Shown here: piece by piece, positions 1 to 64,000 of the stretch
Layout of the letters: each line of letters starts with the position of its first letter
How positions within the stretch are numbered: position 1 is the first letter of the stretch
DNA from: Acidimicrobiia bacterium
GTDB taxonomy: Bacteria; Actinomycetota; Acidimicrobiia; Spongiisociales; ZC4RG35
Reading direction: 5' to 3'
Assembly (NCBI GenBank): GCA_965215185.1
Contig: OZ244034.1
Location: forward strand, 1,439,569 to 1,503,568
DNA: 64,000 nucleotides
The notes under the pieces: model-generated
Told to the model about the DNA's origin: nothing
What the model saw: the letters and a program-made list of their open reading frames with translations, nothing else
Databases searched by the model: none
Translations under genes and position numbers: made by a program

Positions 1-183
1 TCTGATCTGACAGTCAGGCTGATCTTCGTTCGACCCACCACCTCCCACATCGGGCATACTCCCAAGCCGGCCGACACCGGAAAGCTAACCTCCGAGAATG
101 GACGAATCCTCGCCAGCCGCAACCCACCGGGGTCATTTGTCCCCATCCCCCACCAGACCTAAGAGAACAGGATCGTTCGACCG

Positions 184-1203
184 GTGAACCCAACCACCAA
201 GGGGACACTGTGGGCCGTCAACGCGGTCGTCACCGGCTCTTGGCTACCCCTGTTGTACCTCTTCACCCATATCAGCGACGACCCCTTCGTGTGGCGCTCC
301 TGGTCATTCGCATTCCAGGTGATGGCGTTGGCCCCGTTGTTCCTCCTGGTTCCAACCGCCAACAAACAGTGGAGAGAGAAGGCCCGCAAGCTGCTGTTCT
401 ACTGGGGAGACAGCGGAGAACCCGTTCGCATCCGAAACCCGATAGAGGTGGTGCGCACCCCGGCGTTCTGGATGGTTATCTCTTATGCTCTCGACCTGGC
501 GTTTTGGGTTTGGGCGGCGACTCTGATCGATCCGCTGGTCGTGACCATCATCTTCCAACTCTTGCTGATTGGAATGGTGTGGTTGGCGGCCAGACTAGGC
601 CGGAGGATATCGGCTGGAGACCGAACCTCCCCGCACGTCATAGGGCGCAAGCACTGGATGCTGATGACCCTCTCCTTCCTGGGCGCCGCCCTGGTCATCT
701 GGGCGGAGACCGGCGAGGTCAAGACACTGAATTGGCTGGGTATAGGCGTAGCCCTCGCCGGGGTTGCAACCGCCACCGGAAGTCTGTGGGGAACCGTCTC
801 CACCGGACGCATCATGGGGTGGCCCGGCAGCAACGCCCACGACCTGGTGTGGAACGCCACTTTCTCGGCGGTGGCCGGGCGGATCCTGGCCCTCCCTCTG
901 ACCCTGTTAGGAAGCGTCCTGTTTTTCCCGCCATCTGACAACAACTTCGATCTCACCTGGACCACGGTGGGTCTCCTAAGCCTGATGGGAGCGCTTAACG
1001 CGTCGGGAGCGCTCAGTCACCGATATTCCCTGTATGTGACCTCTAGTTTGAGCGTCCAGCGGATCATGTTTTTCTCTCCGGTCCTTCAAATGCTCTGGAT
1101 ATGGATGTTCGCCGATATCTCCATCGCCAACCCCCAAGCCCTACTAGTCGGCGCCGGGATCGTGCTCCTCTCCAATTTTGGATGGCAGAGCAAACGTATA
1201 TGA
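184..1203 (+). CDS. Polytopic integral membrane protein, about 10 predicted TM helices, unknown family (paralog A of a tandem pair)
   Basis: 339-aa ORF starting at GTG 184; hydrophobic segments throughout; about 70% identical to the next ORF. Confidence 0.55.
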   Translation: MNPTTKGTLWAVNAVVTGSWLPLLYLFTHISDDPFVWRSWSFAFQVMALAPLFLLVPTANKQWREKARKLLFYWGDSGEPVRIRNPIEVVRTPAFWMVISYALDLAFWVWAATLIDPLVVTIIFQLLLIGMVWLAARLGRRISAGDRTSPHVIGRKHWMLMTLSFLGAALVIWAETGEVKTLNWLGIGVALAGVATATGSLWGTVSTGRIMGWPGSNAHDLVWNATFSAVAGRILALPLTLLGSVLFFPPSDNNFDLTWTTVGLLSLMGALNASGALSHRYSLYVTSSLSVQRIMFFSPVLQMLWIWMFADISIANPQALLVGAGIVLLSNFGWQSKRI

Positions 1204-1469
1204 CCCCGAATCCAGACACGAACTAAAGTTGCACCCCGAATCGAGGTCCACCACCGATGTAGGGGCTCTACGGAGCATGGGTAGCGCAAGCGAATCACCT
1301 CCCTTTGGATCTAACCATCGGCGGACCCGACCCTCCCACACCGGCGCGCACTTACCGCACCAAGGGACCCCGAAAAGCTAACCTCAAAAACACAGAGGCG
1401 CGCTGGCGGCTGCCTAACGCGGTTGTGTCGCCAGCCCTAACCAGAGCAGGGACCAGGACAGTTCGATCA

Positions 1470-2489
1470 GTGAACCCAAACACCAGGGGGACATTGTGGG
1501 CTGTGAGCGCGGTTGTCTCCCTCTCCTGGCTACCCCTGTTCTATCTCTATACCCACGTCAGCGACGATCCCTTTGTGTGGCGCTCTTGGTCGTTCGTCTT
1601 CCAGGCGGCCGGGTTGGTTCCGGTGCTCTTCGTGGTTCCGACCCAGAACAAGAACTGGAGAAAGAAGGCTGGCAAGCTGCTGTTCTACTGGGGAGACAGC
1701 GGAGAACCGGTTCGCGTGAGAAACCTGATGGAGGTGGCGCGAACCCCGGCGTTCTGGATGGCGATCGGCTTCGCTCTCGACCTGGCCTTCTGGGTTTGGG
1801 CTGCTACCCTGATCGACCCGCTGGTGGTGACCATCATCTTCCAATTGGCGTTTGTCGGAATAGTGTGGATGGCGGCCAGGTTGGGCAGGAAGATATCGGC
1901 TGGAGACCGCACCTCCCCGCATGTCATAAGCAGGAAGCACTGGACCCTGATGGCCTTCTCCTTCCTGGGCGCCGCACTGGTCATCTGGTCGGAGACCGGC
2001 GAGGTCATAACCCTGAACTGGCTGGGAATAGCCGTGGCCTTTGCTGGCACCGCCACTGGCGTCTGGAGTCTGTGGGGAACCATCTCCCTCGGACGCCTGA
2101 TGGGGTGGCCCGGGGATGACCCGAACGATCTGGTTTGGAACTCCACTTTTGCGGCGGTGGCCGCGAGGGTTCTTGCCCTGCCCCTGACATTGGTGGGAAG
2201 CGTCCTGTTCTTCCCACCAACCGAAAACCGCTTCGACTTCACCTGGACAACGTTCGGTTTCCTGATCCTGATAGGAGTTTTCAACATGTCGGGATCGCTC
2301 AGCTACCGATACTCCATGTATGTGACCTCCAGTTTGAGCGTCCAACGGATCATGTTCTTCACCCCCATCCTCCAGATGCTTTGGATATGGATCTTCGCCG
2401 ATGTTTCCATCGCCCACCCCCAAGCCCTAATGATCGGCGCTGGGATCGTACTCCTCTCCAATCTGGGTGCGCAGAGCAAATCCGCGTGA
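1470..2489 (+). CDS. Polytopic integral membrane protein (paralog B); start placed at in-frame GTG 1470 to match paralog A
   Basis: ORF 1305..2489; homology to paralog A begins at SVNPNTRGTLWAV; upstream motif gttcga-cagtgaaccc is conserved before both genes. Confidence 0.55.
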   Translation: MNPNTRGTLWAVSAVVSLSWLPLFYLYTHVSDDPFVWRSWSFVFQAAGLVPVLFVVPTQNKNWRKKAGKLLFYWGDSGEPVRVRNLMEVARTPAFWMAIGFALDLAFWVWAATLIDPLVVTIIFQLAFVGIVWMAARLGRKISAGDRTSPHVISRKHWTLMAFSFLGAALVIWSETGEVITLNWLGIAVAFAGTATGVWSLWGTISLGRLMGWPGDDPNDLVWNSTFAAVAARVLALPLTLVGSVLFFPPTENRFDFTWTTFGFLILIGVFNMSGSLSYRYSMYVTSSLSVQRIMFFTPILQMLWIWIFADVSIAHPQALMIGAGIVLLSNLGAQSKSA

Positions 2490-2568
2490 CCCGGCCTTCT
2501 ACAACCTGATCGCACCGCTACCTATTTAACAGAGCGCGGCGTGGGCAAGGTCCCTTGTTGAGCCCTGG

Positions 2569-4110
2569 TTGTATCGTTCTGAGGCGATGCCTGAGCTAAT
2601 AACCGATCTCTTGGACCGCTCAGCCCGGCTCTATCCCGACCGGTGCGCAGTGCGGATCGTGGGAGGGCCTTCCCTCACCTACGGGCAGTTGGCCCAACGG
2701 GTGGATAACGTGGCCGGTGTCCTGGTCCGAATGGGGGTGGGGAGGGGCGACCGGGTAGCGGTGATGGCTCCCGCCGGACTGGCCTTTTTTGACGCTTATC
2801 TGGGAGCGGCCCGGCTGGGCGCCGCGGCGGTTCCCTTCTCCACCCGCCTGGCCCCAGCCGAAATCGCCCGACAATTGGCCGACGCCGATCCTCAAGTTGC
2901 CATCGTGGGAGCCGAATATGGCGAGAAGATGGCGCAGGTCTGCGGTGATGGCATGAATCTGATCGAACACGACGGCCCCGAATACCGGCGCATGCTTTCT
3001 TCGTCTGACCCAGCTCCCATCTCCGCTCGCTCCGAGAACACCGCCCTCATCATCTACACCAGCGGCACCACCGGCGATCCCAAGGGAGTGTGCCTATCTC
3101 ACGCCGCTCTCACTTTCAACGCCCACGTAACTGCTGTGTCTCAAGAACTCCTCCCCTCCGATGTCTACCTCTCCGCTACTCCCCTCTACCATGCCTCGGC
3201 CGGTTTGCGGGTGACCACCATGTTGGTGGACGGGCAAACCCATGTGGTGCTTCCCTCCTTCGATCCAGATACCACCATGTCGGCAGTATCCGATTATGGG
3301 ATCACCACCACCATCATGGTGTCCACCCAGTTGCAAAGGATGCTGGATTCACCCAAATTCGATCCTGACCGCTTCCGCTCCATGCGGCTTCTGTTGTACG
3401 GCGCTGCCTCCACCCGCTCGAACCTGGTGCAGAGGATGATGTCGGTCCTCCCATGTGGCCTGTACCACGGGTACGGGCTGACCGAAGCCACCGCGGTGTG
3501 CTCGGCCCTGGGACCGGAGGACCATCAACAGATAGTGAAGGGGGACTCTGGACGACTGTCCTGCGGCCGTCCCATCGAGGGGGTGGACATCGACATAAGA
3601 ACTCCCGAAGGCAAACAGACTGAACCCCAAGAGGTGGGGGAATTGCTGGTGCGCACTCCCAAACTGATGTCCGGCTACTGGAGACAGCCCGAGGCCACCG
3701 CCCAAGCAATCCGCAACGGTTGGCTTCACACAGGAGATCTCGGATACCGGGACGAGCAAGGGTTCCTGTACTTGTCCGGACGCATCAAAGAGTTGATCAT
3801 CAGCGGAGGCGTGAACATCCATCCGCCGCAAATAGAGGACACCCTCTCCCATCACCCCCGGGTGGCGGAGGTGGCGGTGATCGGTCTCCCTGATCACCTG
3901 TGGGGCGAGGCGGTGACGGCAGTGGTCGTTCCCCGCCCCGGTCCTGCCCCGACCCTTGAGAATCTCGCCGACTGGGTGGGCGCCCGGCTCGCCTCCCATA
4001 TGAAACCCAAGCAACTGATACTCACCGACCGGCTGCCACGGGGCCCAACCGGTAAGGTGCAAAAGCATTTGCTGGTCGAGATACACACCGACAGAGAGGA
4101 CGGCCAATGA
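2569..4110 (+). CDS. AMP-dependent acyl-CoA synthetase / fatty-acid--CoA ligase
   Basis: AMP-binding signature IYTSGTTGDPKGV plus YGLTE and the C-terminal GKV lysine motif; 513 aa; true start may be M at 2587. Confidence 0.8.
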   Translation: MYRSEAMPELITDLLDRSARLYPDRCAVRIVGGPSLTYGQLAQRVDNVAGVLVRMGVGRGDRVAVMAPAGLAFFDAYLGAARLGAAAVPFSTRLAPAEIARQLADADPQVAIVGAEYGEKMAQVCGDGMNLIEHDGPEYRRMLSSSDPAPISARSENTALIIYTSGTTGDPKGVCLSHAALTFNAHVTAVSQELLPSDVYLSATPLYHASAGLRVTTMLVDGQTHVVLPSFDPDTTMSAVSDYGITTTIMVSTQLQRMLDSPKFDPDRFRSMRLLLYGAASTRSNLVQRMMSVLPCGLYHGYGLTEATAVCSALGPEDHQQIVKGDSGRLSCGRPIEGVDIDIRTPEGKQTEPQEVGELLVRTPKLMSGYWRQPEATAQAIRNGWLHTGDLGYRDEQGFLYLSGRIKELIISGGVNIHPPQIEDTLSHHPRVAEVAVIGLPDHLWGEAVTAVVVPRPGPAPTLENLADWVGARLASHMKPKQLILTDRLPRGPTGKVQKHLLVEIHTDREDGQ

Positions 4111-5210
4111 TCGCTAGAGCCCTCCACGAACAACCGACTCCCGCTCTGGTCATAGACACGGCGGTGATGGAACGGAACATCGCCGAAATGGCGCAACGGA
4201 TGAAAGACCTGGGAGTGGCGCTTCGGCCCCATTGGAAGACTTCCAAGATGGTGGAAGTCGCCCGCCTACAGAGCCAGGCAGGATGTGTGGGTTTCACATG
4301 CGCCACCCCGGCCGAGGTGGAGTGTCTCCTCGATCATGGATTTACCGACATCACTTGGGCTCATCAACCGGCGGGAGGTCCGAAGGTCGCCTTTGCATTG
4401 GAGGCCAACCGGCGGGGGCGGGTGCGGGTGGCGCTTGACTCTCTCGAGGTGGCTGCACCCCTGGCAAGAGCCGGCACGACGGCAGGAGTCGTGATTCCCT
4501 ATCTGATTGAGGTGGACACCGGACTGGGGCGGGCAGGAATCTCCCCTGATCAAGTGGTGAGCATGGCAGGCAGGATGGCTCGATTGGATGGCCTGCAGTT
4601 TGAGGGGATTATCACCCACGCAGGACACTTGAGCGGCTTCGGGGACAACCGGTCAGGCCTGGAAGCTGAGGGCCGAGCGGTGGGAAGGACCATGGTGAGA
4701 GTCGCTCAGGCGCTTAGCAATGCCGGTTTTCAGGTGTCGGTGGTGTCGGTGGGATCCACCCCGGGTTCCACCTCCACTCCCACCGTGCCGGGAGTCACCG
4801 AAGCCCGTCCCGGCACCTACGTGTTCAATGACGCCAACCAAGTGACGGTGGGAAGCACCACCCTTTCGGGGTGCGCCCTGACGGTGGCTGCCCGGGTGGT
4901 GAGCACTCCTCGATCCGGGGAGGCGATTATCGATGCAGGGAGCAAGTCAATGAGTTCTGACGGGCCTAGCTCCGGGGTCAGTTTTGGAAGAGTGTTGACC
5001 GAGGACGGCGCTTACGCCGATATCAGTTTCCACCGAGCCAACGAGGAGCACGGCTTCTTGCAAGGAACCGGCGTGGAGACACTCAAGGTAGGCGATATGG
5101 TGCGCATCGTTCCCAACCATGCCTGCGCCACGGTCAACATGTGGAGCCAGGCGCTGGTGATCGGGGATGACGGAACCCTTGATGAGTGGAGAGTCCGAGC
5201 CCGCCGCTGA
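4107..5210 (+). CDS. PLP-dependent alanine-racemase-fold protein, D-serine dehydratase-like / D-threonine aldolase family
   Basis: N-terminal PHWKTSKM (PLP-lysine context of fold-type III enzymes); 367 aa; ATGA start/stop overlap with upstream gene. Confidence 0.6.
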   Translation: MIARALHEQPTPALVIDTAVMERNIAEMAQRMKDLGVALRPHWKTSKMVEVARLQSQAGCVGFTCATPAEVECLLDHGFTDITWAHQPAGGPKVAFALEANRRGRVRVALDSLEVAAPLARAGTTAGVVIPYLIEVDTGLGRAGISPDQVVSMAGRMARLDGLQFEGIITHAGHLSGFGDNRSGLEAEGRAVGRTMVRVAQALSNAGFQVSVVSVGSTPGSTSTPTVPGVTEARPGTYVFNDANQVTVGSTTLSGCALTVAARVVSTPRSGEAIIDAGSKSMSSDGPSSGVSFGRVLTEDGAYADISFHRANEEHGFLQGTGVETLKVGDMVRIVPNHACATVNMWSQALVIGDDGTLDEWRVRARR

Positions 5211-5231
5211 TCGGGCCGGACAGAAAGCCGC

Positions 5232-6374
5232 TTATCTCAGCCAGGCCGCCAGGCCTGCGAGCAGACGGTCGATGTCGTCCTGGGTGTTCCACATGTGCAC
5301 CGAGACCCGCACCGAGTTGCCTCTCACGGAGACATAAACCGACCGGGAGGCCAGTTCCGTTACCAGGGACCGGGGATCCGCCCCTTCGGGGAGCCGCAAC
5401 CCCATCAGGTGAGCGCTTCGAAACTCACTATCGGGAGCAATCAATCCCAGCGACGCCGACTCGACGGCAAGGCGGTCGGTGAGCAATCGGCTATGAGCTG
5501 ACAGACGCTCGCTACCCACCCCTGCCACGATCTCAAGACCCTGGCAGGCGGCCTCGGTCAACCATAGGTTCCAAGACTGGCCAGCATCGTAGCGCCGCGC
5601 CCCGGAAGCCAACTCCCAGCGGTACTCGTTCACCCTTGAGAAGTCCTCGCTGCCCGCCCGGGCCATCCAATTGGCGTCCAGCGGCCTCCCCTCCCGGTTT
5701 TCGGGCGAGGCCCACAGATACGACATTCCCGGTGGACCCAAAAGCCACTTGTATCCCACAGAAACCAAAAAGTCGGGACGGACACTCTCAACATCGAAAG
5801 GCGCCATCCCCAAACTCTGGGAAATGTCCAACACCAGCCCGGCGCCCACCGAGCGGGTCGACTCCCCCAGCCTCTCCAAGTCCAATCGGGTCCCGTCAGT
5901 CCAGTGACAGGCCGGAATGGACACCACCGAAACCGATTCATCCAGGCGGTCCAGCACCGCAGCAGTCCAGTCGTCGTCAGATGGCCGCTTGACAAAGACC
6001 GGCTTAGCCCCCCGCTCCGTCCAGGGATACACCATGGCGGGGAACTGTTCCTCCAGCATCAACACCCGGTCGCCGTCTCCCACACACAGCGCCGCCGCGG
6101 CGGTGGCAACGCCATAACTGGCGGAGGACACCAGCGCCACGCCTTCCGCATCTGCTCCCACCAGTGACGAAACCAATTTTCTGATCCGGTTTCCCGGGGC
6201 GAAGAAGTCCGAGACCGCCACCTCCCCCAGGGGTCGGTTGACAGCTGCGTTCACCGCCTGTGCCACCGGCTTGGCCCGGGCGCCCAGGTAAGCGCTATTC
6301 AACCATGCCACATCCCCATCGAGATCGAACAAATCCCGAATCGGTAGCTCCAAACTCGAATATGGCGAGGTCAT
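5232..6374 (-). CDS. Class V aminotransferase / isopenicillin-N-epimerase-like PLP enzyme
   Basis: 380-aa ORF, clean coding frame, fold-type I aminotransferase-like layout. Confidence 0.6.
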   Translation of the reverse strand: MTSPYSSLELPIRDLFDLDGDVAWLNSAYLGARAKPVAQAVNAAVNRPLGEVAVSDFFAPGNRIRKLVSSLVGADAEGVALVSSASYGVATAAAALCVGDGDRVLMLEEQFPAMVYPWTERGAKPVFVKRPSDDDWTAAVLDRLDESVSVVSIPACHWTDGTRLDLERLGESTRSVGAGLVLDISQSLGMAPFDVESVRPDFLVSVGYKWLLGPPGMSYLWASPENREGRPLDANWMARAGSEDFSRVNEYRWELASGARRYDAGQSWNLWLTEAACQGLEIVAGVGSERLSAHSRLLTDRLAVESASLGLIAPDSEFRSAHLMGLRLPEGADPRSLVTELASRSVYVSVRGNSVRVSVHMWNTQDDIDRLLAGLAAWLR

Positions 6375-6380
6375 CGAAAC

Positions 6381-6680
6381 CTATAGGTCAGTGGGATAGA
6401 CCAAGGCAAGATCCGAAAAAGCCACCCCTTGCGAATTCAGCCGGGAGGAGATCATCCCTGCGAACATTTGTCTGGGAATCAGACAGTCCTCGCAGGCATC
6501 GGGGCCGGCCACTATCTCCACCCGCAGGCTTCCGGCGCTCGACAGGCTCACATCCAAGGTATAACCATCGGCGGCCAACCCAAAGACGAAAGGCCGCAAC
6601 GCGGAAACCGCCGATTCCACATCAGGATGCAACTCTGTGCTCACAGTCTCCGTAGGGTAGCCTTCGGCTATACCCCGCAA
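6381..6680 (-). CDS. Small CxxC-containing protein (possible NifU/Nfu-like)
   Basis: 99 aa with a CEDC motif; 6 bp from the aminotransferase stop. Confidence 0.35.
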   Translation of the reverse strand: MRGIAEGYPTETVSTELHPDVESAVSALRPFVFGLAADGYTLDVSLSSAGSLRVEIVAGPDACEDCLIPRQMFAGMISSRLNSQGVAFSDLALVYPTDL

Positions 6681-6687
6681 ATGGGTA

Positions 6688-7446
6688 GTGTCTTGCCCGG
6701 CAAAGAGTTCCCAGTCTCTTGGTCAGCGTCTTGGCGCTGGCCCCCTCCGGCAAGAGGTCGAATCTTTGGCAAACAAAAACCCTCCCACCCTTCACATACC
6801 CACGGTGTTCGTTGAAGGCCTCAGGGTCTTTTTCGAGCATCAGACAGCCCTTCTGGTCCGGTCCCTTTATCTGTTAGCCGTGCCGTCTGTGGTCCTGGTG
6901 GTGTGGCAAGCCAGCGAAGACACCCGCGACAGCAATCCTCTCTTCTTCTGGGTTTACCTGTTGATATGGTTCGGGAGCTTTGCCGTGGCCGGATATGCGG
7001 GCTGGCCGCTCGCCCGCACCGTCCTGGCAGCCGCTTCACCAGAAGCCGATCCCAGCCTCCACGGTGACGATTGGTGGGTGCGAGACGGATTCGTGCGAGC
7101 AACTGCGGTTTTCTCCTTCACTGTGGCGGTGGGAACGGTTTTCCTGGTGATTCCGGGGCTGATGGTGCTGATGATCTACACGTTTTATCCCTTCTTGATC
7201 GTGGAACGCAAGGCCAAAGGCTTTTCGGCGCTAGCCGCAAGCTCCGAGCTCACCACCGGGAACCGCATGCGACTTCTTGGTTTGGTGCTGATCCTCACGC
7301 TGCTTTTTGTCCCCGCCGGGTGGTTGTTCTATCTGTGGGGTCCCGGCACGACGGGAATCGTCGCCATGTGGGCGTTGGGCGCTCCGGCACTGTCGGTGGC
7401 GGCGGCAACCATGGCATCGGCCTACCGGACGATCCTTAACACTTAA
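6688..7446 (+). CDS. Hypothetical membrane protein
   Basis: Several hydrophobic helices; true start probably downstream of 6688. Confidence 0.4.
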   Translation: MSCPAKSSQSLGQRLGAGPLRQEVESLANKNPPTLHIPTVFVEGLRVFFEHQTALLVRSLYLLAVPSVVLVVWQASEDTRDSNPLFFWVYLLIWFGSFAVAGYAGWPLARTVLAAASPEADPSLHGDDWWVRDGFVRATAVFSFTVAVGTVFLVIPGLMVLMIYTFYPFLIVERKAKGFSALAASSELTTGNRMRLLGLVLILTLLFVPAGWLFYLWGPGTTGIVAMWALGAPALSVAAATMASAYRTILNT

Positions 7447-7530
7447 ATCAATTCAGCGCATTAGTTGCGCTAACCGGAGTCCATCCTCTATGGTTATGAG
7501 TGCATGCACCCTTATTTAGAAGGAGGAAAG

Positions 7531-8625
7531 ATGCTCGCACGTCTACAGAAGTTTGGTGGATTTATGGCGGGTATGGTCATTCCCAACATTGGGGCGTTTA
7601 TCGCCTGGGGACTGATCACCGCCTTTTTCATTCCCACCGGATGGACTCCCAATGACACTATTTTGGAGCTCGTAGGTCCCATCATTGTCTTCCTGCTGCC
7701 AATCCTTATTGGGTACACAGGCGGCAAGATGGTTTACGGTCACCGGGGAGGCGTAATGGGATCCCTCGCCACCATGGGAATCATCATCGGAGCCGACTTC
7801 GTCTTGGAGAGCGGCGCCACCGGCGACCCACCCCAGTTCCTGGGCGCGATGGTGGTCGGTCCGGCGGCCGCCTGGCTGATCATGAAACTCGACGAAGCCA
7901 TGGAAAACAAGATCCCGGTCGGATTCGAGATGCTGTACAACAACTTCTCGGCTGGCATCCTCGGCGCCATCCTGGCCATCATCGGCCAATGGATTATGGG
8001 GCCGATCATGGCTGGTATCGCCAATTTCTTCGGAAACCTGGTGGACTGGATCACCGACGCCGGAATCCTGCCTCTGGCTGACATACCCATTGAAGTTGGA
8101 AAGGTGTTGTTCCTGAACAATGCCATAAACCACGGAATCTTGGGCCCATTGGGCGTGGATGAGGCTGCCGAAACCGGTCGCTCCATCTATTTCCTGCTGG
8201 AGACTAACCCCGGGCCCGGTCTTGGTTTGCTGTTGGCCTACTGGTTCGCCGGTAAGGGTCTGGCCAAGCTGTCCGCCCCCGGCGCCATTGTGATTCACTT
8301 CTTCGGTGGGATCCATGAGATCTATTTCCCTTATATCCTCATGCATCCAATCATGATTCTGTCGGTCTGGGCCGGCGGCATCCTCGCCGACATCATCTTC
8401 GTGATATTCGATGCGGGATTAACTGCCACGCCTTCACCAGGCTCCATCTTCGCCTACCTGGCAGTGATGCCCAAGGGGCAACACTTCCCGGTCTTACTAG
8501 GAGTGGTAGCCGCAGCGGCCGCCGCCTTCGTAGTAGGAACCCTGCTATTGCGGATCTCCCCCGTCAAGGAGCAGGAGGGCATAGAAGACATGATCGGTAC
8601 TATGCCAGGTGTCGCCACCGGCTAG
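7531..8625 (+). CDS. mtlA: PTS mannitol-specific EIIC component
   Basis: FGGFMAGMVIPNIGAFIAWGLITAFFIPTGW, LFLNNAINHGIL and GGIHEIYFPY match E. coli MtlA EIIC almost residue for residue; RBS aggagg precedes ATG 7531. Confidence 0.85.
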   Translation: MLARLQKFGGFMAGMVIPNIGAFIAWGLITAFFIPTGWTPNDTILELVGPIIVFLLPILIGYTGGKMVYGHRGGVMGSLATMGIIIGADFVLESGATGDPPQFLGAMVVGPAAAWLIMKLDEAMENKIPVGFEMLYNNFSAGILGAILAIIGQWIMGPIMAGIANFFGNLVDWITDAGILPLADIPIEVGKVLFLNNAINHGILGPLGVDEAAETGRSIYFLLETNPGPGLGLLLAYWFAGKGLAKLSAPGAIVIHFFGGIHEIYFPYILMHPIMILSVWAGGILADIIFVIFDAGLTATPSPGSIFAYLAVMPKGQHFPVLLGVVAAAAAAFVVGTLLLRISPVKEQEGIEDMIGTMPGVATG

Positions 8626-8708
8626 AACCAAACCAACACTCGTATAAAGTGGGGAGAGTCTCTTACCGAGACTCTCCCCACTTCCTTAACCGAAAGGCCT
8701 TCATAGAC

Positions 8709-9032
8709 ATGAGTCCAGTAACAAAACCCGCGGCGGAGGTCAACTGGATTGTTTTGGCTTGCGAAGCCGGGATGGGTTCCAGCCTCATGGTCACCAACGC
8801 CCTCAAGAAGAAAATCAAAAAGGCCAAACTCGATATAAAGGTCAGCCATGCCCCGGTGCATGGCATACCGGACGCCGCCGATGTGGTGGTTACTCACACC
8901 GGTCTCGCCACCCGTGTCAAGCAGGTCGCCCCCCAAGCCGCCGTGGTCCCCTTCAGAACCTTCTTGAATGACCCCGCCCTGACCCAGTTGGTGAATGCGC
9001 TCTCCACCGGCCAGGATGTTGTAGGGATCTGA
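8709..9032 (+). CDS. PTS mannitol EIIB domain protein (separate polypeptide)
   Basis: IVLACEAGMGSSLM matches the MtlA EIIB phosphocysteine motif (IVACDAGMGSSAM). Confidence 0.75.
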   Translation: MSPVTKPAAEVNWIVLACEAGMGSSLMVTNALKKKIKKAKLDIKVSHAPVHGIPDAADVVVTHTGLATRVKQVAPQAAVVPFRTFLNDPALTQLVNALSTGQDVVGI

Positions 9033-9036
9033 GCAG

Positions 9037-9486
9037 GTGATGGCAGAGAGGTCAGTCACCTCGGTGGAAGCCATCACCCTGGGCGAGCAGGGGCTAACCC
9101 AAAAAGAGGCCATCGATCGAGTATCGGGCATGCTGTTCGACCTGGGAGCGGTAGAGGCTGGCTACGGAGCGTCAATGATGGCCCGCGAAGAGGTGATCTC
9201 CACCTACCTGGGCAACGGGATCGCTCTCCCCCACTGCACCTACGAAGACAAAGACCTGATCAAACGCACCGCCCTGGTTCTGGCTCAGTACCCCGCCGGC
9301 ATCCCTTGGGATGATGAGGACGACATAGCTCATCTGGTGTTCGGACTGGCGGCGGTGGGCGAAGAGCATCTGGCGGTGATGTCTCATCTAGCTGAAGTGT
9401 TGGACGACGAGGATCTGTGCGATCGGCTGGCGGTGGCAACCGACGAAAACTATGTCCGGGAGACCCTGGCCGCCCCTCCGGAATGA
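9037..9486 (+). CDS. mtlF: PTS mannitol EIIA component
   Basis: GNGIALPHCT phosphohistidine motif of EIIA-Mtl; 149 aa. Confidence 0.75.
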   Translation: MMAERSVTSVEAITLGEQGLTQKEAIDRVSGMLFDLGAVEAGYGASMMAREEVISTYLGNGIALPHCTYEDKDLIKRTALVLAQYPAGIPWDDEDDIAHLVFGLAAVGEEHLAVMSHLAEVLDDEDLCDRLAVATDENYVRETLAAPPE

Positions 9487-10604
9487 CCAGACGGCGGGCG
9501 GCGGTATTCGGCGCCGGGAACATTGGACGGGGGCTGCTGGGGTGGTTGTTCGGCCGGGCAGGATGGGAAGTGGTTTTCGTAGATGTCTCTTCCGACTTGG
9601 TGGACCTCATAAACCAGGAGGGCTCCTACCAGGTATTTGAGGTGGGCACCGAGAGCCGATCAACCCAGTGGATTAGGGGCGTGAGCGCAGTTAACGGCAT
9701 GTGCCCAGAAGCCGTTTCCGCCACTGCTGCGGCGGAGGTGGTGTGCACTGCGGTGGGAGCCGGAATACTGGGTCGGGTGGCGCCCACCATCGCCGCCGCT
9801 CTTTCTATGAGCACCAGCCAGATTCGCAACGTGTTGGCCTGCGAAAACGCCGATCCCAACAGCGCCCTGCTGCTGCGGCATGTGGAGGGCCTGATGGGCA
9901 AGCGCCCGGCCGGTGTGGGGTTCCCCGAGACGCTGGTCGACCGAATGGTGCCCGGCTCCACCGCAGCAGGGTTGCAAGTGGAGGTAGAGGCGCGTTTCGA
10001 TTTCAAAGTGGCCAGAGAGGATTGGGTGGGAGACGATCCAGGCGTGGTGGGAGTGGAGTTGGTTGACAGCTTGAGGCTCTTCCGGAAGAGAAAGCTATGG
10101 CTGGTGAACGGACTCCATGCCGCCGGAGCCTTCCTGGGTTGGCATGCGGGGCACGAAACGGTGGCCGAAGCGGTCTCCGATCCCGCTATCCGGCCGCGAT
10201 TGGAACAAATAGCGGTCACAATGGCGGCGGTGCTCTTCGCGCAGTTGGAGGATTTGACCCAGGAGGAGTTGGCCGAGTACGGACTGTTCAACCTCCGACG
10301 GTTCGAGGACACCGCTTTGGTGGATCCCATCCGCCGAGTGGCGCGCAATCCCCTCCGCAAACTTGGCCCGACCGAGCGTCTGGTGGGTCCCGCCCGGGAA
10401 GCCGCGCGACATGGTCTTGCGGCTGACGCTCTGTGCGACGCCATTGTGGCCGGGCTCTCCCTCGATGACCAGCGGGTGGACGGGATGCAAGAGTTGCGAG
10501 ACGCGTTGCGCTCCGGGGGGTGGCAGTCGGTGGTGGGGCTGGGCGAAGCGGACCACAAACTGCTGGAGATGCTGGAAAAACGTTTGGAGACCACGAAAAG
10601 CTGA
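9483..10604 (+). CDS. mtlD: Mannitol-1-phosphate 5-dehydrogenase
   Basis: N-terminal AVFGAGNIGRGLLG Rossmann motif and downstream LACEN, NGLHA segments typical of MtlD; start placed at M 9483. Confidence 0.85.
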   Translation: MTRRRAAVFGAGNIGRGLLGWLFGRAGWEVVFVDVSSDLVDLINQEGSYQVFEVGTESRSTQWIRGVSAVNGMCPEAVSATAAAEVVCTAVGAGILGRVAPTIAAALSMSTSQIRNVLACENADPNSALLLRHVEGLMGKRPAGVGFPETLVDRMVPGSTAAGLQVEVEARFDFKVAREDWVGDDPGVVGVELVDSLRLFRKRKLWLVNGLHAAGAFLGWHAGHETVAEAVSDPAIRPRLEQIAVTMAAVLFAQLEDLTQEELAEYGLFNLRRFEDTALVDPIRRVARNPLRKLGPTERLVGPAREAARHGLAADALCDAIVAGLSLDDQRVDGMQELRDALRSGGWQSVVGLGEADHKLLEMLEKRLETTKS

Positions 10605-10658
10605 GTTTTGGGCTTATATGATCGGGAGCAGCAAGTAATCCACAACGCAGGTGAAACT

Positions 10659-10958
10659 ATGGCCCGCATGACCCGCGACCAACTCCAACAGGCGATGATC
10701 GATAAGTTCTCTGCTGAGCCGGATCCCTCGGGTCAAGCCGACCTGATCTGCTCCAAGGGTTCTTTGGGCATCGCCGCCGACCACAAGCAGATCAAAAAGA
10801 CGGTGAAACGCCTAAGACCTCTGATGACCTATCGGTTCCTGGTCATTAACCGAGGCGACCTGTTCGCGGCCAGCCCCGCCACCATCGGCACCAAAATCGG
10901 CATCCTCGACGCCAACGGATCGCTCCTGAAAGCAGCCGACCTCCCCCGCAAACGCTAA
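10659..10958 (+). CDS. Hypothetical small protein
   Basis: ORF immediately downstream of mtlD; no recognisable motif. Confidence 0.3.
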   Translation: MARMTRDQLQQAMIDKFSAEPDPSGQADLICSKGSLGIAADHKQIKKTVKRLRPLMTYRFLVINRGDLFAASPATIGTKIGILDANGSLLKAADLPRKR

Positions 10959-11210
10959 GAAGCCACCGATAGCGGAGGGCGGGTCTCAGGTAATACCTGA
11001 TTGGAGCGTCCGGAGATCCAATCGGGCAGTTTGCCCCTTTCGGCCTGGACATCGGCGGACTGACCACCTCGATTTTCCAAGTGTGGAGCACCTGGTAGGC
11101 ATAGCTCACGGTGATCGAGTTATGCGGTGGACGGTTTCCAAAGATCTGCTTGAGCTTGCATCAGCCAGCGGAGGAACTCACGCTCCGGCCCCCGGTTAGC
11201 ATCACCAAGG

Positions 11211-12044
11211 TTGATGAACACTGATACCAGGGGTGTAGCAGAATCCCTATCCAGACTGGCTGCGAACTCCGACTTGAAAAGGGCTTTGGAAGCGGCTCGC
11301 GCGGGAGCCGAGGTAGTGGCTGGCGGACTGGGGCAGCAGATAGACGTTTCTTACAAGGGCGATGCCGACCCGGTTACCGAGGTCGACCATTGCTCCGAAC
11401 AGGCAATCCTGGAAGTGTTGGCCCGACACTTCCCCGATGACCGGGTGGTGCGGGAAGAGGGAGGAGGAGAGCTTCCCGACGGGGGGCGGGTGTGGTTGGT
11501 GGATCCTTTAGACGGCACCACCAATTTCGTTCACGGGTTCCCCTGGGCGGGGGTGTCGGTAGCTCTTTGGATCGATAATGTCCCCTCGGTGGGGGTGGTG
11601 ATTGATGTCAATACCGGAGACGAGTACACGGCGGTGGCCGGAGGAGGCGCCCGACGAAACGGATCGCCCATCGGGGTGAGCGGCACGGCGGATCTGGGAG
11701 AAGCGTTGATCGTCACCGGGTTCCCTTACGACAGAGCCGAGCGAATCGAAATCTGTGACAGCCGGTTCCGGCGGGTGCTTGCCGCGTCGCAGGGCACCCG
11801 GCGGCTGGGGGCGGCGTCGCTCGATATGTGCATGGTGGCCTGCGGGAAGCTGGACGGTTACTGGGAAGAAGACCTGTTGCCCTGGGACTTGGGAGCGGGT
11901 GTGCTGATAGTCCAGGAGGCCGGCGGGACGGTCACCAACTTCTCCGGTCAGCCGGTCGATCCTGCCGGGTTATTCGTTGTGGCCAGCAATGGGGCGATCC
12001 ACGGCCGGTTCTTGGAAACGCTTCGAGGCGAGTCCATTCCCTGA
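11211..12044 (+). CDS. Inositol monophosphatase family protein
   Basis: WLVDPLDGTTNFVHGFP metal-binding IMPase motif. Confidence 0.8.
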   Translation: MMNTDTRGVAESLSRLAANSDLKRALEAARAGAEVVAGGLGQQIDVSYKGDADPVTEVDHCSEQAILEVLARHFPDDRVVREEGGGELPDGGRVWLVDPLDGTTNFVHGFPWAGVSVALWIDNVPSVGVVIDVNTGDEYTAVAGGGARRNGSPIGVSGTADLGEALIVTGFPYDRAERIEICDSRFRRVLAASQGTRRLGAASLDMCMVACGKLDGYWEEDLLPWDLGAGVLIVQEAGGTVTNFSGQPVDPAGLFVVASNGAIHGRFLETLRGESIP

Positions 12045-13333
12045 TGCTTCACCGGCGCCTTCAAGACCTCGAAAACAGCGGCGGCAAGATCCGGGTGGGA
12101 CTGGTGGGCGCCGGGCAGATGGGAGAGGGGCTGGCGGTGGTCTTGGAGCAAATGTCCGGCATGGAAGCCAGTGTGGTGGTGGATGCCATGCCGGGCCGGG
12201 CAATGGAAGCGTTGCGGTCAGCAGGAGTGCCCCTTTCCGATGTGGTGGAGACCGACGACCCGGACCGGGCGGTCTCGGCTCTCTCCGACGGGCGGCGGGT
12301 GGCCACTTCCAACGTTCGGTTGGCTTGGTGTGAGCCGATGGATGTCGCGGTGGAGGCGACCGGGATTCCCGAAGTGGGCGCTTGGGTGGCGCGTGGCGCC
12401 ATCGAAGCCGGAAAACACGTTCTTCAGATGAACGTGGAGACCGACGCCACGGTGGGATACGTCCTGCGCCAAATGGCGGAGGAGGCCGGGGTGGTCTACA
12501 CCCTGACCGGAGGTGACGAGCCGGGGGCGATAATGGAGTTGTACGACTTCGTGGCCAGTCTGGGCTTGGAAGTGGTGAGCGCTGGCAAGGGCAAGAACAA
12601 CCGGCTGGATCGAACGGCCACACCCGAGACGGTGGCAGAGCTTGCCCGAAAGCGACGTATGAACCCAAAAATGCTCGCCTCGTTCGTGGACGGCACCAAA
12701 ACCATGGTGGAGATGACCTCACTGGCCAACGGGATCGGTTTCGTCCCTGACGTGCGGGGCATGCACGGTCCGGAAGTCAGTGTCGAGACCATCGCATCCA
12801 CCTACATCCCGGTATCCGACGGCGGGGTGCTTTCCGGGCGGCGCCGGGTGGACTACGGACGGGGAATCGCCCCGGGAGTCTTCGTGGTGTTCACCACCGA
12901 CCACCCCAAGCTGATCCGCGACCTCGGCTATCTCTCTATGGGACCGGGGCCCTACTACGCCCTCTACCGTCCCTATCACCTGGCCAACATCGAGACTCCC
13001 ATCTCCATCGCCCGGGCGGTGCTGTTGGCCGAGACCACCCTGGCCACCGATCATCCTCCCACCGCAGAAACGGTTGCCTTCGCCAAACGACATCTAGCGG
13101 TTGGAGAGACCATCGCTGATCTGGGTGGCTACCGTGTTTATGGCATGATCGAAAGGGCAAAGACCGCGGCCGCCGAGCGGTTCTTGCCGGTGGGCCTGGC
13201 GCCGGGCGCGGTAGTTGTCTCTGCGGTGAGGGCCGGTGACCCTCTTACCTACCGTGATGTGGAATTGGACGAATCTTCGAATATCGTTTCACTGCGCCGC
13301 CTCCAGGATTCACTCACCGAGGTGCTGTCATGA
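12044..13333 (+). CDS. NAD(P)-binding oxidoreductase with C-terminal SAF-like domain (COG4091-like)
   Basis: GLVGAGQMG Rossmann motif at the N-terminus; start ATG overlaps the upstream stop (TGATG). Confidence 0.5.
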   Translation: MLHRRLQDLENSGGKIRVGLVGAGQMGEGLAVVLEQMSGMEASVVVDAMPGRAMEALRSAGVPLSDVVETDDPDRAVSALSDGRRVATSNVRLAWCEPMDVAVEATGIPEVGAWVARGAIEAGKHVLQMNVETDATVGYVLRQMAEEAGVVYTLTGGDEPGAIMELYDFVASLGLEVVSAGKGKNNRLDRTATPETVAELARKRRMNPKMLASFVDGTKTMVEMTSLANGIGFVPDVRGMHGPEVSVETIASTYIPVSDGGVLSGRRRVDYGRGIAPGVFVVFTTDHPKLIRDLGYLSMGPGPYYALYRPYHLANIETPISIARAVLLAETTLATDHPPTAETVAFAKRHLAVGETIADLGGYRVYGMIERAKTAAAERFLPVGLAPGAVVVSAVRAGDPLTYRDVELDESSNIVSLRRLQDSLTEVLS

Positions 13334-15312
13334 TTGAGCGGACCGGAATCGGGGCTTCGCCGGGAATCGCCATCGGTCCCGTCTATCTGCATTCCCCAAG
13401 CGTCCCCGATGTCACTGCCCGCCGGGTGGATAACCCCGACGCCGAGGTTGAAAAACTCATCCGCAGCGAGGAGATCGTCCGGGAGAGGCTGATTGGTCTC
13501 CAGCAACTGCACGGCGAGGAATCCGAAGAGGCGGAAGTCATCGGAGCGCACCTTCTCTTGTTGGAAGACCCCGAGTTCACCGGCGAAATGCGCATGCTCA
13601 TCGAGTCGGACTCGCTGTGCGCCGAAGCGGCCGCTTTGCGGGTCACCGAGGAGTCGGCGGTCATGCTGGAATCTTTGGAGGACGAATACCTGGCGGCCCG
13701 CGCTGCCGATGTCCGCGATGTGGGCACGCAGCTTCTGAAATCCATTCTGGGGCTTCCCCTGGAGATCTGGGATCATTTGAAGGTCCCCTCCGTGCTGGTG
13801 GCGTCGGACTTCTTCCCCTCCGAGACGGCCACCATTCCACCGGGGATGGCGCTCGGGCTGTGCACCGAGGAGGGAAGCGCCACCTCTCACATCGCAGTGT
13901 TTGCCCGAGGCATGGCGCTGCCCGCGGTGGTAGGGGTTGACCTGCCGGACCTGGAGCCCGGAGCTTTGGTGGCTTTCGACGGCGACACGGGGGCAGTCTA
14001 TATCGAGCCTACCCAGGAGGTGATCGACCAGCTCCTAAGTCAACAGGAAGCGCAGCGGCGGAAAAGGGAGGGTGCGGCTGTGCGCGCTCACGAACCGGCC
14101 GTTACCAGGGACGGGACACGGATCGAGGTGGCCGCCAATATCGGCTCGGACGAAGACACCACCCGGGCAGTGGGGCTGGGCGCCGAGGGGGTGGGGCTGT
14201 TCCGCACCGAGTTCTTGTTCCTCGACAGGACCCGTCCTATCTCTGAGGAGGAGCAGTTCGAGGCCTACCGGTCGGTGCTGTCGGCCTTCGGGGACCAATT
14301 GGTGGTGGTGCGTACCCTGGATGTTGGGGGAGACAAACAGGTTCCGGGCATCGAGATAGGAGCAGAACTCAACCCTTTCCTGGGTTTGCGGGGGATCCGA
14401 CTGACCCTGGCCCGCCCCGAGATGATGCACGAACAGTTGCGGGCGCTGCTCCGAGCGGGAACCTCTGGACGGCTGGGGATAATGGCGCCCATGGTTTCGG
14501 GAAGAGTCGAACTAATGGCTTTTAGAGCAGCCCTGAAGGAGGCCGAACGGTCATTGGCCGCCGACGGCTTGGAGCACGCCACCGACTATCAGGTGGGGAT
14601 CATGATCGAGATACCCTCGGCAGCCTTGCTCGCCTCCCGGCTAGCCGCCCACATCGATTTCTTCTCCATCGGGACCAATGACCTCACCCAGTACACACTG
14701 GCGGTTGACCGAACCAACCGGGAAGTCGCCGATCTGGCTAATCCTTTCGATCCCGCCGTGCTCCGTCTTATCGCCGAAACCACCTCGGCGGCGGCGTCCC
14801 ACCAACGCTGGGTAGGGGTTTGCGGGGCCATGGCCGGCGATCCCCTGGCGGTCCCCGTGCTGATCGGGTTGGGGGTCACCGAGTTGTCGGTAGCCATTCC
14901 CTCCGTTCCCATCATCAAGGAAAGGATCCGCTCCCTGGACATGGACAGTTGTCGAAAAGTGGCGGCCCAATGCCTGGAGGCCGCCGACGCAGCAGAGGTG
15001 CGAGAACTGTTGGCCGGGATGTGGGCGACCTCTCGCCGGGCTCATTTACGGGCGGTGGTCCGGGGACGGGTACATGGCGTTGGGTACCGGTGGGCGGTAG
15101 TCACCCAAGCCAGGGATCTAAGGATTTCCGGGCGTGTCTCCAACCAGGAGGACGGTACCGTGCTGGTGGTGGCCGAAGGCCGCAGAGGGCAGCTGGAAGA
15201 GTTTGCCGACTGGCTCTCTCGGGGACCCAGCCACGCCGTGGTCACCAGGGTGGAGTTGGAGTGGTCCCAGCCTCGGGGCCATTGGCAGGACTTCGCCATA
15301 GACCACCTCTGA
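13330..15312 (+). CDS. ptsI: PTS Enzyme I fused to a C-terminal acylphosphatase domain
   Basis: EI motifs GSATSHIAVFARGMALPAVVG and GTNDLTQYTLAVDR; the C-terminal 90 aa carry both acylphosphatase signatures (VVRGRVHGVGYRW and GRVSNQEDGTVLVVAEG). Confidence 0.85.
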   Translation: MIERTGIGASPGIAIGPVYLHSPSVPDVTARRVDNPDAEVEKLIRSEEIVRERLIGLQQLHGEESEEAEVIGAHLLLLEDPEFTGEMRMLIESDSLCAEAAALRVTEESAVMLESLEDEYLAARAADVRDVGTQLLKSILGLPLEIWDHLKVPSVLVASDFFPSETATIPPGMALGLCTEEGSATSHIAVFARGMALPAVVGVDLPDLEPGALVAFDGDTGAVYIEPTQEVIDQLLSQQEAQRRKREGAAVRAHEPAVTRDGTRIEVAANIGSDEDTTRAVGLGAEGVGLFRTEFLFLDRTRPISEEEQFEAYRSVLSAFGDQLVVVRTLDVGGDKQVPGIEIGAELNPFLGLRGIRLTLARPEMMHEQLRALLRAGTSGRLGIMAPMVSGRVELMAFRAALKEAERSLAADGLEHATDYQVGIMIEIPSAALLASRLAAHIDFFSIGTNDLTQYTLAVDRTNREVADLANPFDPAVLRLIAETTSAAASHQRWVGVCGAMAGDPLAVPVLIGLGVTELSVAIPSVPIIKERIRSLDMDSCRKVAAQCLEAADAAEVRELLAGMWATSRRAHLRAVVRGRVHGVGYRWAVVTQARDLRISGRVSNQEDGTVLVVAEGRRGQLEEFADWLSRGPSHAVVTRVELEWSQPRGHWQDFAIDHL

Positions 15313-15363
15313 GGCTCGTGAGGTCCCGATAAGGGTTGTTGTTTCCTGACGAAAGCAGGGGAC

Positions 15364-16467
15364 TCAATCCGGTGCAATGGGGAGTTTCAACCGTTTGGAC
15401 ATTCGCGGTGTTCGGGTGCCGGTTCTGGTCAGCAATACATTTGCTGCGGCCACGGTCAGGGCTCCTGCCACCAGGAGATCGAGCCGCGCAACCGTGATTT
15501 CGGTAAACATACCCAACCATATGAGGCCCACCACCGGCGACACGTAGATGAGGGCATTGATCCCCAGATCGGGTGTTATCAGCACGGCCCTGCGGGAAAG
15601 CAACGCCCCGGGGACCAAGCTGACCCCGACAGCCACCGACCAAGCGACGGACTCCAGTGTGATTCGGCCTCCACCGGCAAACCCGATTAACACGTTGGGA
15701 ATGACGGAGATCAGTGCCGAAACGGTGTATCCGAACAACAGACACGCGAACTCCAAACTGTACCTGTCCATGCGGATGTCGGCTTTGCGGGTGATTTCAG
15801 TTGCGAGACTGTCACCAAATGGAAAGCCCGCACCTACGGTGCAGGCTATGAGAAGGGCTGATATGAGAGCCAGGATCATCCCGAATACCCTGGCGGCCAG
15901 TGTCGCCTCGACGGGTTGCAGACCAAGAGTTCCCACCACCACCGCCGCCATTCCCAGGAATGCCAAGCCCAAACCTGTCCACGAGAGGGCGGTGAATCGC
16001 CGGTACCTCTTTCGGTTGGTTCGGTCCCATCTGGAAAGCCCCAGTACGAAGAAGACGGGCCAGGTATAGTGCAACATCGCCACTGTGGCGGTCTCCACAT
16101 ACTGGGTGGCCCAAGGGAAAAACGCGAACGCGAACCGTCCCACCACCATCAGCAGCAGCATTCCCAACAGGTCCCATCTGCGAACGCCATCGGTCTTCAA
16201 CCCCGCGACCCGTCTGAAGAGCACCCTTCGAATGGCGGGATCAGCAAAGATCGGCCTGTAAAACAGTAACGAGAAACCTCCCAGACCCAGTGCCGTTCCC
16301 ATCCACACTCCGGCGTTGTAAAGGAAGGGATGATTGTCTGCGAGGGTCAACTCCACAAAGACAGCATTGGTGGAGAAGAACATCACCGCGCCCGCCATCA
16401 ACGCCAACGCCCGGCGATGGCTACTAGTCACTGCCGGACTACGGTCTATTGCGGTTCCTTTGCGCAA
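15364..16467 (-). CDS. Integral membrane protein, possibly DMT/EamA-like transporter
   Basis: 367 aa, about 10 hydrophobic helices. Confidence 0.45.
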   Translation of the reverse strand: MRKGTAIDRSPAVTSSHRRALALMAGAVMFFSTNAVFVELTLADNHPFLYNAGVWMGTALGLGGFSLLFYRPIFADPAIRRVLFRRVAGLKTDGVRRWDLLGMLLLMVVGRFAFAFFPWATQYVETATVAMLHYTWPVFFVLGLSRWDRTNRKRYRRFTALSWTGLGLAFLGMAAVVVGTLGLQPVEATLAARVFGMILALISALLIACTVGAGFPFGDSLATEITRKADIRMDRYSLEFACLLFGYTVSALISVIPNVLIGFAGGGRITLESVAWSVAVGVSLVPGALLSRRAVLITPDLGINALIYVSPVVGLIWLGMFTEITVARLDLLVAGALTVAAANVLLTRTGTRTPRMSKRLKLPIAPD

Positions 16468-16565
16468 ACCCGGTCAGGACTTCTTTCCTTCCAGGGGTTC
16501 GGCTTGGAGCACAATGGCGGGGGCAGGTTTCCTGGGGAGGCGCCGCCACCTTGTGAATTAGCGTC

Positions 16566-16820
16566 TCAACCCTCCACGGAAAGAAGATCGGTAAAATCGG
16601 AGATGACTTCGGCAGCGTCGTCGCCATCCACTTCGACCGAGATGGTGGTTCCCTGAGTGGCGCCAAGTTTGAGTATCCCGAGCATGCTTTTGGCGTTCCC
16701 GGTCTTGTCGTTGGCGGTTACTGTGATATTCGAAGAAGAGGCCTTGGCGCGCTTGACGAATTCGGCCGCGGGCCGGGCATGAAGTCCAGCTGGGTTGGTG
16801 ATGGTGATCTCTATTTGCAT
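16566..16820 (-). CDS. ptsH: Phosphocarrier protein HPr
   Basis: MQIEITITNPAGLHARPAAEFV... matches HPr including the active-site His15 context GLHARPA; 84 aa. Confidence 0.8.
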   Translation of the reverse strand: MQIEITITNPAGLHARPAAEFVKRAKASSSNITVTANDKTGNAKSMLGILKLGATQGTTISVEVDGDDAAEVISDFTDLLSVEG

Positions 16821-16843
16821 CTCTTGTTCTCCAGCTGGGGCGT

Positions 16844-17671
16844 TCAACAAAAGCTTACCGAGACCGATCCCAGCCGGTCGAAGACTGCCCATACCGTATC
16901 TGCGGGTTTTACCGCAATTGCGGCGTGAAGAGCGCCGGTTAGGACGAAACTTCCCGCGGTGAGTTCCTCTCCGTATCGGGCCAACTCGTTGGCAAGCCAG
17001 GCCAACGCGGTGAAAGGACTGCCCATGCACGCCGCTCCCGCTCCGGTTCCGGCCAGGTCACCGTTGTGGTAAATGGCCATCCCGCACCACCGCAGATCAA
17101 AGTCGACCGGAACCACCCGGTCGCTCAACACCGCGGCTCTTGACGAACCCAGATCGGCAACCGTGTCCACCAGCTTGATACGCCAGTCCGCCACCCGGGA
17201 GTCGACCACCTCGATGGAGGCCACTGCCCCTTCCACCGCCCGAGAGGCGGCCAGGGCTGTTACGCCCGGCCCGCGCAACGTCTCTCCCACCATCAGTGTG
17301 ATCTCCGCCTCGGCCTTGGGGGCGATCGCCGAGTCGATGTCCACCCGTTCGCCGCTGTTGTGGGCCATGGTCGAGATCACCGGCGCATAGTCGGGCGTGT
17401 TCACTCCCAGCAGCTTTTGCATGGGCTCGGAGGTCAGCCCGAGTTTGTAGCCGATCAACTCTCCCCCAAGCCACGAAATGAGTTTCTCCGCGAACATCTT
17501 TTGGATGGCGTGAGCATCCTCCACTTCCAGGGTGGGGTCCATGTCGCTGAGCGGCTCGATCGGCACTCCACTGCGATATGAGTCGAACAGGATGTCTGCC
17601 CATCTATTCAGTACGCGCTTGTTCTTCATGGCCTTCACAAAGATAGCCAGCCACCGCATATGTCGAGGCAA
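16844..17671 (-). CDS. 2-keto-4-pentenoate hydratase / 2-oxohepta-3-ene-1,7-dioate hydratase family protein
   Basis: MhpD/HpaH-like layout (GYKLGLTS, ELARYGEEL, SFVLTG). Confidence 0.6.
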   Translation of the reverse strand: MPRHMRWLAIFVKAMKNKRVLNRWADILFDSYRSGVPIEPLSDMDPTLEVEDAHAIQKMFAEKLISWLGGELIGYKLGLTSEPMQKLLGVNTPDYAPVISTMAHNSGERVDIDSAIAPKAEAEITLMVGETLRGPGVTALAASRAVEGAVASIEVVDSRVADWRIKLVDTVADLGSSRAAVLSDRVVPVDFDLRWCGMAIYHNGDLAGTGAGAACMGSPFTALAWLANELARYGEELTAGSFVLTGALHAAIAVKPADTVWAVFDRLGSVSVSFC

Positions 17672-17697
17672 CCGCCAATCCTTTTCGTCGGGTAGCC

Positions 17698-18318
17698 TTG
17701 GCTGGTATGACCCGTTTGCTGTTGGTCCGTCATGCCCCGGTGGCCACCACCGGAAAGGTCCTGTACGGTCGAGAAAGAGGACACCACCTCACCAAAGAAG
17801 GAAAGACCGCCACCCGGCAACTTGCCCAACGCCTGGCGGGAGTCGACCTGCGGGCGGTCTACTGCTCACCCCTGGAAAGAACCATAGAAACCGCCACCCT
17901 ATTGGGAAAGCCCCATGAACTTGCACCCGTTGTCGAAGAACAGCTGATCGAAGTGGACTACGGAGAGTGGACGGGACAGGAACTGAAAACCTTGTACAAG
18001 CTGCCGGAGTGGAAAACGGTGGTTCATCAACCCTCCCGGATGCGCTTTCCCGGCGGCGAATCACTGGCAGAAGCCCAATTGCGAGGAACGAGGGCCTGCG
18101 AGAAACTGGTCGGTTTGCATCCGGACGGGGCGATAGCCGTCATCACTCACGCCGATATCATCCGTTTGGTGTTGGGGTTTTATCTGGGACAACCGCTTGA
18201 CCTTCTTTCCAGAATCACCGTGTCCCCCACCTCGGTTTCGGTGTTGAACATCTCCAAAGAGGGGGCGGTGACCGTGGTAGCGGTCAACTCCAACGGAGAT
18301 CCGGCCACGTGGCAATGA
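17698..18318 (+). CDS. Histidine phosphatase family protein (MSMEG_4193-type putative phosphomutase)
   Basis: LLLVRHAPV (RHG-type) motif near the N-terminus and ITHADIIRLV; sits beside DUF3090 and SCO1664 genes. Confidence 0.7.
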   Translation: MAGMTRLLLVRHAPVATTGKVLYGRERGHHLTKEGKTATRQLAQRLAGVDLRAVYCSPLERTIETATLLGKPHELAPVVEEQLIEVDYGEWTGQELKTLYKLPEWKTVVHQPSRMRFPGGESLAEAQLRGTRACEKLVGLHPDGAIAVITHADIIRLVLGFYLGQPLDLLSRITVSPTSVSVLNISKEGAVTVVAVNSNGDPATWQ

Positions 18319-18791
18319 ATAACATCGGGCCGGCAGAGCGGTTCTTGGTAGGCGCCATTGGACCGCCCGGCAAGCGCCGCTTCTATTTCCAGGTAGTGGC
18401 CGATGGCCAGCAGCATTCCATGCTGGCCGAAAAGCAGCAGGTGGAGGCTCTGGCCTCCCAGGGATGGCGCAGCCTGCAGCGTTCCGGGGTGTTGGTGGAC
18501 AACGGGGCGGTGGAAGCCATCCTGGGCACCGATCTGGAAATAGTCGATCCCGCCGGCAGTGAGGACTTTCGGGTGGGAACCATCAACGTCGGGATCCGAC
18601 CGTCGGGCCTTATGAACCTCTCCTTCGAGTCGGATCGAGATGACCAGGGACTGATGTTCATGGTGTCACCCGAGCAGTTCCGAGCCATGGTGGTGATCGC
18701 TCGCAAGTTGGTCAGAGCCGGACGGCCGATCTGTCCCTGGTGTCGACTGCCCAAGGACCCCGATGCTCATGAGTGTCCCGCCCGCAACTGA
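18309..18791 (+). CDS. DUF3090 family protein
   Basis: C-terminal CPWCRLPKDPDAHECPARN cysteine motif typical of the family; overlaps its neighbours. Confidence 0.6.
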   Translation: MAMNNIGPAERFLVGAIGPPGKRRFYFQVVADGQQHSMLAEKQQVEALASQGWRSLQRSGVLVDNGAVEAILGTDLEIVDPAGSEDFRVGTINVGIRPSGLMNLSFESDRDDQGLMFMVSPEQFRAMVVIARKLVRAGRPICPWCRLPKDPDAHECPARN

Positions 18792-19482
18792 ACATCAGAC
18801 CGACCGGCTGGTCATCTCCGATCTGGTGGGCAGGTTCAGGTCCGCCTCCAACGCCACGTTCCTTGGGCGAGATCCCGACGACGATCTTTGGGTCTACAAA
18901 CCGACCGCGGGAGTGCGCCAACTATGGGATTTTCCTGCTCACACCCTGACCAACCGGGAAATCATGGCCTATGAGGTGAGCACCTGGATGGAACTTGACC
19001 TGGTTCCCGAAACGGTGGAGGCCGAAGGGCCGTTGGGGTCAGGAGCAGCTCAGCGCTTTCTGGAACCTGATGTCGACTTTGACATTCGATTGTGGTTCGA
19101 AGACCAGATGCATCCTCGGCTATGGCCGGTGGCGGTGTTCGACCTGGTCGCCAATAACGCCGACCGAAAGCTCGGACACATGCTCAAGGAATCCAAAAGC
19201 GGACGCATCTTCGCTATCGATCATGGCCTCACCTTTCACACCCAGGACAAATTGCGGACCGTACTATGGGGCTTCGCCGGACATCCGATTCCCGACTCAT
19301 GCATGGAATCGGTATCCCGGCTGCGGGAAGCGCTGGTTGGGGAGATGGCGTTGCGGACCGCCGAGCTTCTCACCGAGATGGAAGCGGACGCCCTTCGCCG
19401 CCGAACCGAGAACCTTCTGGACGATCCCGTCCATCCCCACCCCCCGGTGGACCGCTCCGCCCTGCCCTGGCCCCTTTGGTGA
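18763..19482 (+). CDS. SCO1664 family protein (PI3/4-kinase-like fold)
   Basis: Third member of the conserved actinobacterial phosphatase/DUF3090/SCO1664 trio. Confidence 0.55.
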   Translation: MLMSVPPATEHQTDRLVISDLVGRFRSASNATFLGRDPDDDLWVYKPTAGVRQLWDFPAHTLTNREIMAYEVSTWMELDLVPETVEAEGPLGSGAAQRFLEPDVDFDIRLWFEDQMHPRLWPVAVFDLVANNADRKLGHMLKESKSGRIFAIDHGLTFHTQDKLRTVLWGFAGHPIPDSCMESVSRLREALVGEMALRTAELLTEMEADALRRRTENLLDDPVHPHPPVDRSALPWPLW

Positions 19483-19490
19483 CCTAATGG

Positions 19491-20219
19491 CTATTGGATG
19501 GCGGCCAGCGCGGAGAGAACGCCCTGACTCGCTGCCGGATTCAGATCAGGATCGGTGAGCGCCGCCTCCAAGGAGGGGACTTGGCGCATCAAGGCGTTGG
19601 ACACCACCGCCGCATCCTCGGTTCGGGTGGCCCGGGTGATTTCCGCCGTCTCCGACAATCGGTAGGCCAGAACATCCACGAAGGTGGCGATGACATCCAC
19701 CTTCCATAGCAGATCCTCCCCTTGGGCCACCGTCAGCTTGAAGGTCCGATCCTCTGGCGCCGAGGAGGGGGCCAGCCCGAAGTCGGCGAACAGCACCCCA
19801 CCCGCCTGATAACGGCGCTGGGAGACCGACACCAGATCCGCCACGGGGTTGGACAGAAACTCCTCGGTAACCTCGGTAAACCCTGCCCAGAAGTTGACTC
19901 CCACCCCCACTTCTCCTAGCTGCAGATAGTCCGAGACGATCTCGATATCGGCTCCCTCCGTCAGGGCCACCAAGGCCATCTGACCCTCCACAGTCATCCT
20001 TGCCGCCTCCTCCCATCGGCCAGCGGCCAGGGCCGACAAGAGAGCAGAGACGGTCTCCTCCGGCTCGGAGTATCCGGCGGGGGGAGGTGGTAGTGAGGTG
20101 ACAGGGGTAACCGAGTCCGAAACGCCGTCATCGCCGCATCCGGCCAGCCCCACCCCGGAAACCAACAGGGCCGCGGCCAGAATGCCCATTCTCACCGGTA
20201 GTAGGCGCAATCTGCCCAT
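19491..20219 (-). CDS. Putative lipoprotein
   Basis: Signal peptide with lipobox LAGC (MGILAAALLVSGVGLAGCGDD). Confidence 0.45.
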   Translation of the reverse strand: MGRLRLLPVRMGILAAALLVSGVGLAGCGDDGVSDSVTPVTSLPPPPAGYSEPEETVSALLSALAAGRWEEAARMTVEGQMALVALTEGADIEIVSDYLQLGEVGVGVNFWAGFTEVTEEFLSNPVADLVSVSQRRYQAGGVLFADFGLAPSSAPEDRTFKLTVAQGEDLLWKVDVIATFVDVLAYRLSETAEITRATRTEDAAVVSNALMRQVPSLEAALTDPDLNPAASQGVLSALAAIQ

Positions 20220-20740
20220 CAAGACAGCTTCCCGGTTTGTAGGAAGCGATTGCGCACCTGCGAAGACCCCAAACCTGACCTTCCCAACAAAACCCACAGA
20301 TAGAGGAGGCCGATCCCTTCGGCCAGCCATCGCCACGGATCGGACCCAGCCCGGGCTACCGCCCCAGGCCAGAACGGGAGCGTCTCAGCGGGAAACGCCC
20401 ATCCCCCCAAGGGCCACCACAGCACCGTCGTCTCCAGCCAGATCCCGTCTGCCACAAGGTGAATCAGCCATCCCACCATCATCACCATGAGATTGCGCCG
20501 GGCCCGGCCGTGACGATGGGTGAATAAAAGAACCGCCACGCCCACCACCATCGTCACCGCGAGGCTGTGAGCAAAGATCTCGCCCGAGGAGAACGTGGCA
20601 GCCCAGATCAGCGTCCCCACCGGCAAATCCAGCAGGTCGGGCGCCAACGCTCCAGCCAGCAACCATCGCAGATCCGCCTGCGGATCGCGAAACACCCACC
20701 GGAACCCGAAAAGAGCAGTAGCCAGATGCCAAAGGATCAC
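20219..20740 (-). CDS. Membrane-bound metal-dependent hydrolase-like protein (YdjM/DUF457-like)
   Basis: 173 aa, 4-5 TM helices, His-rich. Confidence 0.4.
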   Translation of the reverse strand: MILWHLATALFGFRWVFRDPQADLRWLLAGALAPDLLDLPVGTLIWAATFSSGEIFAHSLAVTMVVGVAVLLFTHRHGRARRNLMVMMVGWLIHLVADGIWLETTVLWWPLGGWAFPAETLPFWPGAVARAGSDPWRWLAEGIGLLYLWVLLGRSGLGSSQVRNRFLQTGKLS

Positions 20741-21189
20741 GAGTCCAGCGCCTGGTTGGCCAGCTGATCGGCCCAGCGGTTCTTCTCCCGGGGTACGTGT
20801 TCGACACTCACCTTCGGGAAGTCAGCCAACAAATGCAGGGCCCGCTGGTGCAGGGGTCGCAGTAATGCAGACTTGACCCGGTAAACACCCATCAGTTGAC
20901 GCACCAGCAGCTGCGAATCCGAGCGCAATGCCAGCCGAGCGGGGCGAAAGTCGGCGGCCATCTCCAATCCCTCCACCACCGCCTGATACTCGGCGACGTT
21001 GTTGGTGCTCCGGCCGATAGCGCGGCTCAGTTCGGCCACCACGTTGTCCGAAGTCGGAGTTCCCCGATACAGGACCGCCCCCACCGCCGCCGGACCCGGG
21101 TTGCCGCGGCAGGCTCCGTCCGTGTAGAGGAAGAAATAGTCGTCCACGAAAAGAGTTAGATCACCAGAATTCTTCGGCAATGCGGGCAC
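20737..21189 (-). CDS. rnhA: Ribonuclease HI
   Basis: DEDD residues in context: LYTDGACRGNPG, NNVAEYQAV, SDSQLLV, NRWADQLAN. Confidence 0.75.
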   Translation of the reverse strand: MPALPKNSGDLTLFVDDYFFLYTDGACRGNPGPAAVGAVLYRGTPTSDNVVAELSRAIGRSTNNVAEYQAVVEGLEMAADFRPARLALRSDSQLLVRQLMGVYRVKSALLRPLHQRALHLLADFPKVSVEHVPREKNRWADQLANQALDS

Positions 21190-21857
21190 CGGGCCGGATC
21201 GGTTTCCGCAGCCCCCTGACGCTCTGATTCGGAAAGCGCCAAATTACAACCACCACAAATGCTTCCCTCCAAGCGACCGGCTGCCACTCCTCCCTTGCTT
21301 CGGCGAAGGGATTCGTACATCTCCAGAATCTCGGAGGGAACCGGGTCGGCGAGTTGGGCTCGATCGGACCGCAGTTTCGCCAATTCGGCGTCGATCTTCC
21401 CCCAGATCTTGCGAACCACCTCTCCCAGATCGCTCTCCAAGGACCGGGCTGTTTCCAATTCGGCCGACAACTCCCCCAGGCGGACCGAGACCTTCTCCCT
21501 GCGTTCCATCACATCCAGCGCTTCGGACTCCCTTTCGGTGATACGTACGCGCAGCGACTGCACTTCCAGCCGACGATTCTCGGTCTCTTTGGAAGTCATA
21601 CCCCCGCCGAACAGCCGCTTTTCAGATATTTTCAGCCGCTCCTCCATAATTTGCAACTCACCGTTGGCCTTGTCGAACTGCAGATCGAGTGACCTTGCCT
21701 CCCCGAGAATCTCGTCATGCTCAGATTCGACAGTCTGCCTTCTTTGGTGCAACCGCCGAAATTCCTCCCACTCCGGCAGGGTCACTTTCCTTCGCTCCAG
21801 CCGATCGATCTCCAGATCAATGGCCTGCAAGGCCACCAGGTCGTAGGAGAGATTCAT
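21156..21857 (-). CDS. C4-type zinc-ribbon coiled-coil protein (COG1579, Rv2229c-like)
   Basis: Coiled-coil body and a C-terminal CGGC...CPHC zinc ribbon. Confidence 0.6.
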   Translation of the reverse strand: MNLSYDLVALQAIDLEIDRLERRKVTLPEWEEFRRLHQRRQTVESEHDEILGEARSLDLQFDKANGELQIMEERLKISEKRLFGGGMTSKETENRRLEVQSLRVRITERESEALDVMERREKVSVRLGELSAELETARSLESDLGEVVRKIWGKIDAELAKLRSDRAQLADPVPSEILEMYESLRRSKGGVAAGRLEGSICGGCNLALSESERQGAAETDPARCPHCRRILVI

Positions 21858-22969
21858 GCCGACAAACTCCCCATCCTGATTATCGGACCCGGACGCAACC
21901 CGGTCAAGTCCAAGGTGTCAGGCGCCACCTGCGCCACCAGTTGCGCCAGCCTCCTCACCCCGGGCCCCTCAGTGGCGGCGTGTCCCGGATCGATCACCTC
22001 CACTCCCAGGTGTGCAGCCTGAGCCATCTGATGATGAGAAACGTCTCCGGTGACGATAAGGTCAGCGCCCGTGGCCGCGGCGGCCGTCAGAAAAGAACCG
22101 CCCGACCCGGGTAGGACCGCCACTTTAGCCACTTTCCTATAGCCCATTCGGCCGCAGCGCATGCCCACCACCCCTAATGCTTCGGCCACTCGGTCGGCGA
22201 ATTCATCCGCCGGGATCGGCTCGCCGAGCATTCCCACCCGCCCCACCATGGGAAGGTTGGCCGACACCGGGTAGAAATCAAATGCCGGCTCCTCGTAGGG
22301 ATGGGCAGCCACCAGCGCGGCAGCCAACGCCGACTTTCTCGCGGCGGGGGCGATCATCTCCAACCGGACTTCAGGAACCCGGTTGCGCTCTCCAACCTCT
22401 CCCAACACCGGAGCCGCACCCTTTTGGGGAAGAAAGCCTCCCACTCCTTGGCTTCGATAGCTGCACCCGCGGTACCTGCCGATCTGGCCAGCGCCAGCCG
22501 ACGCCAACGCCTCGGCCACCTGCTCGGTAGACCCGTCGGGTACAAAGGTCACCACTTTGACTTGAGGGTAGACATCCATAGGCCCGAAGCCCCTCACCTG
22601 CTCCAAGCCCAGGCTGGCAGCCAGAGCATCGGCCGCGCCACCGGTACAGACATCAAAAGCGGTGTGAGCCACAGCCAAGGCCACTCCCATTCTCACCAGC
22701 CGGAAGGCCAGACCCTCCGGCCCTGGCCCGGCTCGCAGGGAACGCAGCGGTCGGAACAGGAGCGGGTGATAGGTGACCAAAAGGTCCACCGGCTCCTCCT
22801 CCAAGACCCCCAGCACCTCGGCGGTTACCTCGTGGCATACCCCGGCCGTTCTCACCGGCTGTTCGGGATCGCCAAGCGTCAAGCCGCTCACATCCCATTC
22901 AGCCGCTTGATCCCAGGGAATTGAGGTGGAGAGCTCTTCCAGCACCGCAGCAACCGAGCGTTCAGACAT
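21854..22969 (-). CDS. Nif3 family dinuclear metal-centre protein (GTP cyclohydrolase 1 type 2 homolog)
   Basis: NIF3 motifs (VTYHPLLF, VLPGSGGSF, TGDVSHH, IDPGHAATE). Confidence 0.75.
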   Translation of the reverse strand: MSERSVAAVLEELSTSIPWDQAAEWDVSGLTLGDPEQPVRTAGVCHEVTAEVLGVLEEEPVDLLVTYHPLLFRPLRSLRAGPGPEGLAFRLVRMGVALAVAHTAFDVCTGGAADALAASLGLEQVRGFGPMDVYPQVKVVTFVPDGSTEQVAEALASAGAGQIGRYRGCSYRSQGVGGFLPQKGAAPVLGEVGERNRVPEVRLEMIAPAARKSALAAALVAAHPYEEPAFDFYPVSANLPMVGRVGMLGEPIPADEFADRVAEALGVVGMRCGRMGYRKVAKVAVLPGSGGSFLTAAAATGADLIVTGDVSHHQMAQAAHLGVEVIDPGHAATEGPGVRRLAQLVAQVAPDTLDLTGLRPGPIIRMGSLSA

Positions 22970-23245
22970 CCGATAAGAAGGGTACCGCGCCCCACCACAC
23001 TATAAACGGGAAACCTATGACCCGCAATAGGCGCGGCAAAAGAGAAATGGTGGGCCTCCAGGTACTGCACCGCGAACTTTCGAGCCGGGCATGACGCTGT
23101 AGCCACTATGCCTCCCGGGCGCCTCGGGCGGGGCCGTACTCAAGGAGCACCGAGCAGCCGGCGATGTTGGCCAAGTCGGATTCAAGGTCAAAGCATTGGC
23201 CAGCCACGATGTCGCAGTAGGAGTCGAAGAAATGGTGGCCAGTTT

Positions 23246-23322
23246 GCCACCACCCCTGACCTGCGCTATAGCAGGGGGTCTCGGGAGGACACCACAATTT
23301 AAGGAGGTAGGACACCACAATT
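23246..23322 (+). repeat. Roughly 77-bp repeat unit copy A, containing two copies of the 13-mer GGACACCACAATT
   Basis: About 85% identical to 24398..24475; 13-mers at 23288..23300 and 23310..23322. Confidence 0.8.
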
Positions 23323-23848
23323 GGAAACCACTCTAGAACGCGGCCCTAGAGTGGCCGCCGGAGCGAAACTGAAAGCACTCGACCAAGAACCGGGGTTCCC
23401 ATGTAAACGTGCTTCCCGGCAGCCGTTGCACGGCAAGCCGACCTACCCGACCCGCTTTTCGACCCAACACCAAGACCCCGGCGGAGCGTTGCAACCACCG
23501 GCGGGAACCAGATGACCACTCCTTTTGCTCGCTTAGCTATTTAGGGAACATCCACTCGAAGTGTCGTTCGCCGGACTCTACATGAAATACCCAATCCTCG
23601 AACCGATCGAGGAAAACCACCAGTTTCTGGTCGTAAACCCCGTATCCGGCATGCACAACCACATTGGGCCGATCCTCTGCGTCCAAGCCCGTTCAGACAG
23701 TGTCGGGGTGAGTTCAACCGCTTCTGATAGGAGCATGGTCTCCAATGGATTAACCAGGACTGCATCAATGTCGAATTTGGTAATCCCGTATTTGAGAGTT
23801 GATCGAGTTATGTAATCGAGTTATGTAGGGGACATCCCTCAAATGTGC

Positions 23849-24136
23849 CTAACGAACAGGAAATAGATAAGTTTCCACGCCTGCCCTTTGGGTGGGATTC
23901 AGGAGGCTGAGGATATGGTCGCGGTCCTTGATCGGGCGGTTAGCGATTCGGCGAGCCGCTCTTTCTGGACTGAGAGCGTTCAAATAGTATCGCCAGTCGT
24001 CATCTGTATAGGCATCGGCCATGGCATCCGCGATTCGCCGTGCCTGCTCTATTTCCTCGGGTCCGGCGGACACCCAATTGCTGGGATCGCGGCCCAACTG
24101 GCAGATAGCCTCTATCTTCTCTGGTGTCCACCGCAT
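23849..24136 (-). CDS. Small hypothetical protein (95 aa) embedded among the GGACACCACAATT repeat clusters
   Basis: ATG at 24136 inside the longer ORF 23849..24349; longer-ORF N-terminus is just translated repeat sequence. Confidence 0.3.
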   Translation of the reverse strand: MRWTPEKIEAICQLGRDPSNWVSAGPEEIEQARRIADAMADAYTDDDWRYYLNALSPERAARRIANRPIKDRDHILSLLNPTQRAGVETYLFPVR

Positions 24137-24300
24137 GTAACCCAAGCATAAAGCTCCCGTAGCGCGCCCTTGAACTAGACGCAAAGCCGTCTTCTTTCCA
24201 GACGATGATCGTGGGACCGGAACCTCACGACCCGCGCTTCGGTTGTCATGGCTCGTCTCCCCGCAACCCCATGGCGAAGTCCTGATTCTGTGAACGGTAA

Positions 24301-24351
24301 GGACACCACAATTCTGAGAGGGGGGGATGTGAGAGGGGGGACACCACAATT
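24301..24351 (+). repeat. Middle cluster: two copies of GGACACCACAATT separated by ggggggatgtgagagggg
   Basis: 13-mers at 24301..24313 and 24339..24351. Confidence 0.8.
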
Positions 24352-24397
24352 GGGAAGCACCTATCCACGGTGTCTCGGTTTTGGTTGGTGGGGGTTA

Positions 24398-24475
24398 GCC
24401 GCCACCCCTGACCTGCGCCTTAACAGGGGTTCTTGGGAGGACACCACAATTGGGGCAGGGAGGACACCACAATTC
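24398..24475 (+). repeat. Roughly 78-bp repeat unit copy B, containing two copies of GGACACCACAATT
   Basis: Direct repeat of copy A; 13-mers at 24439..24451 and 24463..24475. Confidence 0.8.
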
Positions 24476-25347
24476 TGAACCTCGTGAATTCCTCCTCATG
24501 CTGGGGGATTTACCTGGCCCTTCGCGAATTCGTGGGGCGCGAGAACCTTGGATTGTGAAGCTCAGTGGCCCAACTGTGTCGGATGAAGAACCATCGGTTG
24601 AGCCTTTGCTCTCGCCCTTGACCATCCAATTACGGTGGGCTGGCGCGAAAAAGCTATTTCCCGAAGTCAGAGGATTGCCCCAGAAAGATTTTGGAAGGGA
24701 TGTCCGCGGTAGTCGTTCCGGCTCCAGCGAAAGCACCTCGATTCCCTACAGGTACCTGGCGTGGAATACGCGGCACACCTCTCCGGGTTGCCTGAAGTCT
24801 TGCCTCAGGCCCACTTCTATTTCTCGCCAAGCCTCTCCCCTATACCTACCACCAAGCGATAAATCCAGTGTGTTGTTTTGCCCCGTGTCCCGCATCAAGC
24901 ATATCAGTATACTCAAAATACGGGTACTAGAAGGTCTTTAGTGTATCATGTACGCGTCAAGCCGCCAAGACCAATGTGCCGATTCGTAGTCTCTGGCTTT
25001 GATGAACTCCATCATCGACAGCCCATCCTCGCCGTAAGCACCCATCTGCCAAGGGATAGTGAGTTGCTCTGATAGGTCAAAACTTTGGTAGCACACGATT
25101 ATGTCGTCCATAAGTTCTTATATTTGTTCGAAGTCGTATGCTGGTAAACCCGGTGGGCAGCACACGTTCTCGGGGCCCTCTGTGATCATTTGTTTCACGA
25201 GAGCATCCACATCAACACTCGTGGCAGGGCGGGCGGTCATGGTCATACTCCCCTTCATTGTACTATCGGGATGGGTTGCACGCAACCATTAACCCCCGAT
25301 GTTTTACCTTGTGGGAAAGCGAACAATAGCACCAACCTCGGCAAGCT

Positions 25348-25791
25348 CTAGCGGTGGTTGCTCGTTAGTTGATTGTAGAGGTCCTGGGGGCTGTGCCAGT
25401 TGTGTAGTCGTCGTGGCATGAGGTTGAGGTTGTCTTCGATGATGGAGAGGGGTATTTGGCCGATGTTGAGGTTGGTGCTTTTGGGCAGCCAGCGGCGGAG
25501 CATGCCGTTGGTGTGCTCGTTGGTGGCCCGTTGCCAGGGTGATCGGGGGTCGCAGAAATAGACCGAGAGACCGGTCTGCTGTTCGACAGAGCACCATTGG
25601 CTCATTTCTCTTCCTTGGTCCCAGGTGAGCGTTTTCCGCAGAGGTTTGGGAACGCGGGAGAAGGCGTCGCAGATGGCCTGGGCGGTGTGGGGAGCGCGGT
25701 AGCCGTTGGGCAGAGCGGCTAGGAGGGTGTGGCGGGTGACCCGTTCGGTGAGCGTTACCACCGCCGTGCGGTTGTGGGCGCCGATGATCAA
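25348..25791 (-). pseudogene. IS30-family transposase, C-terminal DDE-domain fragment (N-terminal about 200 aa missing)
   Basis: VVTLTERVTRHTLL, VYFCDPRSPWQRATNEHTNGMLRRWLPKST and NLMPRRLHNWHSPQDLY match the IS30 integrase core. Confidence 0.75.
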
Positions 25792-25935
25792 ATCGCCTCA
25801 CCGAGTGACCGGGTTCGAGGCGTTCCTCGATATCGGGAGGACGGTCACCGATGGGTCGGATGTCACCGAGTGGGCTGCGTTTTGCCTGTTCACAGCGGCT
25901 GCGTGGCTTCCGCCGCCTGCGGCGGCTTGGCCGTA

Positions 25936-26110
25936 CGTCTTCTGTGTTCTGGTAGATGGAAGGTAGGGGGGATCGACGTAGATTAGGCAGTCCTGGCCGG
26001 AGAAGCGCTTCATGACATCCAATGCCGGTCGGTTCTCGATTTCAGCGTCTTTCAGACGGTTTGCCAGTTCAGCCAACTCAGACGGAACTCGCTGCCATCG
26101 AATCGACATT
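25936..26110 (-). pseudogene. DNA adenine methyltransferase (Dam/D12-class) fragment
   Basis: IENRPALDVMKRFSGQDCLIYVDPPY corresponds to the Dam motif-IV region (DPPY); flanking sequence is unrelated. Confidence 0.45.
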
Positions 26111-26320
26111 CCGCGCGCGCTGCTTCGACCCGCGGTTCTTCCATCCCGTTTTCTTTGCCAGGTCGCTGGCGTGGGCCTGCCAAACCCGAACGACGAACCT
26201 GCGGGCATCTTCGAGCGAATCGCCGGTCCCCGTGTCCGACAAGTCGTATTACTCTCTTGACCAGGGAGTTGTCTCCAACAGCCAGCACAACTCGGCGGTC
26301 TGATAGCGCAGAGCACGGAA

Positions 26321-26986
26321 GAAGTTGACTACTTCTCCATTCAAGTCGTTGACAAGCTCATCCTCAAACTCCTCACCGAAGGAACGGGAGTCAACGCCAC
26401 CACCCGCATAGTCGGCTGTTCCAAAAACACCGTCCTCAAACTCCTCGCCGACGCCGGACGCGTCAGCGCCCAATATCAAGACCAAACCCTCCGGAACTTG
26501 GAATGCCGCCGCATCCAAGCCGACGAAATCTGGTCGTTCGTGTACGCCAAGAAAGACACCCAGACAGACAACCCCGAAACTGGTGATATGTGGACATGGG
26601 TACCGATCTGCGAAGACAGCAAACTCATACCGACCTGGTGGATCAGCGACTGCACCTACAACACTGGCGTTCTGTTCATGGAAGACCTCGCCAGTCGCAT
26701 GGCTCATCCCATCCAGCTAACCACCGACGGGCTCGCCGCATACCTCGACGCCGTCCAGGACTCCTTTGGTGACTGGATGGTCGACCACCGAATCCTCAAA
26801 CGCAAATACCCCACCGCCCAGACCGCTCGCACCAGCTACATCGAGCCGCAGAACCTCACCATGCGCATGAACATCCACCGCTACTCGCGGCGCACCAACG
26901 CCTTCTCCGGCGCCCTCTTGGTGCGGCAGGCCCCTCACTGCCGCATCTCTGGCGGCGGCCGGCGTGAGTTCGGAGCCCCGGGATAG
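26321..26986 (+). mobile_element. IS1-family transposase remnant (fused InsA-HTH/InsB-like frame, N-terminal zinc finger missing)
   Basis: LTEGTGVNATTRIVGCSKNTVLKLL resembles the InsA HTH; DEIWSFVYAK, ITTDGLAAY and IEPQNLTMRMNIHRYSRRTNAFS resemble InsB; no start codon upstream of the HTH part. Confidence 0.65.
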
Positions 26987-27572
26987 GGCCTTCGTGCGGA
27001 GGGAGCGCGACACCGGCATCCTCGAGGCGTGGGGCACTGTGAGTCCGGAAATCAACCAGATAGCTACGCGATGGAGGCGGAAACTCGCCGGTTTCCACGA
27101 GATAGTGGATGCCTTGGGGGTGGATGTCGGTCCTAACGATGCTCTCCGTTCGCAAGCGGGCATGTTGCTGTCAATGTGTTCGAATGCGGACCTGATGGAG
27201 GAATGGCGGGAGAGAAGGGAGAAACTCCGTCCCGAAGGGGAGGTTCCGGATTGGTACGGGCTCATAGCGGATGTGAATGAACCGGCCTGCATAGTGGCCT
27301 CCGTCCTCCTTGCCGGAGAGGCAAAGAGGCTACGGTGGGCGGGGGTGACCATGGCGGGGGATCCCTCTCCTGTTGATGCTTCTTTCTCCGCAACCGCATT
27401 GCGGTTCGGCACCTTAATAATGATTGTGGCGACCTCTATTGTTTTGACTTGGGTTCTGTTCCGAGGCGACCAAGCCACCATCCTCAAAGCCCGGGCGAGC
27501 GCCGAAAGCGCGGCGACCTGTTCCATTCTTGATGGTATCTGGAACGCAGATAATGACCCGCCATGCAGATAA
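26964..27572 (+). CDS. Hypothetical protein with one C-terminal TM helix (island cargo)
   Basis: 202-aa ORF; codon third-position composition differs from core genes; immediately upstream of the nucleotidyltransferase gene. Confidence 0.4.
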   Translation: MSSEPRDRAFVRRERDTGILEAWGTVSPEINQIATRWRRKLAGFHEIVDALGVDVGPNDALRSQAGMLLSMCSNADLMEEWRERREKLRPEGEVPDWYGLIADVNEPACIVASVLLAGEAKRLRWAGVTMAGDPSPVDASFSATALRFGTLIMIVATSIVLTWVLFRGDQATILKARASAESAATCSILDGIWNADNDPPCR

Positions 27573-27691
27573 GTTCCTTCAAAAGCTATTGACCCAGACC
27601 CCCGATGGGGCCAGGGACTACTCGGTCGACTTGCCCGCCTCGGGGAAATTGTCTTTGGTCGAGAAGATAGGGCTCCCTTATGATCCGCCTT

Positions 27692-28825
27692 ATGACTGCG
27701 ACCAATATCACATCGGTTCCCACTGTGGGGGATGCCCGAAGGGTGGCCGATGTGTTGCCGGGTAGCGTGTTGCTGTTCGGTAGCGTCGCCAAGAACAAGG
27801 CCACTTCCCGGTCGGACATCGACCTTCTGGTCATCCTCGACCACATAGACAGAGACGACCAGAGGCAACTGTTGATGTATCTGGATCACCTGGAAAACAT
27901 GGCCTACGAAGTAGACGAGCGGGCGAACATAGTGGTGATCGACTGGCCGGAGTGGGAATCCCGCCGGAGGGTGCCTCCCAGGGTGGAACACGCAGCCGAC
28001 GCACACGGCATTTGGTTATGTAGACATTCTCCCGGACCTTCTGTAGAATGGGGGAAGATGAAAGACATTCGGCAGGAAACTACGGATACTCTGTGTCACC
28101 ATTTGAGCAACGTTGAAGCCCACCTTAGCCATGCGAACAATCAACTACATCCAAACCATGAGGAACGTTATTGCATTAAGACTCGGGACGAAGATTCGTA
28201 CTGGGGGCAGGTGCGGTTCCGGCTGTCGGCGCTAAACCACTTTTGCCATGTGGTGCTTGAAGAGTCCCTGTTAGCGCTATGTTGTCTGACCGGACAGCCT
28301 TACCATAAGGATCGCCAACACAAGCTGACGAGAATCTTTGAGCGGCTTCCCGACGAACTGCAACGTGTCATGTTGAACATGGATCCCCCCTTGGACGAAG
28401 AGGCCATGGTGTGGATACAGAAGTGGCGGAATGTCAGCACTTACGAGGATGCCTTGCGTCTGTCTACCACTCCCGAGACCACCGAGAAGTTGGGATGGGT
28501 CGCCTCTGATGTGGCCTCACTCACCCACCAAATGGTAGATGTGGCCATCGGAACAACAATCTACGGCGTCTACACAGCCACCATCGCCGACCTAGTAGTT
28601 CGCTTCGTGTATATGGAAGCCAACAATGGAAAACCCGCGTTTGTTGTCACAAACCAATTGGAGGGCAGGGTAGCAATTATGGGTCGAATAATAGATCGGA
28701 TGCGCGTAAGGCTATCCACCAAGGAGTGGCTGTATCCGGGCGGCGTGCCGCCCCACGGGTGGAAATTACCTCCGGCACACCAACCACCCAATGTGTATCT
28801 TCCGTGGGGCGAAACCTGGGACTAG
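27692..28825 (+). CDS. Minimal nucleotidyltransferase (Pol-beta superfamily) domain protein with about 270-aa uncharacterised C-terminal domain
   Basis: LLFGSVAKNKATSRSDIDLLVILD is a canonical GS...DxD NTase motif; C-terminal part contains RLSALNH (Rx5H, HEPN-like). Confidence 0.55.
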   Translation: MTATNITSVPTVGDARRVADVLPGSVLLFGSVAKNKATSRSDIDLLVILDHIDRDDQRQLLMYLDHLENMAYEVDERANIVVIDWPEWESRRRVPPRVEHAADAHGIWLCRHSPGPSVEWGKMKDIRQETTDTLCHHLSNVEAHLSHANNQLHPNHEERYCIKTRDEDSYWGQVRFRLSALNHFCHVVLEESLLALCCLTGQPYHKDRQHKLTRIFERLPDELQRVMLNMDPPLDEEAMVWIQKWRNVSTYEDALRLSTTPETTEKLGWVASDVASLTHQMVDVAIGTTIYGVYTATIADLVVRFVYMEANNGKPAFVVTNQLEGRVAIMGRIIDRMRVRLSTKEWLYPGGVPPHGWKLPPAHQPPNVYLPWGETWD

Positions 28826-28856
28826 GCGGGACACTGCCGCCCTAAATATCTGACAC

Positions 28857-29300
28857 TCACATCAGAGATGTCTGCGCATGCCGCGTTTGGCGGGAATGCC
28901 CCTCCGTACATCCCCTCATAGACACACCCTCCGTCATATAACAACTAGAGCACACCGCGTCGGGAAACACGAGTTCATGTCCCACCCGACCCCGGGGATT
29001 CCACATGAGAAAGCCTCGGGCGCATACGTTGATTACAGAGTTGATGTCTCTGCATATGGGTAGTCCACACTGTTCGCACCGGAAGATCCGTGCCGAGAGG
29101 GGCATCTTCTGGCGATGCCCGCATCGGGAACAGTCGGTGGAGTCGCCCGACCTACCCGGGCAAGTGGTGGAAATGGGGGGAAAGCCGCACACGCGGTACA
29201 TCACCCCCGGCGCCGAGCCGATCATCGCCACTGCCCGGGTCGCCGTCCTGTGTCCATGGGAGTCGCCCGTCGAACTGGTCGACTCAGGCTTGTCTGAGGA
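28857..29300 (-). pseudogene. IS200/IS605-family TnpB (OrfB) C-terminal fragment
   Basis: CSRCGHRQKMPLSARIFRCEQCGLPICRDINSVINVCARG is the TnpB zinc finger plus RuvC-III motif. Confidence 0.55.
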
Positions 29301-29529
29301 GGAGATAAACGAGAAGGCTCTGATATCCGGCTCCCTCGAGCAAGCGGCACTCAGGAGGCAGATGTCCCCCTTTCCCGCCAACAAGTCGGTGACTGAGCAT
29401 CTGTGGACGATCATGCAGACAGACGCCTCTCCCCTGTCCTCTTTGCCCTGATGCCCGGCCGTGTACGCTTGGCAACTGCGGGTGCGCTTTGAGACCGACG
29501 ACGGAGGGTCCACCGAGGAATCGTGGGAG

Positions 29530-29847
29530 ACCATCCACAAGCGTCAGAAGATGCCCTTGGAAGTGAGGATGTGCCGGTGCGAGCAGTGTGGGCTGGTCAT
29601 GTGCAGAGACGTCAACTCTGCCGTCAATGTACGCGCCCGGGGCTTTCCTACCCATAAACCTCGGGGTCGGGTGGGTCATGACCTGGTGTATCCCGACGCG
29701 GTGCGCTATGCAAACCTCTGTTGTAAGACAGTGATCGGTTCAGGCCGAACGATGCAGGCAGACACCGCAGAACAGTATCACCTAGATGACTCTGTCAACC
29801 TAGGTAGACGCAAACCCCCAGAACACGGCCAGCGGGGTTATCGCTAA
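29530..29847 (+). pseudogene. Second, diverged TnpB C-terminal fragment in inverted orientation
   Basis: HKRQKMPLEVRMCRCEQCGLVMCRDVNSAVNVRARGF is paralogous to the minus-strand fragment. Confidence 0.55.
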
Positions 29848-30047
29848 GCGAAGAACGCCGTCTAGGCGTTCGGGATCTATCCATCCCGAACCTCCCAACA
29901 CCACCGCTGTGAACCATACTCCCCACCAACCCCCCAGCAATTGCTGATCACCTTCGTCTTGCTGCATCCAAGCGGCATGCTCCCGACGGATGCGGGTCCA
30001 CTCTTTATGTAAGCCCTTTGGCACCATTCCTGCTTACCCGTGCTCGA

Positions 30048-31000
30048 TCAGGCCTGGACACCGAAGTTATCCGATCGGGCGGTTACCTCCATTACAGCGT
30101 CCTCGCTCGGCCGGGGGTACCGGTCGAGCCTTCTGCGGTCGTGGTGGCGGCTTTTGGCCTGCAACAGTGCCGTGTTCACTGAGTCCTGAGCTAGATGGGT
30201 AAGGCAGGGGTGGCGGAGTTGGTGGAGTGTCCATCCGCCAACCTGGCTGCCGGCTTCTGTCTGCGCGGTGGCGCGTTTGAAGATCCGGGCGGCGCGGTGG
30301 TAGGTCAGCGGGCCAGCCCCGTGCCAGGGCAGAGATCTCGCGCCGGGAGGATCGCCTGCGGTTTGCGGTGGGTGACGAATACAGACCCCCGGCGACGCCC
30401 GGCCAGGTACCGAGGAAGCAGTCGGTCGGTACCAGAGGCCCAATGGATACGTTGACGATGCCCACCCTTGCCGATGATGGTCGCTCCGTTGTGGGACAAG
30501 TCCAAGTCCTCAATGTTCAACGCCAGGACTTCGCTGGCCAGTGCTGCGGTCTCGTACAGCATTCGCCACATAGTTTTCTCCCACAGGTCAATATCTCGCC
30601 GGCACCAGAGCGGTGCCAAGGTGTCGAGCGGGATCGCTTTGGTCTCGTCGCGCTCGATACGCCCCGGCTCGACCCGTACCATCGGCTCGTCGGTGATCCA
30701 GTTGCGTCTCTCGCAGAAAGCCATCAACGACCTAGCCCTGATGCGATGGGTGTTCCAGGTGGACGGCATGGCCCCTCGGTCGTGTCCCCATCGCCGGAGG
30801 AACGCCGCCCCGACCGCTTCCGCCTCGATACGGTTGATCGGGATCTCCCAGCCCAGCTCGTCACCGAGAGCGTCGAGCGTCTGCTGGTAGCCGCGGCGGC
30901 TGTTCGGTCGCAGCTCCTTGGCGGCGAAGAAAGTCTCAACGGCCGTGCGGATCACCGGCCCGCGACGATAGTCGGCCAAGACTGCAACTGGACTGGTCAT
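30048..31000 (-). pseudogene. Tyrosine recombinase / phage-type integrase, frameshifted
   Basis: ORF 30305..31000 carries the core-binding and N-terminal catalytic parts; ORF 30048..30443, in another frame, carries AARIFKRAT...HQLRHPCLTHL...LDRY (HxxR...Y catalytic tail). Confidence 0.65.
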
Positions 31001-31307
31001 TGGTCAAATCCCCTCTTTAGGTCAGATGTTTCGCTGGGGTCATGCAGAAAGGCTAAATGCGGAACGCCAGCAAGCAGCGCATTGTCGAACCGGTCTAGGA
31101 CAGATATTGAGGGAATATCTGACCTATTTGGGCCGAGCCCAGCCCGGTACGGCTCGGAGCATTCTTGTTGACCGACTCCCGGTCCGGACATTGGGAAATG
31201 CAGCAGCCTGATGGGCGGTGCCGTCGGCTGTGGCTTGGCCCTTGGGGTGCATCCGGGCGTTCGGAGGTGGAAGGTCCATATCCGGCCGAAGCCTCTTACG
31301 TGAAGAC

Positions 31308-32648
31308 TCATAAGCCAATATCGAAAGCTGTGGAGCCGTTGGGTCGCAACTGGGGATGGGCTTCGCTTGGGTCGTCCAACCAAGCTGGCGCGTCCCTGGC
31401 CGTGGGGCTTTGTAGCGACAAGTCTCTGTCCAGCCGTGTGATAAGACCGATGACATCGGGTGTTTCGAACACCCGGTAACGTTCCTTGCCGATAGTCCTG
31501 ACTTTAAGCACACCCGATTCGGTGAGTTGGTTCACGGCCTGACCGGTAGCCACCGTCGACCGACGGATCATCATGCCAGCCGAGCGAACGGTGAAGATGG
31601 GCCAAGCAGCTAACCCACCCAAGAGCAGGTCTGCTGCGGACCCCTTGCGAACTGGTCCCGCCCGGGAGCGCAGGTCTGCCTCTAGGGAGGACACGGCTTG
31701 CAGATAGTTGTGCGCCTCGTGGCAGGCGTCCTGGGTAGCCTCCGAGAACAGACCCAGCCATTCCTCCGCGCTGTGGTCGCGAGCTGGGTCGTCGGCCGAT
31801 CCCACATGTCGCCACGCTCTAAGACCCTCGAAGTAGGCATCGCGGGAGCGGGCCAGCACGGCGCTGATGGGCGGCACAAACGCCGGAGCAACACCCCTCC
31901 TCCGGAGAACGGCGTGGATCAAGGCGCGTCCAACCCGGCCGTTACCGTCGGCGAACGGGTGAATTGTCTCAAACTGGGCGTGGGCGACTCCCGCTTGCAG
32001 CAGCGGCGGAACATCTGATCGGTTCACAAAGGCCACAAGATCCTCCAGGAGCGCAGGAACTTCCTCAGGTGGAGGAGGAACAAAAGAAGCACCCACCGGC
32101 GTGTAGCTCGAAGCACCGATCCAGTTTTGGACATCCCGAACCCAGCCTCCCAAACCAGGATGCGCAGACGCTGCCATCAGCCGCCGGTGCACCTCCAACA
32201 GATCGTCCGATCGTAGCGGCCCCCCACCAGAAGCCAAACGGATCGCTTCTTCCATCGCTTCGATGTTTGCCAACACCTCCACCGCTCGCCGATCCGACGA
32301 CCGGCTCCCCTCACGGTGTTCGGCCTCCGCTGTAAGCAACCGCCGCGGGGCAAGCTCGATCTCCTCTATCCTCGACGACGCCATAGCTTCCACCCGCAGC
32401 AGCACATGGGAAAAGGTGTCCAACGGGTGGGGGCCACTTCCTGCGTACCGCCTGTTCAGCGCCGCCACCGCTGTCTCGGCTTCACCCACCGTTGCCATCA
32501 ACTCCAGCGACAAGCGAGGCGCCCACCCTGAGAGACAGTCTGGCACATAAGCCTCGTACCGCCCCCCGCGTCTCTTTCTCGCCACCGAGGCGTCGAACCG
32601 GGAGCGCCAGTACCTAGCGACATACCGGCCCATAACCTTTCCTCCCAA
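31308..32648 (-). CDS. Fic/DOC family protein (AMPylator-type) with C-terminal winged-helix domain
   Basis: Canonical Fic motif HPFADGNGRVGRAL. Confidence 0.8.
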   Translation of the reverse strand: MGGKVMGRYVARYWRSRFDASVARKRRGGRYEAYVPDCLSGWAPRLSLELMATVGEAETAVAALNRRYAGSGPHPLDTFSHVLLRVEAMASSRIEEIELAPRRLLTAEAEHREGSRSSDRRAVEVLANIEAMEEAIRLASGGGPLRSDDLLEVHRRLMAASAHPGLGGWVRDVQNWIGASSYTPVGASFVPPPPEEVPALLEDLVAFVNRSDVPPLLQAGVAHAQFETIHPFADGNGRVGRALIHAVLRRRGVAPAFVPPISAVLARSRDAYFEGLRAWRHVGSADDPARDHSAEEWLGLFSEATQDACHEAHNYLQAVSSLEADLRSRAGPVRKGSAADLLLGGLAAWPIFTVRSAGMMIRRSTVATGQAVNQLTESGVLKVRTIGKERYRVFETPDVIGLITRLDRDLSLQSPTARDAPAWLDDPSEAHPQLRPNGSTAFDIGL

Positions 32649-32690
32649 CTAACCTAACAACAGCATCAACTCTAACCTTAGCTTACAGAG

Positions 32691-33203
32691 GTGGAGCGGT
32701 CGGTAGGGTTCTCCGGTATGAGCAAACCGGTGGAGTGGGGATCCCTTGAGCTGCCGATCCGGCCCGACACCATCATCTCGGAACCGGCCGAGCCTAGGCG
32801 TCCACTTCGGGCCTGCCACCTGCCGGCCATCATGGATGAGGACGACTGGTTCGATGCCTACCGGTACGCGCTCATCCAGTTCGTAGCCGACTGGAACCAC
32901 TCTAACGATCCAGAAGCGTTGATCGCTGACCCTCCTGTGTATGAGGGCGATGACTGGCGGCTTCTGCCCACCATCGCCTCAGTGGTGCATGCTCTGGCGG
33001 ACAGAAAGACTCTGACCGTACCCGAATGGGTATGGGGACACAAAGCACCCGAAGAATGGGTGGTGTTCTGCGATCCTCCCGGTTCCTATTTCTGGCGGCT
33101 GGAAAAGCCGAAGGCACCCTCTACCTGCCTCCACCATCGGGTCTATTTCAATCCACGGCTGTTGGACAAAGGCACCCCCGACTGGTGGCTGCCCTGGAAC
33201 TAG
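32691..33203 (+). CDS. Hypothetical protein divergent from fic
   Basis: 170-aa ORF, no recognisable motif. Confidence 0.3.
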   Translation: MERSVGFSGMSKPVEWGSLELPIRPDTIISEPAEPRRPLRACHLPAIMDEDDWFDAYRYALIQFVADWNHSNDPEALIADPPVYEGDDWRLLPTIASVVHALADRKTLTVPEWVWGHKAPEEWVVFCDPPGSYFWRLEKPKAPSTCLHHRVYFNPRLLDKGTPDWWLPWN

Positions 33204-33613
33204 ACCGACACTCCATCCTCCTGCTCATCCAAAAGGTTGATAAGCAACTGGAAGCCATCACCACCCGGCGGCATAACCTGATGATCGCAGGAGGTGCAGC
33301 GGTGGCTTTGCTGTGGGATGATCAGGTATTTTGCCTTCCTACCCAAGAACGGCCTGCCCCCACTATGAGCAGCACTAGGATTCCTGTGCCGGTCCCATGG
33401 TGCTCTTCGACTAACCGTCACTCACCAGCACCATCCGAAAAATGACCCATGAATGGCCCTTGACACCCCAATGCTTCGGACAGCGTTCACAGCGTATGAA
33501 CCTAAAGGGCTCTTCGCGAAGCCTCACCTAAAGACCCGATAAGGGTTGCTAGTGTTACCGTAAGTGATACCAGACCCCGTCATAACGCCTCTGACCAGGG
33601 GAAACAGGGGTTG

Positions 33614-33686
33614 TGGGCGTTGACGGAATCGAACCGCCGACCTCTTCCTTGTAAGGGAAGCGCTCTTCCATCTGAGCTAAACGCCC
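33614..33686 (-). tRNA. tRNA-Val (anticodon TAC)
   Basis: Reverse complement GGGCGTTTAGCTCAGATGGAAGAGCGCTTCCCTTACAAGGAAGAGGTCGGCGGTTCGATTCCGTCAACGCCCA folds as a cloverleaf with GTTCGATTC T-loop and anticodon loop CTTACAA; CCA is not encoded. Confidence 0.8.
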
Positions 33687-33717
33687 GGCCGTCTCCCTAT
33701 ATTACGACCTCTGTCGA

Positions 33718-34089
33718 TCAGGCGGTCTTTTCCATCGGCGACAGCTCGTGCACTAACTCCCACAGTTCCTTTCTCGAGGCTTCCACCGGCAAGGATGCCT
33801 CATCGGCCCGGGGCCGACCCGGAGGCCTCTTGCGGTAGTAGGCATTGCCATCCCAGAACAGAATGCCTCCCCAGACCCCGTATTCCATTTCCGTGGTCAA
33901 GGCGTACTCAAGGCAAGCCACCCGAGCATTCAGTGGACAGGTGCCGCAAATCAGCTGGGCGACTCGAACGGCTTCACTTTCGTTGGTGAAGAAGCCGTAA
34001 GTCTCAACGGAGCCGTAACAGGCGCCGTTGCTCTCCAGCGTATTCCTCAATATTTCCAGTCTGGTTGATAGGTTCATTTGTATCTCCAA
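33718..34089 (-). CDS. WhiB-family transcriptional regulator
   Basis: Four Cys in the WhiB arrangement (C..ICGTCP..C) and the GVWGG motif. Confidence 0.75.
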   Translation of the reverse strand: MEIQMNLSTRLEILRNTLESNGACYGSVETYGFFTNESEAVRVAQLICGTCPLNARVACLEYALTTEMEYGVWGGILFWDGNAYYRKRPPGRPRADEASLPVEASRKELWELVHELSPMEKTA

Positions 34090-34405
34090 ATAAAAAGAGC
34101 CGCCTTCCGGCGGCTCCGCAAACGATGGCTGGTTGTCAGTCAGGTCATTGGCTTGTGGTCCGCCCTTTTTCTTGGCAGGATTTCCGCATCATGCTTCGCG
34201 CCCGGGAGCGCTGCATGATGGGTGGTCGGCAGGGTTGACCAGACACGCACAGATGTCGGGCCCATCCCGTGTGCTGTGTGATGCGTCACAATCGGCTCCT
34301 CATTTGTCAGGCCTCTTTCTTTCCTTGATTCGGCCTCTTATTAAGTATGACATCCTTTTAACGTTTTCGTTTCCTATTTTCTTCCGGTTTCTTTTCCGGG
34401 GGCGG

Positions 34406-36007
34406 TCAGATCAGGCTGTTGGAAATCGCTTCCAACCCGCCGGACCGGTCCGATCCCAGATCAACCCGCAGTACCCGGCGACCCACCCTCCGGAGGGCAG
34501 AGTAGTCGCCCTCCGCCTGAGCCGAGATCAATTTGGCGAAGCCATAATCGGCATCGGGAACTTCGATGTCTAGGGCGGGATCGTCCACAATCTGCAGGAA
34601 CACCCCGCTCGAAGGTCCCCCTTTGTGTATCTGTCCGGTGGAATGAAGAAATCTGGGACCATATCCAAAGGTGGTAGCCGCACCACTCATCTGCGTAATC
34701 CGGCGTCTGATCCCACCGACCTGCTCCTCCATTTCGGCGCCGGGAGGAAGATAAGCCTGGATCCCCAGATACTCTCCGGCTTTCAATTCTTGGATCATGC
34801 GTTTGATCATCATCGCGGCTTGGGGAGATTGGGCGAGTACCAGGTCTTCTCTCACCACCTGCCCCGACCGTCCCATCGCCACCGAAGCCAGCCGTTTGGC
34901 TTCTTCCACATCAGGCTGATCGAAGGGGTTGACTCGCAGCACCTCCCCAGCCGCCGACACCGCCAACTCAGCGCGGAGAATCTCCGCTCCCATGTCCAGT
35001 CGGTCCTTCAAAGCGATTCGCGCCCAAGTCCGTCCCGGGGGACCCACCGCGGCCTCGCCTGCCAGATCCCATTGTAAGAAGAGCCGGTCTTTTCCATACA
35101 TACCCGACGGCAAGATCGGCTCCCCTGCCACCGGGATAATTCCGAGCCCGTTCTTGCCGAGACTCTCGGCCACGAGCTGCTCCATCCAGGCAGGGAAGGC
35201 AGACAGACCCTCCGATGTGTGGAGTGTGAGTTTGTCCATACCGGCCACCGCAGCGGCCCCCAACGCCAATCCCAACCCCACTGCGGGGTTCTCACCGGCT
35301 GACCGGCGTCCGTGGTCCGCCATCTCCCGGGCCCGGCCCAGGAGCGCCGCAAGGTCAACCCCAATCAGGGCGGCGGGAACCAAGCCAAAGACACTGAAAG
35401 CTGAAAAGCGCCCCCCTACGTCGGCAGGGGCGTTGAACACCGCTCGAAACCCCCGTTCGCGCGCCAGTTCGTCCAGGGGAGTGCCGCGGTCGGTGATGGC
35501 CACAAACCGGGACCCCTCTCCGGAACTTCGTTTCCAAAAATGCCGATAGAAGGACAAGGTCTCCACCGTGGTACCCGACTTGGAAGAAACCACAAAGAGA
35601 GTGCGGGCCGGATCCAACCGGCGAGTGAGGGAATCCACCGCTTCCGGATGCGTGGAGTCGAGGATCGTGAGGCGAGGAAAACCCGCCACCGACCCGAACA
35701 TCGAGAAGAACATCTCAGGAGCCAGGCTGGAGCCACCCATGCCCATCAGCACCACATCCTCCACCCCTTCGCATGCCACGTCCTCGGCCAGTTCGGTGAT
35801 CTCTTCCAACTGCGACTGCATGGTCTCGGCAAGGTCCATCCATCCCAGCCATTGGTGGGCGGTGGGCGCCGCCTTCCCCCACACCGAGGCGTCGGATGCC
35901 CACAGCTTTGACACCAAATCCTCCCTTTCCCACCTGCGGACCACTTCGCTCCATCCATCCAACCCAGCCAGGTCGTCGGAATACCGTAGAGGCCCCACAG
36001 ACATCAT
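34406..36007 (-). CDS. pgi: Glucose-6-phosphate isomerase
   Basis: PGI layout with GMGGSSL and VGGRFS segments; start probably at MMSVGPLRY. Confidence 0.7.
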   Translation of the reverse strand: MMSVGPLRYSDDLAGLDGWSEVVRRWEREDLVSKLWASDASVWGKAAPTAHQWLGWMDLAETMQSQLEEITELAEDVACEGVEDVVLMGMGGSSLAPEMFFSMFGSVAGFPRLTILDSTHPEAVDSLTRRLDPARTLFVVSSKSGTTVETLSFYRHFWKRSSGEGSRFVAITDRGTPLDELARERGFRAVFNAPADVGGRFSAFSVFGLVPAALIGVDLAALLGRAREMADHGRRSAGENPAVGLGLALGAAAVAGMDKLTLHTSEGLSAFPAWMEQLVAESLGKNGLGIIPVAGEPILPSGMYGKDRLFLQWDLAGEAAVGPPGRTWARIALKDRLDMGAEILRAELAVSAAGEVLRVNPFDQPDVEEAKRLASVAMGRSGQVVREDLVLAQSPQAAMMIKRMIQELKAGEYLGIQAYLPPGAEMEEQVGGIRRRITQMSGAATTFGYGPRFLHSTGQIHKGGPSSGVFLQIVDDPALDIEVPDADYGFAKLISAQAEGDYSALRRVGRRVLRVDLGSDRSGGLEAISNSLI

Positions 36008-37302
36008 TCCACCGGTGCCCCGGGTACAAGGGAGGCGGCTTTGCCCTCCACCTGCGAAGTCCACACCACCGCTATCTCCTGATCAGCTTCAACCAGATAA
36101 CCGGGGAGATCCTCGGCCAAACCAGTGAGTTCGCTCAAATCGAAAGCAATCACCGATTCGGGGGAAACAGTCACCTGAAATGAGTAGGCACCCTGAGCCG
36201 CGCCCGACACGGTGACCGCCGCCGGCAGTTCCGAAGGGTTGAGAAGCCAGGCCTGGTTTTCCCTTTGCTCATCGTCCCCGGCGCCCGGCAGGAGCCAACG
36301 CGTGGAGAGCCCCCTCGCCCCCGGACCGACGGCCAACATACCCTCCCCCTCTATTCGTAGCCCTGCCACCAGCGCAACTGTGCCCGAAACCCGGATCCCT
36401 CTCACCCCATCAGGTAGGTCGGACAAGGAAATGGACACCAACTGGCCAGGCAGGAAGTCCTCTTCGACATAGCCGATGAACGGGCCGGCCTCGGTGAAAA
36501 GGTCCAGCCGGTAAGTGAAGGGAGAGCCAGATGGGGAAGCGATGAGCAGATGGGTCTCGGCTTGCCCTAGGAGGGGAACCGGCAACCACCAATCGGTGTG
36601 GGGGACCACCCCCTCAATCATTGCCGTCTCACCCCTCCCGGTCTGTTGCAACAACAGGGAAACTCGGCCCGGAGAAGAATTAACCTGCGCCGACAAGAAC
36701 CTGCGCAGCCGCAACGACTCGTCGATACTCACATTCACGGCTTTCCCGGCCGGCACGAAAATCTCTTGCAGTGGGGGCGGGGTGTCTTCTCCCAACTCGC
36801 TGGTGATTGCAACCCGGGAGACCGCATCCAACACGTAGGGGTTGTACAGAATCAGATCAAGAGTCTCATCGGCCTGAGTGGAACCGCCCAAAGATATCAA
36901 CTGATCGGAGGATTCCCCGCACATCCAGGCAGAGACCGATTGAGGAGCGATGTTCAGCATTCCGGCCCCCGACCACCCCGGGCCACTTTCCACCAATAAG
37001 ACACTGGTCCCGGACGGCGCTGGTCCCAGCCAGCCTCCGGTGTCTCCCAAATCCGCCTCGCCGTACGATGACCATTCGCCGCCCGACGCGCGCAATAGTT
37101 CTACACCTCCTCCACGGGAGGCCATCAGGGCGATCTGAGTGTCGGAGCGGAGAAAGTCGGCCAGCGGGCAAACCAAATGATCCGGCGACCCCGAATAGGT
37201 TGACGGGGACTCGGCAGGGGAATCAGTCGGCGACTCGACCACAATCGCCCAAGTCAGAACCCCCAACAGCAAACCCATCATCCCAACCGCCACCCCCCTC
37301 AT
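36004..37302 (-). CDS. Secreted/membrane-anchored hypothetical protein (DUF5719-like)
   Basis: N-terminal TM helix/signal (MRGVAVGMMGLLLGVLTWAIV); start placed just after the upstream gene's stop. Confidence 0.4.
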   Translation of the reverse strand: MRGVAVGMMGLLLGVLTWAIVVESPTDSPAESPSTYSGSPDHLVCPLADFLRSDTQIALMASRGGGVELLRASGGEWSSYGEADLGDTGGWLGPAPSGTSVLLVESGPGWSGAGMLNIAPQSVSAWMCGESSDQLISLGGSTQADETLDLILYNPYVLDAVSRVAITSELGEDTPPPLQEIFVPAGKAVNVSIDESLRLRRFLSAQVNSSPGRVSLLLQQTGRGETAMIEGVVPHTDWWLPVPLLGQAETHLLIASPSGSPFTYRLDLFTEAGPFIGYVEEDFLPGQLVSISLSDLPDGVRGIRVSGTVALVAGLRIEGEGMLAVGPGARGLSTRWLLPGAGDDEQRENQAWLLNPSELPAAVTVSGAAQGAYSFQVTVSPESVIAFDLSELTGLAEDLPGYLVEADQEIAVVWTSQVEGKAASLVPGAPVE

Positions 37303-40088
37303 CGAAATGCCCCTCTCCCCCACCATACCAATCCCAGCAAAATGGTTACCAAACCTACACCCCACCAACCCATGGCCCGGGCCCATGGATAGGGGGTGAA
37401 ATACCCTCCACCCTCGGCGCCGGAGATGCTGTTCCACCATGATTGCTGAGCCCACTGTGGCCCCCAGCGAGGATGCGCATTGTCCCCGATCCGTATCCTT
37501 CCCCCGAATTCAGGACCCTCCACCCGGTCGGGTGCAACTGAATCCCATGCTCCCACGTACGGCCCGTCAGACCTGGGCAGGGCAAGCAGGTTCTCGTATA
37601 CGGCCGTTTGCTCGGAGACGGCTAGGAGTCGCAGGTCGACTTGGGCGTTCAACTGCTCGGAGAAGCCGGTGTCCTGGGAGACAACCACCCACCGGATGCC
37701 GAAGGGGGCCAAGAGCTCTCCGGGCCGCAGAGAACGAGACCCGGAGAGCTGGGAGAGCACCTCGGCCAAAGCCTGGTCTCCCACCGCTGGCGGCGCCACC
37801 CAGGCCTGCTCCAGTGTCGCAGGTCCGGCCTTCACCAACCGGTAGGAAAAGCCCTCTGTTTTTCTCGCCATTCCCGGCAGGGATCCCTCCGGCCCGATCA
37901 ACAACACACGACTACCCGACTGCGGATCAGCGAGGCTGGAAGCGAAGTCCAACCGACCACTCCATTGGTCTTCTGGTAGCCCCACCCTTCCGTTTTCCAG
38001 AGCGGGAAAGGTAAAGCCCAACAATGCCACCCCGCACAACAGCGTCAGCACACCCCCCAAACGACTGGGCCCCGAATTCTGCCTCCCCCCCGAGCCAACT
38101 GCGGCCCCCACCACGGCCCCTGATCCAACCGCAGCCAGTGCCGCCCCCGCCACCGCCACCTCCCAATCAGGTAGATGTCCCGCCCACAGACCCGCCCCCG
38201 CCAAAGCCAATCCAACACCGGCCGCGCCCCTCAAACCAGCTCCGCCGAGCGCCAGCGCCAAGACGCCGGTCACCCCCACTGCTCCCCAAAAGACCCACTC
38301 TGCTTCCAATGACAGATCGGGTCCCCACGACCAGACATCCCAGCCGTTCGCCCACAGATAGGCACCCACCGTCGACAACCCGGCCACTCCTCCCGCTATC
38401 ACTCTGGGCAGGGCCCAAAACGGCCAGCCGGCCCCTGCCGCCCAGCCCAGCAGGACTATCGCCACCGGCACTGCCACCGCCACCGGGGCCGCCGCCGCCA
38501 CAACCGCGCTAGCCAGGCTAATCATCGCCAAATCCCCAATCTGATCACGCCGGCTCTCCGGCCAGGGCCGCACCGCCGCCACCACCGCCCAAGGCAGGGC
38601 GCCCAGGGCAATCACTATCGGCCAATAGCCCTGGGTTAGCACCGACGCGGTGGCTGAGCCCAACAAATAGACCACCGCCCCGGCATAGGAAGCGGAAGCG
38701 CTGATCCCCATGCTGCGAAACAACCGGGATGACCCCACCAGGCCCCCCAATAGGGCCAAAGCCGTCACCAGCAACTGAGAACCCGGCCACCCCAACATCA
38801 GCCAGTGCAAAGCGGAAGTCAGCACCGCCGCAGGGTGGGGAGGAAGGGTGGTGCCCAATCCCGTGTCGTTCCACCCTCCCGCAAAGGCGGCCAACACCCC
38901 CACCGGGTCGTCTCCGGGAGGGAAGGAAAAGCCGGTGGCCGGTAAGCCGCCCAGCCAGATGCCGCGGCCCGCCGCCGCCAGAACAAGCAGGGACAGCAGA
39001 ACCGCGAAAGGCGCCCCCCTCCGAAAACGGGCGGAGACCATCTCTGCCCACGACTGCTCCGCAGGACCGAAGTCCCCGATCTTCCCTCCTATCTGCGATC
39101 CCATATCCCGCAAAATCACCGAACCCGAGATTTGATAGCGAAAGATGTCCTCATCGCCAACCGCCCGGAATTTCTGTACCCTCACACGGGCCACAATGGT
39201 GGAGGGAAGTCTCCAGATACTCAAAACCAAAGCGGCCAGGAAGCCCGCCAGGCGACTCGGGCGGCCCAGAACCAGACTGAAAACTCCCTCCACGAGATTG
39301 ATAACCACATCGAAGGGAATGGCCCAGGCCAGGGTCATCAGGCCGTAGACCTTGAACATGGCTCGCATGCGCCCTGCCCTCTCCTCCCAGTCCTCCAAAC
39401 GGGGGAAACGCCGGGGGGGATATAGCACCTGGGAAGAGGGCGCCACCACCACCCGCCCACCGGCCAGACGCACACGCTGGCAAAAGTCCAATCCTTGCGA
39501 AACCGGGGGAAGTTCTGGATCGAGTCCACCCAGCACCGCCACCAACCGGCGACGAGCGAGCAGGGAAATGGTCGACAGCGTCGACACCTCCCGGATCACG
39601 TCGTGTTGGGCAAAATCCAGTTCGGACTCGTCCAATCCCGAAGAGGGAACCCCGAACAGGTCGGTGGCGCTGCCTACCGATAAAAGATGCTCGGGGTTCT
39701 TGGTGGAGAGAATCTTTGATCCCACTAGCGCCGCCTGATGATTCACCGCCACCTGCAACATGGCACTGAGAGCTCCCGGTTGAGGTCGGGCATGACCGTC
39801 CAGAATCCACACATAGTCAGCTTCGACGGCGATGTCCTTCAATGCCTCCTCGAACGTTCCCGCGTGGAGCGCCCCCACTTCCTCGGCCTTTTGCTTGGTG
39901 CCGGGGTCTTCGCCGACCACTATCAATTGGGTGTCTCGATCCTGTTCCGCCACCCCTTCGACCGCCGACTGGAAGTCCTCACCCTCCGCTATGATCACCA
40001 CTGCGATTCCCGGCGTACGGACCGGGCGTACGATGGGATCTGGGGAAGAACCCGCGTTCTCCTTTAACATTGTTTTCTCCATCAACAA
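37299..40088 (-). CDS. Family-2 glycosyltransferase fused to a large polytopic membrane domain
   Basis: N-terminal GT2-like segment (VVIIAEGED..., DYVWILDGHARP) followed by more than 15 hydrophobic helices; 929 aa. Confidence 0.55.
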   Translation of the reverse strand: MLMEKTMLKENAGSSPDPIVRPVRTPGIAVVIIAEGEDFQSAVEGVAEQDRDTQLIVVGEDPGTKQKAEEVGALHAGTFEEALKDIAVEADYVWILDGHARPQPGALSAMLQVAVNHQAALVGSKILSTKNPEHLLSVGSATDLFGVPSSGLDESELDFAQHDVIREVSTLSTISLLARRRLVAVLGGLDPELPPVSQGLDFCQRVRLAGGRVVVAPSSQVLYPPRRFPRLEDWEERAGRMRAMFKVYGLMTLAWAIPFDVVINLVEGVFSLVLGRPSRLAGFLAALVLSIWRLPSTIVARVRVQKFRAVGDEDIFRYQISGSVILRDMGSQIGGKIGDFGPAEQSWAEMVSARFRRGAPFAVLLSLLVLAAAGRGIWLGGLPATGFSFPPGDDPVGVLAAFAGGWNDTGLGTTLPPHPAAVLTSALHWLMLGWPGSQLLVTALALLGGLVGSSRLFRSMGISASASYAGAVVYLLGSATASVLTQGYWPIVIALGALPWAVVAAVRPWPESRRDQIGDLAMISLASAVVAAAAPVAVAVPVAIVLLGWAAGAGWPFWALPRVIAGGVAGLSTVGAYLWANGWDVWSWGPDLSLEAEWVFWGAVGVTGVLALALGGAGLRGAAGVGLALAGAGLWAGHLPDWEVAVAGAALAAVGSGAVVGAAVGSGGRQNSGPSRLGGVLTLLCGVALLGFTFPALENGRVGLPEDQWSGRLDFASSLADPQSGSRVLLIGPEGSLPGMARKTEGFSYRLVKAGPATLEQAWVAPPAVGDQALAEVLSQLSGSRSLRPGELLAPFGIRWVVVSQDTGFSEQLNAQVDLRLLAVSEQTAVYENLLALPRSDGPYVGAWDSVAPDRVEGPEFGGRIRIGDNAHPRWGPQWAQQSWWNSISGAEGGGYFTPYPWARAMGWWGVGLVTILLGLVWWGRGAFR

Positions 40089-40116
40089 CCGACAATGCTA
40101 GGAATGCATAGGACCC

Positions 40117-41055
40117 ATGAACGCTCTTGCTGACCAATCGGAACTGGTGCTCCTCTCGGGAGGAGTGGGCGGCGCCCGCCTGGCGAGGGGGTTCTACCAA
40201 TTGGAGGGCTGGAACACCACGGTGGTGGTGAACACCGGGGACGACGACTGGGTGTACGGGGTTTATGTCTCCCCGGATCTGGATACGGTGGTCTACACCC
40301 TGGCCGAGGAGGAGGGACCCCACGGTTGGGGACAGACCAACGAGACATGGCAGGTCATGGAAGCCCTCTCCCGTTTTCCCACCGACACCGCCTTCCGATT
40401 GGGCGACTCCGACCTAGGTCTCAACCTCTTTCGGACCATGCACCTTCGAAAAGGACAGCCTCTCAGTTCGATCACGGCGCTGATCGCCGCCGCCTTCGGA
40501 GTGAGAATCACCTTGCTCCCCGCCACCGACCAGCCCCTTCATACCAAGCTGCACACCGCCACCGGGGAGTGGCTCGACTTCCAGGACTACTTCGTGCGAA
40601 GACAACATCGCGACCCAATCACCCGCATCCGTTTCGAGGGAGCCGATCGCGCCAGTCCCGCTCCGGGGGTCATAGAGGCGATTCAAGGCGCCCGGGCGGT
40701 GATCATCGCCCCTTCCAATCCTCCGTTGTCGATCTGGCCGATCCTGGCGGTCCCTGGTATTCGCGCCGCCCTGGAGGCATCGGAGACTGTAATAGCGGTC
40801 AGTCCGCTCTTCGGAGGAAAGGCGCTCAAAGGACCTGCCGCCGAGGTGATGGCCGGTCTTGGTCTTCCCCCGGGCAACCGGGGGGTAGCCGCCGCCTACC
40901 GGGGTTTGCTCTCCGGCCTGGTGGTTGACCGAAGCGACGCCCAAGACGTCTCCCTCCTGGCGGGAGAAGGGCTGGAGGCATGGGCAACCGACACCCGCAT
41001 CGCCGAACCCGCCGCGGCCGCCCGACTGGCCGCCTGGATACTGGAGAGGCTGTGA
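40117..41055 (+). CDS. cofD: 2-phospho-L-lactate transferase (F420 biosynthesis)
   Basis: N-terminal LLSGGVGGARLARG motif of CofD/YvcK-like fold; followed by cofE. Confidence 0.8.
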   Translation: MNALADQSELVLLSGGVGGARLARGFYQLEGWNTTVVVNTGDDDWVYGVYVSPDLDTVVYTLAEEEGPHGWGQTNETWQVMEALSRFPTDTAFRLGDSDLGLNLFRTMHLRKGQPLSSITALIAAAFGVRITLLPATDQPLHTKLHTATGEWLDFQDYFVRRQHRDPITRIRFEGADRASPAPGVIEAIQGARAVIIAPSNPPLSIWPILAVPGIRAALEASETVIAVSPLFGGKALKGPAAEVMAGLGLPPGNRGVAAAYRGLLSGLVVDRSDAQDVSLLAGEGLEAWATDTRIAEPAAAARLAAWILERL

Positions 41056-41756
41056 TGATCAGCATCTACCCGGTCACGGGCCTTCCTGAAATATCGGTCG
41101 GAGACGACCTCGCCCTCCTGGTGAGCAACGCTTTGGTGGAGTCCCAAATCGGTCTGCATGCAGGAGATGTGGTGGTGGTAACCCATAAGATCGTCTCGAA
41201 GGCGGAGGGAAGACTGGTCGATTTGGAAGACGACGGTCCCCACAGCCATCGACATCTGGTGGAAGAGGAGTCAGTAGCCACCCTCCGCCGCAGGGGTGAC
41301 TTGGTGATCACGGAGACCCGGCACGGGTTCATCTGCGCCAATGCGGGCGTGGACCGCTCCAATGTCGGCCCCGCCAAGGCAGTGTTGTTGCCTCTCAACC
41401 CCGACCGCTCCGCCCGACGGCTTCGCTTTCGGTTGATGCAACGGTTCGGTGTGGAGGTGGCGGTAGTAATCACCGACACCTTCGGACGGCCTTTTCGACG
41501 CGGGTTGACCGATGTGGCGATCGGAGTGGCGGGATTCAAACCGATCAGCGATTTACGGGGAGTGCCGGACGATCACAACCGCATCCTGGAGGTCACCGAG
41601 GTGGCGGTGGCCGATGAGATAGCAGCAGCGGCCGATCTGGTGAAAGGCAAGGCCCGGGGAATCCCGGTGGCGATCATCCGTGGATTGTCGCTGCCGACCG
41701 CCGACGGAGCGGCCACCGAGTTGGTGCGAGGAGCGTCCGAAGACCTGTTCCGTTGA
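41055..41756 (+). CDS. cofE: Coenzyme F420-0:L-glutamate ligase
   Basis: CofE segments (VVVVTHKIVSKAEGR, ITETRHGFICANAGVD); GTGATG overlap with the cofD stop. Confidence 0.8.
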   Translation: MISIYPVTGLPEISVGDDLALLVSNALVESQIGLHAGDVVVVTHKIVSKAEGRLVDLEDDGPHSHRHLVEEESVATLRRRGDLVITETRHGFICANAGVDRSNVGPAKAVLLPLNPDRSARRLRFRLMQRFGVEVAVVITDTFGRPFRRGLTDVAIGVAGFKPISDLRGVPDDHNRILEVTEVAVADEIAAAADLVKGKARGIPVAIIRGLSLPTADGAATELVRGASEDLFR

Positions 41757-41772
41757 TCCAGCCCCCAGTGAG

Positions 41773-42717
41773 CTAACCGGCGGCCATCCACTCCCATGTA
41801 CGGCGAAGACCGGCTACCAGGTCGGTGCGGGCTTTCCAGCCCAGTTCGCCTTGGGCGGAACGAGGGTCCACAACCGACCGGCGAATGTCCCCCGGCCGGG
41901 CAGGGCGTCGCCGGGGGTTTTCTGACCAGCCCGTGATATCGCGCATGATCTCCAACAGTGAGAGCAGAGATGTCTCCACTCCCCTGCCCAGATCCAAAGC
42001 CAGCCCGTCCCCCCGATCGGCGGCGGCTACCACGGCACCCACTGCATCTTCCACATAGAGGAAATCCCTGGTCTGCTGACCGTCCCCGTCCAGGAACAGA
42101 GACCCGCCCCGCGCCATTGCCTCTAACCAGGCGGCCACCACGGCCGATTCTCCGTCTCCGGGTTGGCGGGGTCCGTAAACATTGGCGGGACGGAGAGTGA
42201 CCCAACGGATCCCCGCCGAAGGTGCTTTCCTCATCAGGTACTCCTCGGCAGCCTGCTTGCTCATCCCGTAGGAAGACCCCGGACAGTGGGGAACGACTCC
42301 ATGTACGGCCAGGGACGAAATGTTTACCAGTTTCTCTGCCCCGCTCCGACAAGCGGCTTCCAACACCCGAACGGTTCCCTCCACATTCACCTCCCTGCAC
42401 CTTTTTTGGTTGTTTTCGCAGAGCATCACCGACGAAACCGCCGCCAGGTGAAACACGACCTGGGGCTGGGATTTCATCATCGCCGCCTCCAGATCCGAAC
42501 CCGTGATGTCCATCCTCATCTCCTCGACTCCCATCGACCTCGCTCGCCGCAAGTTGGAACCCGAACCGGTGGAGAAGTCGTCAAAGGCCACCACCTTCCA
42601 ACCATCGCGCGCCAAGGCCTCGCAAAGATGGGATCCCACGAATCCCGCCCCGCCGGTGACCACGGCCCGGCGGCTCATCGGAAAGCCGCCCGCCAACAGG
42701 TTGTTGTGGAGCAGCAA
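41773..42717 (-). CDS. NAD-dependent epimerase/dehydratase (UDP-glucose 4-epimerase-like)
   Basis: VVTGGAGFVGSHL Rossmann motif. Confidence 0.75.
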   Translation of the reverse strand: MLLHNNLLAGGFPMSRRAVVTGGAGFVGSHLCEALARDGWKVVAFDDFSTGSGSNLRRARSMGVEEMRMDITGSDLEAAMMKSQPQVVFHLAAVSSVMLCENNQKRCREVNVEGTVRVLEAACRSGAEKLVNISSLAVHGVVPHCPGSSYGMSKQAAEEYLMRKAPSAGIRWVTLRPANVYGPRQPGDGESAVVAAWLEAMARGGSLFLDGDGQQTRDFLYVEDAVGAVVAAADRGDGLALDLGRGVETSLLSLLEIMRDITGWSENPRRRPARPGDIRRSVVDPRSAQGELGWKARTDLVAGLRRTWEWMAAG

Positions 42718-42807
42718 AGGCCCAACTGCATCATCTAGCTATGAAAAATAGCCGCTCATCGAAGCCGCTACCCTTTCCGTAGTGATACCAACCCAGGAGG
42801 GTTAGCT

Positions 42808-43551
42808 TTGGCGGTGCTTCCCCACGAGGGTACTTACCCGGTGATGTACGGTACCTACTCCACACCGACTGGAGGTTCTTACCGGTCCGACTACCTGGCC
42901 AGACCTGATGCGGTAGGCCGTTTCCCGGTGGTTCTGATCCTAAGGGACGAAGCGGGGATTACCTCACATACCAAGAGTTTCTCCCATTTCCTGGCCCGCC
43001 GAGGAATAGCGGTGCTCGCCTTGAACCTGGATGTGCAGCAGCCCGGCCTGGCTGACGGACGGACCGGGCCTTTCGACCGCGACACCGAGGTGCTGGCTCA
43101 ACTCGATGAAACCCACCGCTTTCTGACCGGTGAAGATCTCGACTGGGCGCTCACCGGGCGCTTTGGGATACTGGGCATCGAGTCGGGGGGAAGACTGGCA
43201 TTGATAGCCGCCGCCCTGCGAAGCTGGGGCGGGCCAGTAGCGGCACTCTACGTACCCCTCTCCGGGGATCAACAACAACGCTATCCGATCGCCGAGCAAC
43301 TGCCCCGGTTGGGCGGAGAGGTGCTCGGTATTTACGCCTCCGAGGATGACCTCATCGACCCCACTTTGGTGGACGGCGCCCAGAGCCGCAACCCGGGCGG
43401 ACAGTGGCTGCTCTATCAGGGAGTGGGACACGGATTTGTCAATGAGAACCACTCCAATTACAACGAGGCGGCGGCCATGGACGCTTTGACGCGGGTGGCC
43501 GGGTTCTTCACCGCTCTTCTTCCTGCACCCCAACTCGAGGAGACCGGTTAG
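42808..43551 (+). CDS. Dienelactone hydrolase family protein
   Basis: Alpha/beta-hydrolase layout of DLH family; 247 aa. Confidence 0.5.
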   Translation: MAVLPHEGTYPVMYGTYSTPTGGSYRSDYLARPDAVGRFPVVLILRDEAGITSHTKSFSHFLARRGIAVLALNLDVQQPGLADGRTGPFDRDTEVLAQLDETHRFLTGEDLDWALTGRFGILGIESGGRLALIAAALRSWGGPVAALYVPLSGDQQQRYPIAEQLPRLGGEVLGIYASEDDLIDPTLVDGAQSRNPGGQWLLYQGVGHGFVNENHSNYNEAAAMDALTRVAGFFTALLPAPQLEETG

Positions 43552-44258
43552 TCCTGTTGGTTGACGACCCGAACATGGGAGACGTCTGCGGAAAGTAGCC
43601 TTCTTCGGCCGTCGGCCGTCTCAACTACCAGCGCACCTTCGGAGTCCACATCAACCGCCTGTCCGGATACTCCCTCTCCCCAGCCCACCCTTTGACCGAG
43701 TGTGATGCAGCGACGTCGGTAATGATCGAGAGAGAACTTTCCTCCCCCCGGATCGAGAGCAGCCTCGATAAACCTCCCCGCCCAGGCATGGGCGATCTCT
43801 TCGCGTCGGGAGGAATCGGGGGGATGATCTTGCAGACCGGCCATTCCCCCCGGGGGATCAGGCCACCACAGGTTCAGCCCGCAACCTGCCACCACCAACG
43901 AGTCTCTCCCCTCCAGCAACACCCCGCCCACCTTGTCATGGCCGACCAAAAGGTCGTTGGGCCACTTCAGGGAGACATGCTCACCCAACACCTCCGCCGC
44001 CTGCCAGCCCGCCATGAGGGACAGCAAACCCCACTGGCTCCTAGCCCATCGCGGTTCACAGGCCACAGAAACCGCCACCGATCCCGGTGCGGTTATCCAA
44101 TCCCGGCCCCGTCTTCCCCTACCATGTTCCTGACGGTCTGCAACCACCACGACTGGCCTTCCCCGATAAGCTCGGCGGGCGTCGTCCTGAGTGGAAGCCG
44201 TGACGGACAACCGAATCAGCCAATATGGTGTAGCCAAAGAGGTATACCCCAAGTCCAA
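43548..44258 (-). CDS. birA: Biotin--[acetyl-CoA-carboxylase] ligase
   Basis: GRGRRGRDW motif (GRGRxGRxW of BirA). Confidence 0.75.
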   Translation of the reverse strand: MDLGYTSLATPYWLIRLSVTASTQDDARRAYRGRPVVVVADRQEHGRGRRGRDWITAPGSVAVSVACEPRWARSQWGLLSLMAGWQAAEVLGEHVSLKWPNDLLVGHDKVGGVLLEGRDSLVVAGCGLNLWWPDPPGGMAGLQDHPPDSSRREEIAHAWAGRFIEAALDPGGGKFSLDHYRRRCITLGQRVGWGEGVSGQAVDVDSEGALVVETADGRRRLLSADVSHVRVVNQQD

Positions 44259-44291
44259 GTACCAGCAAGCCTATCAAAGAGGTAACAGAGG

Positions 44292-45839
44292 GTGGGTACC
44301 GAACAACGAATTGAACACTTGCGCAAAATGCGTAGCCAATCTCTGGCCGTGGACCGCCGGGCCATTGACCGCCAGCACGAGCGAGGCAAGCTCACCGCCC
44401 GAGAACGTATCGCCCACCTTTTGGACCAGGACACCTTCTGCGAGGTTGATGCCTTCGTGCGTCATTCGGCCCGAGGGTTCGGGGTGGAGAACCGCCGTCC
44501 CCTGGGCGACGCGGTGGTGACCGGTTGGGGCAAGATCGACGGGCGCACGGCATTCGTCTTCGCTGAGGACTTCACCAGCTTCGGAGGCAGCCTGGGTCGG
44601 GCGGTAGCCGACAAGATCTGCAAAATCACCGACATGGCAATGCAAGCCGGCGCTCCCCTGATCGGACTGAAGGATTCGGGAGGCGCCCGCATCCAGGAGG
44701 GGGTGGCCTCCTTGGATGGTTACGGGAGGATTTTCGAACGGAACGTGCGCGCCTCGGGGGTGATACCGCAGATATCGGTGATCATGGGCCCTTGCGCGGG
44801 AGGCGCCGTCTACTCCCCGGCCCTCACCGATTTCGTAATTCAGGTCACCGAAACCAGTCACCTGTTCATCACCGGTCCCGATGTGATCAAGGCGGTGACC
44901 GGAGAAGAGGTCACCTTCGAAGAGCTGGGCGGGGCGATGGTGCACGCCACCACCTCCGGTGTGGTTCACTTTGTCTTCTCCGATGACGAACTGGCTCTGG
45001 AGGGAGTACGGTACCTGCTCTCCTTTCTGCCCCAGAACAACTTGGAACTTCCCGCCTACTTCACTCCCACCGACTCCCCCACCCGCACGGACGACCTGTT
45101 GGACCAGATCATCCCCGACTCTTCCAACCAGCCTTACGACATGAACACCCTGGTCGAAATCGTCCTCGATGACGGCGATTTTTTCCAGGTCCACGAGCAC
45201 TGGGCGCGCAACCTGCTGGTGGGATTGGGCCGTTTGGACGGCCATACCGTGGGAGTGGTTGCCAATCAGCCCTCGGTCCTGGCCGGGACCCTGGACATCA
45301 GCGCCGCCCAGAAGGGGGCTCGATTCGTCAGATTCTGCGACGCGTTCAACATACCCCTGGTTACGTTCGTGGATGTGCCCGGAGTTCTCCCCGGAGTGGA
45401 TCAGGAGCACAACGGGATCATCCGCCACGGTGCCAAGCTGCTCTACGCCTACTGCGAAGCCACGGTCCCCCGGGTCTCGGTGATCACCCGCAAAGCCTAT
45501 GGCGGGGCCTATCTGGTAATGAACGCTCGCGGGATCCGGGCCGACTTGGTCTTGGCCTGGCCCTCGGCGGAGATCGCGGTGATGGGCGCCTCGGGCGCAG
45601 TCAACGTAATCTTCCGCCGAGAGATCGCCTCCGCCCAAGACCCCGAGCAGCGCCGAGGCGAACTCATCAGCGACTATGAGGAAGAGTTCAATAACCCCTA
45701 CCAGGCCGCGGAACTCGGGCTGGTGGACTCGGTTATTGAGCCCCGTGAAACCAGATCCCACCTAATCGCAGCGTTGGAGATGCTGCGTACCAAACGGGAG
45801 GCTCTGCCCAGCAAGAAACACGGGAACATACCGTTGTGA
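44292..45839 (+). CDS. Acyl-CoA carboxylase beta subunit (carboxyltransferase; propionyl-CoA carboxylase-like)
   Basis: Typical PccB/AccD5 N-terminus (KLTARERI...LLD) and a duplicated crotonase-like carboxyltransferase layout; 515 aa. Confidence 0.85.
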   Translation: MGTEQRIEHLRKMRSQSLAVDRRAIDRQHERGKLTARERIAHLLDQDTFCEVDAFVRHSARGFGVENRRPLGDAVVTGWGKIDGRTAFVFAEDFTSFGGSLGRAVADKICKITDMAMQAGAPLIGLKDSGGARIQEGVASLDGYGRIFERNVRASGVIPQISVIMGPCAGGAVYSPALTDFVIQVTETSHLFITGPDVIKAVTGEEVTFEELGGAMVHATTSGVVHFVFSDDELALEGVRYLLSFLPQNNLELPAYFTPTDSPTRTDDLLDQIIPDSSNQPYDMNTLVEIVLDDGDFFQVHEHWARNLLVGLGRLDGHTVGVVANQPSVLAGTLDISAAQKGARFVRFCDAFNIPLVTFVDVPGVLPGVDQEHNGIIRHGAKLLYAYCEATVPRVSVITRKAYGGAYLVMNARGIRADLVLAWPSAEIAVMGASGAVNVIFRREIASAQDPEQRRGELISDYEEEFNNPYQAAELGLVDSVIEPRETRSHLIAALEMLRTKREALPSKKHGNIPL

Positions 45840-47572
45840 AATCGGTGCTGGTCGCCAACCGCGGCGAAATCGCGGTCAGGATCATCCGCACCTGCCACGA
45901 GATGGGATTGCAGACCATCGCCGTTTACTCGGAGCCGGACCGGGACGCCTATCACGCCTATTTGGCGGATCAGGCTTGGAACATCGGACCCGCTCCGGCC
46001 GGACAGTCTTACCTGAATGCGGAACGGATCCTGAAGGTGGCCGCCGAAACGGGCGCCGAGGCCATCCACCCCGGATACGGCTTCTTGTCGGAAAACCCCG
46101 ACTTCGCCCGGGCGGTCATCGAGGCGGGTTTGATCTGGGTAGGCCCGCCCCCCTCGGCTATCGCAGCCATGGGAGACAAGGTCGCCTCCCGTCGAATAGC
46201 GGTCGAGGCAGGGGTCCCGGTGGTGCCCGGCACCGACTCACCGTTGGATGACCCCGCCGAGATCATGGAAGTTGCGGAGCGGCTGGGCTATCCGGTGCTG
46301 ATCAAAGCCTCACGGGCGGGTGGCGGAAGAGGCATGCGGGTAGTGAACCATCCATCTGAGATTGAGGAAGCGCTGGCGTCGGCCCAACGAGAAGCCGATG
46401 CCTATTTCAGCAGCCCCGAAGTCTACTTGGAGAAAAGGTTGACCAATGTCCACCACATCGAGGCGCAGATCCTGGTGGATAACCACCACAACTACGTCTA
46501 TTTGGGAGAGCGGGACTGTTCGGTGCAAAGACGTCACCAAAAGCTCATCGAAGAGGCGCCCTCGGCGATACTCAGCCTGGCGCAAAGCCGCGAACTGGGC
46601 GAGGCCGCTTTGCGGATCGCTCGCACCTGTGATTACCGCAACGCCGGCACGGTGGAGTTCCTAGCCGATTCATCGGGGACGTTCTACTTTTTGGAGATGA
46701 ACACCCGTCTACAGGTGGAGCACACCGTAACAGAAATGGTCACCGGCGTGGACCTGGTTCGCGAACAGCTGCGAATCGCCGCCGGACGGCCCACCTCGGC
46801 CGTCGGGCTTCGGGCGGACGGGCACGCCATCGAGATGCGCATCAATGCCGAGGATCCCTACCGCAATTACATGCCCACGCCGGGTCGGATCGTCAACTAT
46901 CGGGAGCCGTCTGGACCGGGAGTGCGAGTGGATGGATGGGTGAGTTCAGGAGTCACCATTCCCCGCTTCTACGACAACCTGCTGGCCAAACTGGTGGTGT
47001 GGGCGCCTACCCGGACACAGGCCATCAGTCGAGCCAGGCGGGCTTTGGACGAGTTTGAGATCACCGGCGTGCCCACCACCATTCCCGTTCACCGGGCGGT
47101 GCTCAACCACCCTGATTTCATATCCGCTCGCCACCACACCAGTTGGCTGGAGAGCGAGGTTGATCTTTCCCCATCCGAGCCGGAAGTGGCCGAGTCCCTG
47201 CCGGAGGAGGAGGGGGTCCTTCGCCAGGACATGACCGTGGAGATCAGTGGCCGAAGGTTTGTCGTCTCATATTGGGAGCCGGATGTGGGGCAGGAAGACC
47301 GCCCGACCAAGGTGCGACGTCGTCCACCCAAGCCCGCCACTGGACCTGCCGGTGCCGGGGACGGAGCGGTTACCGCCCCCATGCAGGGCACCATCGTCAA
47401 AGTAAATGTGAAAGTGGGAGACCAGGTGGGCGCCGACGACACCATCTGCGTTCTGGAGGCCATGAAAATGGAAAACGCGGTGTCGGCCGGCAAAGACGGC
47501 AATGTGGTGGAATTGCGCATCAAGCCCGGCGATTCGGTGGCAACCGGAGCGGTTGTGGCGATCATTCGATAG
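45836..47572 (+). CDS. Acetyl/propionyl-CoA carboxylase alpha subunit (biotin carboxylase + BCCP)
   Basis: Biotin carboxylase N-terminus (VLVANRGEIAVR), ATP-grasp segment, and C-terminal biotinyl motif EAMKMEN. Confidence 0.85.
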   Translation: MKSVLVANRGEIAVRIIRTCHEMGLQTIAVYSEPDRDAYHAYLADQAWNIGPAPAGQSYLNAERILKVAAETGAEAIHPGYGFLSENPDFARAVIEAGLIWVGPPPSAIAAMGDKVASRRIAVEAGVPVVPGTDSPLDDPAEIMEVAERLGYPVLIKASRAGGGRGMRVVNHPSEIEEALASAQREADAYFSSPEVYLEKRLTNVHHIEAQILVDNHHNYVYLGERDCSVQRRHQKLIEEAPSAILSLAQSRELGEAALRIARTCDYRNAGTVEFLADSSGTFYFLEMNTRLQVEHTVTEMVTGVDLVREQLRIAAGRPTSAVGLRADGHAIEMRINAEDPYRNYMPTPGRIVNYREPSGPGVRVDGWVSSGVTIPRFYDNLLAKLVVWAPTRTQAISRARRALDEFEITGVPTTIPVHRAVLNHPDFISARHHTSWLESEVDLSPSEPEVAESLPEEEGVLRQDMTVEISGRRFVVSYWEPDVGQEDRPTKVRRRPPKPATGPAGAGDGAVTAPMQGTIVKVNVKVGDQVGADDTICVLEAMKMENAVSAGKDGNVVELRIKPGDSVATGAVVAIIR

Positions 47573-47842
47573 TCGCCAACCGAGTACGGTAGGTGGAGAA
47601 TAACCGGCTCTCATTGCGTGCAGTATTGGTAGCGGCCGAGGCGACATTACGTGGGTGACGAATGTCTACATCGGTGGAAAGTTTCCCGCCCCGCCCAAGT
47701 TTGACCGAAGGCCTCCCTAAAATACCTGGTACCTAGACATCACGGGTGCTGCGGGTTGGCGGATTCCTGCAACCCCATCGAAGCGCCTCTGTCTGGGCCC
47801 GACTTTATGAAAATGGATCACTATGAAGGAAAGAATGTACTC

Positions 47843-50362
47843 ATGATGCATAATACCATGCGGTATGTCAAGCTATTGGTCATTGTCTCGGTGATGGCCC
47901 TCGTGGCGGCCGCCTGTGGAGGTGACGAGCCGGAGGAGGAGACAGTTGCTCCCCCCACTACCCAAGTCCCCGTCACTACTGAAGCCCCTACCGTTGAACC
48001 GACAGAGGAACCAGCCATGGACGGTCAGTTGGTGATTGGTACGTTGTTGCCGGTTACTGGGGACTTGGCTTTCTTGGGTCCACCGGAAGTGGCCGGCGCT
48101 CGGTTGGCTGTGGCCGATATCAACGCGGCGGGTGGTGTGTTCGGCAATGATGTGGTGTTGCATGAGGGGGACTCTGGTGACACCAACCAGGACATCGCCA
48201 ACCCCGAAGTTGACCGGCTTTTGGCCTTGGATGTGGATGCGATCATCGGAGCGGCCAGCTCGGCTGTTTCCAAGCTGGTGATTGACAAGATCACCGGTAA
48301 CAACGTGATCCAGGTTTCCCCGGCCAACACCTCCCCGGACTTCACCACATACGACGACAACGGCCTGTACTTCCGTACGGCCCCCTCCGACTTGTTGCAA
48401 GGTAAGGTCTTGGCGGATCTGGTTGCATCAGAAGGCAACGAGATCGCCGGTGTGATCTTCCGACAGGAGTCCTATGGGCAGGGCCTGGCCGATTCCTTCA
48501 AGGACAACTTCGAGAGCCAGGGCGGCACGGTTGATCCGTTTATCGCCTATGCGCCCGGTACCGATAACTTCGACGCCGAAGTCGATCAGTTGGCGGGAGC
48601 CAGTCCCGACGCGGTCGTGGTGATCGGTTTCCAGGAATCAGCCACCATTTTGGTGACGATGCACGAGCGGGGCATTGGTCCCACTTCTGCCACCAATGTG
48701 TACGGTGTTGACGGAAACATCGGTGGAATCGGTGCTGAGCTTTCCGATCCTTCGATCATCACGGGTATGCGCGGTACTGAACCGTCGGTGGACTTGACTT
48801 CCATCTCGGACTTCACCTCCCGTTTGGAAGGCGCCTACGAGGGTGGTCTGCAAGAGATCTATGCCTACGGTGCGGAGACCTACGACGCGATCGTGATCGT
48901 GGCCTTGGCCGCGCTGGTAGCCAACTCCGACGACCCGGTAGCCATCGGAGCGCAGATCAACGGCGTGACCAAGGACGGCACTAAGTGCACCTCCTTCGCG
49001 GAATGCAAGAACATTATCGAAAGCGGTAGTGATCCCGATTACGACGGAGTAGGCGGACCCTACGAGTTCGTGGAAGCCGGCGAACCAGCCGCAGCCAGCT
49101 TCCGTATCGCCACCTACAGCGGCGGCGACAAACCCGACAGCGCACTCGACGAATACGTCTTCGCCGGCGGCAGCGATGCAGCCATGGACGACATGGAAGA
49201 GATGGCCACCGGTCAGTTGGTGATTGGTACGTTGTTGCCGGTTACTGGGGACTTGGCTTTCTTGGGTCCACCGGAAGTGGCCGGCGCTCGGTTGGCTGTG
49301 GCCGATATCAACGCGGCGGGTGGTGTGTTCGGCAATGATGTGGTGTTGCATGAGGGGGACTCTGGTGACACCAACCAGGACATCGCCAACCCCGAAGTTG
49401 ACCGGCTTTTGGCCTTGGATGTGGATGCGATCATCGGAGCGGCCAGCTCGGCTGTTTCCAAGCTGGTGATTGACAAGATCACCGGTAACAACGTGATCCA
49501 GGTTTCCCCGGCCAACACCTCCCCGGACTTCACCACATACGACGACAACGGCCTGTACTTCCGTACGGCCCCCTCCGACTTGTTGCAAGGTAAGGTCTTG
49601 GCGGATCTGGTTGCATCAGAAGGCAACGAGATCGCCGGTGTGATCTTCCGACAGGAGTCCTATGGGCAGGGCCTGGCCGATTCCTTCAAGGACAACTTCG
49701 AGAGCCAGGGCGGCACGGTTGATCCGTTTATCGCCTATGCGCCCGGTACCGATAACTTCGACGCCGAAGTCGATCAGTTGGCGGGAGCCAGTCCCGACGC
49801 GGTCGTGGTGATCGGTTTCCAGGAATCAGCCACCATTTTGGTGACGATGCACGAGCGGGGCATTGGTCCCACTTCTGCCACCAATGTGTACGGTGTTGAC
49901 GGAAACATCGGTGGAATCGGTGCTGAGCTTTCCGATCCTTCGATCATCACGGGTATGCGCGGTACTGAACCGTCGGTGGACTTGACTTCCATCTCGGACT
50001 TCACCTCCCGTTTGGAAGGCGCCTACGAGGGTGGTCTGCAAGAGATCTATGCCTACGGTGCGGAGACCTACGACGCGATCGTGATCGTGGCCTTGGCCGC
50101 GCTGGTAGCCAACTCCGACGACCCGGTAGCCATCGGAGCGCAGATCAACGGCGTGACCCGGGGCGGCTTCAAGTGCACCTCCTTCGCGGAATGCAAGAAC
50201 ATTATCGAAAGCGGTAGTGATCCCGATTACGACGGAGTAGGCGGACCCTACGAGTTCGTGGAAGCCGGCGAACCAGCCGCAGCCAGCTTCCGTATCGCCA
50301 CCTACAGCGGCGGCGACAAACCCGACAGCGCACTCGACGAATACGTCTTCGCCGGCGGGTAA
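47843..50362 (+). CDS. ABC transporter substrate-binding lipoprotein (Liv/branched-chain amino acid type) with two tandem type-I PBP domains
   Basis: Lipoprotein signal (LVAAACGG); one complete SBP domain (48021..49163) is repeated in frame at 49209..50351 with more than 99% nucleotide identity. Confidence 0.7.
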   Translation: MMHNTMRYVKLLVIVSVMALVAAACGGDEPEEETVAPPTTQVPVTTEAPTVEPTEEPAMDGQLVIGTLLPVTGDLAFLGPPEVAGARLAVADINAAGGVFGNDVVLHEGDSGDTNQDIANPEVDRLLALDVDAIIGAASSAVSKLVIDKITGNNVIQVSPANTSPDFTTYDDNGLYFRTAPSDLLQGKVLADLVASEGNEIAGVIFRQESYGQGLADSFKDNFESQGGTVDPFIAYAPGTDNFDAEVDQLAGASPDAVVVIGFQESATILVTMHERGIGPTSATNVYGVDGNIGGIGAELSDPSIITGMRGTEPSVDLTSISDFTSRLEGAYEGGLQEIYAYGAETYDAIVIVALAALVANSDDPVAIGAQINGVTKDGTKCTSFAECKNIIESGSDPDYDGVGGPYEFVEAGEPAAASFRIATYSGGDKPDSALDEYVFAGGSDAAMDDMEEMATGQLVIGTLLPVTGDLAFLGPPEVAGARLAVADINAAGGVFGNDVVLHEGDSGDTNQDIANPEVDRLLALDVDAIIGAASSAVSKLVIDKITGNNVIQVSPANTSPDFTTYDDNGLYFRTAPSDLLQGKVLADLVASEGNEIAGVIFRQESYGQGLADSFKDNFESQGGTVDPFIAYAPGTDNFDAEVDQLAGASPDAVVVIGFQESATILVTMHERGIGPTSATNVYGVDGNIGGIGAELSDPSIITGMRGTEPSVDLTSISDFTSRLEGAYEGGLQEIYAYGAETYDAIVIVALAALVANSDDPVAIGAQINGVTRGGFKCTSFAECKNIIESGSDPDYDGVGGPYEFVEAGEPAAASFRIATYSGGDKPDSALDEYVFAGG

Positions 50363-50385
50363 TCTGCCCGCTACTCAAACAACCC

Positions 50386-50426
50386 AAGTGGGGGACCGGT
50401 CAACAACCGGTCCCCCACTTTTCTTC
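50386..50426. terminator. Rho-independent terminator (bidirectional hairpin between SBP gene and the convergent livF)
   Basis: aagtgggggaccgg-tcaacaa-ccggtcccccactt followed by TTTCTTC. Confidence 0.7.
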
Positions 50427-50527
50427 TACAGGGGGGATTAATTCTTGTTTCGGGCCAATGCCGTGCAATCGCCTCCTCCCGGCGCCCGGCCGATTGCGAT
50501 TGTCAGACTCAGGTTCGAGTCAGACGA

Positions 50528-51274
50528 TCAACTCCCCCGGGCCAAGGTACCCAGATACAGTTCTATGACCTTGGGATCGGTAAGAAGGTCCTGCCCCCTG
50601 CCTGTATAGGCATTGCGACCATGATCGAGAACATAGCCGCGATGGCAAATCTGCAGGCATCGGTGGGCGTTTTGTTCCACCATGATCACCGCCACTCCCG
50701 AGCGGTTGATATCTCTCGCCCGGGCGAATACCTGGTCTTGGAGAACCGGCGATAAGCCCGCCGAGGGCTCGTCCAACAGCAGTACCTTCGGATTCATCAT
50801 CAGCGCCCGACCCATGGCCAACATCTGCCGCTCACCGCCGGACAGGAGCCCGGCACGCTGACCGAGACGCTCCCCCAACCGCGGGAAAAGTTCCACCACC
50901 CTGTCTATTCGTTCGGTCGCCTTGTGCGGCTGCAGATACGCCCCCATCTCCAGGTTCTCCATCACCGTGAGCGCGGAAAAGACATTGTTGAGTTGCGGTA
51001 CGTAGCCCACTCCCCTGGCCACCAGTTCATGGGCCCGCAGGCCGGTTATGGATTCTCCTCTGAAAAGCACCTCTCCTGAGCGCACCTCCAGCAAGCCGAA
51101 CAGCGACTTCAGCAGGGTGGATTTGCCCGCCCCGTTAGGGCCGATGATCCCGATCATTTCATCGGGGTAGAGAACCAGATCAACCTTTCTGAGAATGTCC
51201 ACTCCGGGCACATAACCGGCCACCAACTGGCGCAACTCCACAAGAGGCTGGTCTGATACGTTGGGTTCGCTCAT
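50528..51274 (-). CDS. livF: Branched-chain amino acid ABC transporter ATP-binding protein
   Basis: Walker A GPNGAGKST, signature LSGGERQ and Walker B LLLDEP. Confidence 0.8.
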   Translation of the reverse strand: MSEPNVSDQPLVELRQLVAGYVPGVDILRKVDLVLYPDEMIGIIGPNGAGKSTLLKSLFGLLEVRSGEVLFRGESITGLRAHELVARGVGYVPQLNNVFSALTVMENLEMGAYLQPHKATERIDRVVELFPRLGERLGQRAGLLSGGERQMLAMGRALMMNPKVLLLDEPSAGLSPVLQDQVFARARDINRSGVAVIMVEQNAHRCLQICHRGYVLDHGRNAYTGRGQDLLTDPKVIELYLGTLARGS

Positions 51275-52134
51275 CAGCCTTCCGCTCCGTCAGCTTCTAT
51301 GGATTCTTGGCCCGAGCCCAGATAGGCATCAATCACCGCTTGGTTCTTCCCAATGGATTCGGGGGATCCCTCTGCGATAACCCCCCCTTCCGCCATCACT
51401 ACCACCCAGTCGGAGATATCCCACACCACATCCATATCATGTTCCACGAAAATCACGGAGATGCCTTCCTCGGGAAGCCTTTTGACATGTTCCAACAGCG
51501 ATTGGGTGAGGGCAGGGTTCACTCCCGCCACCGGCTCGTCCAACATCACCACCGCCGGGGAGGCCATCAAGGCCCGGGCCATCTCCAAGAGTTTGCGTTG
51601 GCCACCGGAGAGGGTGCCGGAGTACTCCGTCTCCATGCGACCCAGCGAAAACCTCTGCAATAACACCCGGGCCCGCTCTTCGATGGCATCTTCTTGCGAT
51701 CTCCAAAGAAACGGCAGCAGGGATTGGAGAAACCTCTCGCCGATCTGTTCCTTGGCGCCCAGCTTCATATTCTCCATCACCGACAGCTTGGTGAGAGCCT
51801 TGGTGAGCTGAAAGGTCCGGACCATTCCCTCCCGGGCCCGTGCGTGTGATTTCAGCCGCTCCACGTCCTTACCGTTGAAAAACACCGATCCGCTGTTGGG
51901 ACGGTCGAACCCCGTGAGCAGGTTGAAGAAAGTGGTTTTGCCGGCTCCGTTGGGACCGATCAGCGCAGTTATCACCCCCCGCTGGATTTCCAGATGCTCA
52001 ACGTTCACCGCCACCAAACCCCCGAAGGCGCGGCGCATGTTGTCGACCACCAGAATGGGATCGGGCTTTGCCACACCCGGGACATGCGGCACTTCAGCAA
52101 GAGGATGAGAAACAATCGCGCCGTCAGCGGACAT
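51274..52134 (-). CDS. livG: Branched-chain amino acid ABC transporter ATP-binding protein
   Basis: Walker A GPNGAGKTT, signature LSGGQRK and Walker B VMLDEP. Confidence 0.8.
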   Translation of the reverse strand: MSADGAIVSHPLAEVPHVPGVAKPDPILVVDNMRRAFGGLVAVNVEHLEIQRGVITALIGPNGAGKTTFFNLLTGFDRPNSGSVFFNGKDVERLKSHARAREGMVRTFQLTKALTKLSVMENMKLGAKEQIGERFLQSLLPFLWRSQEDAIEERARVLLQRFSLGRMETEYSGTLSGGQRKLLEMARALMASPAVVMLDEPVAGVNPALTQSLLEHVKRLPEEGISVIFVEHDMDVVWDISDWVVVMAEGGVIAEGSPESIGKNQAVIDAYLGSGQESIEADGAEG

Positions 52135-53134
52135 CCAGCATCATCTCCTCTCTCGACCCGAAGATTCCCTGTGGTCGGAAGATCATTAGCAGAGCCAGCC
52201 CCACCCCCACCAGCATAAAGCGTATCTGGCTTACCTGGCTGGTGTCCATTAGAGCGGTGGGAATCAATCCCTCGTTCACCATGGCAGTCAGGGTTCCCTG
52301 GAAGAAGGTGAGCATCGCCCAAAAGATCATGGCGCCCACTACGGGTGACCAGATGCGACCCACCCCGCCCAGGATCAACACTGTCCAGAAGAAGAAAGTG
52401 TAAGCGGGGACGAAAGAGTCGGGCTGGATCGTGGCTTTACCGACAGCCTGCACCATACCCGCCAAACCTCCTATTACCCCACCCAGAATGAGGGCCTGCA
52501 ATTTGTACCAATAGGCGTTCTTACCAAGCGCCCGGGCAGCGTCCTCGTCCTCCCGGATAGCCTTCACTACTCTCCCCCAGGGGCTGCGCATCAATTGCCA
52601 GATAGCAAACAGCGCCACTGCTGTGACCGTCCAGCCCAACAGAATGGCAAAGAACTGGTTACCCCCGAACTGGATGGGACCGATCCCGTATTCGGAACTG
52701 GGATCAAACGGATTCAACTCCCGGAAAGGTCCGATGAAGGCGTGCAGTCCCTCGGCGCCACGGGTGATATCAGCCAAGGTGGTCGAACGGGCCAGCAGGC
52801 GCACTATCTCGGCAGCGGCGATGGTGACAATGGCCAGATAGTCGCCTCGAAGTCGGAGGGTGGGCACACCCAGGATGAGAGCGAAAGCGGTGGCAAAACC
52901 CATCCCGACCAGCACCGCCACGAAAGGGTTCAAATGCCACAGGGTGACGGACAACCCCATCCCGTAGGCACCCATGGCCACAAAACCGACCTGTCCGAAG
53001 TTGAGCAACCCGGCGTATCCAAAGTGAACGTTGAGTCCCACCGCCGCCAGTGCGTAAACGGCTGCCTCCAGACCCACCGATGTTTCCAGCGTTTGGATGA
53101 AAATGAAACCCCAATCGATCGCAGCAAAAGTCAT
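52124..53134 (-). CDS. livM: Branched-chain amino acid ABC transporter permease
   Basis: Polytopic permease layout immediately downstream of the second permease gene. Confidence 0.7.
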   Translation of the reverse strand: MTFAAIDWGFIFIQTLETSVGLEAAVYALAAVGLNVHFGYAGLLNFGQVGFVAMGAYGMGLSVTLWHLNPFVAVLVGMGFATAFALILGVPTLRLRGDYLAIVTIAAAEIVRLLARSTTLADITRGAEGLHAFIGPFRELNPFDPSSEYGIGPIQFGGNQFFAILLGWTVTAVALFAIWQLMRSPWGRVVKAIREDEDAARALGKNAYWYKLQALILGGVIGGLAGMVQAVGKATIQPDSFVPAYTFFFWTVLILGGVGRIWSPVVGAMIFWAMLTFFQGTLTAMVNEGLIPTALMDTSQVSQIRFMLVGVGLALLMIFRPQGIFGSREEMMLDVR

Positions 53135-53136
53135 AG

Positions 53137-54504
53137 CTACCCGAACCGTTCTCTCTTACCCAACAGACCTTGCGGGCGCAGAACAAGGACCACCGCCAAT
53201 ACCAGTAATGCGCCTATGTTCTTCAACTCCACCGGGATAAAGAGCGTCGAGAGTTGAATGCCAATCCCCACCAAGAGACACCCCAGCAGGGCGCCGTAGG
53301 CAGTTCCCAGACCGCCCAGCACCACCCCGGCGAAGATCAAGAGCAACATTCTGAATCCGATCAGCCAACTCAACTGCTCGGCCAGCCCGATGAACACCCC
53401 TCCCAGTCCGGCCAAGCCACCCGCTCCTATCCACACTATCCGTATAACCCGCTGAACATTGATCCCCGAGGATTCGGCTAAGTCGCGATTGTCCGCCACC
53501 GCCCGCATCGCCTTGCCCGTCCGAGTGCGCTGCAGGAACAATCCCACTGCGATCAGGATGAATACCGAAAGCACCACAGTGATCAGGTCCTTGGGCGTTA
53601 TCTCGATTATCCAGATCTTCAAAGCGCTCTGGGCGGAGTAGTCCTTGAAGAACCGGAGATTCCCCCCGAAGATGAATAAAAAGACGTACCGGGCCAGGAT
53701 GGAGAGGCCGATTGTCACCACCATCTGGGCAATCAGGCTCGTTCCCCGGGCCCGCAACGGACTGAATACCCACCGGTCCATGAAATATCCACTGGTGGCG
53801 CCCACTATCACGGCCATTGCCGCCGCCAGGATCAGGTTCATTCCCTGACCGAAGGGCGGCCACCACCCCGCCATGAACCCAAAGGCTCCGGCCAGGCCGT
53901 AGAAATTGAAGAAATAGGCGGAGAGCATTCCCCAGGTGACCATCTCGCCGTGAGCGAAGTTGACCAGTCCGGTGGTTCCAAACACCAGGGATAGCCCAAT
54001 AGCGGCCATACCCAGGAATAGCCCCAATTTGATGCCCTCGGTAGTGAGTTGCGCTACTCGTCGAAGAGAGATTGCGCTACTGTCTTCCACCACCACCGAC
54101 TCTCCGCTTGTCAAAGAGAATATCGCCCTGCCGTCCCGGCCCTCCAACACCTCCACCTCGACCCTGGTCCGATCTGTCTCTCGCAACTCGATACCTGCGG
54201 GGAGGGTGCTGACATTGATGCTCACCACATATACCGCCGGCCCAGAGACCGGTATCTCGAATGTCCCCTCTGCGTCGGTGGTTCCCGACCCAACTTCGAT
54301 CCCTTCCAGGGTGCTGACCGAGATCCCCACCCCTTCCACCGGCACGCGGTCTCCCTCCGCGTTCTCGTAGCGCAGCCGTGTCCCCACCGTCTCCGATGAT
54401 TGTCCCAACGCCGGGACCGCCACGAATAACGCAATCCCCACCAGGATGAGAACGCCTATCGCCCTCCGGCGGACCGAACCTTCCGTCACTGCACCATGCC
54501 TCAC
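53137..54504 (-). CDS. livH: Branched-chain amino acid ABC transporter permease with about 150-aa N-terminal extracytoplasmic extension
   Basis: LivH-like body (NFAHGEM...); N-terminus has a signal/TM and a beta-rich domain (TDAEGTFEIPVSGPAVYVVSINV). Confidence 0.65.
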   Translation of the reverse strand: MRHGAVTEGSVRRRAIGVLILVGIALFVAVPALGQSSETVGTRLRYENAEGDRVPVEGVGISVSTLEGIEVGSGTTDAEGTFEIPVSGPAVYVVSINVSTLPAGIELRETDRTRVEVEVLEGRDGRAIFSLTSGESVVVEDSSAISLRRVAQLTTEGIKLGLFLGMAAIGLSLVFGTTGLVNFAHGEMVTWGMLSAYFFNFYGLAGAFGFMAGWWPPFGQGMNLILAAAMAVIVGATSGYFMDRWVFSPLRARGTSLIAQMVVTIGLSILARYVFLFIFGGNLRFFKDYSAQSALKIWIIEITPKDLITVVLSVFILIAVGLFLQRTRTGKAMRAVADNRDLAESSGINVQRVIRIVWIGAGGLAGLGGVFIGLAEQLSWLIGFRMLLLIFAGVVLGGLGTAYGALLGCLLVGIGIQLSTLFIPVELKNIGALLVLAVVLVLRPQGLLGKRERFG

Positions 54505-54568
54505 AGAACTAACCGGGTATTCCCTACATAACCCTAGAGCCCACCCTTGCAGTTGTGTAGGTTTATCG

Positions 54569-55588
54569 CTATATCAAATCCTGCTGGCGAATCCCATAGG
54601 AGGGATGGCGCAACCGACACAATGCCAACTTCTCCAGCTGCCGGATTCTCTCCCGAGTCAACTGGAAGTGGCCGCCGATTTCGTCCAGACCCTTGGGTAT
54701 CCCATCTTCCAGGCCGTATCGCAGTTCCATGATCTTGCGTTCCCGATCGGGCAGTTTCTTGATGGAGTTGCGCATAGCTATCGCCACGCTGGTGGCCTCG
54801 GCAATAGCTGCCGGATCGTCGGCATCCCCGTCTTCGATGAAATCACCCCGCTGCGCGCCATCCTCCCCAACCGGCTCCTCCAAGGAGACGGTGTCCGAAA
54901 GCACCAACGCCTGCTCCACATGGTCGATACGGATGCCCGTCTCCCGCGATATCTCCTCGGGGTTGGGCATGCGACCGAGTTTGCCCTTCAGAATCCCCTG
55001 AGCCAACCGGACTTTGGCCAAGGTGTCGTGCAGGTGAGCGGGGATGCGCACGGTGCGAGACTTGTCGGCGATAGCCCGGGTTATGGCTTGCTTTATCCAC
55101 CAGGTGGCGTAGGTTGAGAACTTGAACCCCTTGCGCCAATCGAATTTTTCCACCGCCCGGATCAAGCCGAGATTTCCTTCTTGGACCAGGTCCAAGAAAT
55201 CGATTCCCCTCACTCCCTGATAGCGACGGGCGTTGTGCACCACCAATCGCAAATTGGCCTGCACAAACTGGTTTTTAGCGTTTTCTCCCCTACGCTTCTG
55301 CTTTTGCAGAACTCTCTTCTCGGAAGCGGTCTCGTATTCGCCCGCCTCCAGCTTTGCTTCGGCTTGACGGCCTCCCTCCATCAACTGAGCCAACTCCACT
55401 TCCTGTTGGGCGTCCAGCAGGTCGGTCTCACTGATCGCTGACAGATACTGGGCTACCAGGTCGGAGGTAAGTCGGCCGCGCTCATCAGTTATCTGATCGG
55501 TGAGGCGCACCCGTCGTTGTCCCTTGGCCTCGGGCCGCCCTCGCTTGACAGAAGCTCGGGTAGCTACAGACGCGTTTCGGTGAATCAT
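54569..55588 (-). CDS. RNA polymerase sigma-70 family factor (group 1/2, SigB-like)
   Basis: Regions 2-4 conserved: [50 protein letters not shown]. Confidence 0.8.
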
Positions 55589-55665
55589 AAGGGTGTTTTT
55601 CTAATCAGCAAATAGATCCTTTTCCTTACTATGTCACAAAAACCATAGATCGGGAACCCCCTTTT

Positions 55666-56646
55666 TCAAATTTGGCGAGGTTCTATGTCCAATAGAAGCA
55701 TTAACTCCCACACGCGCCTTTCTATTTCGTCCCGGGCTCTTCTCATTTCCTCAATGCCCTTCCCCGCTGGCGACTCCATCTGCCAACGCATGTAGCGCTT
55801 GTTCGCCGCCACCGGATGCTGCTCCTCCCCGATGTTCACCACCACCTCGGCCGATGCGACCATGGCCGCATTGAGTCGAACCGGTTTCGCCCCACCGATG
55901 TCTACTCCTCGCTCGGCCAGGACCGCCACCGCCCTCGGGTCCACTCTCGAGGCGAGCGCCGATCCTGCGCTGAACACTTTCACCGGCCGGCCGGACATGG
56001 CGCGGAGCAGGGCGGCGGCCATTTGGGAACAGTCGGCGTCTTGGGCGGCTATGAACAGTACCGAAGGGGCCTTGTATGACGGGGCGGAGTAGGGCTTGTG
56101 TCCCTCCTCCTCGAGAAACTGCTCAAATCGACGTCGAGCCCTCAGCATCGCAACTCTTATCGAGCCTTCTCGCTTGAACAGCCTGCCACCAAGCTCTGCA
56201 TAGGAAAGACCTTCCACCTCCCGTAGCCAAAGCAGTTCTCGATCTTTGGGACCCAGGCGGCCGTAGGCGCGGCGCACCGTCCGAAAGTCCTCTTGGTCCA
56301 AAGCGTGCTCATCGGGAAGTATGTGGGTTGTCTCCAGTTCGGGTGCGGGAAGTGGCCGGTGGCGCCTTCGCAGGTAATCGTGGAATTTGGAGCGGGCCAC
56401 TCTCCAAAACCAGGCCTCGAAGGCTTGCGGTGACCTGAGGCGGCCAATGGAACGGATAATGGACTCGCAGGTATCACTCGCCACATCTTCTGCATCCGCC
56501 AGGTTTAAACCCTGGCCCCGAAAGAAAGCCACCAGTCGGGGTAACCCCTTGGTGAGGATGGCCGCAAGAGCGGCCTGATCGCCGTCCCGGGCGGCAGTGG
56601 CCTCGGATAGAGGGGGAGGCCAGACGGAGGAGTCCGTGGGCACCAT
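55666..56646 (-). CDS. ECF sigma factor fused to a C-terminal degenerate LMW-PTP/ArsC-like domain
   Basis: ECF region 2 (FEAWFWRVARSKFHDYLRRR) and region 4 (LSYAELGGRLFKREGSIRVAMLRAR); C-terminal 135 aa align to ArsC/LMW-PTP but the P-loop is AAQDADCS in place of CTGNSCRS. Confidence 0.65.
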   Translation of the reverse strand: MVPTDSSVWPPPLSEATAARDGDQAALAAILTKGLPRLVAFFRGQGLNLADAEDVASDTCESIIRSIGRLRSPQAFEAWFWRVARSKFHDYLRRRHRPLPAPELETTHILPDEHALDQEDFRTVRRAYGRLGPKDRELLWLREVEGLSYAELGGRLFKREGSIRVAMLRARRRFEQFLEEEGHKPYSAPSYKAPSVLFIAAQDADCSQMAAALLRAMSGRPVKVFSAGSALASRVDPRAVAVLAERGVDIGGAKPVRLNAAMVASAEVVVNIGEEQHPVAANKRYMRWQMESPAGKGIEEMRRARDEIERRVWELMLLLDIEPRQI

Positions 56647-56673
56647 TCGATCTTAAGCTATTACCTTGAAACT

Positions 56674-57636
56674 TCAGGTTCGGGTAATGACCTCGGTATC
56701 GGGAGATCGGAAGCCGTCTTTAGGCGCCGCTTCGTCCTCAGTCCTACCCACCACCAGTGTCATCTTCATCATCGTCGGGCGGCAAGATGATACTCGGCTC
56801 GTCATGGTATTCGAGGATGGGCGTTGTTGCGATTCTTGCGTTTTCAGCAGCCTCGGCAAGTTCCTCGGGATCCGCCGACAGGAGTTCCTCCACTTCGACC
56901 CTGAGAATTTGGCCGAGTTCCTCAATGGTGGGCTGCGGATCGGATACAGCGGGCTGCGAAATCGTTGTGCCCTGTTGGGGATCCTCTCCGTCATCTTTTG
57001 GTGGATCAGTGGCGGGTGGAGATCTGTGGACGACTCGCCCCCCGGGTAGGTGCCTTGCTCGGGGGGAACAGCCCCCCTCACAGTTGTGGACGTGGTCGGA
57101 GTCCCGCCAGCCTCGGCCACGGTAGTGGGCGGTGAGGAGACGTCTTCAGTCGTTCCGCCGGTGCCCGCAGAGCCCGGCATAGCGGCGAGGGCGCTGACCA
57201 CCACCTCCGCTGCCTGCAGTTCCTTTTGCTGGTCGATCAGATCCAGGGCTTCCATCAGTCTTTCCTTGGATATGGTGGGGACCCCGGCTGTGGGCCCCTC
57301 AGAAATAACCGCGTCCGGCGCGGTGCCGGACGCCACAGGAGGCTGGGGATCAGAAACCTGCGAACCGGAGTCAGAGTTCCCGACAATTAACACTAACCCC
57401 ACCGCCAGCACACCGGCGGCCAACGCCAAGCTCGGCGCCAGCAGTCTTATGGCCTTGCTGTGGGAGGGGCGGGCGCTAGCCCGAGCCATGGCACGGGACA
57501 CTAACTGTTCGGCCCGTGCCGAGCCTATTTCATCCCGATAGGATTGGGCAATAGCCCTGAGAGCCTCTCCGGACCGATCCGGTGTATTCATTTTCCTTCC
57601 AACCCGCTTACTCACCAAGACGCTGAGAAGCCCCAA
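56674..57636 (-). CDS. Putative membrane-anchored anti-sigma factor
   Basis: Directly downstream of the ECF sigma gene; single TM (LLAPSLALAAGVLAVGLVLIV); Pro/Thr-rich extracytoplasmic tail. Confidence 0.4.
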   Translation of the reverse strand: MGLLSVLVSKRVGRKMNTPDRSGEALRAIAQSYRDEIGSARAEQLVSRAMARASARPSHSKAIRLLAPSLALAAGVLAVGLVLIVGNSDSGSQVSDPQPPVASGTAPDAVISEGPTAGVPTISKERLMEALDLIDQQKELQAAEVVVSALAAMPGSAGTGGTTEDVSSPPTTVAEAGGTPTTSTTVRGAVPPEQGTYPGGESSTDLHPPLIHQKMTERIPNRAQRFRSPLYPIRSPPLRNSAKFSGSKWRNSCRRIPRNLPRLLKTQESQQRPSSNTMTSRVSSCRPTMMKMTLVVGRTEDEAAPKDGFRSPDTEVITRT

Positions 57637-57698
57637 GCGTTACGGAATCGTCGTGCAACGCGTCTACACCGGTTTTCAATCAGCTAATCTAGCCATTT

Positions 57699-58673
57699 GT
57701 GAGAGCTGTCGTTTGCACCGCCTGGGAAGGACCGTCCGCATTGCAGACTCGGGACGTCCCCGACCCGACGCCCGGTCCCGGACAGGTCAAAATCGCTCTG
57801 GGAGGGTCGGGACTCAATTTCGCCGACATCTTGATGGTGTCGGGGCTCTATCAGGTAAGGCCTGATCCTCCTTTCATCCCCGGCTTCGAGGGAGCGGGGA
57901 CCGTAACCGACGTGGGGCCGGAAGTGGACTCGGTGAAGGTGGGAGACCGGGTGATGGTCTTTGCCGGGATGGGGTGTTACGCCGAAGCAGTGATCGCCGA
58001 CGCCTCCCGTACCGCCCCGTCGCCGGAGAACCTGAGCGATACCGATGCTGCGGTCTTCATGACCGCTTACGGCACCTCCTACCACGCCCTGGTTGATCGA
58101 GGGGCTTTGGCCGCCAACGAGAACGTGGTGGTATTGGGCGCAGCGGGAGGAGTGGGGATCGCCGCCGTACAGATCGCCAAGCTACTGGGATGCCGAGTGG
58201 CGGCGGCCGTGTCCTCGGACCGAAAGGCGGAATTCGTCTTGGAACATGGGGCAGATGTCGCCATTCGATACGACCGAGACGATCTGCGGGCCGCGATTCG
58301 CAATTTCACCGAGGGGCAGGGGGCGGATGTGGTCTACGATCCAGTGGGAGGATCCGCCACCGAAACAGCGTTTCGCTCGCTCGGCTGGAACGGGCGGTTG
58401 CTGGTGGTGGGCTTCGCCGCCGGGAAAATCCCCCGCCTTCCGCTCAACCTGCCGCTGCTCAAGTCGGCCTCGGCCGTGGGAGTGTTCTGGGGCGACTTCG
58501 TGGAACGCTTTCCCGATCACAACCGGGCCAATCTCGCCCGGCTCCAAGAGTGGTGCGAGCAGGATCTGATCCGCCCTCATGTGGACCGCGTGTTCCCCTT
58601 CGAGGAAGCACCCGCCGCGCTTAACTACCTGGCGCAGCGCCGAGTCGTGGGACGGGCCTGTCTAGCTCCGTAA
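57699..58673 (+). CDS. NADPH:quinone reductase / zinc-type alcohol dehydrogenase-like oxidoreductase
   Basis: MDR superfamily layout with GAAGGVGIAAVQIAK nucleotide-binding motif. Confidence 0.75.
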   Translation: MRAVVCTAWEGPSALQTRDVPDPTPGPGQVKIALGGSGLNFADILMVSGLYQVRPDPPFIPGFEGAGTVTDVGPEVDSVKVGDRVMVFAGMGCYAEAVIADASRTAPSPENLSDTDAAVFMTAYGTSYHALVDRGALAANENVVVLGAAGGVGIAAVQIAKLLGCRVAAAVSSDRKAEFVLEHGADVAIRYDRDDLRAAIRNFTEGQGADVVYDPVGGSATETAFRSLGWNGRLLVVGFAAGKIPRLPLNLPLLKSASAVGVFWGDFVERFPDHNRANLARLQEWCEQDLIRPHVDRVFPFEEAPAALNYLAQRRVVGRACLAP

Positions 58674-58742
58674 GGAGACTCTCCCCTGCTGGCTCCGTGA
58701 GGACTCGATAGTGAATAGCAATTTGATAGCATATTACAGTAG

Positions 58743-61109
58743 GTGGCAGTGTCCATTCGTAGTAACGGGGTATCGCAAGGTTTTCTAGCACTGGTGTTGA
58801 CAGTCTCGATTGTGGTTCCGGCCACGTTCGTCTTCGCCGACAGCGGCTTCTCTGATCTTGACGAAGCGGTTTCACATCGCTCAGCGGTAGAAACACTGGC
58901 CAAAGAAGGAATCCTGACCGGTACCGAGTGTGCTCCCGGAGAGTTCTGTCCCAACGATCCCCTGGAACGGTGGGTCATGGCAGTGTGGCTCGTCCGGATA
59001 CTGGACAGAACCGACTCCGACCCATCATCCACCCGTTTCACTGATGTCGATCACGACCAATGGTGGGTCCCCTATGTCGAACGCCTAGCGGTACTGGGGA
59101 TCACGGTGGGCTGTGCAACTAACCCCGCTCGGTACTGCCCTCACGACAATGTCACGCGCGGGCAGGTGGCCACCTTCCTCACCCGCGCCTTCGAACTCGA
59201 CCCATCGTCACCGTTCGGCTTCACCGACATTGAGGGCAACACCCACAAAACCAACATCGACGCGCTGGTCGCCGCCGGTATCACCGTGGGCTGTGATACC
59301 AACCCTGCCCGGTACTGTCCCGACGAAACCGTCACGCGGGGACAGATGGCCACCTTCCTCACCCGCGCCATCAACACCGCTTCGCCTTCTGTGGAGGGCG
59401 ATTACCGAGACGGCCCGTGGTTGGATTCCCGAGACCATGAGGTGGTGGTGAGGTCCTTCCGGCAGGAATTCAAACGGGAGGAACCAGACCCGCATTTCAC
59501 CGGCAACGCCAACGAATGTGACGCCGGGACAACCAGCCAGGATTTCCGGGACAGCGTGGTAAGCCGGGTCAACTGGTATCGGCGGATTGCCGGTCTGGGC
59601 ACCGTCACTGAGCGGGCACAGCTTTCGGCTGCCGCTCAACAAGCCGCGTTGATGATGGCCGCCCACAGAGATCTTTCGCACAGGCCGAGCAGGACATGGA
59701 CATGCTACACACCATCGGGCGCGTCAGCAGCCGCCAACAGCAACCTCACCATCGGCAGTTTTGGAATAGAGGCCGTTAACGACTACATGCATGACGCAGG
59801 GAAAAACAGCTTAGAAGTTGGCAACCGCCATTGGATCCTCTATCCGCGTCTACTCGAGATTGGCACCGGCGACTTCCCATCTGATTACCCATACATCTCC
59901 GGCAGCAACGTCCTGTATGTGATTGGCGAAACATTCGGGGCATCTCGTCCTGATGTCCGTGAGCCACGTGGCTTTGTGGCATGGCCGCCCCCAGGCTACG
60001 TGCCCGTCGATACAGTTTGGGGCCATTGGTCATTCCATTTGGAGGGCGCCAACTTCGATACGGCAACCGTCAGGGTTGAACACGAACAAGGCCCCGTCCC
60101 GGTCAAGATCATCTCCCGGAGCACAAGGACAGGCGCTCCCGAGTCGGCACTGGTTTGGGCAGTGCATGGAGCCACCGACTCCTTGCCCCTCCCGAGGACT
60201 CAAGGAAGTGATTCCTGCTACAAGATAACCGTCGAAAACGTATATGTCTCGGGAGTGGCCGAGAAGCCATACCAATACGCAACCTGCCTGCTTGACATCA
60301 GCAAGGACACCACCAGACCCATGAATCCCGCCATAGAGAGCCTTGCCTGGTCTCGGGACGGCAGGACCATCGCCTACCTCAGCGACGGGATTTGGACAAT
60401 CAATATCGATGGCGCCAACCAACGGCTATTCCTTCTGGAGAGATTCTCTTTCGCCTGGTCTCCGGATGGCAGCACCATCGCCTATGGCACCGACGGCATC
60501 TGGACCATCAACACCGACGGCACGGACCAACGACAACTCACCACCGATGGATTCCTGCCAGTTTGGTCTCCAGACAGCACCCGCATCATCTATCGCCTCC
60601 CGGGAGGGGGACTGGCCGCCATAGATGGTGACGGCGCCAACCAACAGCAACTCGCCACCGCCGGGCTGGATCAGGCATGGTCCCCGAACGCCGCAAGCAT
60701 TGCCTACGGCCTCTGGGAAGAGGGAATCTGGACCATGAACACCGACGGAACCAACCAACAACAACTCACCACCGACGGATCCAACCCCACCTGGTCACCA
60801 ACCGGCACCCAAATCGCCTACACCAACAACAACCAGATCTGGACCATGAACACCGACGGAACCAACCAACAACAACTCACCACCGACGGATCCAACCCCA
60901 CCTGGTCACCAACCGGCACCCAAATCGCCTACACCAACAACAACCAGATCTGGACCATGAACACCGACGGAACCAACCAACAACAACTCACCACCGACGG
61001 ATCCAACCCCACCTGGTCACCAACCGGCACCCAAATCGCCTACACCAACAACAACCAGATCTGGACCATGAACACCGACGGAACCAACCAACAACAACTC
61101 ACGAAATGA
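58743..61109 (+). CDS. Secreted multidomain surface protein: 3 SLH domains, CAP/SCP-like domain, PD40/TolB-type beta-propeller repeats
   Basis: Signal peptide; three FTD-D...VTRGQ/MATFL SLH-like repeats; PD40-like repeats (DGxxIAY...IWTxNxDG); C-terminus is 3.4 perfect copies of a 37-aa repeat. Confidence 0.65.
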   Translation: MAVSIRSNGVSQGFLALVLTVSIVVPATFVFADSGFSDLDEAVSHRSAVETLAKEGILTGTECAPGEFCPNDPLERWVMAVWLVRILDRTDSDPSSTRFTDVDHDQWWVPYVERLAVLGITVGCATNPARYCPHDNVTRGQVATFLTRAFELDPSSPFGFTDIEGNTHKTNIDALVAAGITVGCDTNPARYCPDETVTRGQMATFLTRAINTASPSVEGDYRDGPWLDSRDHEVVVRSFRQEFKREEPDPHFTGNANECDAGTTSQDFRDSVVSRVNWYRRIAGLGTVTERAQLSAAAQQAALMMAAHRDLSHRPSRTWTCYTPSGASAAANSNLTIGSFGIEAVNDYMHDAGKNSLEVGNRHWILYPRLLEIGTGDFPSDYPYISGSNVLYVIGETFGASRPDVREPRGFVAWPPPGYVPVDTVWGHWSFHLEGANFDTATVRVEHEQGPVPVKIISRSTRTGAPESALVWAVHGATDSLPLPRTQGSDSCYKITVENVYVSGVAEKPYQYATCLLDISKDTTRPMNPAIESLAWSRDGRTIAYLSDGIWTINIDGANQRLFLLERFSFAWSPDGSTIAYGTDGIWTINTDGTDQRQLTTDGFLPVWSPDSTRIIYRLPGGGLAAIDGDGANQQQLATAGLDQAWSPNAASIAYGLWEEGIWTMNTDGTNQQQLTTDGSNPTWSPTGTQIAYTNNNQIWTMNTDGTNQQQLTTDGSNPTWSPTGTQIAYTNNNQIWTMNTDGTNQQQLTTDGSNPTWSPTGTQIAYTNNNQIWTMNTDGTNQQQLTK
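60726..61106 (+). repeat. Perfect tandem repeat, 111-bp unit, 3 full copies plus a partial one, inside the surface-protein gene
   Basis: Unit atctggaccatgaacaccgacggaaccaaccaacaacaactcaccaccgacggatccaaccccacctggtcaccaaccggcacccaaatcgcctacaccaacaacaaccag starts at 60726, 60837, 60948 and 61059. Confidence 0.9.
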
Positions 61110-61184
61110 GCCAGAACGTCAGGTTGATGGAAGACGCTTTTTCGCTAACCAGCCCGGGGCAGCGCTGCCCCGACTGGCCGCACG

Positions 61185-61517
61185 TCATTCGAGCCCGAGC
61201 GAGTCGCCACCGGCCATCCGGCGCGCTTCTTCGATAGCTTCAGCGCGGTCTCCTGCGGTAACCCGGGCCCGGTCGGTGAGGAGGGTCACCTGGTTGTTCA
61301 CCACCTGCATGAACCCGCCGTGGACGGCAATGGTGGTCCGCTGATCACCGTCGTGGTCGATCAAAACCGCACCGGCCGACAGGGCGGCCATCAACGGCTC
61401 GTGTCCCGCCAGGATCCCGATCTCGCCCTCGGTGGTGCGAGCCACCAAGAAGTCGGCCTCCCCCGACCAGAGGGTCCCCTCCGGTGAGACCACGTCGACA
61501 CTGAAAGGACTGGCCAC
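61185..61517 (-). CDS. atpC: F0F1 ATP synthase subunit epsilon
   Basis: GTG start at 61517 right after the atpD stop; VASPFSVDVVSPEG...ILAGHEPLMAAL pattern typical of epsilon. Confidence 0.75.
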   Translation of the reverse strand: MASPFSVDVVSPEGTLWSGEADFLVARTTEGEIGILAGHEPLMAALSAGAVLIDHDGDQRTTIAVHGGFMQVVNNQVTLLTDRARVTAGDRAEAIEEARRMAGGDSLGLE

Positions 61518-61519
61518 GG

Positions 61520-63855
<2,336 letters not shown>

Positions 63856-63867
63856 AGGCGGTCTCTC

Positions 63868-64000
63868 TCAATCTCCCGAACGGAAGCTCTCGGCGAACGC
63901 GGCAATCGCCGCGTCGAGAGTCTCGATGTCGGGAAGTGCCCCGGTTTCCGCAATTCCGCGCAGAACGTGCCCATGACGGCGGCGCATGTGCCCGGTCAAT
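63868..64000 (-). CDS. atpA: F0F1 ATP synthase subunit alpha (3'-terminal fragment; gene runs off the window)
   Basis: Minus-strand frame ending ...ETLDAAIAAFAESFRSGD* with stop at 63868, just upstream of atpG. Confidence 0.6.
   Translation of the reverse strand, partial: LTGHMRRRHGHVLRGIAETGALPDIETLDAAIAAFAESFRSGD

Follow-up and report, generated by a model that had tools for sequence, protein, structure and literature searches.

In the 64,000-nt window analyzed here, that is, the whole stretch of DNA under study, which comes from an uncultured Acidimicrobiia bacterium, a single open reading frame on the forward strand (13330–15312; 660 amino acids plus stop) joins a complete PTS Enzyme I (EI) to a C-terminal acylphosphatase domain. 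The best explanation, to which we assign a probability of roughly 0.8, is a lineage-restricted fusion of two adjacent and probably translationally coupled genes, ptsI and acyP. The fusion is genuine, restricted to certain lineages, and maintained by selection, and it does not stem from misassembly. It amounts to a modest evolutionary variant, not to a new system.

An earlier note on this DNA had reported that the frame runs on past EI and through an acylphosphatase domain, and this holds at the level of both the open reading frame and its Pfam matches. The start codon of the fused gene overlaps the stop of the preceding gene (ATGA). The EI moiety occupies residues 1–564 (13330–15021, +) and is identical in length and end point (…LLAGM) to the 564-residue EI of relatives in which the two genes are separate; its last residue is Met564 rather than, as had been noted, about residue 565, and Trp565 stands where the relatives have their stop. 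The three domains of an EI follow in the expected order, namely the HPr-binding PEP-utilisers_N domain (PF05524, residues 5–124, 13342–13701), the mobile phospho-histidine domain (PF00391, residues 153–221, 13786–13992), and the PEP-binding TIM-barrel domain PEP-utilizers_C (PF02896, residues 250–537, 14077–14940), all on the forward strand. Residues 5–561 match TIGR01417 (PTS_I_fam) with 511.1 bits, where 341.7 would suffice. His187 in TSHIAV (13888–13890, +) aligns with TSHTSI of Escherichia coli EI, and Cys498 in GVCGAMAGD (14821–14823, +) aligns with the corresponding E. coli motif; both residues are invariant across 37 homologues, and their E. coli counterparts are His189 and Cys502. Residues 5–556 align over the full length of canonical PtsI (E. 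coli EI, 2HWG/2KX9; E 1.6e-125), with which the window protein shares the domain order, the phospho-histidine, the active-site cysteine, and HPr and Enzyme II genes nearby. In contrast to canonical EI, which ends at its C-terminal helix, the window protein carries a further 96 residues (linker plus acylphosphatase) beyond that helix. It is not an EI-Ntr (PtsP), as no GAF domain was found and NF008283 reaches 376 against a cut-off of 583.

The added segment begins with a short linker, W-A-T-S-R (residues 565–569, 15022–15036, +), which the junction alignment traces first to codons read beyond the former ptsI stop in its own frame and then to what used to be the 5′ end of acyP. The acylphosphatase domain itself (residues 574–657, 15049–15300, +) matches PF00708 at E 1.9e-22, with 79.7 bits against a gathering threshold of 22.5 and profile positions 2–85 of 85 covered. 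In the AlphaFold2 model the last EI helix ends at residue 563, residues 566–568 have pLDDT below 50, and the C-terminal module at 570–646 (block-mean pLDDT 74–85) is predicted to adopt the ferredoxin-like fold of acylphosphatases, with a beta-alpha-beta-beta-alpha-beta order (strand 570–578, helix 583–596, strands 600–605 and 611–618, helix 619–631, strand 640–646). Arg587 (15088–15090, +) and Asn605 (15142–15144, +) are the predicted catalytic residues and match, in the alignment, the catalytic pair of 1V3Z, a Pyrococcus horikoshii acylphosphatase of known structure. Both moieties are probably active, and the gene would yield a polypeptide of 72 kDa.

Against standalone acylphosphatases (P. 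horikoshii 1W2I/1V3Z, E. coli YccX 2GV1, and Thermus thermophilus 1ULR), of which the P. horikoshii enzyme matches at E 4.9e-18, the window domain has the same size, predicted fold, and catalytic Arg and Asn, but it is not free-standing and its motifs deviate. The two peptides quoted in the earlier note as family signatures are present, and the motifs, VRGRVHGVGYR and GRVSNQEDGTV, resemble those signatures, whereas a regular-expression search of the window protein matched neither strict PROSITE pattern ([LIV]-x-G-x-V-Q-G-V-x-[FM]-R and G-[FYW]-[AVC]-[KRQAM]-N-x(3)-G-x-V-x(5)-G), a mismatch of little weight. In the first motif, the window lineage reads VHGVGYR rather than VQGVx[FM]R (His for Gln, Tyr for Phe), while the canonical VQGVGFR is present in other fused lineages. 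In the second, it reads G-R-V-S-N rather than G-[FYW]-[AVC]-[KRQAM]-N, and this Arg ahead of the catalytic Asn is shared throughout the clade, in a place where an aromatic side chain is usual among acylphosphatases. Given these non-standard residues, substrate preference or activity could differ from that of the textbook enzyme. The NCBIfam acylphosphatase equivalogs (PRK144xx) do not reach their cut-off, the best being NF011007 at 75–77 bits against 100, as expected for a distant lineage because these models are narrow and organism-derived.

Domains of this fold occur inside larger phosphoryl- or acyl-transfer enzymes, a precedent being the hydrogenase maturation carbamoyltransferase HypF, in which an acylphosphatase-like domain at the N terminus precedes zinc fingers and YrdC/Kae1-like domains. 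In the window protein, by contrast, the domain lies C-terminal to EI, and Pfam finds no zinc-finger, YrdC, or Kae1-like domain. EI also tolerates added domains, as in PtsP/EI-Ntr (GAF-EI) and the multiphosphoryl transfer proteins (EI-HPr-EIIA); these known fusions add regulatory (GAF) or PTS phosphocarrier domains, not an acylphosphatase.

How the fusion arose can be read from the junction alignment. Most relatives keep ptsI and acyP apart, with a 4-nt overlap of TGA stop and GTG start (GTGA), as in the sister Acidimicrobiia L165, L168, L169, and L173 (NCBI MCQ3802495.1 is another EI from such a split pair), which share the same IMPase-DRL-ptsI-acyP operon and whose products are 81–86% (EI) and 59–78% (acyP) identical to the window moieties; L004 and L167 are also split in this way, and sister lineage L171 is split too but lacks the overlapping GTG start. 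Two changes led from the split to the fused form: TGA has become TGG, the Trp565 codon (15022–15024, +), and about 12 nt downstream 2 nt have been lost (CTCTC^GCCGG, 15030–15039, +, with the gap between 15034 and 15035), so that acyP continues the reading frame of ptsI. The split, overlapping state is ancestral and the fusion derived. In L002, the 2-nt deletion is retained and one additional A creates a TAG stop, leaving a 99-residue acyP (a cluster of three members), which marks a secondary re-splitting of an already fused gene. An alternative route, in which the fusion arose by deletion of the single A of a TAG stop, was overturned by the wider junction alignment, where L002 emerges as the re-split form. 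L004 had likewise appeared to be fused from a tblastn match to residues 1–659, but the search had bridged two frames. The case for a single origin is built on the shared junction characters, since fused and split forms are interleaved in the EI tree when it is taken by itself.

The junction alignment of split relatives contains no slippery heptamer for programmed −1 frameshifting before the stop. The 20 nt preceding the junction ATG of the window gene contain no Shine–Dalgarno-like motif, the only candidate being GAGG at −24, which is too far away; internal initiation at Met564 could nonetheless release a free acylphosphatase.

One objection to such an architecture is that the genes are separate in reality, a stop codon being masked by a sequencing or assembly error of 1 or 2 nt (an indel) at the junction. 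Most relatives are indeed split, and some related long-read contigs do carry frameshifted genes (DRL in L164; P0065 and P0299). However, the fused and split forms are separated by a substitution plus a 2-nt deletion rather than by one homopolymer indel, and the same junction recurs in 14 sequence variants (659–660 residues) of the window's own 90% cluster, which come from independent assemblies with contigs of up to 3.1 Mb, as well as on an independent 782-nt contig (P0121). Fused forms are found in ENA, NCBI (MCE2527456.1), and JGI assemblies alike, and the junction W-[AT]-T-S-R-R-A is common to at least five diverged lineages. Moreover, the 96 additional codons stay in frame with dN/dS of 0.10–0.20 between lineages 15% diverged. 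An artefact is effectively refuted, and the two doubts that the earlier note had itself raised, a hidden stop or frameshift between the domains and absence of the fusion from all relatives, are settled by the repeated junction and by the relatives that share it.

Both moieties are under purifying selection, with dN/dS of 0.10–0.20 for the acyP part among fused lineages (dS 0.6–1.6) and 0.07–0.10 for the EI part. These values bear on a further reading, in which independent expression of acyP was lost on fusion and the C-terminal tail is a non-functional passenger heading for loss. Such decay would fit the non-canonical first motif of the window lineage (VHGVGYR), the higher dN of acyP (0.15–0.21 vs. 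0.06–0.09 for EI), and the absence of acyP from deeper lineages. It is nevertheless very improbable: the five lineages hold no stops in a tail evolving at the low dN/dS just given, the catalytic Arg and Asn are kept, an acylphosphatase fold is confidently predicted, and the standalone acyPs of split relatives evolve as fast as the fused domain.

The junction is evolutionarily labile, having been fused, re-split at least once, and transferred by recombination. L164 is 95–100% identical to L172 and L173 up to about nucleotide 1540 of ptsI and 0.60–0.71 identical beyond that point, and the proteins P0146 and P0147 mirror this change, which shows that homologous recombination has carried a fused 3′ end into a different genomic background. 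Fused and split alleles thus coexist in one population, 95–100% identical upstream of the breakpoint. Given this coexistence and the reversal in L002, the fusion is probably near-neutral relative to the split form, although a subtle advantage would be compatible with a fused frame that has persisted to dS of about 0.8–1.0. The locus offers a clean natural example of a 4-nt stop/start overlap turned into a gene fusion by two small mutations, reversed by a single base in one lineage and spread between populations by recombination.

The genomic setting is that of a PTS. Upstream lies a mannitol-family gene set (7504–10604, +) comprising EIIC (7504–8625), EIIB (8649–9032), EIIA (9037–9486), and a mannitol-1-phosphate dehydrogenase-like gene (9417–10604), followed by an IMPase-family sugar-phosphate phosphatase (11211–12044, +) and an NAD-binding oxidoreductase of the DRL type that includes a SAF domain (12044–13333, +; 429 residues, as in relatives), whose stop is the one overlapped by the fused gene. 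HPr, the substrate of EI, is encoded at 16566–16823 on the opposite strand. A scan of 7000–17800 found no promoter-like sites, and terminator-like sites occurred at chance level. The order IMPase–DRL oxidoreductase–ptsI–acyP recurs in the wider uncultured Acidimicrobiia clade, presence of the DRL gene co-varies with acyP, and every part of the upper clade keeps ptsI and acyP either overlapping or fused; in L005 and L170, which branch more deeply, the same PTS cluster lacks any acyP. Because relatives overlap, one lineage has re-split, and the alleles coexist, the conserved feature is the coupling of ptsI to acyP, of which the fusion is a labile version.

Under the preferred reading of a lineage-restricted fusion, the ancestral genes were adjacent and probably translationally coupled through their 4-nt overlap until, in one subclade, the change of TGA to TGG and the loss of 2 nt produced a single 660-residue polypeptide. 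This protein would act as an ordinary EI, passing phosphate from PEP through His187 to HPr and so feeding the neighboring mannitol-type Enzyme II, with an autonomous acylphosphatase attached through a short, flexible tether. The fusion would mainly fix the 1:1 co-expression that the overlap already gives and would add little beyond the existing coupling. The acylphosphatase may remove an acyl-phosphate, such as acetyl-phosphate or 1,3-bisphosphoglycerate, whose level matters during PTS activity; that the coupling reflects acyl-phosphate removal relevant to an active PTS is speculative. The substrates proposed in the earlier note (acetyl-phosphate, carbamoyl-phosphate, or a phospho-intermediate) are plausible by analogy with the acylphosphatase family.

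A stronger claim would be that the acylphosphatase is a working partner of EI and that the fusion was selected to place the domain beside it. By hydrolyzing acetyl-phosphate or an acyl-phosphate enzyme intermediate, the domain might prevent a PEP-independent phosphorylation of EI, or it might serve as a safety valve through which phospho-EI or phospho-HPr is drained. Conservation of the overlap or fusion throughout the upper clade speaks for such a role, as does purifying selection on the fused frame over dS of about 0.8–1.0. Physical tethering is nevertheless dispensable, because a single population contains both allele types and L002 has reverted; L005 and L170, moreover, run the same PTS cluster without acyP, and no action on phosphohistidine is known for acylphosphatases. 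We consider this adaptive account unlikely. It is similarly unlikely that the acylphosphatase is a dedicated EI partner controlling cross-talk between acyl-phosphates (acetyl-phosphate, the acetate kinase phospho-enzyme, or 1,3-bisphosphoglycerate) and the phosphorylation state of the PTS or the PEP supply, with the fusion as the "Rosetta stone" of that partnership; if true, it would provide the first defined physiological context for bacterial acylphosphatases. The clade-wide coupling of acyP to ptsI, covalent in some lineages, is a testable hint that the acylphosphatase serves the PTS or lower glycolysis. Given that both forms coexist, the fusion as such is unlikely to represent a new mechanism. 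Of the functional novelty suggested earlier, the unusual architecture stands, while the 4-nt overlap in most relatives, the undoing of the fusion, and the coexisting alleles count against the remainder.

That the architecture is non-standard, as the earlier note had stated, is borne out by the searches that were run, in which only close relatives carry PF02896 and PF00708 together, and by literature searches, in which no description of an EI-acylphosphatase architecture or of a ptsI-acyP link was found. Metagenome and GTDB scans for the same architecture returned almost only distant EI genes. Among the 150 proteins listed in an exhaustive search of representatives with the acyP moiety, most were standalone, and the sole long protein was a peptidase-acyP fusion, although a representative library of this kind hides fused EIs beneath unfused 50% representatives. 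A combined query of the EI tail and acyP retrieved only the close relatives P0121 and P0299, a weak negative, as it missed P0001–P0004. One metagenome contig (L088) had appeared to carry a distant, independent fusion by a tblastn match to residue 639; its EI ends at 571 residues and is followed by an unrelated short-chain dehydrogenase, not acyP. In the databases, fused proteins are deposited as plain "phosphoenolpyruvate--protein phosphotransferase", and NCBI calls one example simply PtsI, names that leave the extra acylphosphatase domain invisible.

The ptsI::acyP gene of the window (13330..15312, + strand) is a single ORF of 660 aa whose ATG start overlaps the stop of the preceding gene (ATGA). 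Its product contains three Enzyme I (EI) domains (Pfam; residues 5-124, 153-221, and 250-537) and, at residues 574-657, an acylphosphatase domain that spans positions 2-85 of the 85-position profile and scores 79.7 bits (Pfam gathering score 22.5; E 1.9e-22). Residues 5-561 are matched by TIGR01417 (PTS_I_fam) at 511 bits, the cut-off being 341.7. Pfam and TIGR01417 thus agree with the claim of an earlier note that the frame runs on from EI through an acylphosphatase domain, and the window DNA across the junction (14880-15420) contains no stop, frameshift, or ambiguity. The EI end, put at about residue 565, is slightly displaced: an extra domain does lie beyond EI, but the end itself is Met564, with Trp565 (15022-15024) at the site of the stop codon in relatives.

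Judged from alignments, both halves of the fused protein look functional. Within the EI part, residues 5-556 match E. coli EI (2KX9/2HWG; E 1.6e-125), and the motifs around the phospho-histidine, His187, and the active-site cysteine, Cys498, are retained. Neither residue varies among 37 aligned homologues; by every testable membership criterion this part is a PtsI. For the acylphosphatase part, the match is to the Pyrococcus horikoshii enzyme (1V3Z/1W2I; E 4.9e-18), and the catalytic Arg587 and Asn605 are in place. In an AlphaFold2 model (mean pLDDT 82.9), the EI C-terminal helix stops at residue 563, pLDDT falls below 50 at residues 566-568, and a beta-alpha-beta-beta-alpha-beta module occupies residues 570-646 (block-mean pLDDT 74-85), which suggests that the domain is autonomous and joined by a short tether. 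The C-terminal half is accordingly an acylphosphatase by Pfam, catalytic residues, and predicted fold, and it scores below the narrow NCBIfam acylphosphatase equivalog cut-offs. The two family signatures reported in the earlier note are present as signature-like motifs, but the strict PROSITE patterns are not matched. The architecture differs from those of HypF, EI-Ntr, and the multiphosphoryl-transfer proteins. At window 15067-15090, the window lineage carries VHGVGYR in place of the VQGVGFR seen in most acylphosphatases and in other fused lineages, and at 15133-15144 the whole clade has G-R-V-S-N, the family usually carrying an aromatic residue after the Gly; these differences may affect substrate preference.

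The fusion is not an assembly artefact. The 90%-identity cluster of the window protein holds 14 distinct sequence variants, all of 659-660 aa, drawn from ENA, NCBI, and Logan assemblies with contigs of up to 3.1 Mb, and the same junction occurs on a separate 782-nt contig (P0121). A check for other fused EI proteins among relatives, a point raised in the earlier note, found four further, more diverged lineages (82-85% identity): P0002, on a 2.9-Mb contig; P0003/P0147/P0148 (P0147 being NCBI MCE2527456.1); P0004, from a JGI metagenome; and P0299, which is partly frameshifted. The junction peptide W-[AT]-T-S-R-R-A is common to all fused proteins. Between fused lineages, dN/dS is 0.10-0.20 for acylphosphatase codons (dS 0.6-1.6) and 0.07-0.10 for EI codons; the fused frame has therefore long been maintained by selection. 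P0065 (536 aa) and P0299 (357 aa) are frameshifted EI or EI-acyP products, on 23-kb and 84-kb contigs, and the DRL gene (an NAD-binding oxidoreductase upstream of ptsI) of the fused locus L164 is split into two ORFs (L164:1214-2504); these are either indel errors of long-read metagenome assembly or real pseudogenes.

Near EI relatives (about 60 clusters, 73-86% identity) are 563-567 aa long without the extra domain, and in most of them a separate acyP of 95-99 aa directly follows ptsI. The two species-representative genomes nearest the window are MAGs labelled Acidimicrobiia. Gene calls in four split loci (L165, L168, L169, and L173) give a 4-nt overlap in which the acyP GTG start runs into the ptsI TGA stop (GTGA); the junction alignment gives the same arrangement for L004 and L167, and in L166 a 2-nt spacer parts the genes. 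In the split sister lineage L171, acyP is without the GTG overlap start, its called start being an ATG that lies 55 nt within ptsI. The operon is conserved as IMPase, DRL-type oxidoreductase, ptsI, and acyP, with HPr close by on the opposite strand; the deeper lineages L005 and L170 have neither acyP nor the DRL gene, IMPase standing directly before ptsI and HPr after it. The DRL gene (window 12044-13333) and acyP co-vary, both occurring in 13 close loci and neither in L005/L170, which may reflect a joint gain or loss. In L167, the acyP ORF (L167:4192-4485) is intact in frame but uncalled as a gene, and a nucleotidyltransferase/HEPN pair (L167:4595-5433) replaces the downstream membrane protein of other loci.

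In a junction alignment of nine loci, fused and split genes show two differences, namely a change of the stop TGA to TGG (Trp565) and a 2-nt deletion between window 15034 and 15035, about 12 nt beyond the stop position, which moves reading out of the former ptsI frame and into that of acyP. Fused loci span 1983 nt in total, split loci 1985 nt. The split arrangement is ancestral, and the linker thus consists of a few read-through codons and the former acyP 5' end. Since the acyP of split L171 is already of the fused-gene sequence type (RWAVVT…DWL.RGP), the fusion can be placed after L171 diverged.

The junction is also evolutionarily labile. L002, the sister of fused L001 (EI dS 0.09), shares the 2-nt deletion with the fused genes and has gained an inserted A that creates a TAG stop, and so is a secondary re-split of a fused ancestor; its acyP (L002:7685-7984) has a GTG start 11 nt inside ptsI, so that the two genes overlap by 11 nt. 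A one-off error is an unlikely source of this arrangement because the cluster of the 99-aa L002 acyP has three member sequences. The gene is still strongly constrained relative to L001 (dN/dS 0.02). Fused L164 and split L172/L173 are 95-100% identical from 1.5 kb upstream to ptsI nucleotide ~1540; past this point, in the ptsI 3' end and acyP, identity falls to 0.60-0.71 and L164 is nearest other fused lineages (0.73-0.82). At the protein level, P0147 and P0146 switch in the same way near residue 525. Homologous recombination has thus left fused and split alleles side by side in one population, whose members are 95-100% identical up to the breakpoint, and this explains why the two forms are interleaved in the EI tree.

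In the literature searched, nothing was found that describes ptsI and acyP as fused or linked, and the fused proteins are named simply PtsI by NCBI and JGI. The searches run, which were not exhaustive, found no EI-acylphosphatase architecture outside this clade; these negatives for other lineages are weak, because a word-indexed search with residues 440-660 missed the full-length fused proteins P0001-P0004 and the 50%-clustered library places fused EIs under unfused representatives. Acylphosphatase is a recurrent C-terminal fusion partner, joined to unrelated partners elsewhere, since an unrelated protein (P0266, 497 aa) combines a Peptidase_MA_2 domain with a C-terminal acylphosphatase domain.

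The fusion is thus one of two already-coupled genes, and it is real, selectively maintained, and evolutionarily labile. What the clade conserves is the tight coupling of acyP to ptsI, which covalent fusion encodes in one of several interchangeable ways. The fused protein would act as an ordinary EI to which an independent acylphosphatase is joined by a short tether, and we infer that fusion adds little beyond a fixed 1:1 ratio and is near neutral relative to the split form. Because a mannitol-family PTS (EIIC, EIIB, EIIA) and a mannitol-1-phosphate dehydrogenase-like gene are found immediately upstream, the window EI is taken as the general PTS enzyme for a sugar-uptake cluster that is complete. 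One chemically reasonable idea is that the coupled enzyme hydrolyses 1,3-bisphosphoglycerate, speeding lower glycolysis towards PEP. Another, equally a matter of reasonable chemistry, is that it removes acetyl-phosphate or acetate-kinase-derived phosphoryl groups, whose transfer to EI is known (Fox, Meadow & Roseman 1986, as cited in PMC3475010). The main value of the fusion is twofold: it offers a lead on acylphosphatase physiology, and it shows in a worked case how a gene fusion is born, reversed, and spread by recombination.

The region upstream of the IMPase gene varies between genomes (L001, L002, L165, L168, L169, L172, and L173 versus window 7504-10604, L003, L005, and L170), some carrying a mannitol-type PTS and dehydrogenase there, others McrBC-like or Eco57I/XamI restriction modules. 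Between acyP and HPr, most relatives conserve a multi-pass membrane protein of 367 aa (window 15364-16467, - strand) with no significant family match and a weak, sub-threshold match to 7TMR-DISM_7TM. Just past the PTS cluster lies a conserved actinobacterial trio (window 17698-19482, + strand) comprising an MSMEG_4193-family phosphomutase, a TIGR03847 protein, and an SCO1664-family protein.

Follow-up and report, generated by a model that had tools for sequence, protein, structure and literature searches.

A decaying, multi-event genomic island at a tRNA-Val gene in an uncultured member of the Acidimicrobiia

Organization of the locus

Analysis of the window, a stretch of 64,000 nucleotides from an uncultured Acidimicrobiia bacterium, revealed about 10.6 kb of foreign DNA adjoining a tRNA-Val gene. 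The island extended from the tRNA-Val 3' end (33612) to the upstream region of nif3 (about 23048). The features of the locus are listed below in window coordinates; loci from other genomes carry L numbers.

21854-22969, minus strand: nif3 (DUF34/NIF3; Pfam E 2e-53), conserved low-coordinate flank
23048-23078, minus strand: candidate eroded tRNA-Val 3' relic (attR-like) ending in GCCCACCA, from local alignment; would mark the distal island end
23241-23322, plus strand: repeat copy A, ~82 nt (repeat search, motif count; nhmmer E 3e-25)
23849-24136, minus strand: orf95, 95 aa, between repeat copies (called as a gene in the near-identical L081)
24299-24351, plus strand: partial repeat copy, two 13-mer boxes only (motif count; nhmmer E 6e-5)
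24393-24474, plus strand: repeat copy B, ~82 nt (repeat search, nhmmer)
24539-29649, no strand: 5,111-bp inner segment absent from L081 (blastn)
24930-25250, minus strand: ORF pseudogene with an in-frame stop, in the lowest-GC patch (six-frame translation)
25348-25791, minus strand: IS30 transposase fragment limited to the C-terminal half (NCBIfam IS30 E 2e-40, covering model positions 141-267 of 267; Pfam rve)
25798-26707, minus strand: D12-class N6-adenine DNA methyltransferase pseudogene (Pfam MethyltransfD12; PADLOC MTase_II E 5e-24)
about 26357-26983, plus strand: IS1-family transposase remnant (NCBIfam transpos_IS1; Pfam DDE_Tnp_IS1 E 6e-4)
26964-27572, plus strand: orf202, ORF with a hydrophobic C-terminal helix
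27680-28825, plus strand: nucleotidyltransferase (NTase), intact, 381 aa (Pfam Polbeta, NTP_transf_2)
28857-29540, minus strand: TnpB fragment a, C-terminal (Pfam Cas12f1-like_TNB E 1e-7; NCBIfam guided_TnpB positions 346-388 of 389)
29461-29847, plus strand: TnpB fragment b, C-terminal, inverted relative to fragment a (Pfam TNB E 6e-5)
30048-31000, minus strand: Xer-like tyrosine recombinase pseudogene (Pfam Phage_integrase, alignment)
31308-32648, minus strand: Fic/DOC AMP-transferase, SoFic type, intact (PADLOC SoFic; Pfam Fic, E 5e-22, and Fic_N)
32691-33203, plus strand: orf170 (ORF; accompanies the Fic module in L086, the recombinase in L083)
33613-33686, minus strand: tRNA-Val(TAC) (ARAGORN; Rfam 71 bits)
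33718-34089, minus strand: whiB-like gene (Pfam Whib E 6e-11), conserved high-coordinate flank

The initial annotation had placed the island between nif3 and tRNA-Val, and both flanks and nearly all of the items that it named were recovered at the positions it had given: the frameshifted tyrosine integrase, the IS30 fragment, the Dam methyltransferase fragment (a broken D12, Dam-type gene), the IS1-family remnant, the two inverted TnpB 3' fragments and the Fic protein. The lower-GC stretch that it had seen at about 23.5-25.3 kb was confirmed by GC and tetranucleotide profiles. GC content fell to 53.8% (23.5-25.5 kb) and 55% (27.5-29 kb), compared with 60.9% outside, and the tetranucleotide distance reached its window maximum in the lowest-GC patch (z = 3.9), with two patches at z = 2-4. 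The whole island had a GC content of 58.6% against 60.9% outside, and a Mann-Whitney test gave p = 3e-7, a value that is overstated because the windows overlap. The recombinase-Fic part (29650-33612) was host-like, with 60.8% GC, and would therefore be old or exchanged within the clade. Two outcomes named at the outset as speaking against an island, namely relatives with these genes in a conserved setting, or no compositional deviation together with no att repeat, were not observed.

The insertion site and its occupancy in relatives

Orthologues of nif3 with 71-79% amino acid identity were found in 12 related species, with synteny kept on the nif3-distal side, and the upstream alignment showed that about 45 nt 5' of the nif3 start codon were conserved across relatives. 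The whiB-like flank was syntenic in L001, L012 and L081. The related species L001 was collinear with the window from 13258 to 43548 (~30 kb) except for 22999-33600, and its tRNA-Val ended 74 bp before nif3; the 10.6 kb is therefore an insertion. The short spacer of L001 aligned with the nif3-proximal 80 nt of the window, with ~77% identity over 121 aligned nt upstream of nif3. On the tRNA side, the similarity to L001 and L012 ended directly after ..GCCCAC, which set the proximal island boundary at the tRNA-Val 3' end (33613). Relative to the empty site of L001 the segment is inserted at the tRNA-Val 3' end, in agreement with the initial annotation, which had proposed an island next to tRNA-Val and a synteny comparison with relatives lacking it.

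The same site held different DNA in other relatives. In L012, the gap between tRNA-Val and nif3 contained 3.3 kb of other genes (SDR, cupin, AAT-like), and in L002 and L003 a displaced copy of the tRNA-Val 3' end lay directly 5' of nif3, with 30 of 35 nt matching and none of 300 shuffles scoring as well. The comparison with L002-L011 covered 10 kb upstream of nif3, and the DNA there may represent islands or parts of larger rearrangements. Apart from the TnpB stubs, no island ORF had a counterpart at the 12 syntenic loci. Because relatives carry different DNA here and two of them a displaced tRNA-Val 3' copy, the site is regarded as a tRNA integration hot spot, which by these alignments appears to be used across the clade.

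A direct att repeat, which the initial annotation had expected near 22.9-23.3 kb, did not emerge clearly. No 24-mer in the window matched the tRNA 3' end at 19 or more positions, and local alignment yielded only the 31-nt relic at 23078-23048, with ~22 of 33 aligned columns matching the tRNA 3' half by hand count. It scored 26, whereas shuffles averaged 18.6, and since 10 of 300 shuffles were as good, the signal was weak. The spacing between this relic and nif3 equalled that of the tRNA end of L001 and of the clear relic of L002 and L003. Because the window's relic is marginal, we infer tRNA-targeted integration from the sister species and not from the window.

Mobile-element remnants and continuing decay

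The recombinase was split into two parts, 30305-31000 and 30048-30443, which corresponded to positions 19-101 and 103-167 of the Phage_integrase profile and were separated by a single 1-nt frameshift near 30309. Alignment with eight intact homologues showed that the invariant catalytic arginine I was replaced by leucine (ETAALASE vs ETAAR). The same 231-aa truncation was present in L081. The family is Xer-like, with members of ~305 aa, and its other members were found in IS- and defence-rich regions; no tRNA lay within 10 kb of them at four other loci. The resident recombinase, located 2.6 kb from tRNA-Val, may therefore be a passenger and not the integrating agent. A recombinase module (31125-30078) was 84% identical in L083.

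The other mobility genes were also broken. A 587-bp IS30 stub with the identical truncation point occurred at 95% identity at the unrelated locus L083. The methyltransferase consisted of two out-of-frame pieces, 25798-26316 and 26249-26707, which matched MethyltransfD12 positions 139-200 and 29-79; the IS30 remnant lay on one side of it and the IS1 remnant (NCBIfam E 3e-15; 56.7 bits, below the family cut-off of 100) overlapped the other. TnpB fragment a was recognisable only by its C-terminal zinc-finger/RuvC-III portion (about residues 134-177). The two TnpB fragments formed a 166-nt inverted repeat with arms at 28949-29114 and 29542-29707 that were 77% complementary. The ORF at 24930-25250 had no Pfam match. 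The initial annotation had regarded nearly every mobility gene as inactivated; the recombinase, IS30, IS1 and TnpB genes are in fact all dead, and the island is now unable to excise by itself.

The initial annotation had also suggested that the cargo may now be fixed, which the conspecific strain L081 contradicted. In this strain, with 99.7% and 98.8% identity in the flanks, position 29650 was joined directly to 24538 (blastn), with only AGGTT-type microhomology at the junction. The missing 5,111 bp held two coding sequences, orf202 and the NTase, together with the ORF pseudogene, TnpB fragment a and what is left of IS30, the methyltransferase and IS1; fragment b was kept only from 29650 onward. 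The arm at 29542-29707 spans the junction and differs from its partner by 23%, and its continuity therefore predates the strain split. By parsimony, the difference is probably a deletion in L081, and decay of the island appears to be continuing.

Repeats of the nif3-proximal block

The repeat arrays of the initial annotation turned out not to be arrays; a single repeat family is present in 2.5 dispersed copies. In copy A, two GGACACCACAATT boxes with a spacing of 23 nt came after a conserved core, ..GCCACCACCCCTGACCTGCG... This 13-mer occurred six times against 0.06 expected, within two repeat copies of 82-88 nt. In L091, L090 and L083, the ~82-nt repeat followed an IS1182-like transposase gene at a distance of 50-250 nt, and the repeats are interpreted as solo end-pieces of such an IS1182-like element. 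Searches of Pfam, NCBIfam and PADLOC assigned orf95, earlier called the repeat-associated ORF, to no family.

Retained genes

The Fic protein matched positions 6-358 of 361 of the PADLOC SoFic model (E 1e-68), and its HPFADGNGR motif was intact. The gene is under purifying selection, with a dN/dS of 0.09-0.18 that was comparable to that of nif3 (0.17). Homologues with 78-99% identity were found in four other genomic contexts. The Fic module (32970-30966) was 96% identical in L086, where Fic and part of orf170 lay in a different neighbourhood, whereas in L087 and L088 Fic stood alone among metabolic genes. SoFic is an abortive-infection AMPylase whose mechanism and AS1 antitoxin have been described (PMC12249575). 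No small antitoxin gene was identified with the island Fic, nor could a small gene resembling AS1 be recognised downstream of it. Fic is the best-supported functional cargo, with a SoFic function predicted by homology. The adjacent orf170 matched no Pfam, NCBIfam or PADLOC family; its homologues had amino acid identities of 94% over the N-terminal 94 residues in L086, 48% over 176 residues in L083 and 42% in L091, and its dN/dS was 0.25 with saturated dS.

The NTase combined an MNT-like minimal NTase N-domain with an all-helical C-terminal domain of ~250 residues. Its family was small and clade-restricted (only 22 homologues at E <= 1e-5), and it scored 30 bits against NCBIfam MntA, below the cut-off of 60. 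The AlphaFold2 model had a mean pLDDT of 70.7; a Foldseek search with it matched MNT antitoxins over the N-domain only and gave no match at E <= 1e-3. Copies occurred at 77% identity in L086 and 76% in L091, and the dN/dS against L091 was 0.27. In L091 the orf170-like ORF lay ~7.5 kb from the NTase homologue, and Fic and the recombinase were absent. The initial annotation had described an NTase operon. The intact gene was confirmed, and the operon was not supported, because relatives shared only the NTase gene and ~55 nt of leader and not the upstream ORF. In L086 and L091 this ORF, orf202, was missing beside the NTase homologue, and it could be placed in no family with Pfam, NCBIfam or PADLOC. 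Two or three island genes are still under selection.

Origin of the island

The data are best explained by horizontal acquisition of the 10.6 kb in a clade-wide hot spot, as a mosaic built in several steps and not as one element (probability about 0.7). The content is modular, with Fic, recombinase, IS30 and NTase pieces recurring separately elsewhere at 77-96% identity. The founding event would have been integration by a tyrosine recombinase into the tRNA-Val 3' end, and later growth may have come from IS insertion and from recombination, whether illegitimate or homologous, among IS-rich islands. The first, tRNA-proximal layer comprises orf170, the SoFic-type Fic and the now dead Xer-like recombinase. 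The middle layer, a 'graveyard', holds the broken D12 methyltransferase between the IS1 and IS30 remnants, the two TnpB 3' stubs and the intact NTase; insertion of IS1 and IS30 probably broke the methyltransferase, and both transposases would have been truncated later. The third, nif3-proximal layer consists of the solo end-pieces of the IS1182-like element and a small ORF. The retained Fic may act as a SoFic-type abortive-infection AMPylase, a function that would explain why it survives while the rest erodes.

An unlikely and already disfavoured alternative is a single element, in which the recombinase at 30048-31000 served as integrase into tRNA-Val, brought in all of the cargo and then decayed in place. 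The recombinase pseudogene does lie on the tRNA-proximal side in the orientation of the tRNA, the entire block is absent from L001 and a weak tRNA-like relic is present at the far end. However, the Fic, recombinase, NTase and IS30 pieces were found apart in L083, L086, L087/L088 and L091, the GC content of sub-blocks differed sharply (53.8% vs 60.8%), and the remnants came from at least five IS families. The methyltransferase broken between IS30 and IS1 remnants implies serial events. The distance of the recombinase from the tRNA, the lack of tRNA linkage of its family at four other loci and the missing att repeat argue in the same direction, and together with the mosaic modules they run counter to the typical tRNA-associated integrative-element architecture of the initial annotation.

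Descent from old chromosomal DNA, deleted in L001 and replaced in other relatives, is improbable. None of the 12 related species had these genes at the syntenic site, the L001 spacer aligned as for an unoccupied site and the content was mostly mobile-element debris; an L001-like genome had its Fic homologue elsewhere (L088, probably the same genome). These observations outweigh the host-like GC of the recombinase-Fic block, the widespread Fic homologues of the clade (70-81% identity) and the L081 deletion, which shows that deletions occur here. A metagenomic mis-assembly or repeat-made chimera, although repeats and IS fragments are abundant and recur at other loci and an exact look-up of the window's proteins gave no match, is very improbable, since L081, an independent assembly from a different ENA sample, reproduced both outer junctions and ~5.5 kb of island at 98.8-99.7% identity, a 100%-identical NTase (BLASTP, rounded) is on record on a 3.12-Mb contig, and the inner-segment ends do not lie at repeats except for the old 77% inverted repeat.

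Comparison with known systems

Parts of the proposed mosaic resemble known systems. Like the single-gene anti-phage system SoFic (PADLOC PDLC03963), the island Fic matched the full-length profile, had Fic_N and Fic domains with the HPFx(D/E)GNGR motif and is under purifying selection; it differs in its actinobacterial host, the lack of an AS1-like downstream gene and a divergent neighbour, orf170, and is known here from sequence. The ~82-nt repeat resembles the ends of IS1182-like elements and their solo, MITE-like relics in its position just 3' of the transposase in L091, L090 and L083 and in its repeated 12-13-nt boxes, which differ between sub-families. All copies within one locus had a single orientation, in contrast to such elements, and a search of the opposite ends of the IS1182-like transposase genes revealed no inverted box copies.

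Islands and integrative elements associated with tRNA genes have a tyrosine integrase and an att repeat that originates from the 3' end of the tRNA; Williams is said to have treated tRNA and tmRNA integration sites in 2002. The present island shares with them the insertion exactly at the tRNA 3' end, the empty site in a relative, the displaced tRNA 3' copy in sister species, a tyrosine recombinase gene and a partly atypical composition. It differs in its multi-origin content, its lack of a clear att repeat and its short, dead, Xer-like recombinase, which is not adjacent to the tRNA and belongs to a family without visible tRNA linkage. In defence islands and hot spots of horizontal transfer, defence genes and mobile-element debris cluster at a few recurrently used sites. 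Likewise, the cargo at the tRNA-Val/nif3 site differed between species, the island combined numerous IS fragments with an MNT-like NTase, a SoFic-type gene and the remnant of a type II methyltransferase, and its modules were common to other IS- and defence-rich loci (L083-L086, L091), although it is small and has one recognised intact defence gene, putative from sequence. The island is an ordinary, decaying, multi-event one; genomic islands of this kind are common, and it does not constitute a new system.

Acquired DNA at the tRNA-Val site

Syntenic loci from 12 related species (L001-L012) were fetched via the Nif3 protein, and all ORFs of the window were compared against them. The closest relatives were Acidimicrobiia metagenome-assembled genomes, with Nif3 at 71-79% amino acid identity. 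The nif3-distal genes were collinear with the window in all 12 loci. In L001, collinearity continued beyond the island as well, through whiB, PGI and eight more ORF matches to w43548 (w marks window coordinates; about 30 kb of flanking collinearity), and only 74 bp separated the end of tRNA-Val from the start codon of nif3. On this comparison of sequences, the site is empty in L001 and holds about 10.6 kb of additional DNA in the window. A relative lacking the island, with which the initial annotation had proposed to compare synteny, was thus available in this locus. L012 also kept whiB and tRNA-Val, but 3.3 kb of other genes (a short-chain dehydrogenase, a cupin and an AAT-like acyltransferase) preceded nif3. 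Synteny was lost upstream of nif3 in the remaining ten loci, within the 10 kb examined. Unrelated TnpB stubs aside, none of the 12 loci contained a counterpart of an island ORF at the syntenic position.

The tRNA-Val(TAC), the sole tRNA found, was located on the minus strand with its 3' end toward the island. Similarity to L001 and L012 stopped right after this 3' end (..GCCCAC), at 33613. The bases following the tRNA were CAA in the window and in L081, a contig of a near-identical strain, in place of the encoded CCA of L001 (9926-9929), and therefore the island junction would coincide with, or fall inside, the final bases of the tRNA (33613). Two properties of an integrative island, location at a tRNA 3' end and an empty site in a relative, were thus found. 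The profile searches also recovered the inventory listed earlier, as follows.

Features of the island and its borders (window coordinates)
21854-22969, Nif3
25348-25791, C-terminal half of an IS30 transposase (model positions 141-267 of 267)
within 25798-26707, D12 N6-adenine methyltransferase in two out-of-frame pieces
about 26357-26983, IS1 remnant (profile positions 48-199 of 199, below cut-off)
27680-28825, nucleotidyltransferase (NTase)
28857-29540 and 29461-29847, two inverted TnpB C-terminal stubs (last ~45 residues only)
30048-31000, split tyrosine recombinase
31308-32648, Fic
33613-33686, minus strand, tRNA-Val(TAC)
33718-34089, WhiB, with PGI further out

The initial annotation had expected a direct repeat of the tRNA-Val 3' end at the far border of the island. 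Exact, 3-mismatch and sliding 24-mer searches of 20-33.5 kb returned a chance 11-mer only: no match to the 22-mer of the tRNA 3' end was found with three or fewer mismatches, and no 24-mer reached 19 matches. No direct-repeat family in the window involved the tRNA-Val. A clear copy was therefore lacking in the window, and a weak relic surfaced solely when the sequences upstream of nif3 were aligned with those of all relatives, through L001-L003. In L002 (CBDFJY010000002.1) and L003 (OZ253443.1), a 35-nt copy of the 3' part of tRNA-Val, with 30 identical positions (0 of 300 shuffles were as good), preceded nif3 by about 80-115 nt (~9887-9921 in the coordinates of the loci); the intact tRNA-Val of these two species, with any integrase, lies outside the 10 kb examined. 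As read from the alignment, such a displaced copy is what integration into a tRNA 3' end classically leaves behind. The corresponding place upstream of nif3 in the window held an eroded stretch (23078-23048) that ended in GCCCACCA. It matched the tRNA in about 22 of 33 aligned columns; its score was 26, shuffled sequences averaged 18.6, and 10 of 300 of them did as well. It is possibly a relic of the tRNA-Val 3' end. Inward of it, no similarity of the window to L002 or L003 was found. Integration targeted to the tRNA was demonstrated for the site in the sister species, and for the window we infer it. The empty site of L001, the alternative cargo of L012 and the tRNA relic of L002 and L003 together upheld the claim that the DNA was acquired at a tRNA hot spot.

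A probable mosaic with dead mobility genes

The recombinase was a pseudogene with a single 1-nt frameshift near 30309. After repair of the frameshift, its whole length could be aligned with that of intact 300-320-aa homologues; catalytic arginine I was replaced by leucine (ETAALASE, against ETAAR in 8 of 8 aligned homologues). The frameshift and the lost arginine therefore make two inactivating lesions. No complete IS30, IS1 or IS200-605 (TnpB) gene with element ends was present in the island, partial genes only. The mobility genes are dead, as had been proposed, and the calls for recombinase, IS30, IS1, TnpB and methyltransferase should be annotated as pseudogenes. Live-gene status is left only for Fic (SoFic-type), NTase and perhaps orf170 (32691-33203) and orf95 (23849-24136), two ORFs without family. 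Pfam matched zero families in six-frame translations of 22970-25350, an Rfam scan of the island (E <= 1) matched the tRNA alone, and a promoter and terminator scan gave the same counts as shuffled sequences.

Fic and orf170 separated the recombinase from the tRNA, over a distance of 2.6 kb, and no functional integrase adjoined an att site in the window. The recombinase family (~305 aa, Xer-like by NCBIfam) was rejected as tRNA-targeting, since none of the four inspected contexts had a tRNA within 10 kb. Intact relatives adjoined type I restriction, GmrSD and transposase genes. In the stretches 11143-19363 of L084 and 17919-20024 of L085, both loci elsewhere, intact Xer-like recombinases neighboured a type I restriction-modification operon that carried an additional HsdM_N fragment, as well as a DUF433/DUF5615 pair and a GmrSD gene. 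A role of this family in shuffling defence loci is conceivable.

The composition of the island was uneven. GC was 61% for the window, and 58.6% in the island versus 60.9% outside. The patch at 23.5-25.5 kb had 53.8% GC and the maximal tetranucleotide deviation of the window (z = 3.9), and a second patch at 27-30 kb had z = 2.1-2.6, with 55% GC at 27.5-29 kb. These two patches carried most of the deviation, and the recombinase-Fic block (29650-33612) was host-like at 60.8% GC. Second in rank among the tetranucleotide outliers was w47756-50362, which encoded an ordinary-looking 868-aa protein with two periplasmic-binding-protein domains that was not island-like. A 787-aa protein at w58743-61106 combined SLH, CAP and PD40 beta-propeller domains, and akin SLH/PD40/Tricorn-like genes recurred in the variable IS-rich loci L084-L086.

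Pieces of the island recurred separately at other loci. The Fic module (w30966-32970) was found at 96% identity at L086 9664-11664, in a different neighbourhood of IS30-like, ISL3 and IS110 genes with a degraded NTase copy. The recombinase module (w31125-30078) was found at 84% identity in L083, where it was broken too and adjoined an orf170 homologue. The IS30 stub (587 bp) occurred in L083 at 95% identity with the same truncation point, and therefore the fragment was copied or exchanged after truncation. The stub and 135 bp adjacent to it (w25340-25926) corresponded to L083 19755-20341, an unrelated locus with a shared breakpoint. In L091, an NTase homologue (70% amino acid identity) had small unknown ORFs and genes resembling toxin-antitoxin systems as neighbours. 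In the window, the methyltransferase was broken, with the IS1 remnant to one side of it and the IS30 remnant to the other. The separate modules, the uneven composition and the broken methyltransferase point to a mosaic of several events rather than one decayed element. The typical architecture of a single integrative element, as first described, was not recovered, as the modules recurred separately and no clear att repeat was found.

Ongoing loss within the species

A search with the repaired recombinase returned a 99%-identical copy with the same truncation on the independent contig L081 (sample ERZ25069191). This contig followed the window at 99.7% identity from w40997 to w29650, jumped directly to w24538 and continued at 98.8% identity to w15195. 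It had the same outer junctions and was without 5,111 bp (24539-29649), a segment that contained the IS30, methyltransferase and IS1 remnants, orf202 (26964-27572), NTase and one TnpB stub. Only AGGTT-type microhomology was found at the L081 junction. In the window, one arm of the TnpB inverted repeat (29542-29707), which has 77% complementarity with the other arm, crossed the junction uninterrupted; the intact old arm indicates that the window state is older and that L081 is a deletion. The idea that the cargo was now fixed is contradicted by this loss of 5,111 bp, including NTase, in a conspecific strain.

The Fic and nucleotidyltransferase genes

The Fic gene contained Pfam Fic and Fic_N domains and matched the PADLOC profile SoFic PDLC03963 with an E value of 1e-68 over model positions 6-358 of 361. 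The NCBIfam SoFic score was 58.8 bits against a cut-off of 550, and therefore the protein is not an equivalog by the NCBI criterion. The catalytic motif HxFx(D/E)GNGRxxR was kept in the translation: HPFADGNGRVGR (HPFADGNGR). The dN/dS of Fic was 0.09-0.18 versus 0.17 for nif3, and Fic is under purifying selection.

The NTase had 22 homologues at E <= 1e-5 in a collection of 5.8 billion proteins and a dN/dS of 0.27. It combined an MNT-like N-domain with a conserved helical C-domain and a C-terminal WLYPGG motif, and it carries a GS...DxD motif. The AlphaFold2 model had a mean pLDDT of 70.7, and searches with profile-versus-PDB comparison and with AlphaFold2 and Foldseek gave nothing significant for the C-domain, beyond the N-terminal MNT-like fold. 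The “NTase operon” with the upstream orf202 did not hold, as orf202 was not conserved beside NTase in L086 or L091.

Bare Fic genes were located between metabolic genes at L087 4414-5794 (81%) and L088 9949-11241 (76%), as a unit of about 1.4 kb from ~40 nt upstream of the start through the stop codon, with no adjacent mobility gene. Together with the 96% Fic and the NTase copy in IS-rich L086, they are the grounds for another reading, in which Fic and NTase would be self-contained defence cassettes that move between islands and metabolic operons without an adjacent mobility gene. We consider it improbable. If it were true, the tRNA-Val site would count as just one landing pad among others, and the NTase family as a new defence or toxin gene.

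Repeats as candidate relics of IS ends

The 13-mer GGACACCACAATT occurred six times and was confined to the island within the window. It was carried by two copies of 82-88 nt (23241-23322 and 24393-24474) and one partial copy (24299-24351). The unit was sharply bounded, and besides the conserved core ..GCCACCACCCCTGACCTGCG.. it held two boxes at a distance of 23 nt. Across the family, units were ~82-150 nt long with two or three boxes of 12-13 nt that differed between sub-families, and the copies within any locus shared one orientation. L091 contained five to six copies and L083, L085, L008 and L011 weaker ones; a scan of metagenomes with the motif found one contig present in two samples, and viral contigs gave zero matches.

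Repeat copies at two other loci (locus coordinates)
L091: 2452-2532, 3603-3680, 6374-6453, 9305-9385 and 12944-13024, following plus-strand ORFs at 1-4 kb spacing
L090 (JGI metagenome contig): 519-599 and 4473-4554

In L091 (four times), L090 and L083, the unit followed an IS1182-like DDE transposase gene, 50-250 nt beyond its C-terminal end. No trace of this transposase was found in the window. Neither inverted boxes on the far side of the transposase genes nor an opposite (left) element end was found. The window copies are best read as putative solo relics of the downstream end of an IS1182-like element. In an integron-like cassette array, attC-like imperfect palindromes bounded by RYYYAAC...GTTRRRY accompany an IntI integrase, and the cassettes share one orientation. 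It was rejected because there was no long palindrome, the GTT end was on the wrong side of the ORFs, inverted boxes were not found, and the units were linked to the IS1182-like transposase. The consensus fold, weak at -8.3 kcal/mol and with unconvincing covariation, spoke against this array and against a structured RNA, which was rejected too.

Comparison with known systems

In MNT-HEPN (type VII) toxin-antitoxin systems, a minimal NTase of ~100-140 aa is paired with a HEPN toxin gene. The NTase described here was rejected as such a system, as it has 381 aa, scored 30 bits with MntA against a cut-off of 60 and has no HEPN neighbour; the likeness of fold is confined to the N-domain. SoFic has been described (PMC12249575) as an abortive-infection AMPylase, and in E. 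coli a small antitoxin encoded downstream keeps its toxicity in check. Unlike in E. coli, no small downstream antitoxin gene was recognised here, and none was identified as a candidate at 31000-31308. The full-length profile match, the Fic_N and Fic domains and the catalytic motif are shared with the SoFic system. Overall, this is an ordinary, still-eroding genomic island of a well-known kind with one recognisable defence gene; it gives no new mechanism and settles no open question. It is a clean, well-bounded case of a tRNA hot spot gaining, shuffling and losing foreign DNA in an uncultured Acidimicrobiia lineage, where an unoccupied site, other cargo at the same place, a displaced copy of the tRNA end and a deletion between strains of one species can all be compared.

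Follow-up and report, generated by a model that had tools for sequence, protein, structure and literature searches.

Paired 13-mers at the edge of a tRNA-Val island belong to a ~97-bp module of Acidimicrobiia mobile DNA

We analysed a 64-kb stretch of DNA from an Acidimicrobiia bacterium (64,000 nucleotides, hereafter the window) in which the 13-mer GGACACCACAATT recurs in pairs, and found that the 13-mers are the paired direct repeats (DR1 and DR2) of a ~97-bp DNA module in the mobile DNA of Acidimicrobiia. The explanation to which we give somewhat better than an even chance is that the modules are relics of att/res-like recombination sites from serial insertions, in which the 13-mers would be accessory recombinase-binding repeats. 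The module could be used as a marker of mobile-DNA junctions in Acidimicrobiia, which are known mainly from metagenome bins and whose islands are hard to delimit; here, it pinpoints a strain-variable tRNA-Val island and points of cargo exchange.

The module and its copies

Exact matching placed six copies of GGACACCACAATT in the window, all on the + strand, and no additional copy was found on either strand of the whole 64 kb when two mismatches were allowed. None of 100 dinucleotide shuffles reached six copies (mean 1.4). The first-pass annotation, made from the sequence alone, had described six perfect, paired + strand copies as a structured array rather than a chance occurrence, and both statements hold. 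Four of its coordinates were correct, whereas the copies that it placed at 23288 and 24463 were each off by one and start at 23287 and 24462. The direct repeat of ~78 bp that it reported is real but longer than claimed, spanning 23242-23329 and 24394-24481 with 83% identity.

Three elements make up the module: (i) a short inverted repeat, GGTGG(G/C)C-AGTT-GGCCACC, which has 4 bp between its arms and whose left arm is identical to the tRNA-Val 3' terminus on the opposite strand; (ii) a CCCTG-N13-CAGGG box; and (iii) the DR1/DR2 pair, with a start-to-start spacing of 22-24 bp, or about two helical turns. The stretch GTTGGCCACCA-CCCCTGACCTGGG lies within the module, for which no terminal inverted repeats were found. 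Two full modules and one repeat-only half are present in the window, arranged head-to-tail on the + strand. The first complete copy, w1 (23232-23330; nhmmer, 92.9 bits), contains the inverted repeat GGTGGCC-AGTT-TGCCACC (23234-23251), the box (23254-23277), DR1 (23287-23299) and DR2 (23310-23322). The second complete copy, w3 (24386-24482; 90.2 bits), has its inverted-repeat region at 24387-24405, the box at 24406-24429, DR1 at 24439-24451 and DR2 at 24462-24474. Between them, w2 (24297-24356) is a 3' half that lacks the 5' constant part and matches profile positions 52-96 only (nhmmer, E 1.2e-8); its 13-mers (24301-24313 and 24339-24351) are spaced by 38 nt, the spacer apparently having been duplicated.

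Another possibility is that the module acts at the RNA level, either as a cis-regulatory leader or as a structured non-coding RNA, with its GGAGG-like stretches serving as ribosome- or protein-binding sites. The box can form a small conserved CCCTG/CAGGG hairpin on the + strand, in which several C-to-T changes keep G-U pairs, and each repeat is preceded by a G-rich, Shine-Dalgarno-like tract. However, a search of positions 20000-28000 against Rfam 15 returned no match at E <= 1, and RNAalifold on 20 modules gave almost no structure: apart from a 5-bp hairpin there was little in the consensus fold, which has 7 pairs in all (-5.5 kcal/mol; covariation term, -0.48). A sigma-70 promoter scan revealed no promoter, and the genes downstream of the modules are unrelated to each other and usually lie on the other strand. 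An RNA element is thus very unlikely in our estimate.

The first-pass annotation had proposed a search for the 13-mer and the 78-bp unit in this and related genomes. Our search yielded 36 distinct module copies in 32 loci, with one to four per locus, and every copy that could be placed belonged to Acidimicrobiia. In 15 of the 16 loci with at least two modules, all copies lie on the same strand, 1-6 kb apart, and they are separated by small toxin-antitoxin- or defence-like cassettes; in the window, the DNA between modules showed no similarity to other fetched loci. Partial copies, either the 5' half or the 3' half only, are frequent. Two matches, L001 (Ruminococcus) and L003 (Planctomycetia, a tandem 14-mer), were treated as unrelated because they have only the 13-mer pair in common, without the module. 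Exact repeat pairs number only one or two per complete genome of 2.6-2.9 Mb, and a single cluster is present in the window. Such a low copy number, together with the missing terminal inverted repeats, argues against the MITE- or REP-like family that had been suggested.

Direct repeats about two helical turns apart also resemble iterons, and the pairs might accordingly belong to a plasmid-like element that has integrated, as iterons of its replication origin or as its partition centromere; a par centromere was among the earlier proposals as well. Each site, however, has only two repeats, and, unlike origins, the sites form arrays with one site every 1-6 kb. None of rep, parA and parB was found in the island of the window or in 14 further loci, no convincing DnaA box or parS was seen by eye, and no match was obtained in the phage and plasmid collections or, with either pattern, in IMG/VR. 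We regard this origin or centromere role as highly improbable.

The 5' part of the modules is constant, whereas DR1 and DR2 vary together between copies, in five types: GGACACCACAATT, ...CAGTT, ...CGAT, CGTGTCACACTTT and GGCTCCACAT. The identity of the two repeats is 0.91 within a module versus 0.75 between modules (permutation p < 0.0002). Of the 20 aligned modules, 8 were found by using the exact repeat pair as the search pattern, so that the sample carries some ascertainment bias. A constant 5' part with concerted change of DR1 and DR2 is what would be expected if a fixed target or core joined repeats that co-evolve with a binding protein, and this concerted variation, the sole pointer to such a protein, speaks for its existence.

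The same pattern bears on a simpler possibility, namely that modules are passive duplicated fragments of att sites or tRNA flanks, spread by tandem duplication and homologous recombination and functionless now, with 13-mers identical through recent duplication or gene conversion. This would account for the many half copies, for the abundance of pseudogenes and IS remnants in these islands, and for the failure to find a partner enzyme among 69 ORFs of 14 loci. On the other hand, neither the 5' part nor the CAC core of the two repeats varies among genomes whose NIF3 proteins are only ~75% identical. Moreover, the members of a repeat pair vary jointly, in five sequence types, with their spacing kept, a pattern that points to selection on paired binding sites. 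Purely passive fragments therefore seem to us quite unlikely.

The tRNA-Val island and its junctions

The modules belong to a genomic island of 10,557 bp (23056-33612), delimited by blastn against the relative L051. The island is an insertion that is absent from L051, in which the segments corresponding to 16851-23055 and 33613-43514 are contiguous. At this empty site WhiB, tRNA-Val and NIF3 are adjacent, with the same tRNA between WhiB and NIF3; no record identical to the NIF3 protein of the window was found. In the window, the island abuts exactly the 3' end of its insertion target, tRNA-Val(TAC) (33613-33686, - strand; ARAGORN and sequence comparison), and the modules sit at its tRNA-distal edge. 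According to Pfam and tblastn searches, it also carries genes for a nucleotidyltransferase and a Fic protein, an ISL3 end remnant, a TnpB-like fragment and two damaged genes, one for a D12 methyltransferase (broken) and one for an Xer/TnpI-like recombinase (frameshifted).

Both junctions carry the tRNA terminus. The 6-bp sequence GTGGGC is duplicated at 23050-23055 and 33613-33618, and the ancestral encoded CCA of tRNA-Val has become CAA on the island side. In the tRNA-distal junction, agaaatGGTGGGC (23043-23055, + strand), the host flank gives way to GGTGGGC (23049-23055). On the complementary strand this reads GCCCACC, which is the ancestral 3' end of tRNA-Val (the end of the acceptor stem GCCC, the discriminator A and the first two C of CCA). 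A second host flank with a copy of the tRNA end, agaaatGGTGGCC (23228-23240), stands directly before w1. The present distal junction is 177 nt from w1, and between it and this second copy lies a segment of 172 bp (23056-23227, + strand) that is also present in the sister strains L049 and L050 and showed no similarity to any other fetched locus. At the opposite end of the island, 2 nt from the tRNA, a third CYCTGACC...CAGGGG box occupies 33589-33610 on the + strand. This pattern occurs in the window only at 23254, 24406 and 33589, always on the + strand (shuffle mean 0.01). As the box is found in w1, in w3 and at the tRNA end, the island is bounded by direct repeats in the manner of attL and attR.

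Comparison of strains places a breakpoint inside the module. L049 and L050, which are 97% identical, have in common with the window the flank and the first ~30 nt of the module (through GACCTG, to ~23263), diverge from it in the loop of the box and then continue into unrelated cargo. In the syntenic locus L010 (tRNA-Val, PGI, DUF5719), a module is likewise joined to a copy of the tRNA-Val flank of that genome (cataGGGGGGTGGGC). Other boundaries lie away from the module: the breakpoint between strains L008 and L052 is ~77 nt outside it, and the homology of a 523-aa gene found in L002 and L007 starts ~280 nt after it, not at its edge. The module itself has a suggestive sequence similarity to tRNA. 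Its 5' part matches the 3' part of a tRNA-Phe at 21 of 28 ungapped positions (z ~5.5). The similarity to tRNA-Val beyond the terminal 10 nt is marginal (z ~2), and the idea that the module is a degenerate 3' half of tRNA-Val was not retained.

Among the possibilities raised by the first-pass annotation, we favour a decayed element, of which the modules would be the att sites or terminal repeats. The modules lie at the edge of a 10.56-kb tRNA-Val insertion, are repeated head-to-tail in many islands of Acidimicrobiia with small cargo cassettes between them, and are the place within which a sister strain diverges. The anatomy and conservation of the module, the insertion at the tRNA and the breakpoint between strains are shown by the sequences; as regards protein binding, the enzyme and the exact point of crossover, we infer the following. 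The modules would be att/res-like sites of site-specific recombination, in which the constant inverted repeat or the box would be the place of strand exchange with the tRNA end. The role of the 13-mers would be that of accessory 'arm-type' sites, at which the recombinase of the element or a directionality factor might bind and bend the DNA. Repeated insertion at one and the same tRNA would push older elements outward and leave stacked junction scars, and the cassette between the modules, that is, the 95-aa gene and its frameshifted partner, would be cargo. A constant core combined with co-varying repeat pairs could provide a route for matching sites to a recombinase.

Cargo genes and candidate enzymes

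The first gene of the two-gene cassette between w1 and w2 encodes a protein of 95 aa (23849-24136, - strand). The open reading frame had been noted before, and it is both real and conserved, with 11 homologues of 56-100% identity. The AlphaFold model (pLDDT 86) has six helices; a fold search gave no significant match, the nearest being MgtE-N and FliG, and Pfam MgtE_N was matched below threshold. The protein is, according to this model, a conserved helical cargo protein that lacks a DNA-binding fold. The second gene (23541-23846, - strand) is a frameshifted remnant, recognized by three-frame translation against the ~100-aa partners in L062 and L007, of which it is a homologue; its reading frame is interrupted where 13 bp are duplicated in tandem (ATCGAGTTATGTA twice, 23802-23827).

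The leading idea of the earlier annotation was that the 13-mer pairs are iteron-like operators of the 95-aa protein, which would then regulate its own gene from the divergent region. It is true that clusters 2 and 3 lie upstream of the start codon of the gene, on the opposite strand, as had been stated, and that members of the gene family are flanked by modules in four of five contexts (the window, L007, L062-65 and L066). However, the recommended fold search of this all-helical, MgtE-N/FliG-like protein found no HTH, RHH or ParG match at E <= 0.001. The gene stands beside unrelated repeats, GGACACCACAATT in the window versus CGTGTCACACTTT in L007 and L062, and its orientation relative to the modules is the opposite one in L066. 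Most modules have no such gene nearby, and a scan detected no promoter-like site. Thus, an operator function has very little probability.

No tyrosine or serine recombinase was detected among 69 ORFs of 14 module-bearing loci, in which DDE transposases were the only recombination enzymes. The single recombinase of the window is the frameshifted Xer/TnpI-like one, 6 kb from the modules; since the only recombinase gene of the island is thus frameshifted, the sites are probably relics. This family adjoins a module in L008. In L053 and L054-59, however, no module lies beside the gene, which has a site of its own upstream (an inverted repeat, CAGATAT...ATATCTG, and GAATATCTGTCGTAAC direct repeats), and the family is probably not the partner of the module. 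The Tn3 inverted repeat in L054 was compared with the module as well and is unrelated to it. An analogous arrangement is seen in L011, in the order tRNA-Phe, CCTCTGACCTGCG, a direct-repeat pair and a 418-aa tyrosine integrase. The absence of an integrase is not decisive, because the islands are decayed.

The main rival reading, to which we assign a minor but appreciable probability and which agrees with DDE transposases being the only recombination enzymes seen, is another origin: the module might be the subterminal end of a DDE transposon, in which the 13-mers bind transposase and the window copies are solo ends left after decay. The candidate enzyme is an unclassified DDE_Tnp_1 protein of 580-631 aa, here called TnpX, which would target tRNA 3' ends. 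At about 10 of 14 unique loci, the DNA directly upstream of a module holds TnpX, or a consistently truncated C-terminal fragment of it, followed by an A/C-rich tail of ~220 nt; its distance from the module is constant and its orientation is that of the module. The type of the tail co-varies with that of the module. The same TnpX tail abuts the 3' ends of tRNA-Val (L010) and tRNA-Lys (L006). Furthermore, the 6-bp GTGGGC duplication resembles a target-site duplication, the CCACA common to all repeat variants is compatible with a ...CA-3' terminus, and conservation ends sharply after DR2. Ends of TnpX elements were compared in L045, L038 and L010. No inverted copy of the module or the repeat was found on the far side of a full-length TnpX, there being none upstream in L045 and only a 9-nt candidate in L038. 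Where the tail meets the tRNA in L010 and L006, no module is present, so that the end of the tail rather than the module looks like the terminus of the TnpX element. In addition, the two ends of the window island have a direct, not an inverted, repeat in common, the window contains neither TnpX nor its tail, and head-to-tail arrays of one end type would be unusual for cut-or-copy DDE transposition.

TnpX may also be the enzyme in a further and unlikely scenario, in which the modules would belong to an undescribed, tRNA-anchored cassette-shuffling system of Acidimicrobiia that is functionally integron-like and has a new type of site. Small defence or toxin-antitoxin cassettes would be separated by one conserved site, formed by the inverted repeat and the variable direct-repeat pair, and the enzyme might be non-canonical. 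Active shuffling of the arrays would make this a new system of cassette exchange that falls outside the integron paradigm; otherwise, they would be ordinary att scars.

Comparison with known systems

Integron arrays (attI with DR1/DR2, and attC) and integrase-less attC clusters resemble the module loci in their small, often toxin-antitoxin-like cassettes, in a site of one orientation, in strain-variable cassette content and in breakpoints at sites. A cassette array with sites in one orientation is seen in the 15 of 16 multi-copy loci mentioned above, and the 95-aa cassette is flanked in four contexts. However, the module is not an imperfect palindrome of the attC type (only a 5-bp hairpin is predicted), has no correctly arranged GTTRRRY/RYYYAAC pair and is not accompanied by an IntI-type integrase. 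Moreover, its cassettes occur in either orientation, and some common cargo starts away from the site.

The subterminal repeats of DDE elements (TnsB sites of Tn7, Mu and IS21) are similar in that direct repeats ~22 bp apart lie near an element boundary, and the module loci likewise often have a DDE transposase gene directly upstream and a short insertion duplication. They differ in that the module lacks an inverted partner end, the island ends being direct repeats, and in that the associated transposase is of the DDE_Tnp_1 (IS4-like) rather than the rve type.

The resolution site of Tn4430 is composed of a core, IR1-4 bp-IR2, and accessory DR1/DR2 repeats (PMC2847244). The module is similar to it in size and layout, a 4-bp-spaced inverted repeat followed by two direct repeats on one side, and its right arm GGCCACCAC resembles the repeat motif GGACACCAC. 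Between the two core types, C-type (GGTGGCC-TGTG-GGCCACC) and A-type (GGTGGGC-AGTT-GGCCACC), this arm-repeat similarity is good in the A-type only. In contrast with Tn4430, the module is not located upstream of tnpI within a Tn3-family transposon, and the TnpI-like recombinases encoded in these genomes are associated with another site, peculiar to them.

Finally, att sites that target tRNA genes (lambda, L5 and pSAM2 type) differ from the module in three respects. Module loci, here or elsewhere, have no intact integrase with an arm-binding domain, and no cognate integrase adjoins the module in the window or among the 69 ORFs of 14 loci; the tRNA duplication is 6-10 nt here, not ~40 nt; and the module is conserved between genera as a unit of ~97 bp and is found repeatedly between very small cassettes. 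The likenesses are insertion exactly at the tRNA 3' end with a short duplicated terminus, paired direct repeats at a distance of some tens of bp from the putative core, and an island bounded by direct repeats: the tRNA terminus is present at both junctions, and a directly repeated core (CYCTGACC...CAGGGG) at both ends. The stacking of tRNA-linked islands is matched as well, with older scars pushed off the tRNA and strain-variable cargo; in tycheposons, too, elements and scars are stacked at tRNA islands (bioRxiv 10.1101/2020.12.28.424599).

Paired repeats and the module family

Pattern search of the window recovered six copies of GGACACCACAATT, all on the plus strand (23287, 23310, 24301, 24339, 24439 and 24462), a number reached by no shuffle of the window, and no extra copies were found on either of its strands at up to two mismatches. 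The first-pass annotation had described this array with the correct copy number and strand, whereas two of its positions (23288 and 24463) were each off by one. As it had also claimed, the outer 13-mer pairs lie inside a direct repeat (23242-23329 versus 24394-24481; 88 nt, 83% identity), and a 95-aa ORF (23849-24136, minus strand) is present between the clusters. The 13-mer finding is real and non-random.

When one genome per species was scanned for 13-mer pairs separated by 5-30 nt, eight loci were recovered, six of which had a whole unit of ~95 nt in common beyond the 13-mers. These six came from three Acidimicrobiia MAG chromosomes, an 'OM1' bin and a sponge-associated bin; a Ruminococcus locus and a Planctomycetia tandem 14-mer, which had the 13-mer alone in common, were excluded. 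With a profile derived from the units, further complete and partial module copies were detected in the scan loci. One copy in L007 (L numbers denote compared loci from other genomes or metagenomes) had the same 5' part as elsewhere, followed by another repeat pair, GTGTCACACTTT-N10-GTGTCACACTTT. Scanning metagenomes with the module 5' part (GCCACCACCYCTGACCTGSG) gave 40 additional stretches, and the true units among them carried five repeat types, every time as a pair or triplet: GGACACCACAATT, GAGGACACCACAGTT, GGACACCACGAT, (G)CGTGTCACAC(TTT) and GGCTCCACA/GGACTCCACA. In total, 36 distinct module sequences were collected from 32 loci, and in 15 of the 16 loci with at least two copies all copies were on one strand, 1-6 kb apart. 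No match was found in IMG/VR or in the phage and plasmid collections. This conserved family of modules seems not to have been described before.

Read along the plus strand, the module first carries an inverted repeat whose arms are 4 bp apart (GGTGGGC-AGTT-GGCCACC), which is perfect in GGCTCCACA-type modules (GGTGGCC-TGTG-GGCCACC). A CCCTG-N13-CAGGG box and a ~10-nt spacer follow, and the 3' portion consists of the first direct repeat (DR1), ~10 nt and the second (DR2), with conservation dropping sharply a few nucleotides past DR2. All repeat variants have YCACAnTT in common. Identity between DR1 and DR2 was 91% inside single modules, compared with 75% across different ones (permutation p < 0.0002), the within-module value being inflated by the 8 of 20 aligned modules that came via exact-pair search (the remaining 12 average about 0.85). 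Across modules the 5' part showed 77% identity, and many of its positions were invariant. The module is not a known RNA: it had no Rfam match at E <= 1, and folding of the consensus gave nothing beyond a 5-bp hairpin at the box (-5.5 kcal/mol, with a covariation term of -0.48). No sigma-70-like promoter was found at it.

The most conserved string of the module is CCTCTGACCTGCG. In other actinobacterial metagenome contigs, this 13-nt string follows both tRNA-Phe and a partial 3' fragment of another tRNA (L011 7121-7300; L048 2380-2670; L013/L022), and it has the appearance of a degenerate tRNA-Phe 3'-end repeat. Ungapped comparison of the module 5' part with the tRNA-Phe 3' part gave 21 matches over 28 positions (z about 5.5), which is no more than suggestive.

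A variable island at tRNA-Val(TAC)

The modules are flanked by a NIF3 gene (21854-22969, minus strand; Pfam), and judged by its NIF3 homologues the host organism is an Acidimicrobiia bacterium. In L051, a relative with an empty site (NIF3 77% identical), the gene order is PGI, WhiB, tRNA-Val(TAC) and NIF3, and alignment revealed that window 16851-23055 and 33613-43514 are contiguous there; thus, window 23056-33612 (10,557 bp) is an insertion, whose right-hand boundary coincides with the tRNA-Val 3' end (33613-33686, minus strand). At the left junction agaaatGGTGGGC is followed by ctcc, and at the right junction CAGGGGTT is joined to GTGGGCGTTGACGG. GTGGGC, the complement of the tRNA-Val acceptor end plus discriminator, is duplicated at the two junctions, and the ancestral encoded CCA of this tRNA is now CAA.

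The modules are set back 177 nt from the tRNA-distal island edge, their 5' parts facing NIF3. Immediately before the first full copy (w1, 23232-23330) we found agaaatGGTGGCC (23228-23240), a second copy of the host flank and tRNA end, so w1 was formerly attached directly to the target at the same point. The syntenic locus L010 (tRNA-Val, PGI, DUF5719) also has a module attached to a copy of the tRNA-Val flank of that genome itself. The pattern CYCTGACC-N7-14-CAGGGG occurs at only three sites in the 64 kb, all on the plus strand (shuffle mean 0.01): in w1, in the other full copy (w3, 24386-24482) and at 33589-33610, 2 nt from tRNA-Val. Direct repeats of a module segment therefore delimit the island.

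Two contigs of a sister strain (L049 and L050, 97% identical) follow the window up to GACCTG in w1 (about 23263), then diverge in the box loop and retain one repeat (GGACACCACACTT). Their cargo is entirely unlike that of the window (IS110, Transposase_mut fragments, HsdM, Abi_C), and such a difference in so close a strain shows rapid turnover at the NIF3/tRNA-Val locus. Positions 1-9600 of these contigs form a wholly different island at the equivalent NIF3-side position, with two IS110 copies in Transposase_mut fragments.

On balance, we lean towards the modules being site-specific recombination (att/res-like) sites in a tRNA island, because the island is tRNA-anchored and strain-variable, with direct-repeat boundaries and tRNA-end copies at its junctions, and because the modules form head-to-tail arrays in which the core stays constant and the repeat pairs co-vary. 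Among the options raised in the first-pass annotation, att sites of a decayed element is the best supported. Against this reading, however, stand the 172-bp segment (23056-23227) between the present distal junction and w1, a breakpoint between L008 and L052 that falls 77 nt outside the module, and cargo common to L002 and L007 that begins about 280 nt past it.

Island cargo and candidate enzymes

The island cargo is decayed and of defence or toxin type. Genes at 25798-26707 (minus), 28857-29540 (minus), 27680-28825 (plus) and 31308-32648 (minus) include a D12 adenine methyltransferase, broken into two ORFs, a TnpB-like fragment with a Cas12f/TnpB-like TNB domain, a nucleotidyltransferase and a Fic/DOC protein. 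About 32 nt past the end of w3 lies a sequence resembling the remnant of an ISL3 terminal repeat (24514-24536): the exact 20-mer CCCTTCGCGAATTCGTGGGG also occurs in L008 (2171-2190), exactly at a strain breakpoint and adjoining an ISL3 transposase fragment.

The 95-aa protein belongs to a real small family (11 homologues, 56-100% identity), and its gene is the first of a two-gene cassette. The partner gene, which encodes an intact product of ~100 aa in L062 and L007, is frameshifted in the window at a perfect 13-bp tandem duplication just past the 95-aa gene stop (ATCGAGTTATGTA twice, 23802-23827), which appears to be the cause. The AlphaFold model contains six helices (pLDDT 86), with the MgtE N-domain and FliG as nearest folds, none matching at E <= 0.001. 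As a repeat-binding protein it was rejected, since no HTH or RHH was found, the cassette is flanked by modules of differing repeat types in four contexts (window, L007, L062-65 and L066), its orientation is reversed in L066, and most modules have no 95-aa gene nearby. The gene is cargo. An integron-like system of cassettes, with the modules as a new type of site, seems quite improbable.

The search for a cognate recombinase also weighs against the recombination-site reading: none was found in module-bearing loci, 69 ORFs of 14 such loci containing no tyrosine or serine recombinase. A Xer/TnpI-like tyrosine recombinase gene in the window (30066-31000, minus strand, frameshifted) shares about 50% identity with an Acidimicrobiia family of very high abundance (2618 matches), and in L008 a family member (289-305 aa) ends 120 nt before a module. 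This family was rejected as the module partner because its members usually lack a nearby module and carry, upstream of the gene, a site of their own built from inverted plus direct repeats. Upstream of the window gene is a palindrome (CAGATATT-ccctc-AATATCTG, about 31101-31121), and the equivalent region in relatives carries GAGTATCTGTCGTAAG and GAATATCTGTCGTAAC repeats, probably the recombination site of the family itself. In L054-59 the gene is divergent beside a Tn3-family transposase.

An unclassified DDE_Tnp_1 transposase (TnpX, 580-631 aa), with no NCBIfam match, recurs in module-bearing loci in the order TnpX, conserved A/C-rich tail of ~220 nt (ctAAATCGCCAACgaa), module (TnpX or tail at L045 7053-8795, L010 4595-6490, L006 4931-5146 and L007 108-338). 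It is often reduced to its last ~90 codons, starting at an identical nucleotide in two lineages (ACCATCCCCGT). The tail meets tRNA-Val, tRNA-Lys or the module at GGTGGG, and TnpX may be a transposon targeting tRNA ends. The main rival explanation, that the module is the subterminal end of this transposon, draws support from the tight linkage of TnpX, tail and module and from the 6-bp duplication at the island junctions. However, a search for inverted partner ends found none, the island ends are direct repeats, and the tail abuts the 3' ends of tRNA-Val (L010) and tRNA-Lys (L006) without a module; we consider this explanation unlikely.

A 523-aa protein with two SAP domains (L002 5904-7475 and L007 1351-2922, minus strand; 92% identical) is encoded downstream of modules of two differing repeat types. 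It had no NCBIfam match, and its C-terminal region, by eye, is PD-(D/E)xK nuclease-like.

Comparison with known recombination systems

If the modules are recombination sites, serial integrations would leave them behind, and the 13-mers would be accessory (arm-type), putatively protein-binding repeats. L011 provides a complete analogue, in which CCTCTGACCTGCG, a direct-repeat pair and a 418-aa tyrosine integrase come in that order after tRNA-Phe. For tycheposons, elements and scars stacked at tRNA islands have been described (bioRxiv 10.1101/2020.12.28.424599). The module layout, inverted arms 4 bp apart plus DR1/DR2, resembles the Tn4430 resolution site, which consists of a core (IR1-4 bp-IR2) and accessory DR1 and DR2 (PMC2847244).

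Follow-up and report, generated by a model that had tools for sequence, protein, structure and literature searches.

What is the long tail of the nucleotidyltransferase encoded at this locus, and does the protein work together with the membrane protein encoded upstream of it? An earlier note on the window (the whole stretch of 64,000 nucleotides analysed here) had read the two open reading frames (ORFs) as an island cargo operon, in which a minimal nucleotidyltransferase (MNT) with a C-terminal region of unknown kind, either MNT-HEPN-like or CBASS-like, would form an effector pair with a single-TM protein. We therefore consider the two halves of the nucleotidyltransferase, the mobility of its gene and the upstream ORF in turn. 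The features on which the argument rests are collected in Table 1.

Table 1 Features of the locus, in positions of the window
Feature	Position	Strand	Basis or remark
IS1-family transposase remnant (C-terminal half), abutting p202	26498..26986	+	
p202, 202-aa single-TM ORF, GTG start	26964..27572	+	Homologues in L084 and L089
5′ leader travelling with the nucleotidyltransferase gene	27618..27679	+	Putative own promoter/leader
Fused MNT-HEPN gene, 381 aa (alternative ATG at 27692)	27680..28825	+	ORF; homologues; AF2 model
N-terminal minimal nucleotidyltransferase (pol-beta fold) domain, aa 14–125	27719..28054	+	Pfam; residue conservation
Linker helix and HEPN-like helical domain, aa 126–345	28055..28714	+	
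Variable patch, aa 139–193, containing RLSALNH	28094..28258	+	Allele comparison
C-terminal tail motif EWLYPGGxPPxGWxxPP, aa 349–365	28724..28774	+	Residue conservation
Two inverted TnpB C-terminal remnants	28857..29540 and 29461..29847	− and +	

The nucleotidyltransferase ORF exists as described in the earlier note, except that the start given there, 27692, is the second in-frame ATG of a 381-aa frame. The MNT motif string reported at its N-terminus, LLFGSVAKNKATSRSDIDLLVILD, is present at aa 31–54, and a Pfam scan of the 381-aa protein placed the domain above the gathering cut-offs of both PF18765 (32.1 bits versus 26.9) and PF01909 (30.9 bits versus 21). F33-G34-S35...D46-I-D48 matches the MNT motif hG[GS]x9-13Dh[DE]h, and D88 supplies the acidic residue of a later strand, so that the catalytic residues are G34-S35, D46, D48 and D88. 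Full-length homologues (n = 22) range from 29% to 100% identity; G34, S35, D46 and D88 are found in 22 of 22 subfamily members and D48 in 19 of 22. The closest NCBIfam model is that of the MntA antitoxin, which scores 30.1 bits on the 381-aa protein against a cut-off of 60; of the 109 relatives, 104 match it at E < 1e-5. Moreover, the family profile matched 1wot (E 1.5e-11) and MntA (5yep) among PDB sequences. The N-terminal part of the protein is a bona fide minimal nucleotidyltransferase domain of the pol-beta superfamily with an intact GS/DxD/D triad. Purifying selection on its gene is shown by dN/dS values of 0.24–0.27 against the 70% and 42% homologues, over dS of 0.7–2.3. An antisense ORF of 429 aa (26717..28006, minus strand) was rejected as spurious: it lies across the conserved nucleotidyltransferase gene, has no match in Pfam and lacks a GC signature by codon position.

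The remainder of the protein, aa 126–381, is indeed a long tail with no match in Pfam, NCBIfam or PADLOC; no curated model in these collections covers the whole 381-aa protein, and a Pfam scan of the protein itself gave no PF05168 match at E ≤ 0.1. Its relatives are more informative. A profile search linked the protein to at least 314 cluster representatives (clusters at 50% identity), mostly of 320–340 aa, and the Pfam HEPN model (PF05168) was detected in 25 of 109 relatives aligned over their full length, with a best E of 1.4e-8. The wider family carries the PF05168 signature E..LKAL...G..PpRTHdL, and the family profile matched the HEPN protein 1ufb among PDB sequences at E 0.0014. With the C-terminal half alone as the profile (18 sequences), the HEPN match to PDB sequences was lost and only chance helical matches appeared.

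The AlphaFold (AF2) model of the 381-aa protein (pLDDT 78.5, pTM 0.76) shows an all-alpha up-down bundle that can be superposed on solved HEPN domains. The earlier note had asked whether structure prediction would place the C-terminal region in an aminoglycoside nucleotidyltransferase or kanamycin nucleotidyltransferase (KNTase) fold. The resemblance was found, with a match to kanamycin nucleotidyltransferase that spans both domains and with ANT(4′) and LinB among the best Foldseek matches; stand-alone HEPN proteins were matched too, and no profile match to ANT or KNTase_C accompanied the resemblance. None of the Foldseek matches against PDB and BFVD reached E ≤ 0.001. The occurrence of PF05168 in the aligned relatives, together with the match of the model to both KNTase and HEPN proteins, identifies a fused MNT-HEPN protein, as the earlier note had guessed: through its relatives the C-terminal region is tied by homology to HEPN domains of the PF05168 type, and in the model it has the HEPN/KNTase C-terminal domain fold. 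The 381-aa protein is an MNT fused to a divergent HEPN-T (PF05168) domain, followed by a family-specific helical hairpin (aa 285–345) and a Pro/Trp-rich tail. With a divergent helical domain of HEPN type as its C-terminal region, the protein unites in one chain both halves of a common toxin–antitoxin (TA)-like pair, and an apparently novel domain of 270 aa resolves into the known architecture MNT plus HEPN-T. In the tail, W350, L351, Y352, G355, P358, G360 and W361 each occur in 20 or more of the 22 subfamily members; the wider family has the looser form [DW]-L-x-x-G-x-P. The tail has pLDDT values of 56–37 in the model, and its motif is probably flexible.

Residue conservation revises the catalytic features proposed for this domain. 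The conserved polar set comprises E162, R181, E194, H214, W249-R250 and Y255. The Rx5H segment, RLSALNH, is present at aa 181–187 (28220..28240), but a conserved Rx5H motif is not: R181 is near-invariant, whereas H187 occurs in 10 of 22 subfamily members, and in the 109-sequence alignment His falls outside the six most frequent residues of its column. Furthermore, R181-x5-H187 sits in a helix earlier than the canonical HEPN motif position. That position, where helix 3 ends, carries W249-R250-x4-Y255 in place of the canonical Rx4-6H; this placement of R250 and Y255 on the canonical motif comes from Pfam model coordinates and the family consensus. The motif W-[RH]-x-x-G-x-Y is conserved in the wider alignment (W249 in 102/109, R250 in 85/109, Y255 in 90/109), and His replaces Tyr at the last column in one subfamily member only. 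E194 is near-invariant (99/109) and H214 is kept in 96/109. The Lys of an E-x3-K motif, K198, is present in 87/109 of the wider family, while the window subfamily has Leu or Val. The Cys/His clusters that had been noted are not conserved, the only recurring residues being H190 (18/22), H214 (16/22) and C189 (14/22); a Cys/His metal cluster was ruled out for this lack of conservation.

The gene lies in a mobile setting, as first supposed. Mobile-element remnants flank the ORF pair on both sides: the IS1 remnant matches NCBIfam transpos_IS1 (E 9.4e-7, model positions 98–199 of 199 on aa 6–132) and Pfam DDE_Tnp_IS1 (E 6e-4), and the TnpB remnants match Pfam Cas12f1-like_TNB (E 1.2e-7) and NCBIfam guided_TnpB (E 7.7e-6 and 1.1e-4), with an inverted repeat there (28949–29114/29542–29707, 77% complementary). 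The surrounding 23–31 kb are rich in fragments, including IS30, IS1, TnpB, a split D12 methyltransferase and a truncated integrase. The atypical third-position composition also stands: GC and GC3 of the nucleotidyltransferase gene are 0.546 and 0.644, compared with 0.611 ± 0.022 and 0.718 ± 0.025 across 37 long window ORFs (a z of about −3), and the GC3 of the 202-aa ORF has a z of −2.5. Homologues likewise occupy variable neighbourhoods rich in mobile elements and defence genes rather than core gene neighbourhoods, in agreement with the island cargo reading; integrases and transposases lie near them, as do a DISARM-like trio, a type ISP restriction enzyme and DUF433/DUF5615 pairs. Further copies often stand nearby or in tandem at these loci, and several of the neighbouring paralogues look frameshifted. 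Two alleles and one paralogue of 42% identity are each recorded on a contig of 3,121,534 bp. No relatives turned up when contigs of IMG/VR and of JGI metagenomes were scanned, so the sample of genomic contexts is small; a scan of genome contigs gave distant relatives only, mostly matching the nucleotidyltransferase motif. To date, members of the wider family come mainly from Acidimicrobiia and metagenomes.

Comparison of the loci delimits what moves. Between loci, the shared block is confined to the gene plus flanks of 56–69 nt upstream and 6–24 nt downstream, and in L001 and L085 the stretch from −69 to +6 is all that is shared. The leader is conserved in the window, L089, L084, L001 and L085, with unrelated sequence farther upstream in L001 and L085. 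Promoter and terminator scans found no sigma-70-type consensus match in the leader and gave results at chance level, and a 3′ hairpin after the gene is marginal (z −2.0). As judged from these alignments, the nucleotidyltransferase gene and its leader of about 60 nt form a self-contained unit that is present in multiple copies and moves horizontally, alone, between genomic islands.

Alleles of the gene also exchange segments. The window and L084 copies share 55–73% nucleotide identity in the patch at aa 139–193 and ~100% elsewhere; pS is 0.45 in the patch versus 0.04 in the rest of the gene, and alleles at least 90% identical fall into two patch types. The synonymous divergence within the patch points to gene conversion, and the alleles form a gene-conversion mosaic. 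An adenine-specific, diversity-generating origin of the patch was dropped because synonymous sites are equally diverged.

Based on these data, we favour a reading in which the gene encodes a single-gene, fused MNT-HEPN, TA-like conflict module that would act in a type VII (HepT/MntA-type) or abortive-infection manner, and we give it a probability of roughly 0.45. In the mechanism that we propose, we infer toxicity, nucleotidylylation and RNase activity alike. The nucleotidyltransferase domain would use an NTP to nucleotidylylate a Tyr on the HEPN domain of its own or a partner subunit and thereby keep that domain inactive. The best candidate target is Y255, five residues past R250, where a canonical HEPN carries Rx4-6H; a conserved C-terminal Tyr of MNT-associated HEPNs has been predicted to be nucleotidylated (PMC3710099). 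The HEPN domain may hold a non-canonical E194/H214/R250 site of the kind found in AF0298/AbiV-type HEPN-T domains, in which the motif His is missing and the Arg and an upstream His are kept (PMC3710099). Loss of the modification through an ATP drop, loss of the nucleotidyltransferase domain or infection would then release an RNA-directed toxic activity, and the variable patch around R181 may set target or partner specificity. Several points weigh against this reading: the missing canonical Rx4-6H, the loss of K198 in the window subfamily, the failure of Pfam HEPN to match the window protein itself, the lack of PDB Foldseek matches at E ≤ 0.001, and the published view that HEPNs in MNT fusions usually lack catalytic residues (PMC3710099).

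Three other readings have to be weighed against this conflict module. In one, single-TM p202 would be an effector or sensor regulated by the nucleotidyltransferase, as in a Hailong-like system or a membrane toxin with a nucleotidyltransferase antitoxin. The 202-aa ORF exists with one strong hydrophobic segment (Kyte–Doolittle 2.24, aa 148–166) on the same strand as the nucleotidyltransferase gene and 107 nt from it (119 nt to 27692), a gap that the earlier note had described as almost none. A p202-like ORF stands at the same position in all three loci whose alleles reach 90% identity (the window, L084 and L089), and it evolves as coding sequence (dN/dS 0.32 for the N-terminal and 0.57 for the TM/C-terminal portion), with its hydrophobic helix kept despite sequence divergence. 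However, p202 accompanies the closest alleles only: among 5.8 billion proteins its homologues are restricted to L084 (P0024) and L089 (258 aa, 59% identity), and none lies upstream of the 70%, 42% and ~30% nucleotidyltransferase homologues at the loci examined, L001 and L085 sharing the nucleotidyltransferase gene alone, with a leader of its own. Homology of the p202 region to L089 begins at 26912, directly after the IS1 fragment, which apparently cut the 5′ end of p202 in the window, and the L084 copy is likewise 5′-disrupted. PADLOC and NCBIfam gave no match to p202, and its AF2 model, built from 2 sequences (pLDDT 40, pTM 0.26), is unusable. Weak HalB matches of the nucleotidyltransferase core occur in 61 of 109 relatives at E < 1e-5, but in the window protein the anti_phage_HalB model reaches 18.4 bits against a cut-off of 190, on aa 30–55 only. 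Judged by this distribution, p202 is not a conserved partner of the nucleotidyltransferase; it is a lineage-specific neighbour, probably 5′-truncated in the window. The operon and effector-pair claim is not supported, and the two-gene defence-system reading, tempting as it was, has only a very slight probability. A CBASS-like system also finds no CD-NTase or CBASS model match in PADLOC and Pfam: SMODS is absent from the Pfam scan, and PADLOC returned only the MNT-like candidate models PDC-S09 and PDC-M05A on the nucleotidyltransferase core. The CBASS-like and Hailong-like readings were dropped, as neither has supporting profile matches or a conserved partner.

Alternatively, the protein might be a KNTase-like nucleotidylyltransferase whose HEPN-like domain is domesticated for substrate and NTP binding, with E194, placed in the HEPN E-x3-K helix from which KNTase draws its catalytic base, as the base, the patch lining the substrate pocket and a hydroxyl of a small molecule (an antibiotic or metabolite) or target protein being AMP- or NMP-ylated. 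The Foldseek matches to ANT(4′) and LinB speak for this reading, as do the retention of E194 and K198 in the wider family and the published argument that in MNT fusions the HEPN part is typically devoid of catalytic residues and has probably been domesticated to bind substrate (PMC3710099). Yet KNTase_C or DUF4037 was found in 0 of 109 relatives; ANT NCBIfam models score 14–15 bits against cut-offs of 193–340 (ANT_9 14.4 against 340, PRK13746 14.8 against 193), on the nucleotidyltransferase core only; K198 is lost in the window subfamily; and E194 was equated with KNTase E145 from the motif. No biosynthetic or resistance genes adjoin the gene, and paralogues per genome, copy arrays, mosaics and a mobile-element, TA and defence context are unusual for resistance or metabolic enzymes. 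We consider such an enzyme possible but rather unlikely. It is highly improbable that the gene is a decaying selfish passenger with no conflict role, whether an intact-looking but inert relic among IS fragments or a regulatory nucleotidyltransferase that serves some housekeeping target. The element fragments around it and the neighbouring paralogues elsewhere that look frameshifted fit that idea; the full-length ORF with all catalytic residues, the dN/dS values given above, the maintenance of the family in the many clusters linked to it and a location outside conserved core neighbourhoods argue against it.

The fused conflict module may have a more general form. PF05168-type MNT-HEPN modules are very abundant, and we know of mechanistic studies only on DUF86-type systems (HepT/MntA, FhepTA). 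As an unlikely, exploratory proposal, the wider family would consist of uncharacterised single-protein MNT-HEPN-T conflict modules in which Y255 is a self-nucleotidylylation switch, the E194/H214/R250 site is toxic, and the patch and the [DW]-L-x-x-G-x-P tail set specificity or regulation. If the Y255 switch were real, the mechanism would be distinct from that of DUF86-type HepT/MntA and FhepTA. The family offers a compact single-gene case with defined residues to mutate (D46/D48, R181, E194, H214, R250 and Y255), and its natural allelic patch variants are material for probing specificity.

Comparison with known systems places the protein among the fused forms. Like Hailong HalB/HalA, the locus has a nucleotidyltransferase beside a membrane protein, with weak HalB profile and Foldseek core matches; HalB (about 230 aa), however, has no HEPN domain, and the window membrane ORF is not conserved with the nucleotidyltransferase family. 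ANT(4′)-Ia and LinB share the fold at 9–12% identity, but the window protein is about 130 residues longer, matches neither ANT nor KNTase_C profiles, and belongs to a multi-copy, mosaic family of mobile-element and defence islands. FhepTA (Shewanella SO_1440), a fused HepT/MntA type VII toxin–antitoxin, is the experimental precedent for a fused form (PMC13000451), and both it and the split HepT/MntA are DUF86-type systems that have been studied mechanistically (PMC7641770, PMC13000451). The window protein has the same MNT-then-HEPN order in one polypeptide as FhepTA and shares with both systems mobile islands, an MntA-like nucleotidyltransferase motif and a conserved Tyr near the HEPN motif Arg as a candidate AMPylation site. 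FhepTA has 276 aa and a DUF86-type HEPN with an R-phi-xxxH RNase motif and an adjacent Tyr, whereas the window protein has 381 aa, a PF05168-type HEPN and Y255 at the expected position of the motif His; DUF86 or NTase_sub_bind was found by Pfam in 0 of 109 relatives. The closest likeness is to the HEPN-T + MNT fusions (Anantharaman et al. 2013, PMC3710099, Table 1), which have an N-terminal MNT followed by a PF05168-type HEPN with the signature E..LKAL / G..p(R)tHdL, and to AF0298-/AbiV-like HEPN-T domains, in which the His of Rx4-6H is missing and the Arg and the upstream His (H214 here) are kept. The window subfamily differs from these fusions in being too divergent for the Pfam HEPN model, in the loss of K198, and in its additional hairpin at aa 285–345 and its EWLYPGGxPPxGW tail.

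Among 5.8 billion proteins, the 381-aa window protein has 22 full-length homologues (29-100% identity), and their profile matched 2674 cluster representatives at E ≤ 0.001 (314 at E ≤ 1e-10), mostly 320-340 aa long and aligned from the N-terminus to approximately position 255-300. The start given in the earlier note (27692) is the second in-frame ATG of a longer ORF from 27680. The minimal nucleotidyltransferase motif that it recognized lies at aa 31-54 and exceeds the Pfam gathering thresholds of PF18765 and PF01909. The proposed atypical composition was borne out, with GC and GC3 of 0.546 and 0.644 vs 0.611 and 0.718 in 37 long window ORFs (z ~-3). Pfam, NCBIfam and PADLOC gave no match to residues 126-381.

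Of the relatives from the profile search, 109 were aligned with the window protein. Pfam NTP_transf_2 is found in 107 of these relatives and the HEPN family PF05168 in 25 (best E 1.4e-8); DUF86, NTase_sub_bind and KNTase_C are found in none. Searching with the 109-sequence profile gave 1wot, a minimal nucleotidyltransferase (E 1.5e-11), the antitoxin MntA 5yep (E 2e-6) and, through the profile's C-terminal half, the HEPN protein TT1696 (1ufb; E 0.0014); a profile of the C-terminal region alone was uninformative. In this alignment, the helical domain carries the PF05168 signature R....C..A....E..LKAL...G..PpRTHdL. The 381-aa protein is best read as a divergent, unannotated MNT-HEPN-T (PF05168) fusion, and its puzzling C-terminal domain is explained. 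Distant relatives in species-representative genomes were found in Acidimicrobiales (Ca. Aldehydirespirator), and the IMG/VR and JGI metagenome contigs scanned held no relatives at all.

Near-invariant positions (window numbering, 109-sequence alignment) are E162 (96/109), R181 (102/109), E194 (99/109), K198 (87/109; Leu or Val in the window's subfamily), H214 (96/109), W249 (102/109), R250 (85/109) and Y255 (90/109; His in one subfamily member). RLSALNH, previously read as Rx5H, holds the invariant R181 but is not such a motif, because H187 is present in just 10 of the 22 subfamily sequences and His falls outside the six most frequent residues of that column in the wider alignment; the Cys/His clusters noted alongside it are not conserved. 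Anantharaman et al. (2013, PMC3710099) place the Rx4-6H motif at the end of HEPN helix 3 and report that the motif His is missing from AF0298-like HEPN-T domains and from AbiV, which retain the Arg together with a conserved His from the insert between helices 2 and 3. Judging from the Pfam-model coordinates of the relatives' matches, H214 would be the counterpart of this alternative His, and W249-R250-x4-Y255 that of the degenerate HEPN motif. The tail EWLYPGGxPPxGW (aa 349-361), which the model predicts with low confidence, is kept in 20 or more of the 22 members and resembles the looser [DW]-L-x-x-G-x-P tail of the wider family.

Alleles at least 90% identical are mosaics that differ only at aa 139-193 (28094-28258, 55 codons). 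This patch, which surrounds the invariant E162 and R181 as well as H190, comes in two very different types among otherwise ~100% identical alleles. Its synonymous divergence of 0.45, vs 0.04 outside, indicates that the patch arose by gene conversion with a diverged copy as donor and not by point hypermutation. P0028, a second allele, and P0035, a paralogue at 42%, are recorded on a contig of the same length (3,121,534 bp) as the window protein (P0001). The three probably share a genome, and both patch types (P0001, P0028) appear to coexist there.

The homologue loci L001 and L085 are collinear only over the nucleotidyltransferase gene (-69 to +6), and the window and L001 only from -56 to its stop codon. 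A leader of ~60 nt, TTGCCCGCCTCGGGGAA...GATAGGGCTCCCTTATG, is conserved in 5/5 close loci; upstream of it, the 70% clade has unrelated sequence. Since the blocks are limited to gene and leader, the gene travels alone; it probably carries its own promoter, and promoter and terminator scans gave only chance-level signals. In other loci its neighbours include, for L085, an integrase; for L086, a resolvase and another copy of the family; for L003, transposases and a type ISP restriction enzyme; for L088, transposases along with three or four copies of the family or of MNT genes; for both L001 and L085, DUF433/DUF5615 and small MNT pairs; and for L087, a DISARM-like helicase/DUF1998/PLD trio, which, by precomputed Pfam labels, looks like a DISARM-type core. 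All-against-all comparison found extra family copies, partly frameshifted, up to 4 kb away in L001, L002/3, L085, L086, L088 and L013. These lie a few kb from the queried homologues, some of them split over two frames, and in L001 and L085 they are overlapped by opposite-strand called genes (465 and 589 aa, no Pfam match) that may be false calls.

The window island (22970..33613) lies between a core NIF3/zinc-ribbon gene pair and tRNA-Val, and the bracketing of the gene by IS1 and TnpB remnants was described correctly. No ORF with a coding GC-by-codon-position signature is present in 22970-25300 (~2.3 kb), ORF 23849..24349(-) has no family match, and 22900..25400 gave no Rfam match at E ≤ 1. 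In a dispersed repeat of ~88 nt, the hairpin CCCCTG...CAGGGG precedes two direct copies of AGGACACCACAATT. On the unrelated contig L089, its copies flank on both sides a block of a 258-aa ORF (p258), the nucleotidyltransferase gene and a 263-aa ORF. The repeat, which has no Rfam match, may be a MITE/REP-like element or a group of protein-binding sites. Homologous Fic-domain genes lie 1.4-2.5 kb downstream of the family member in two otherwise unrelated loci (window, L013), which could reflect a shared island or coincidence.

Coordinates of features in the window and in loci carrying homologues
Feature	Position	Strand	Remarks
Window: ~88-nt repeat	23242-23329, 24394-24481		83% identical to each other
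Window: further repeat core copies	24300-24325, 24333-24360
IS30 fragment	25348-25791
Split D12 adenine methyltransferase	25798-26707
IS1 transposase, C-terminal half	26498..26986
p202	26964..27572	+	202 aa, GTG start
Nucleotidyltransferase ORF	27680..28825	+	381 aa
Two inverted TnpB C-terminal fragments	28857..29847
Truncated tyrosine recombinase, XerC/D-like	30305-31000
Fic/DOC protein	31308-32648	-	446 aa
tRNA-Val	33613-33686	-	island boundary
L013: Fic-domain protein	10277-11659	-	460 aa
L089: ~88-nt repeat	1188-1245, 3898-3960, 6990-7056, 7263-7360
L087: helicase, DUF1998/MZB protein, PLD nuclease	14-5762		1045, 608, 262 aa; directly upstream of 33%-identical member
L001: extra family copy	10927-12159	-
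L085: extra family copy	3512-4489	+
L088: extra family copies	6465-7136	-
	8264-9451	+
L086: extra family copy	3746-4846	+
L013: extra family copy	4036-4884	+

The earlier note placed the nucleotidyltransferase in an operon with the 202-aa ORF upstream (p202), as a candidate effector pair. The ORF exists, has one hydrophobic helix and, by its substitution pattern, evolves as coding sequence (dN/dS 0.32 in the N-terminal and 0.57 in the TM/C-terminal part, the helix being retained despite divergence). A search of 5.8 billion proteins and of the loci examined found just two relatives, near-identical copies: P0024 (L084) and p258 (L089; 59% identical to p202). Each lies upstream of a nucleotidyltransferase allele that shares at least 90% identity with that of the window. 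The supposed near-zero gap measures 107 nt, and the operon dissolves at more distant homologues, none of which has p202 upstream (L001, L085, 70%; L002, L003, 42%; L086-L088, ~30-42%). Window p202 looks 5'-truncated, since homology to the L089 gene starts at 26912, just after IS1 transposase homology (model end ~26894); in L084, too, the 5' end of the gene is disrupted, and the predicted p202 structure is unusable (pLDDT 40). p202 is a lineage-specific neighbour, not a defining partner, and the two-gene model is much less likely than a fused, toxin-antitoxin-like module. An inert remnant, set among truncated mobile genes, is also improbable beside such a module: the catalytic triad of the nucleotidyltransferase domain is intact (G34-S35, D46, D48, D88), and with dN/dS of 0.24-0.27 vs the 70% and 42% homologues, the protein is a member of a real family under purifying selection.

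Based on the observed domains, conserved residues, mobility and paralogy, the best-supported reading, a tentative one with a probability of about 0.45, is a self-contained conflict module that would work like a fused type VII toxin-antitoxin. In the biochemical steps that we infer, the MntA-like domain would modify a HEPN-domain tyrosine by nucleotidylylation, with Y255, near R250, as the candidate, and this would restrain RNA-directed activity of a non-canonical E194/H214/R250 site. The candidate parallels the Tyr adjacent to Rx4H that MntA oligoAMPylates in HepT and FhepTA (PMC7641770, PMC13000451), and the Tyr nucleotidylation predicted in 2013 for MNT-associated HEPNs (PMC3710099). The family would offer a convenient entry point to the PF05168-type MNT-HEPN mechanism, itself still putative.

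Tests for membership among ANT enzymes, CBASS and Hailong were negative. FhepTA, a DUF86-type fused system, was characterised in 2026 (PMC13000451); the test for FhepTA/HepT-MntA was negative too (no DUF86, no R-phi-xxxH). A 2013 catalogue (PMC3710099) lists the architecture "HEPN-T (PF05168) ... fusions to MNT", and compared with those fusions the 381-aa protein has lost K198, has Tyr where the motif His is expected, and carries an additional helical hairpin as well as a Pro/Trp tail.
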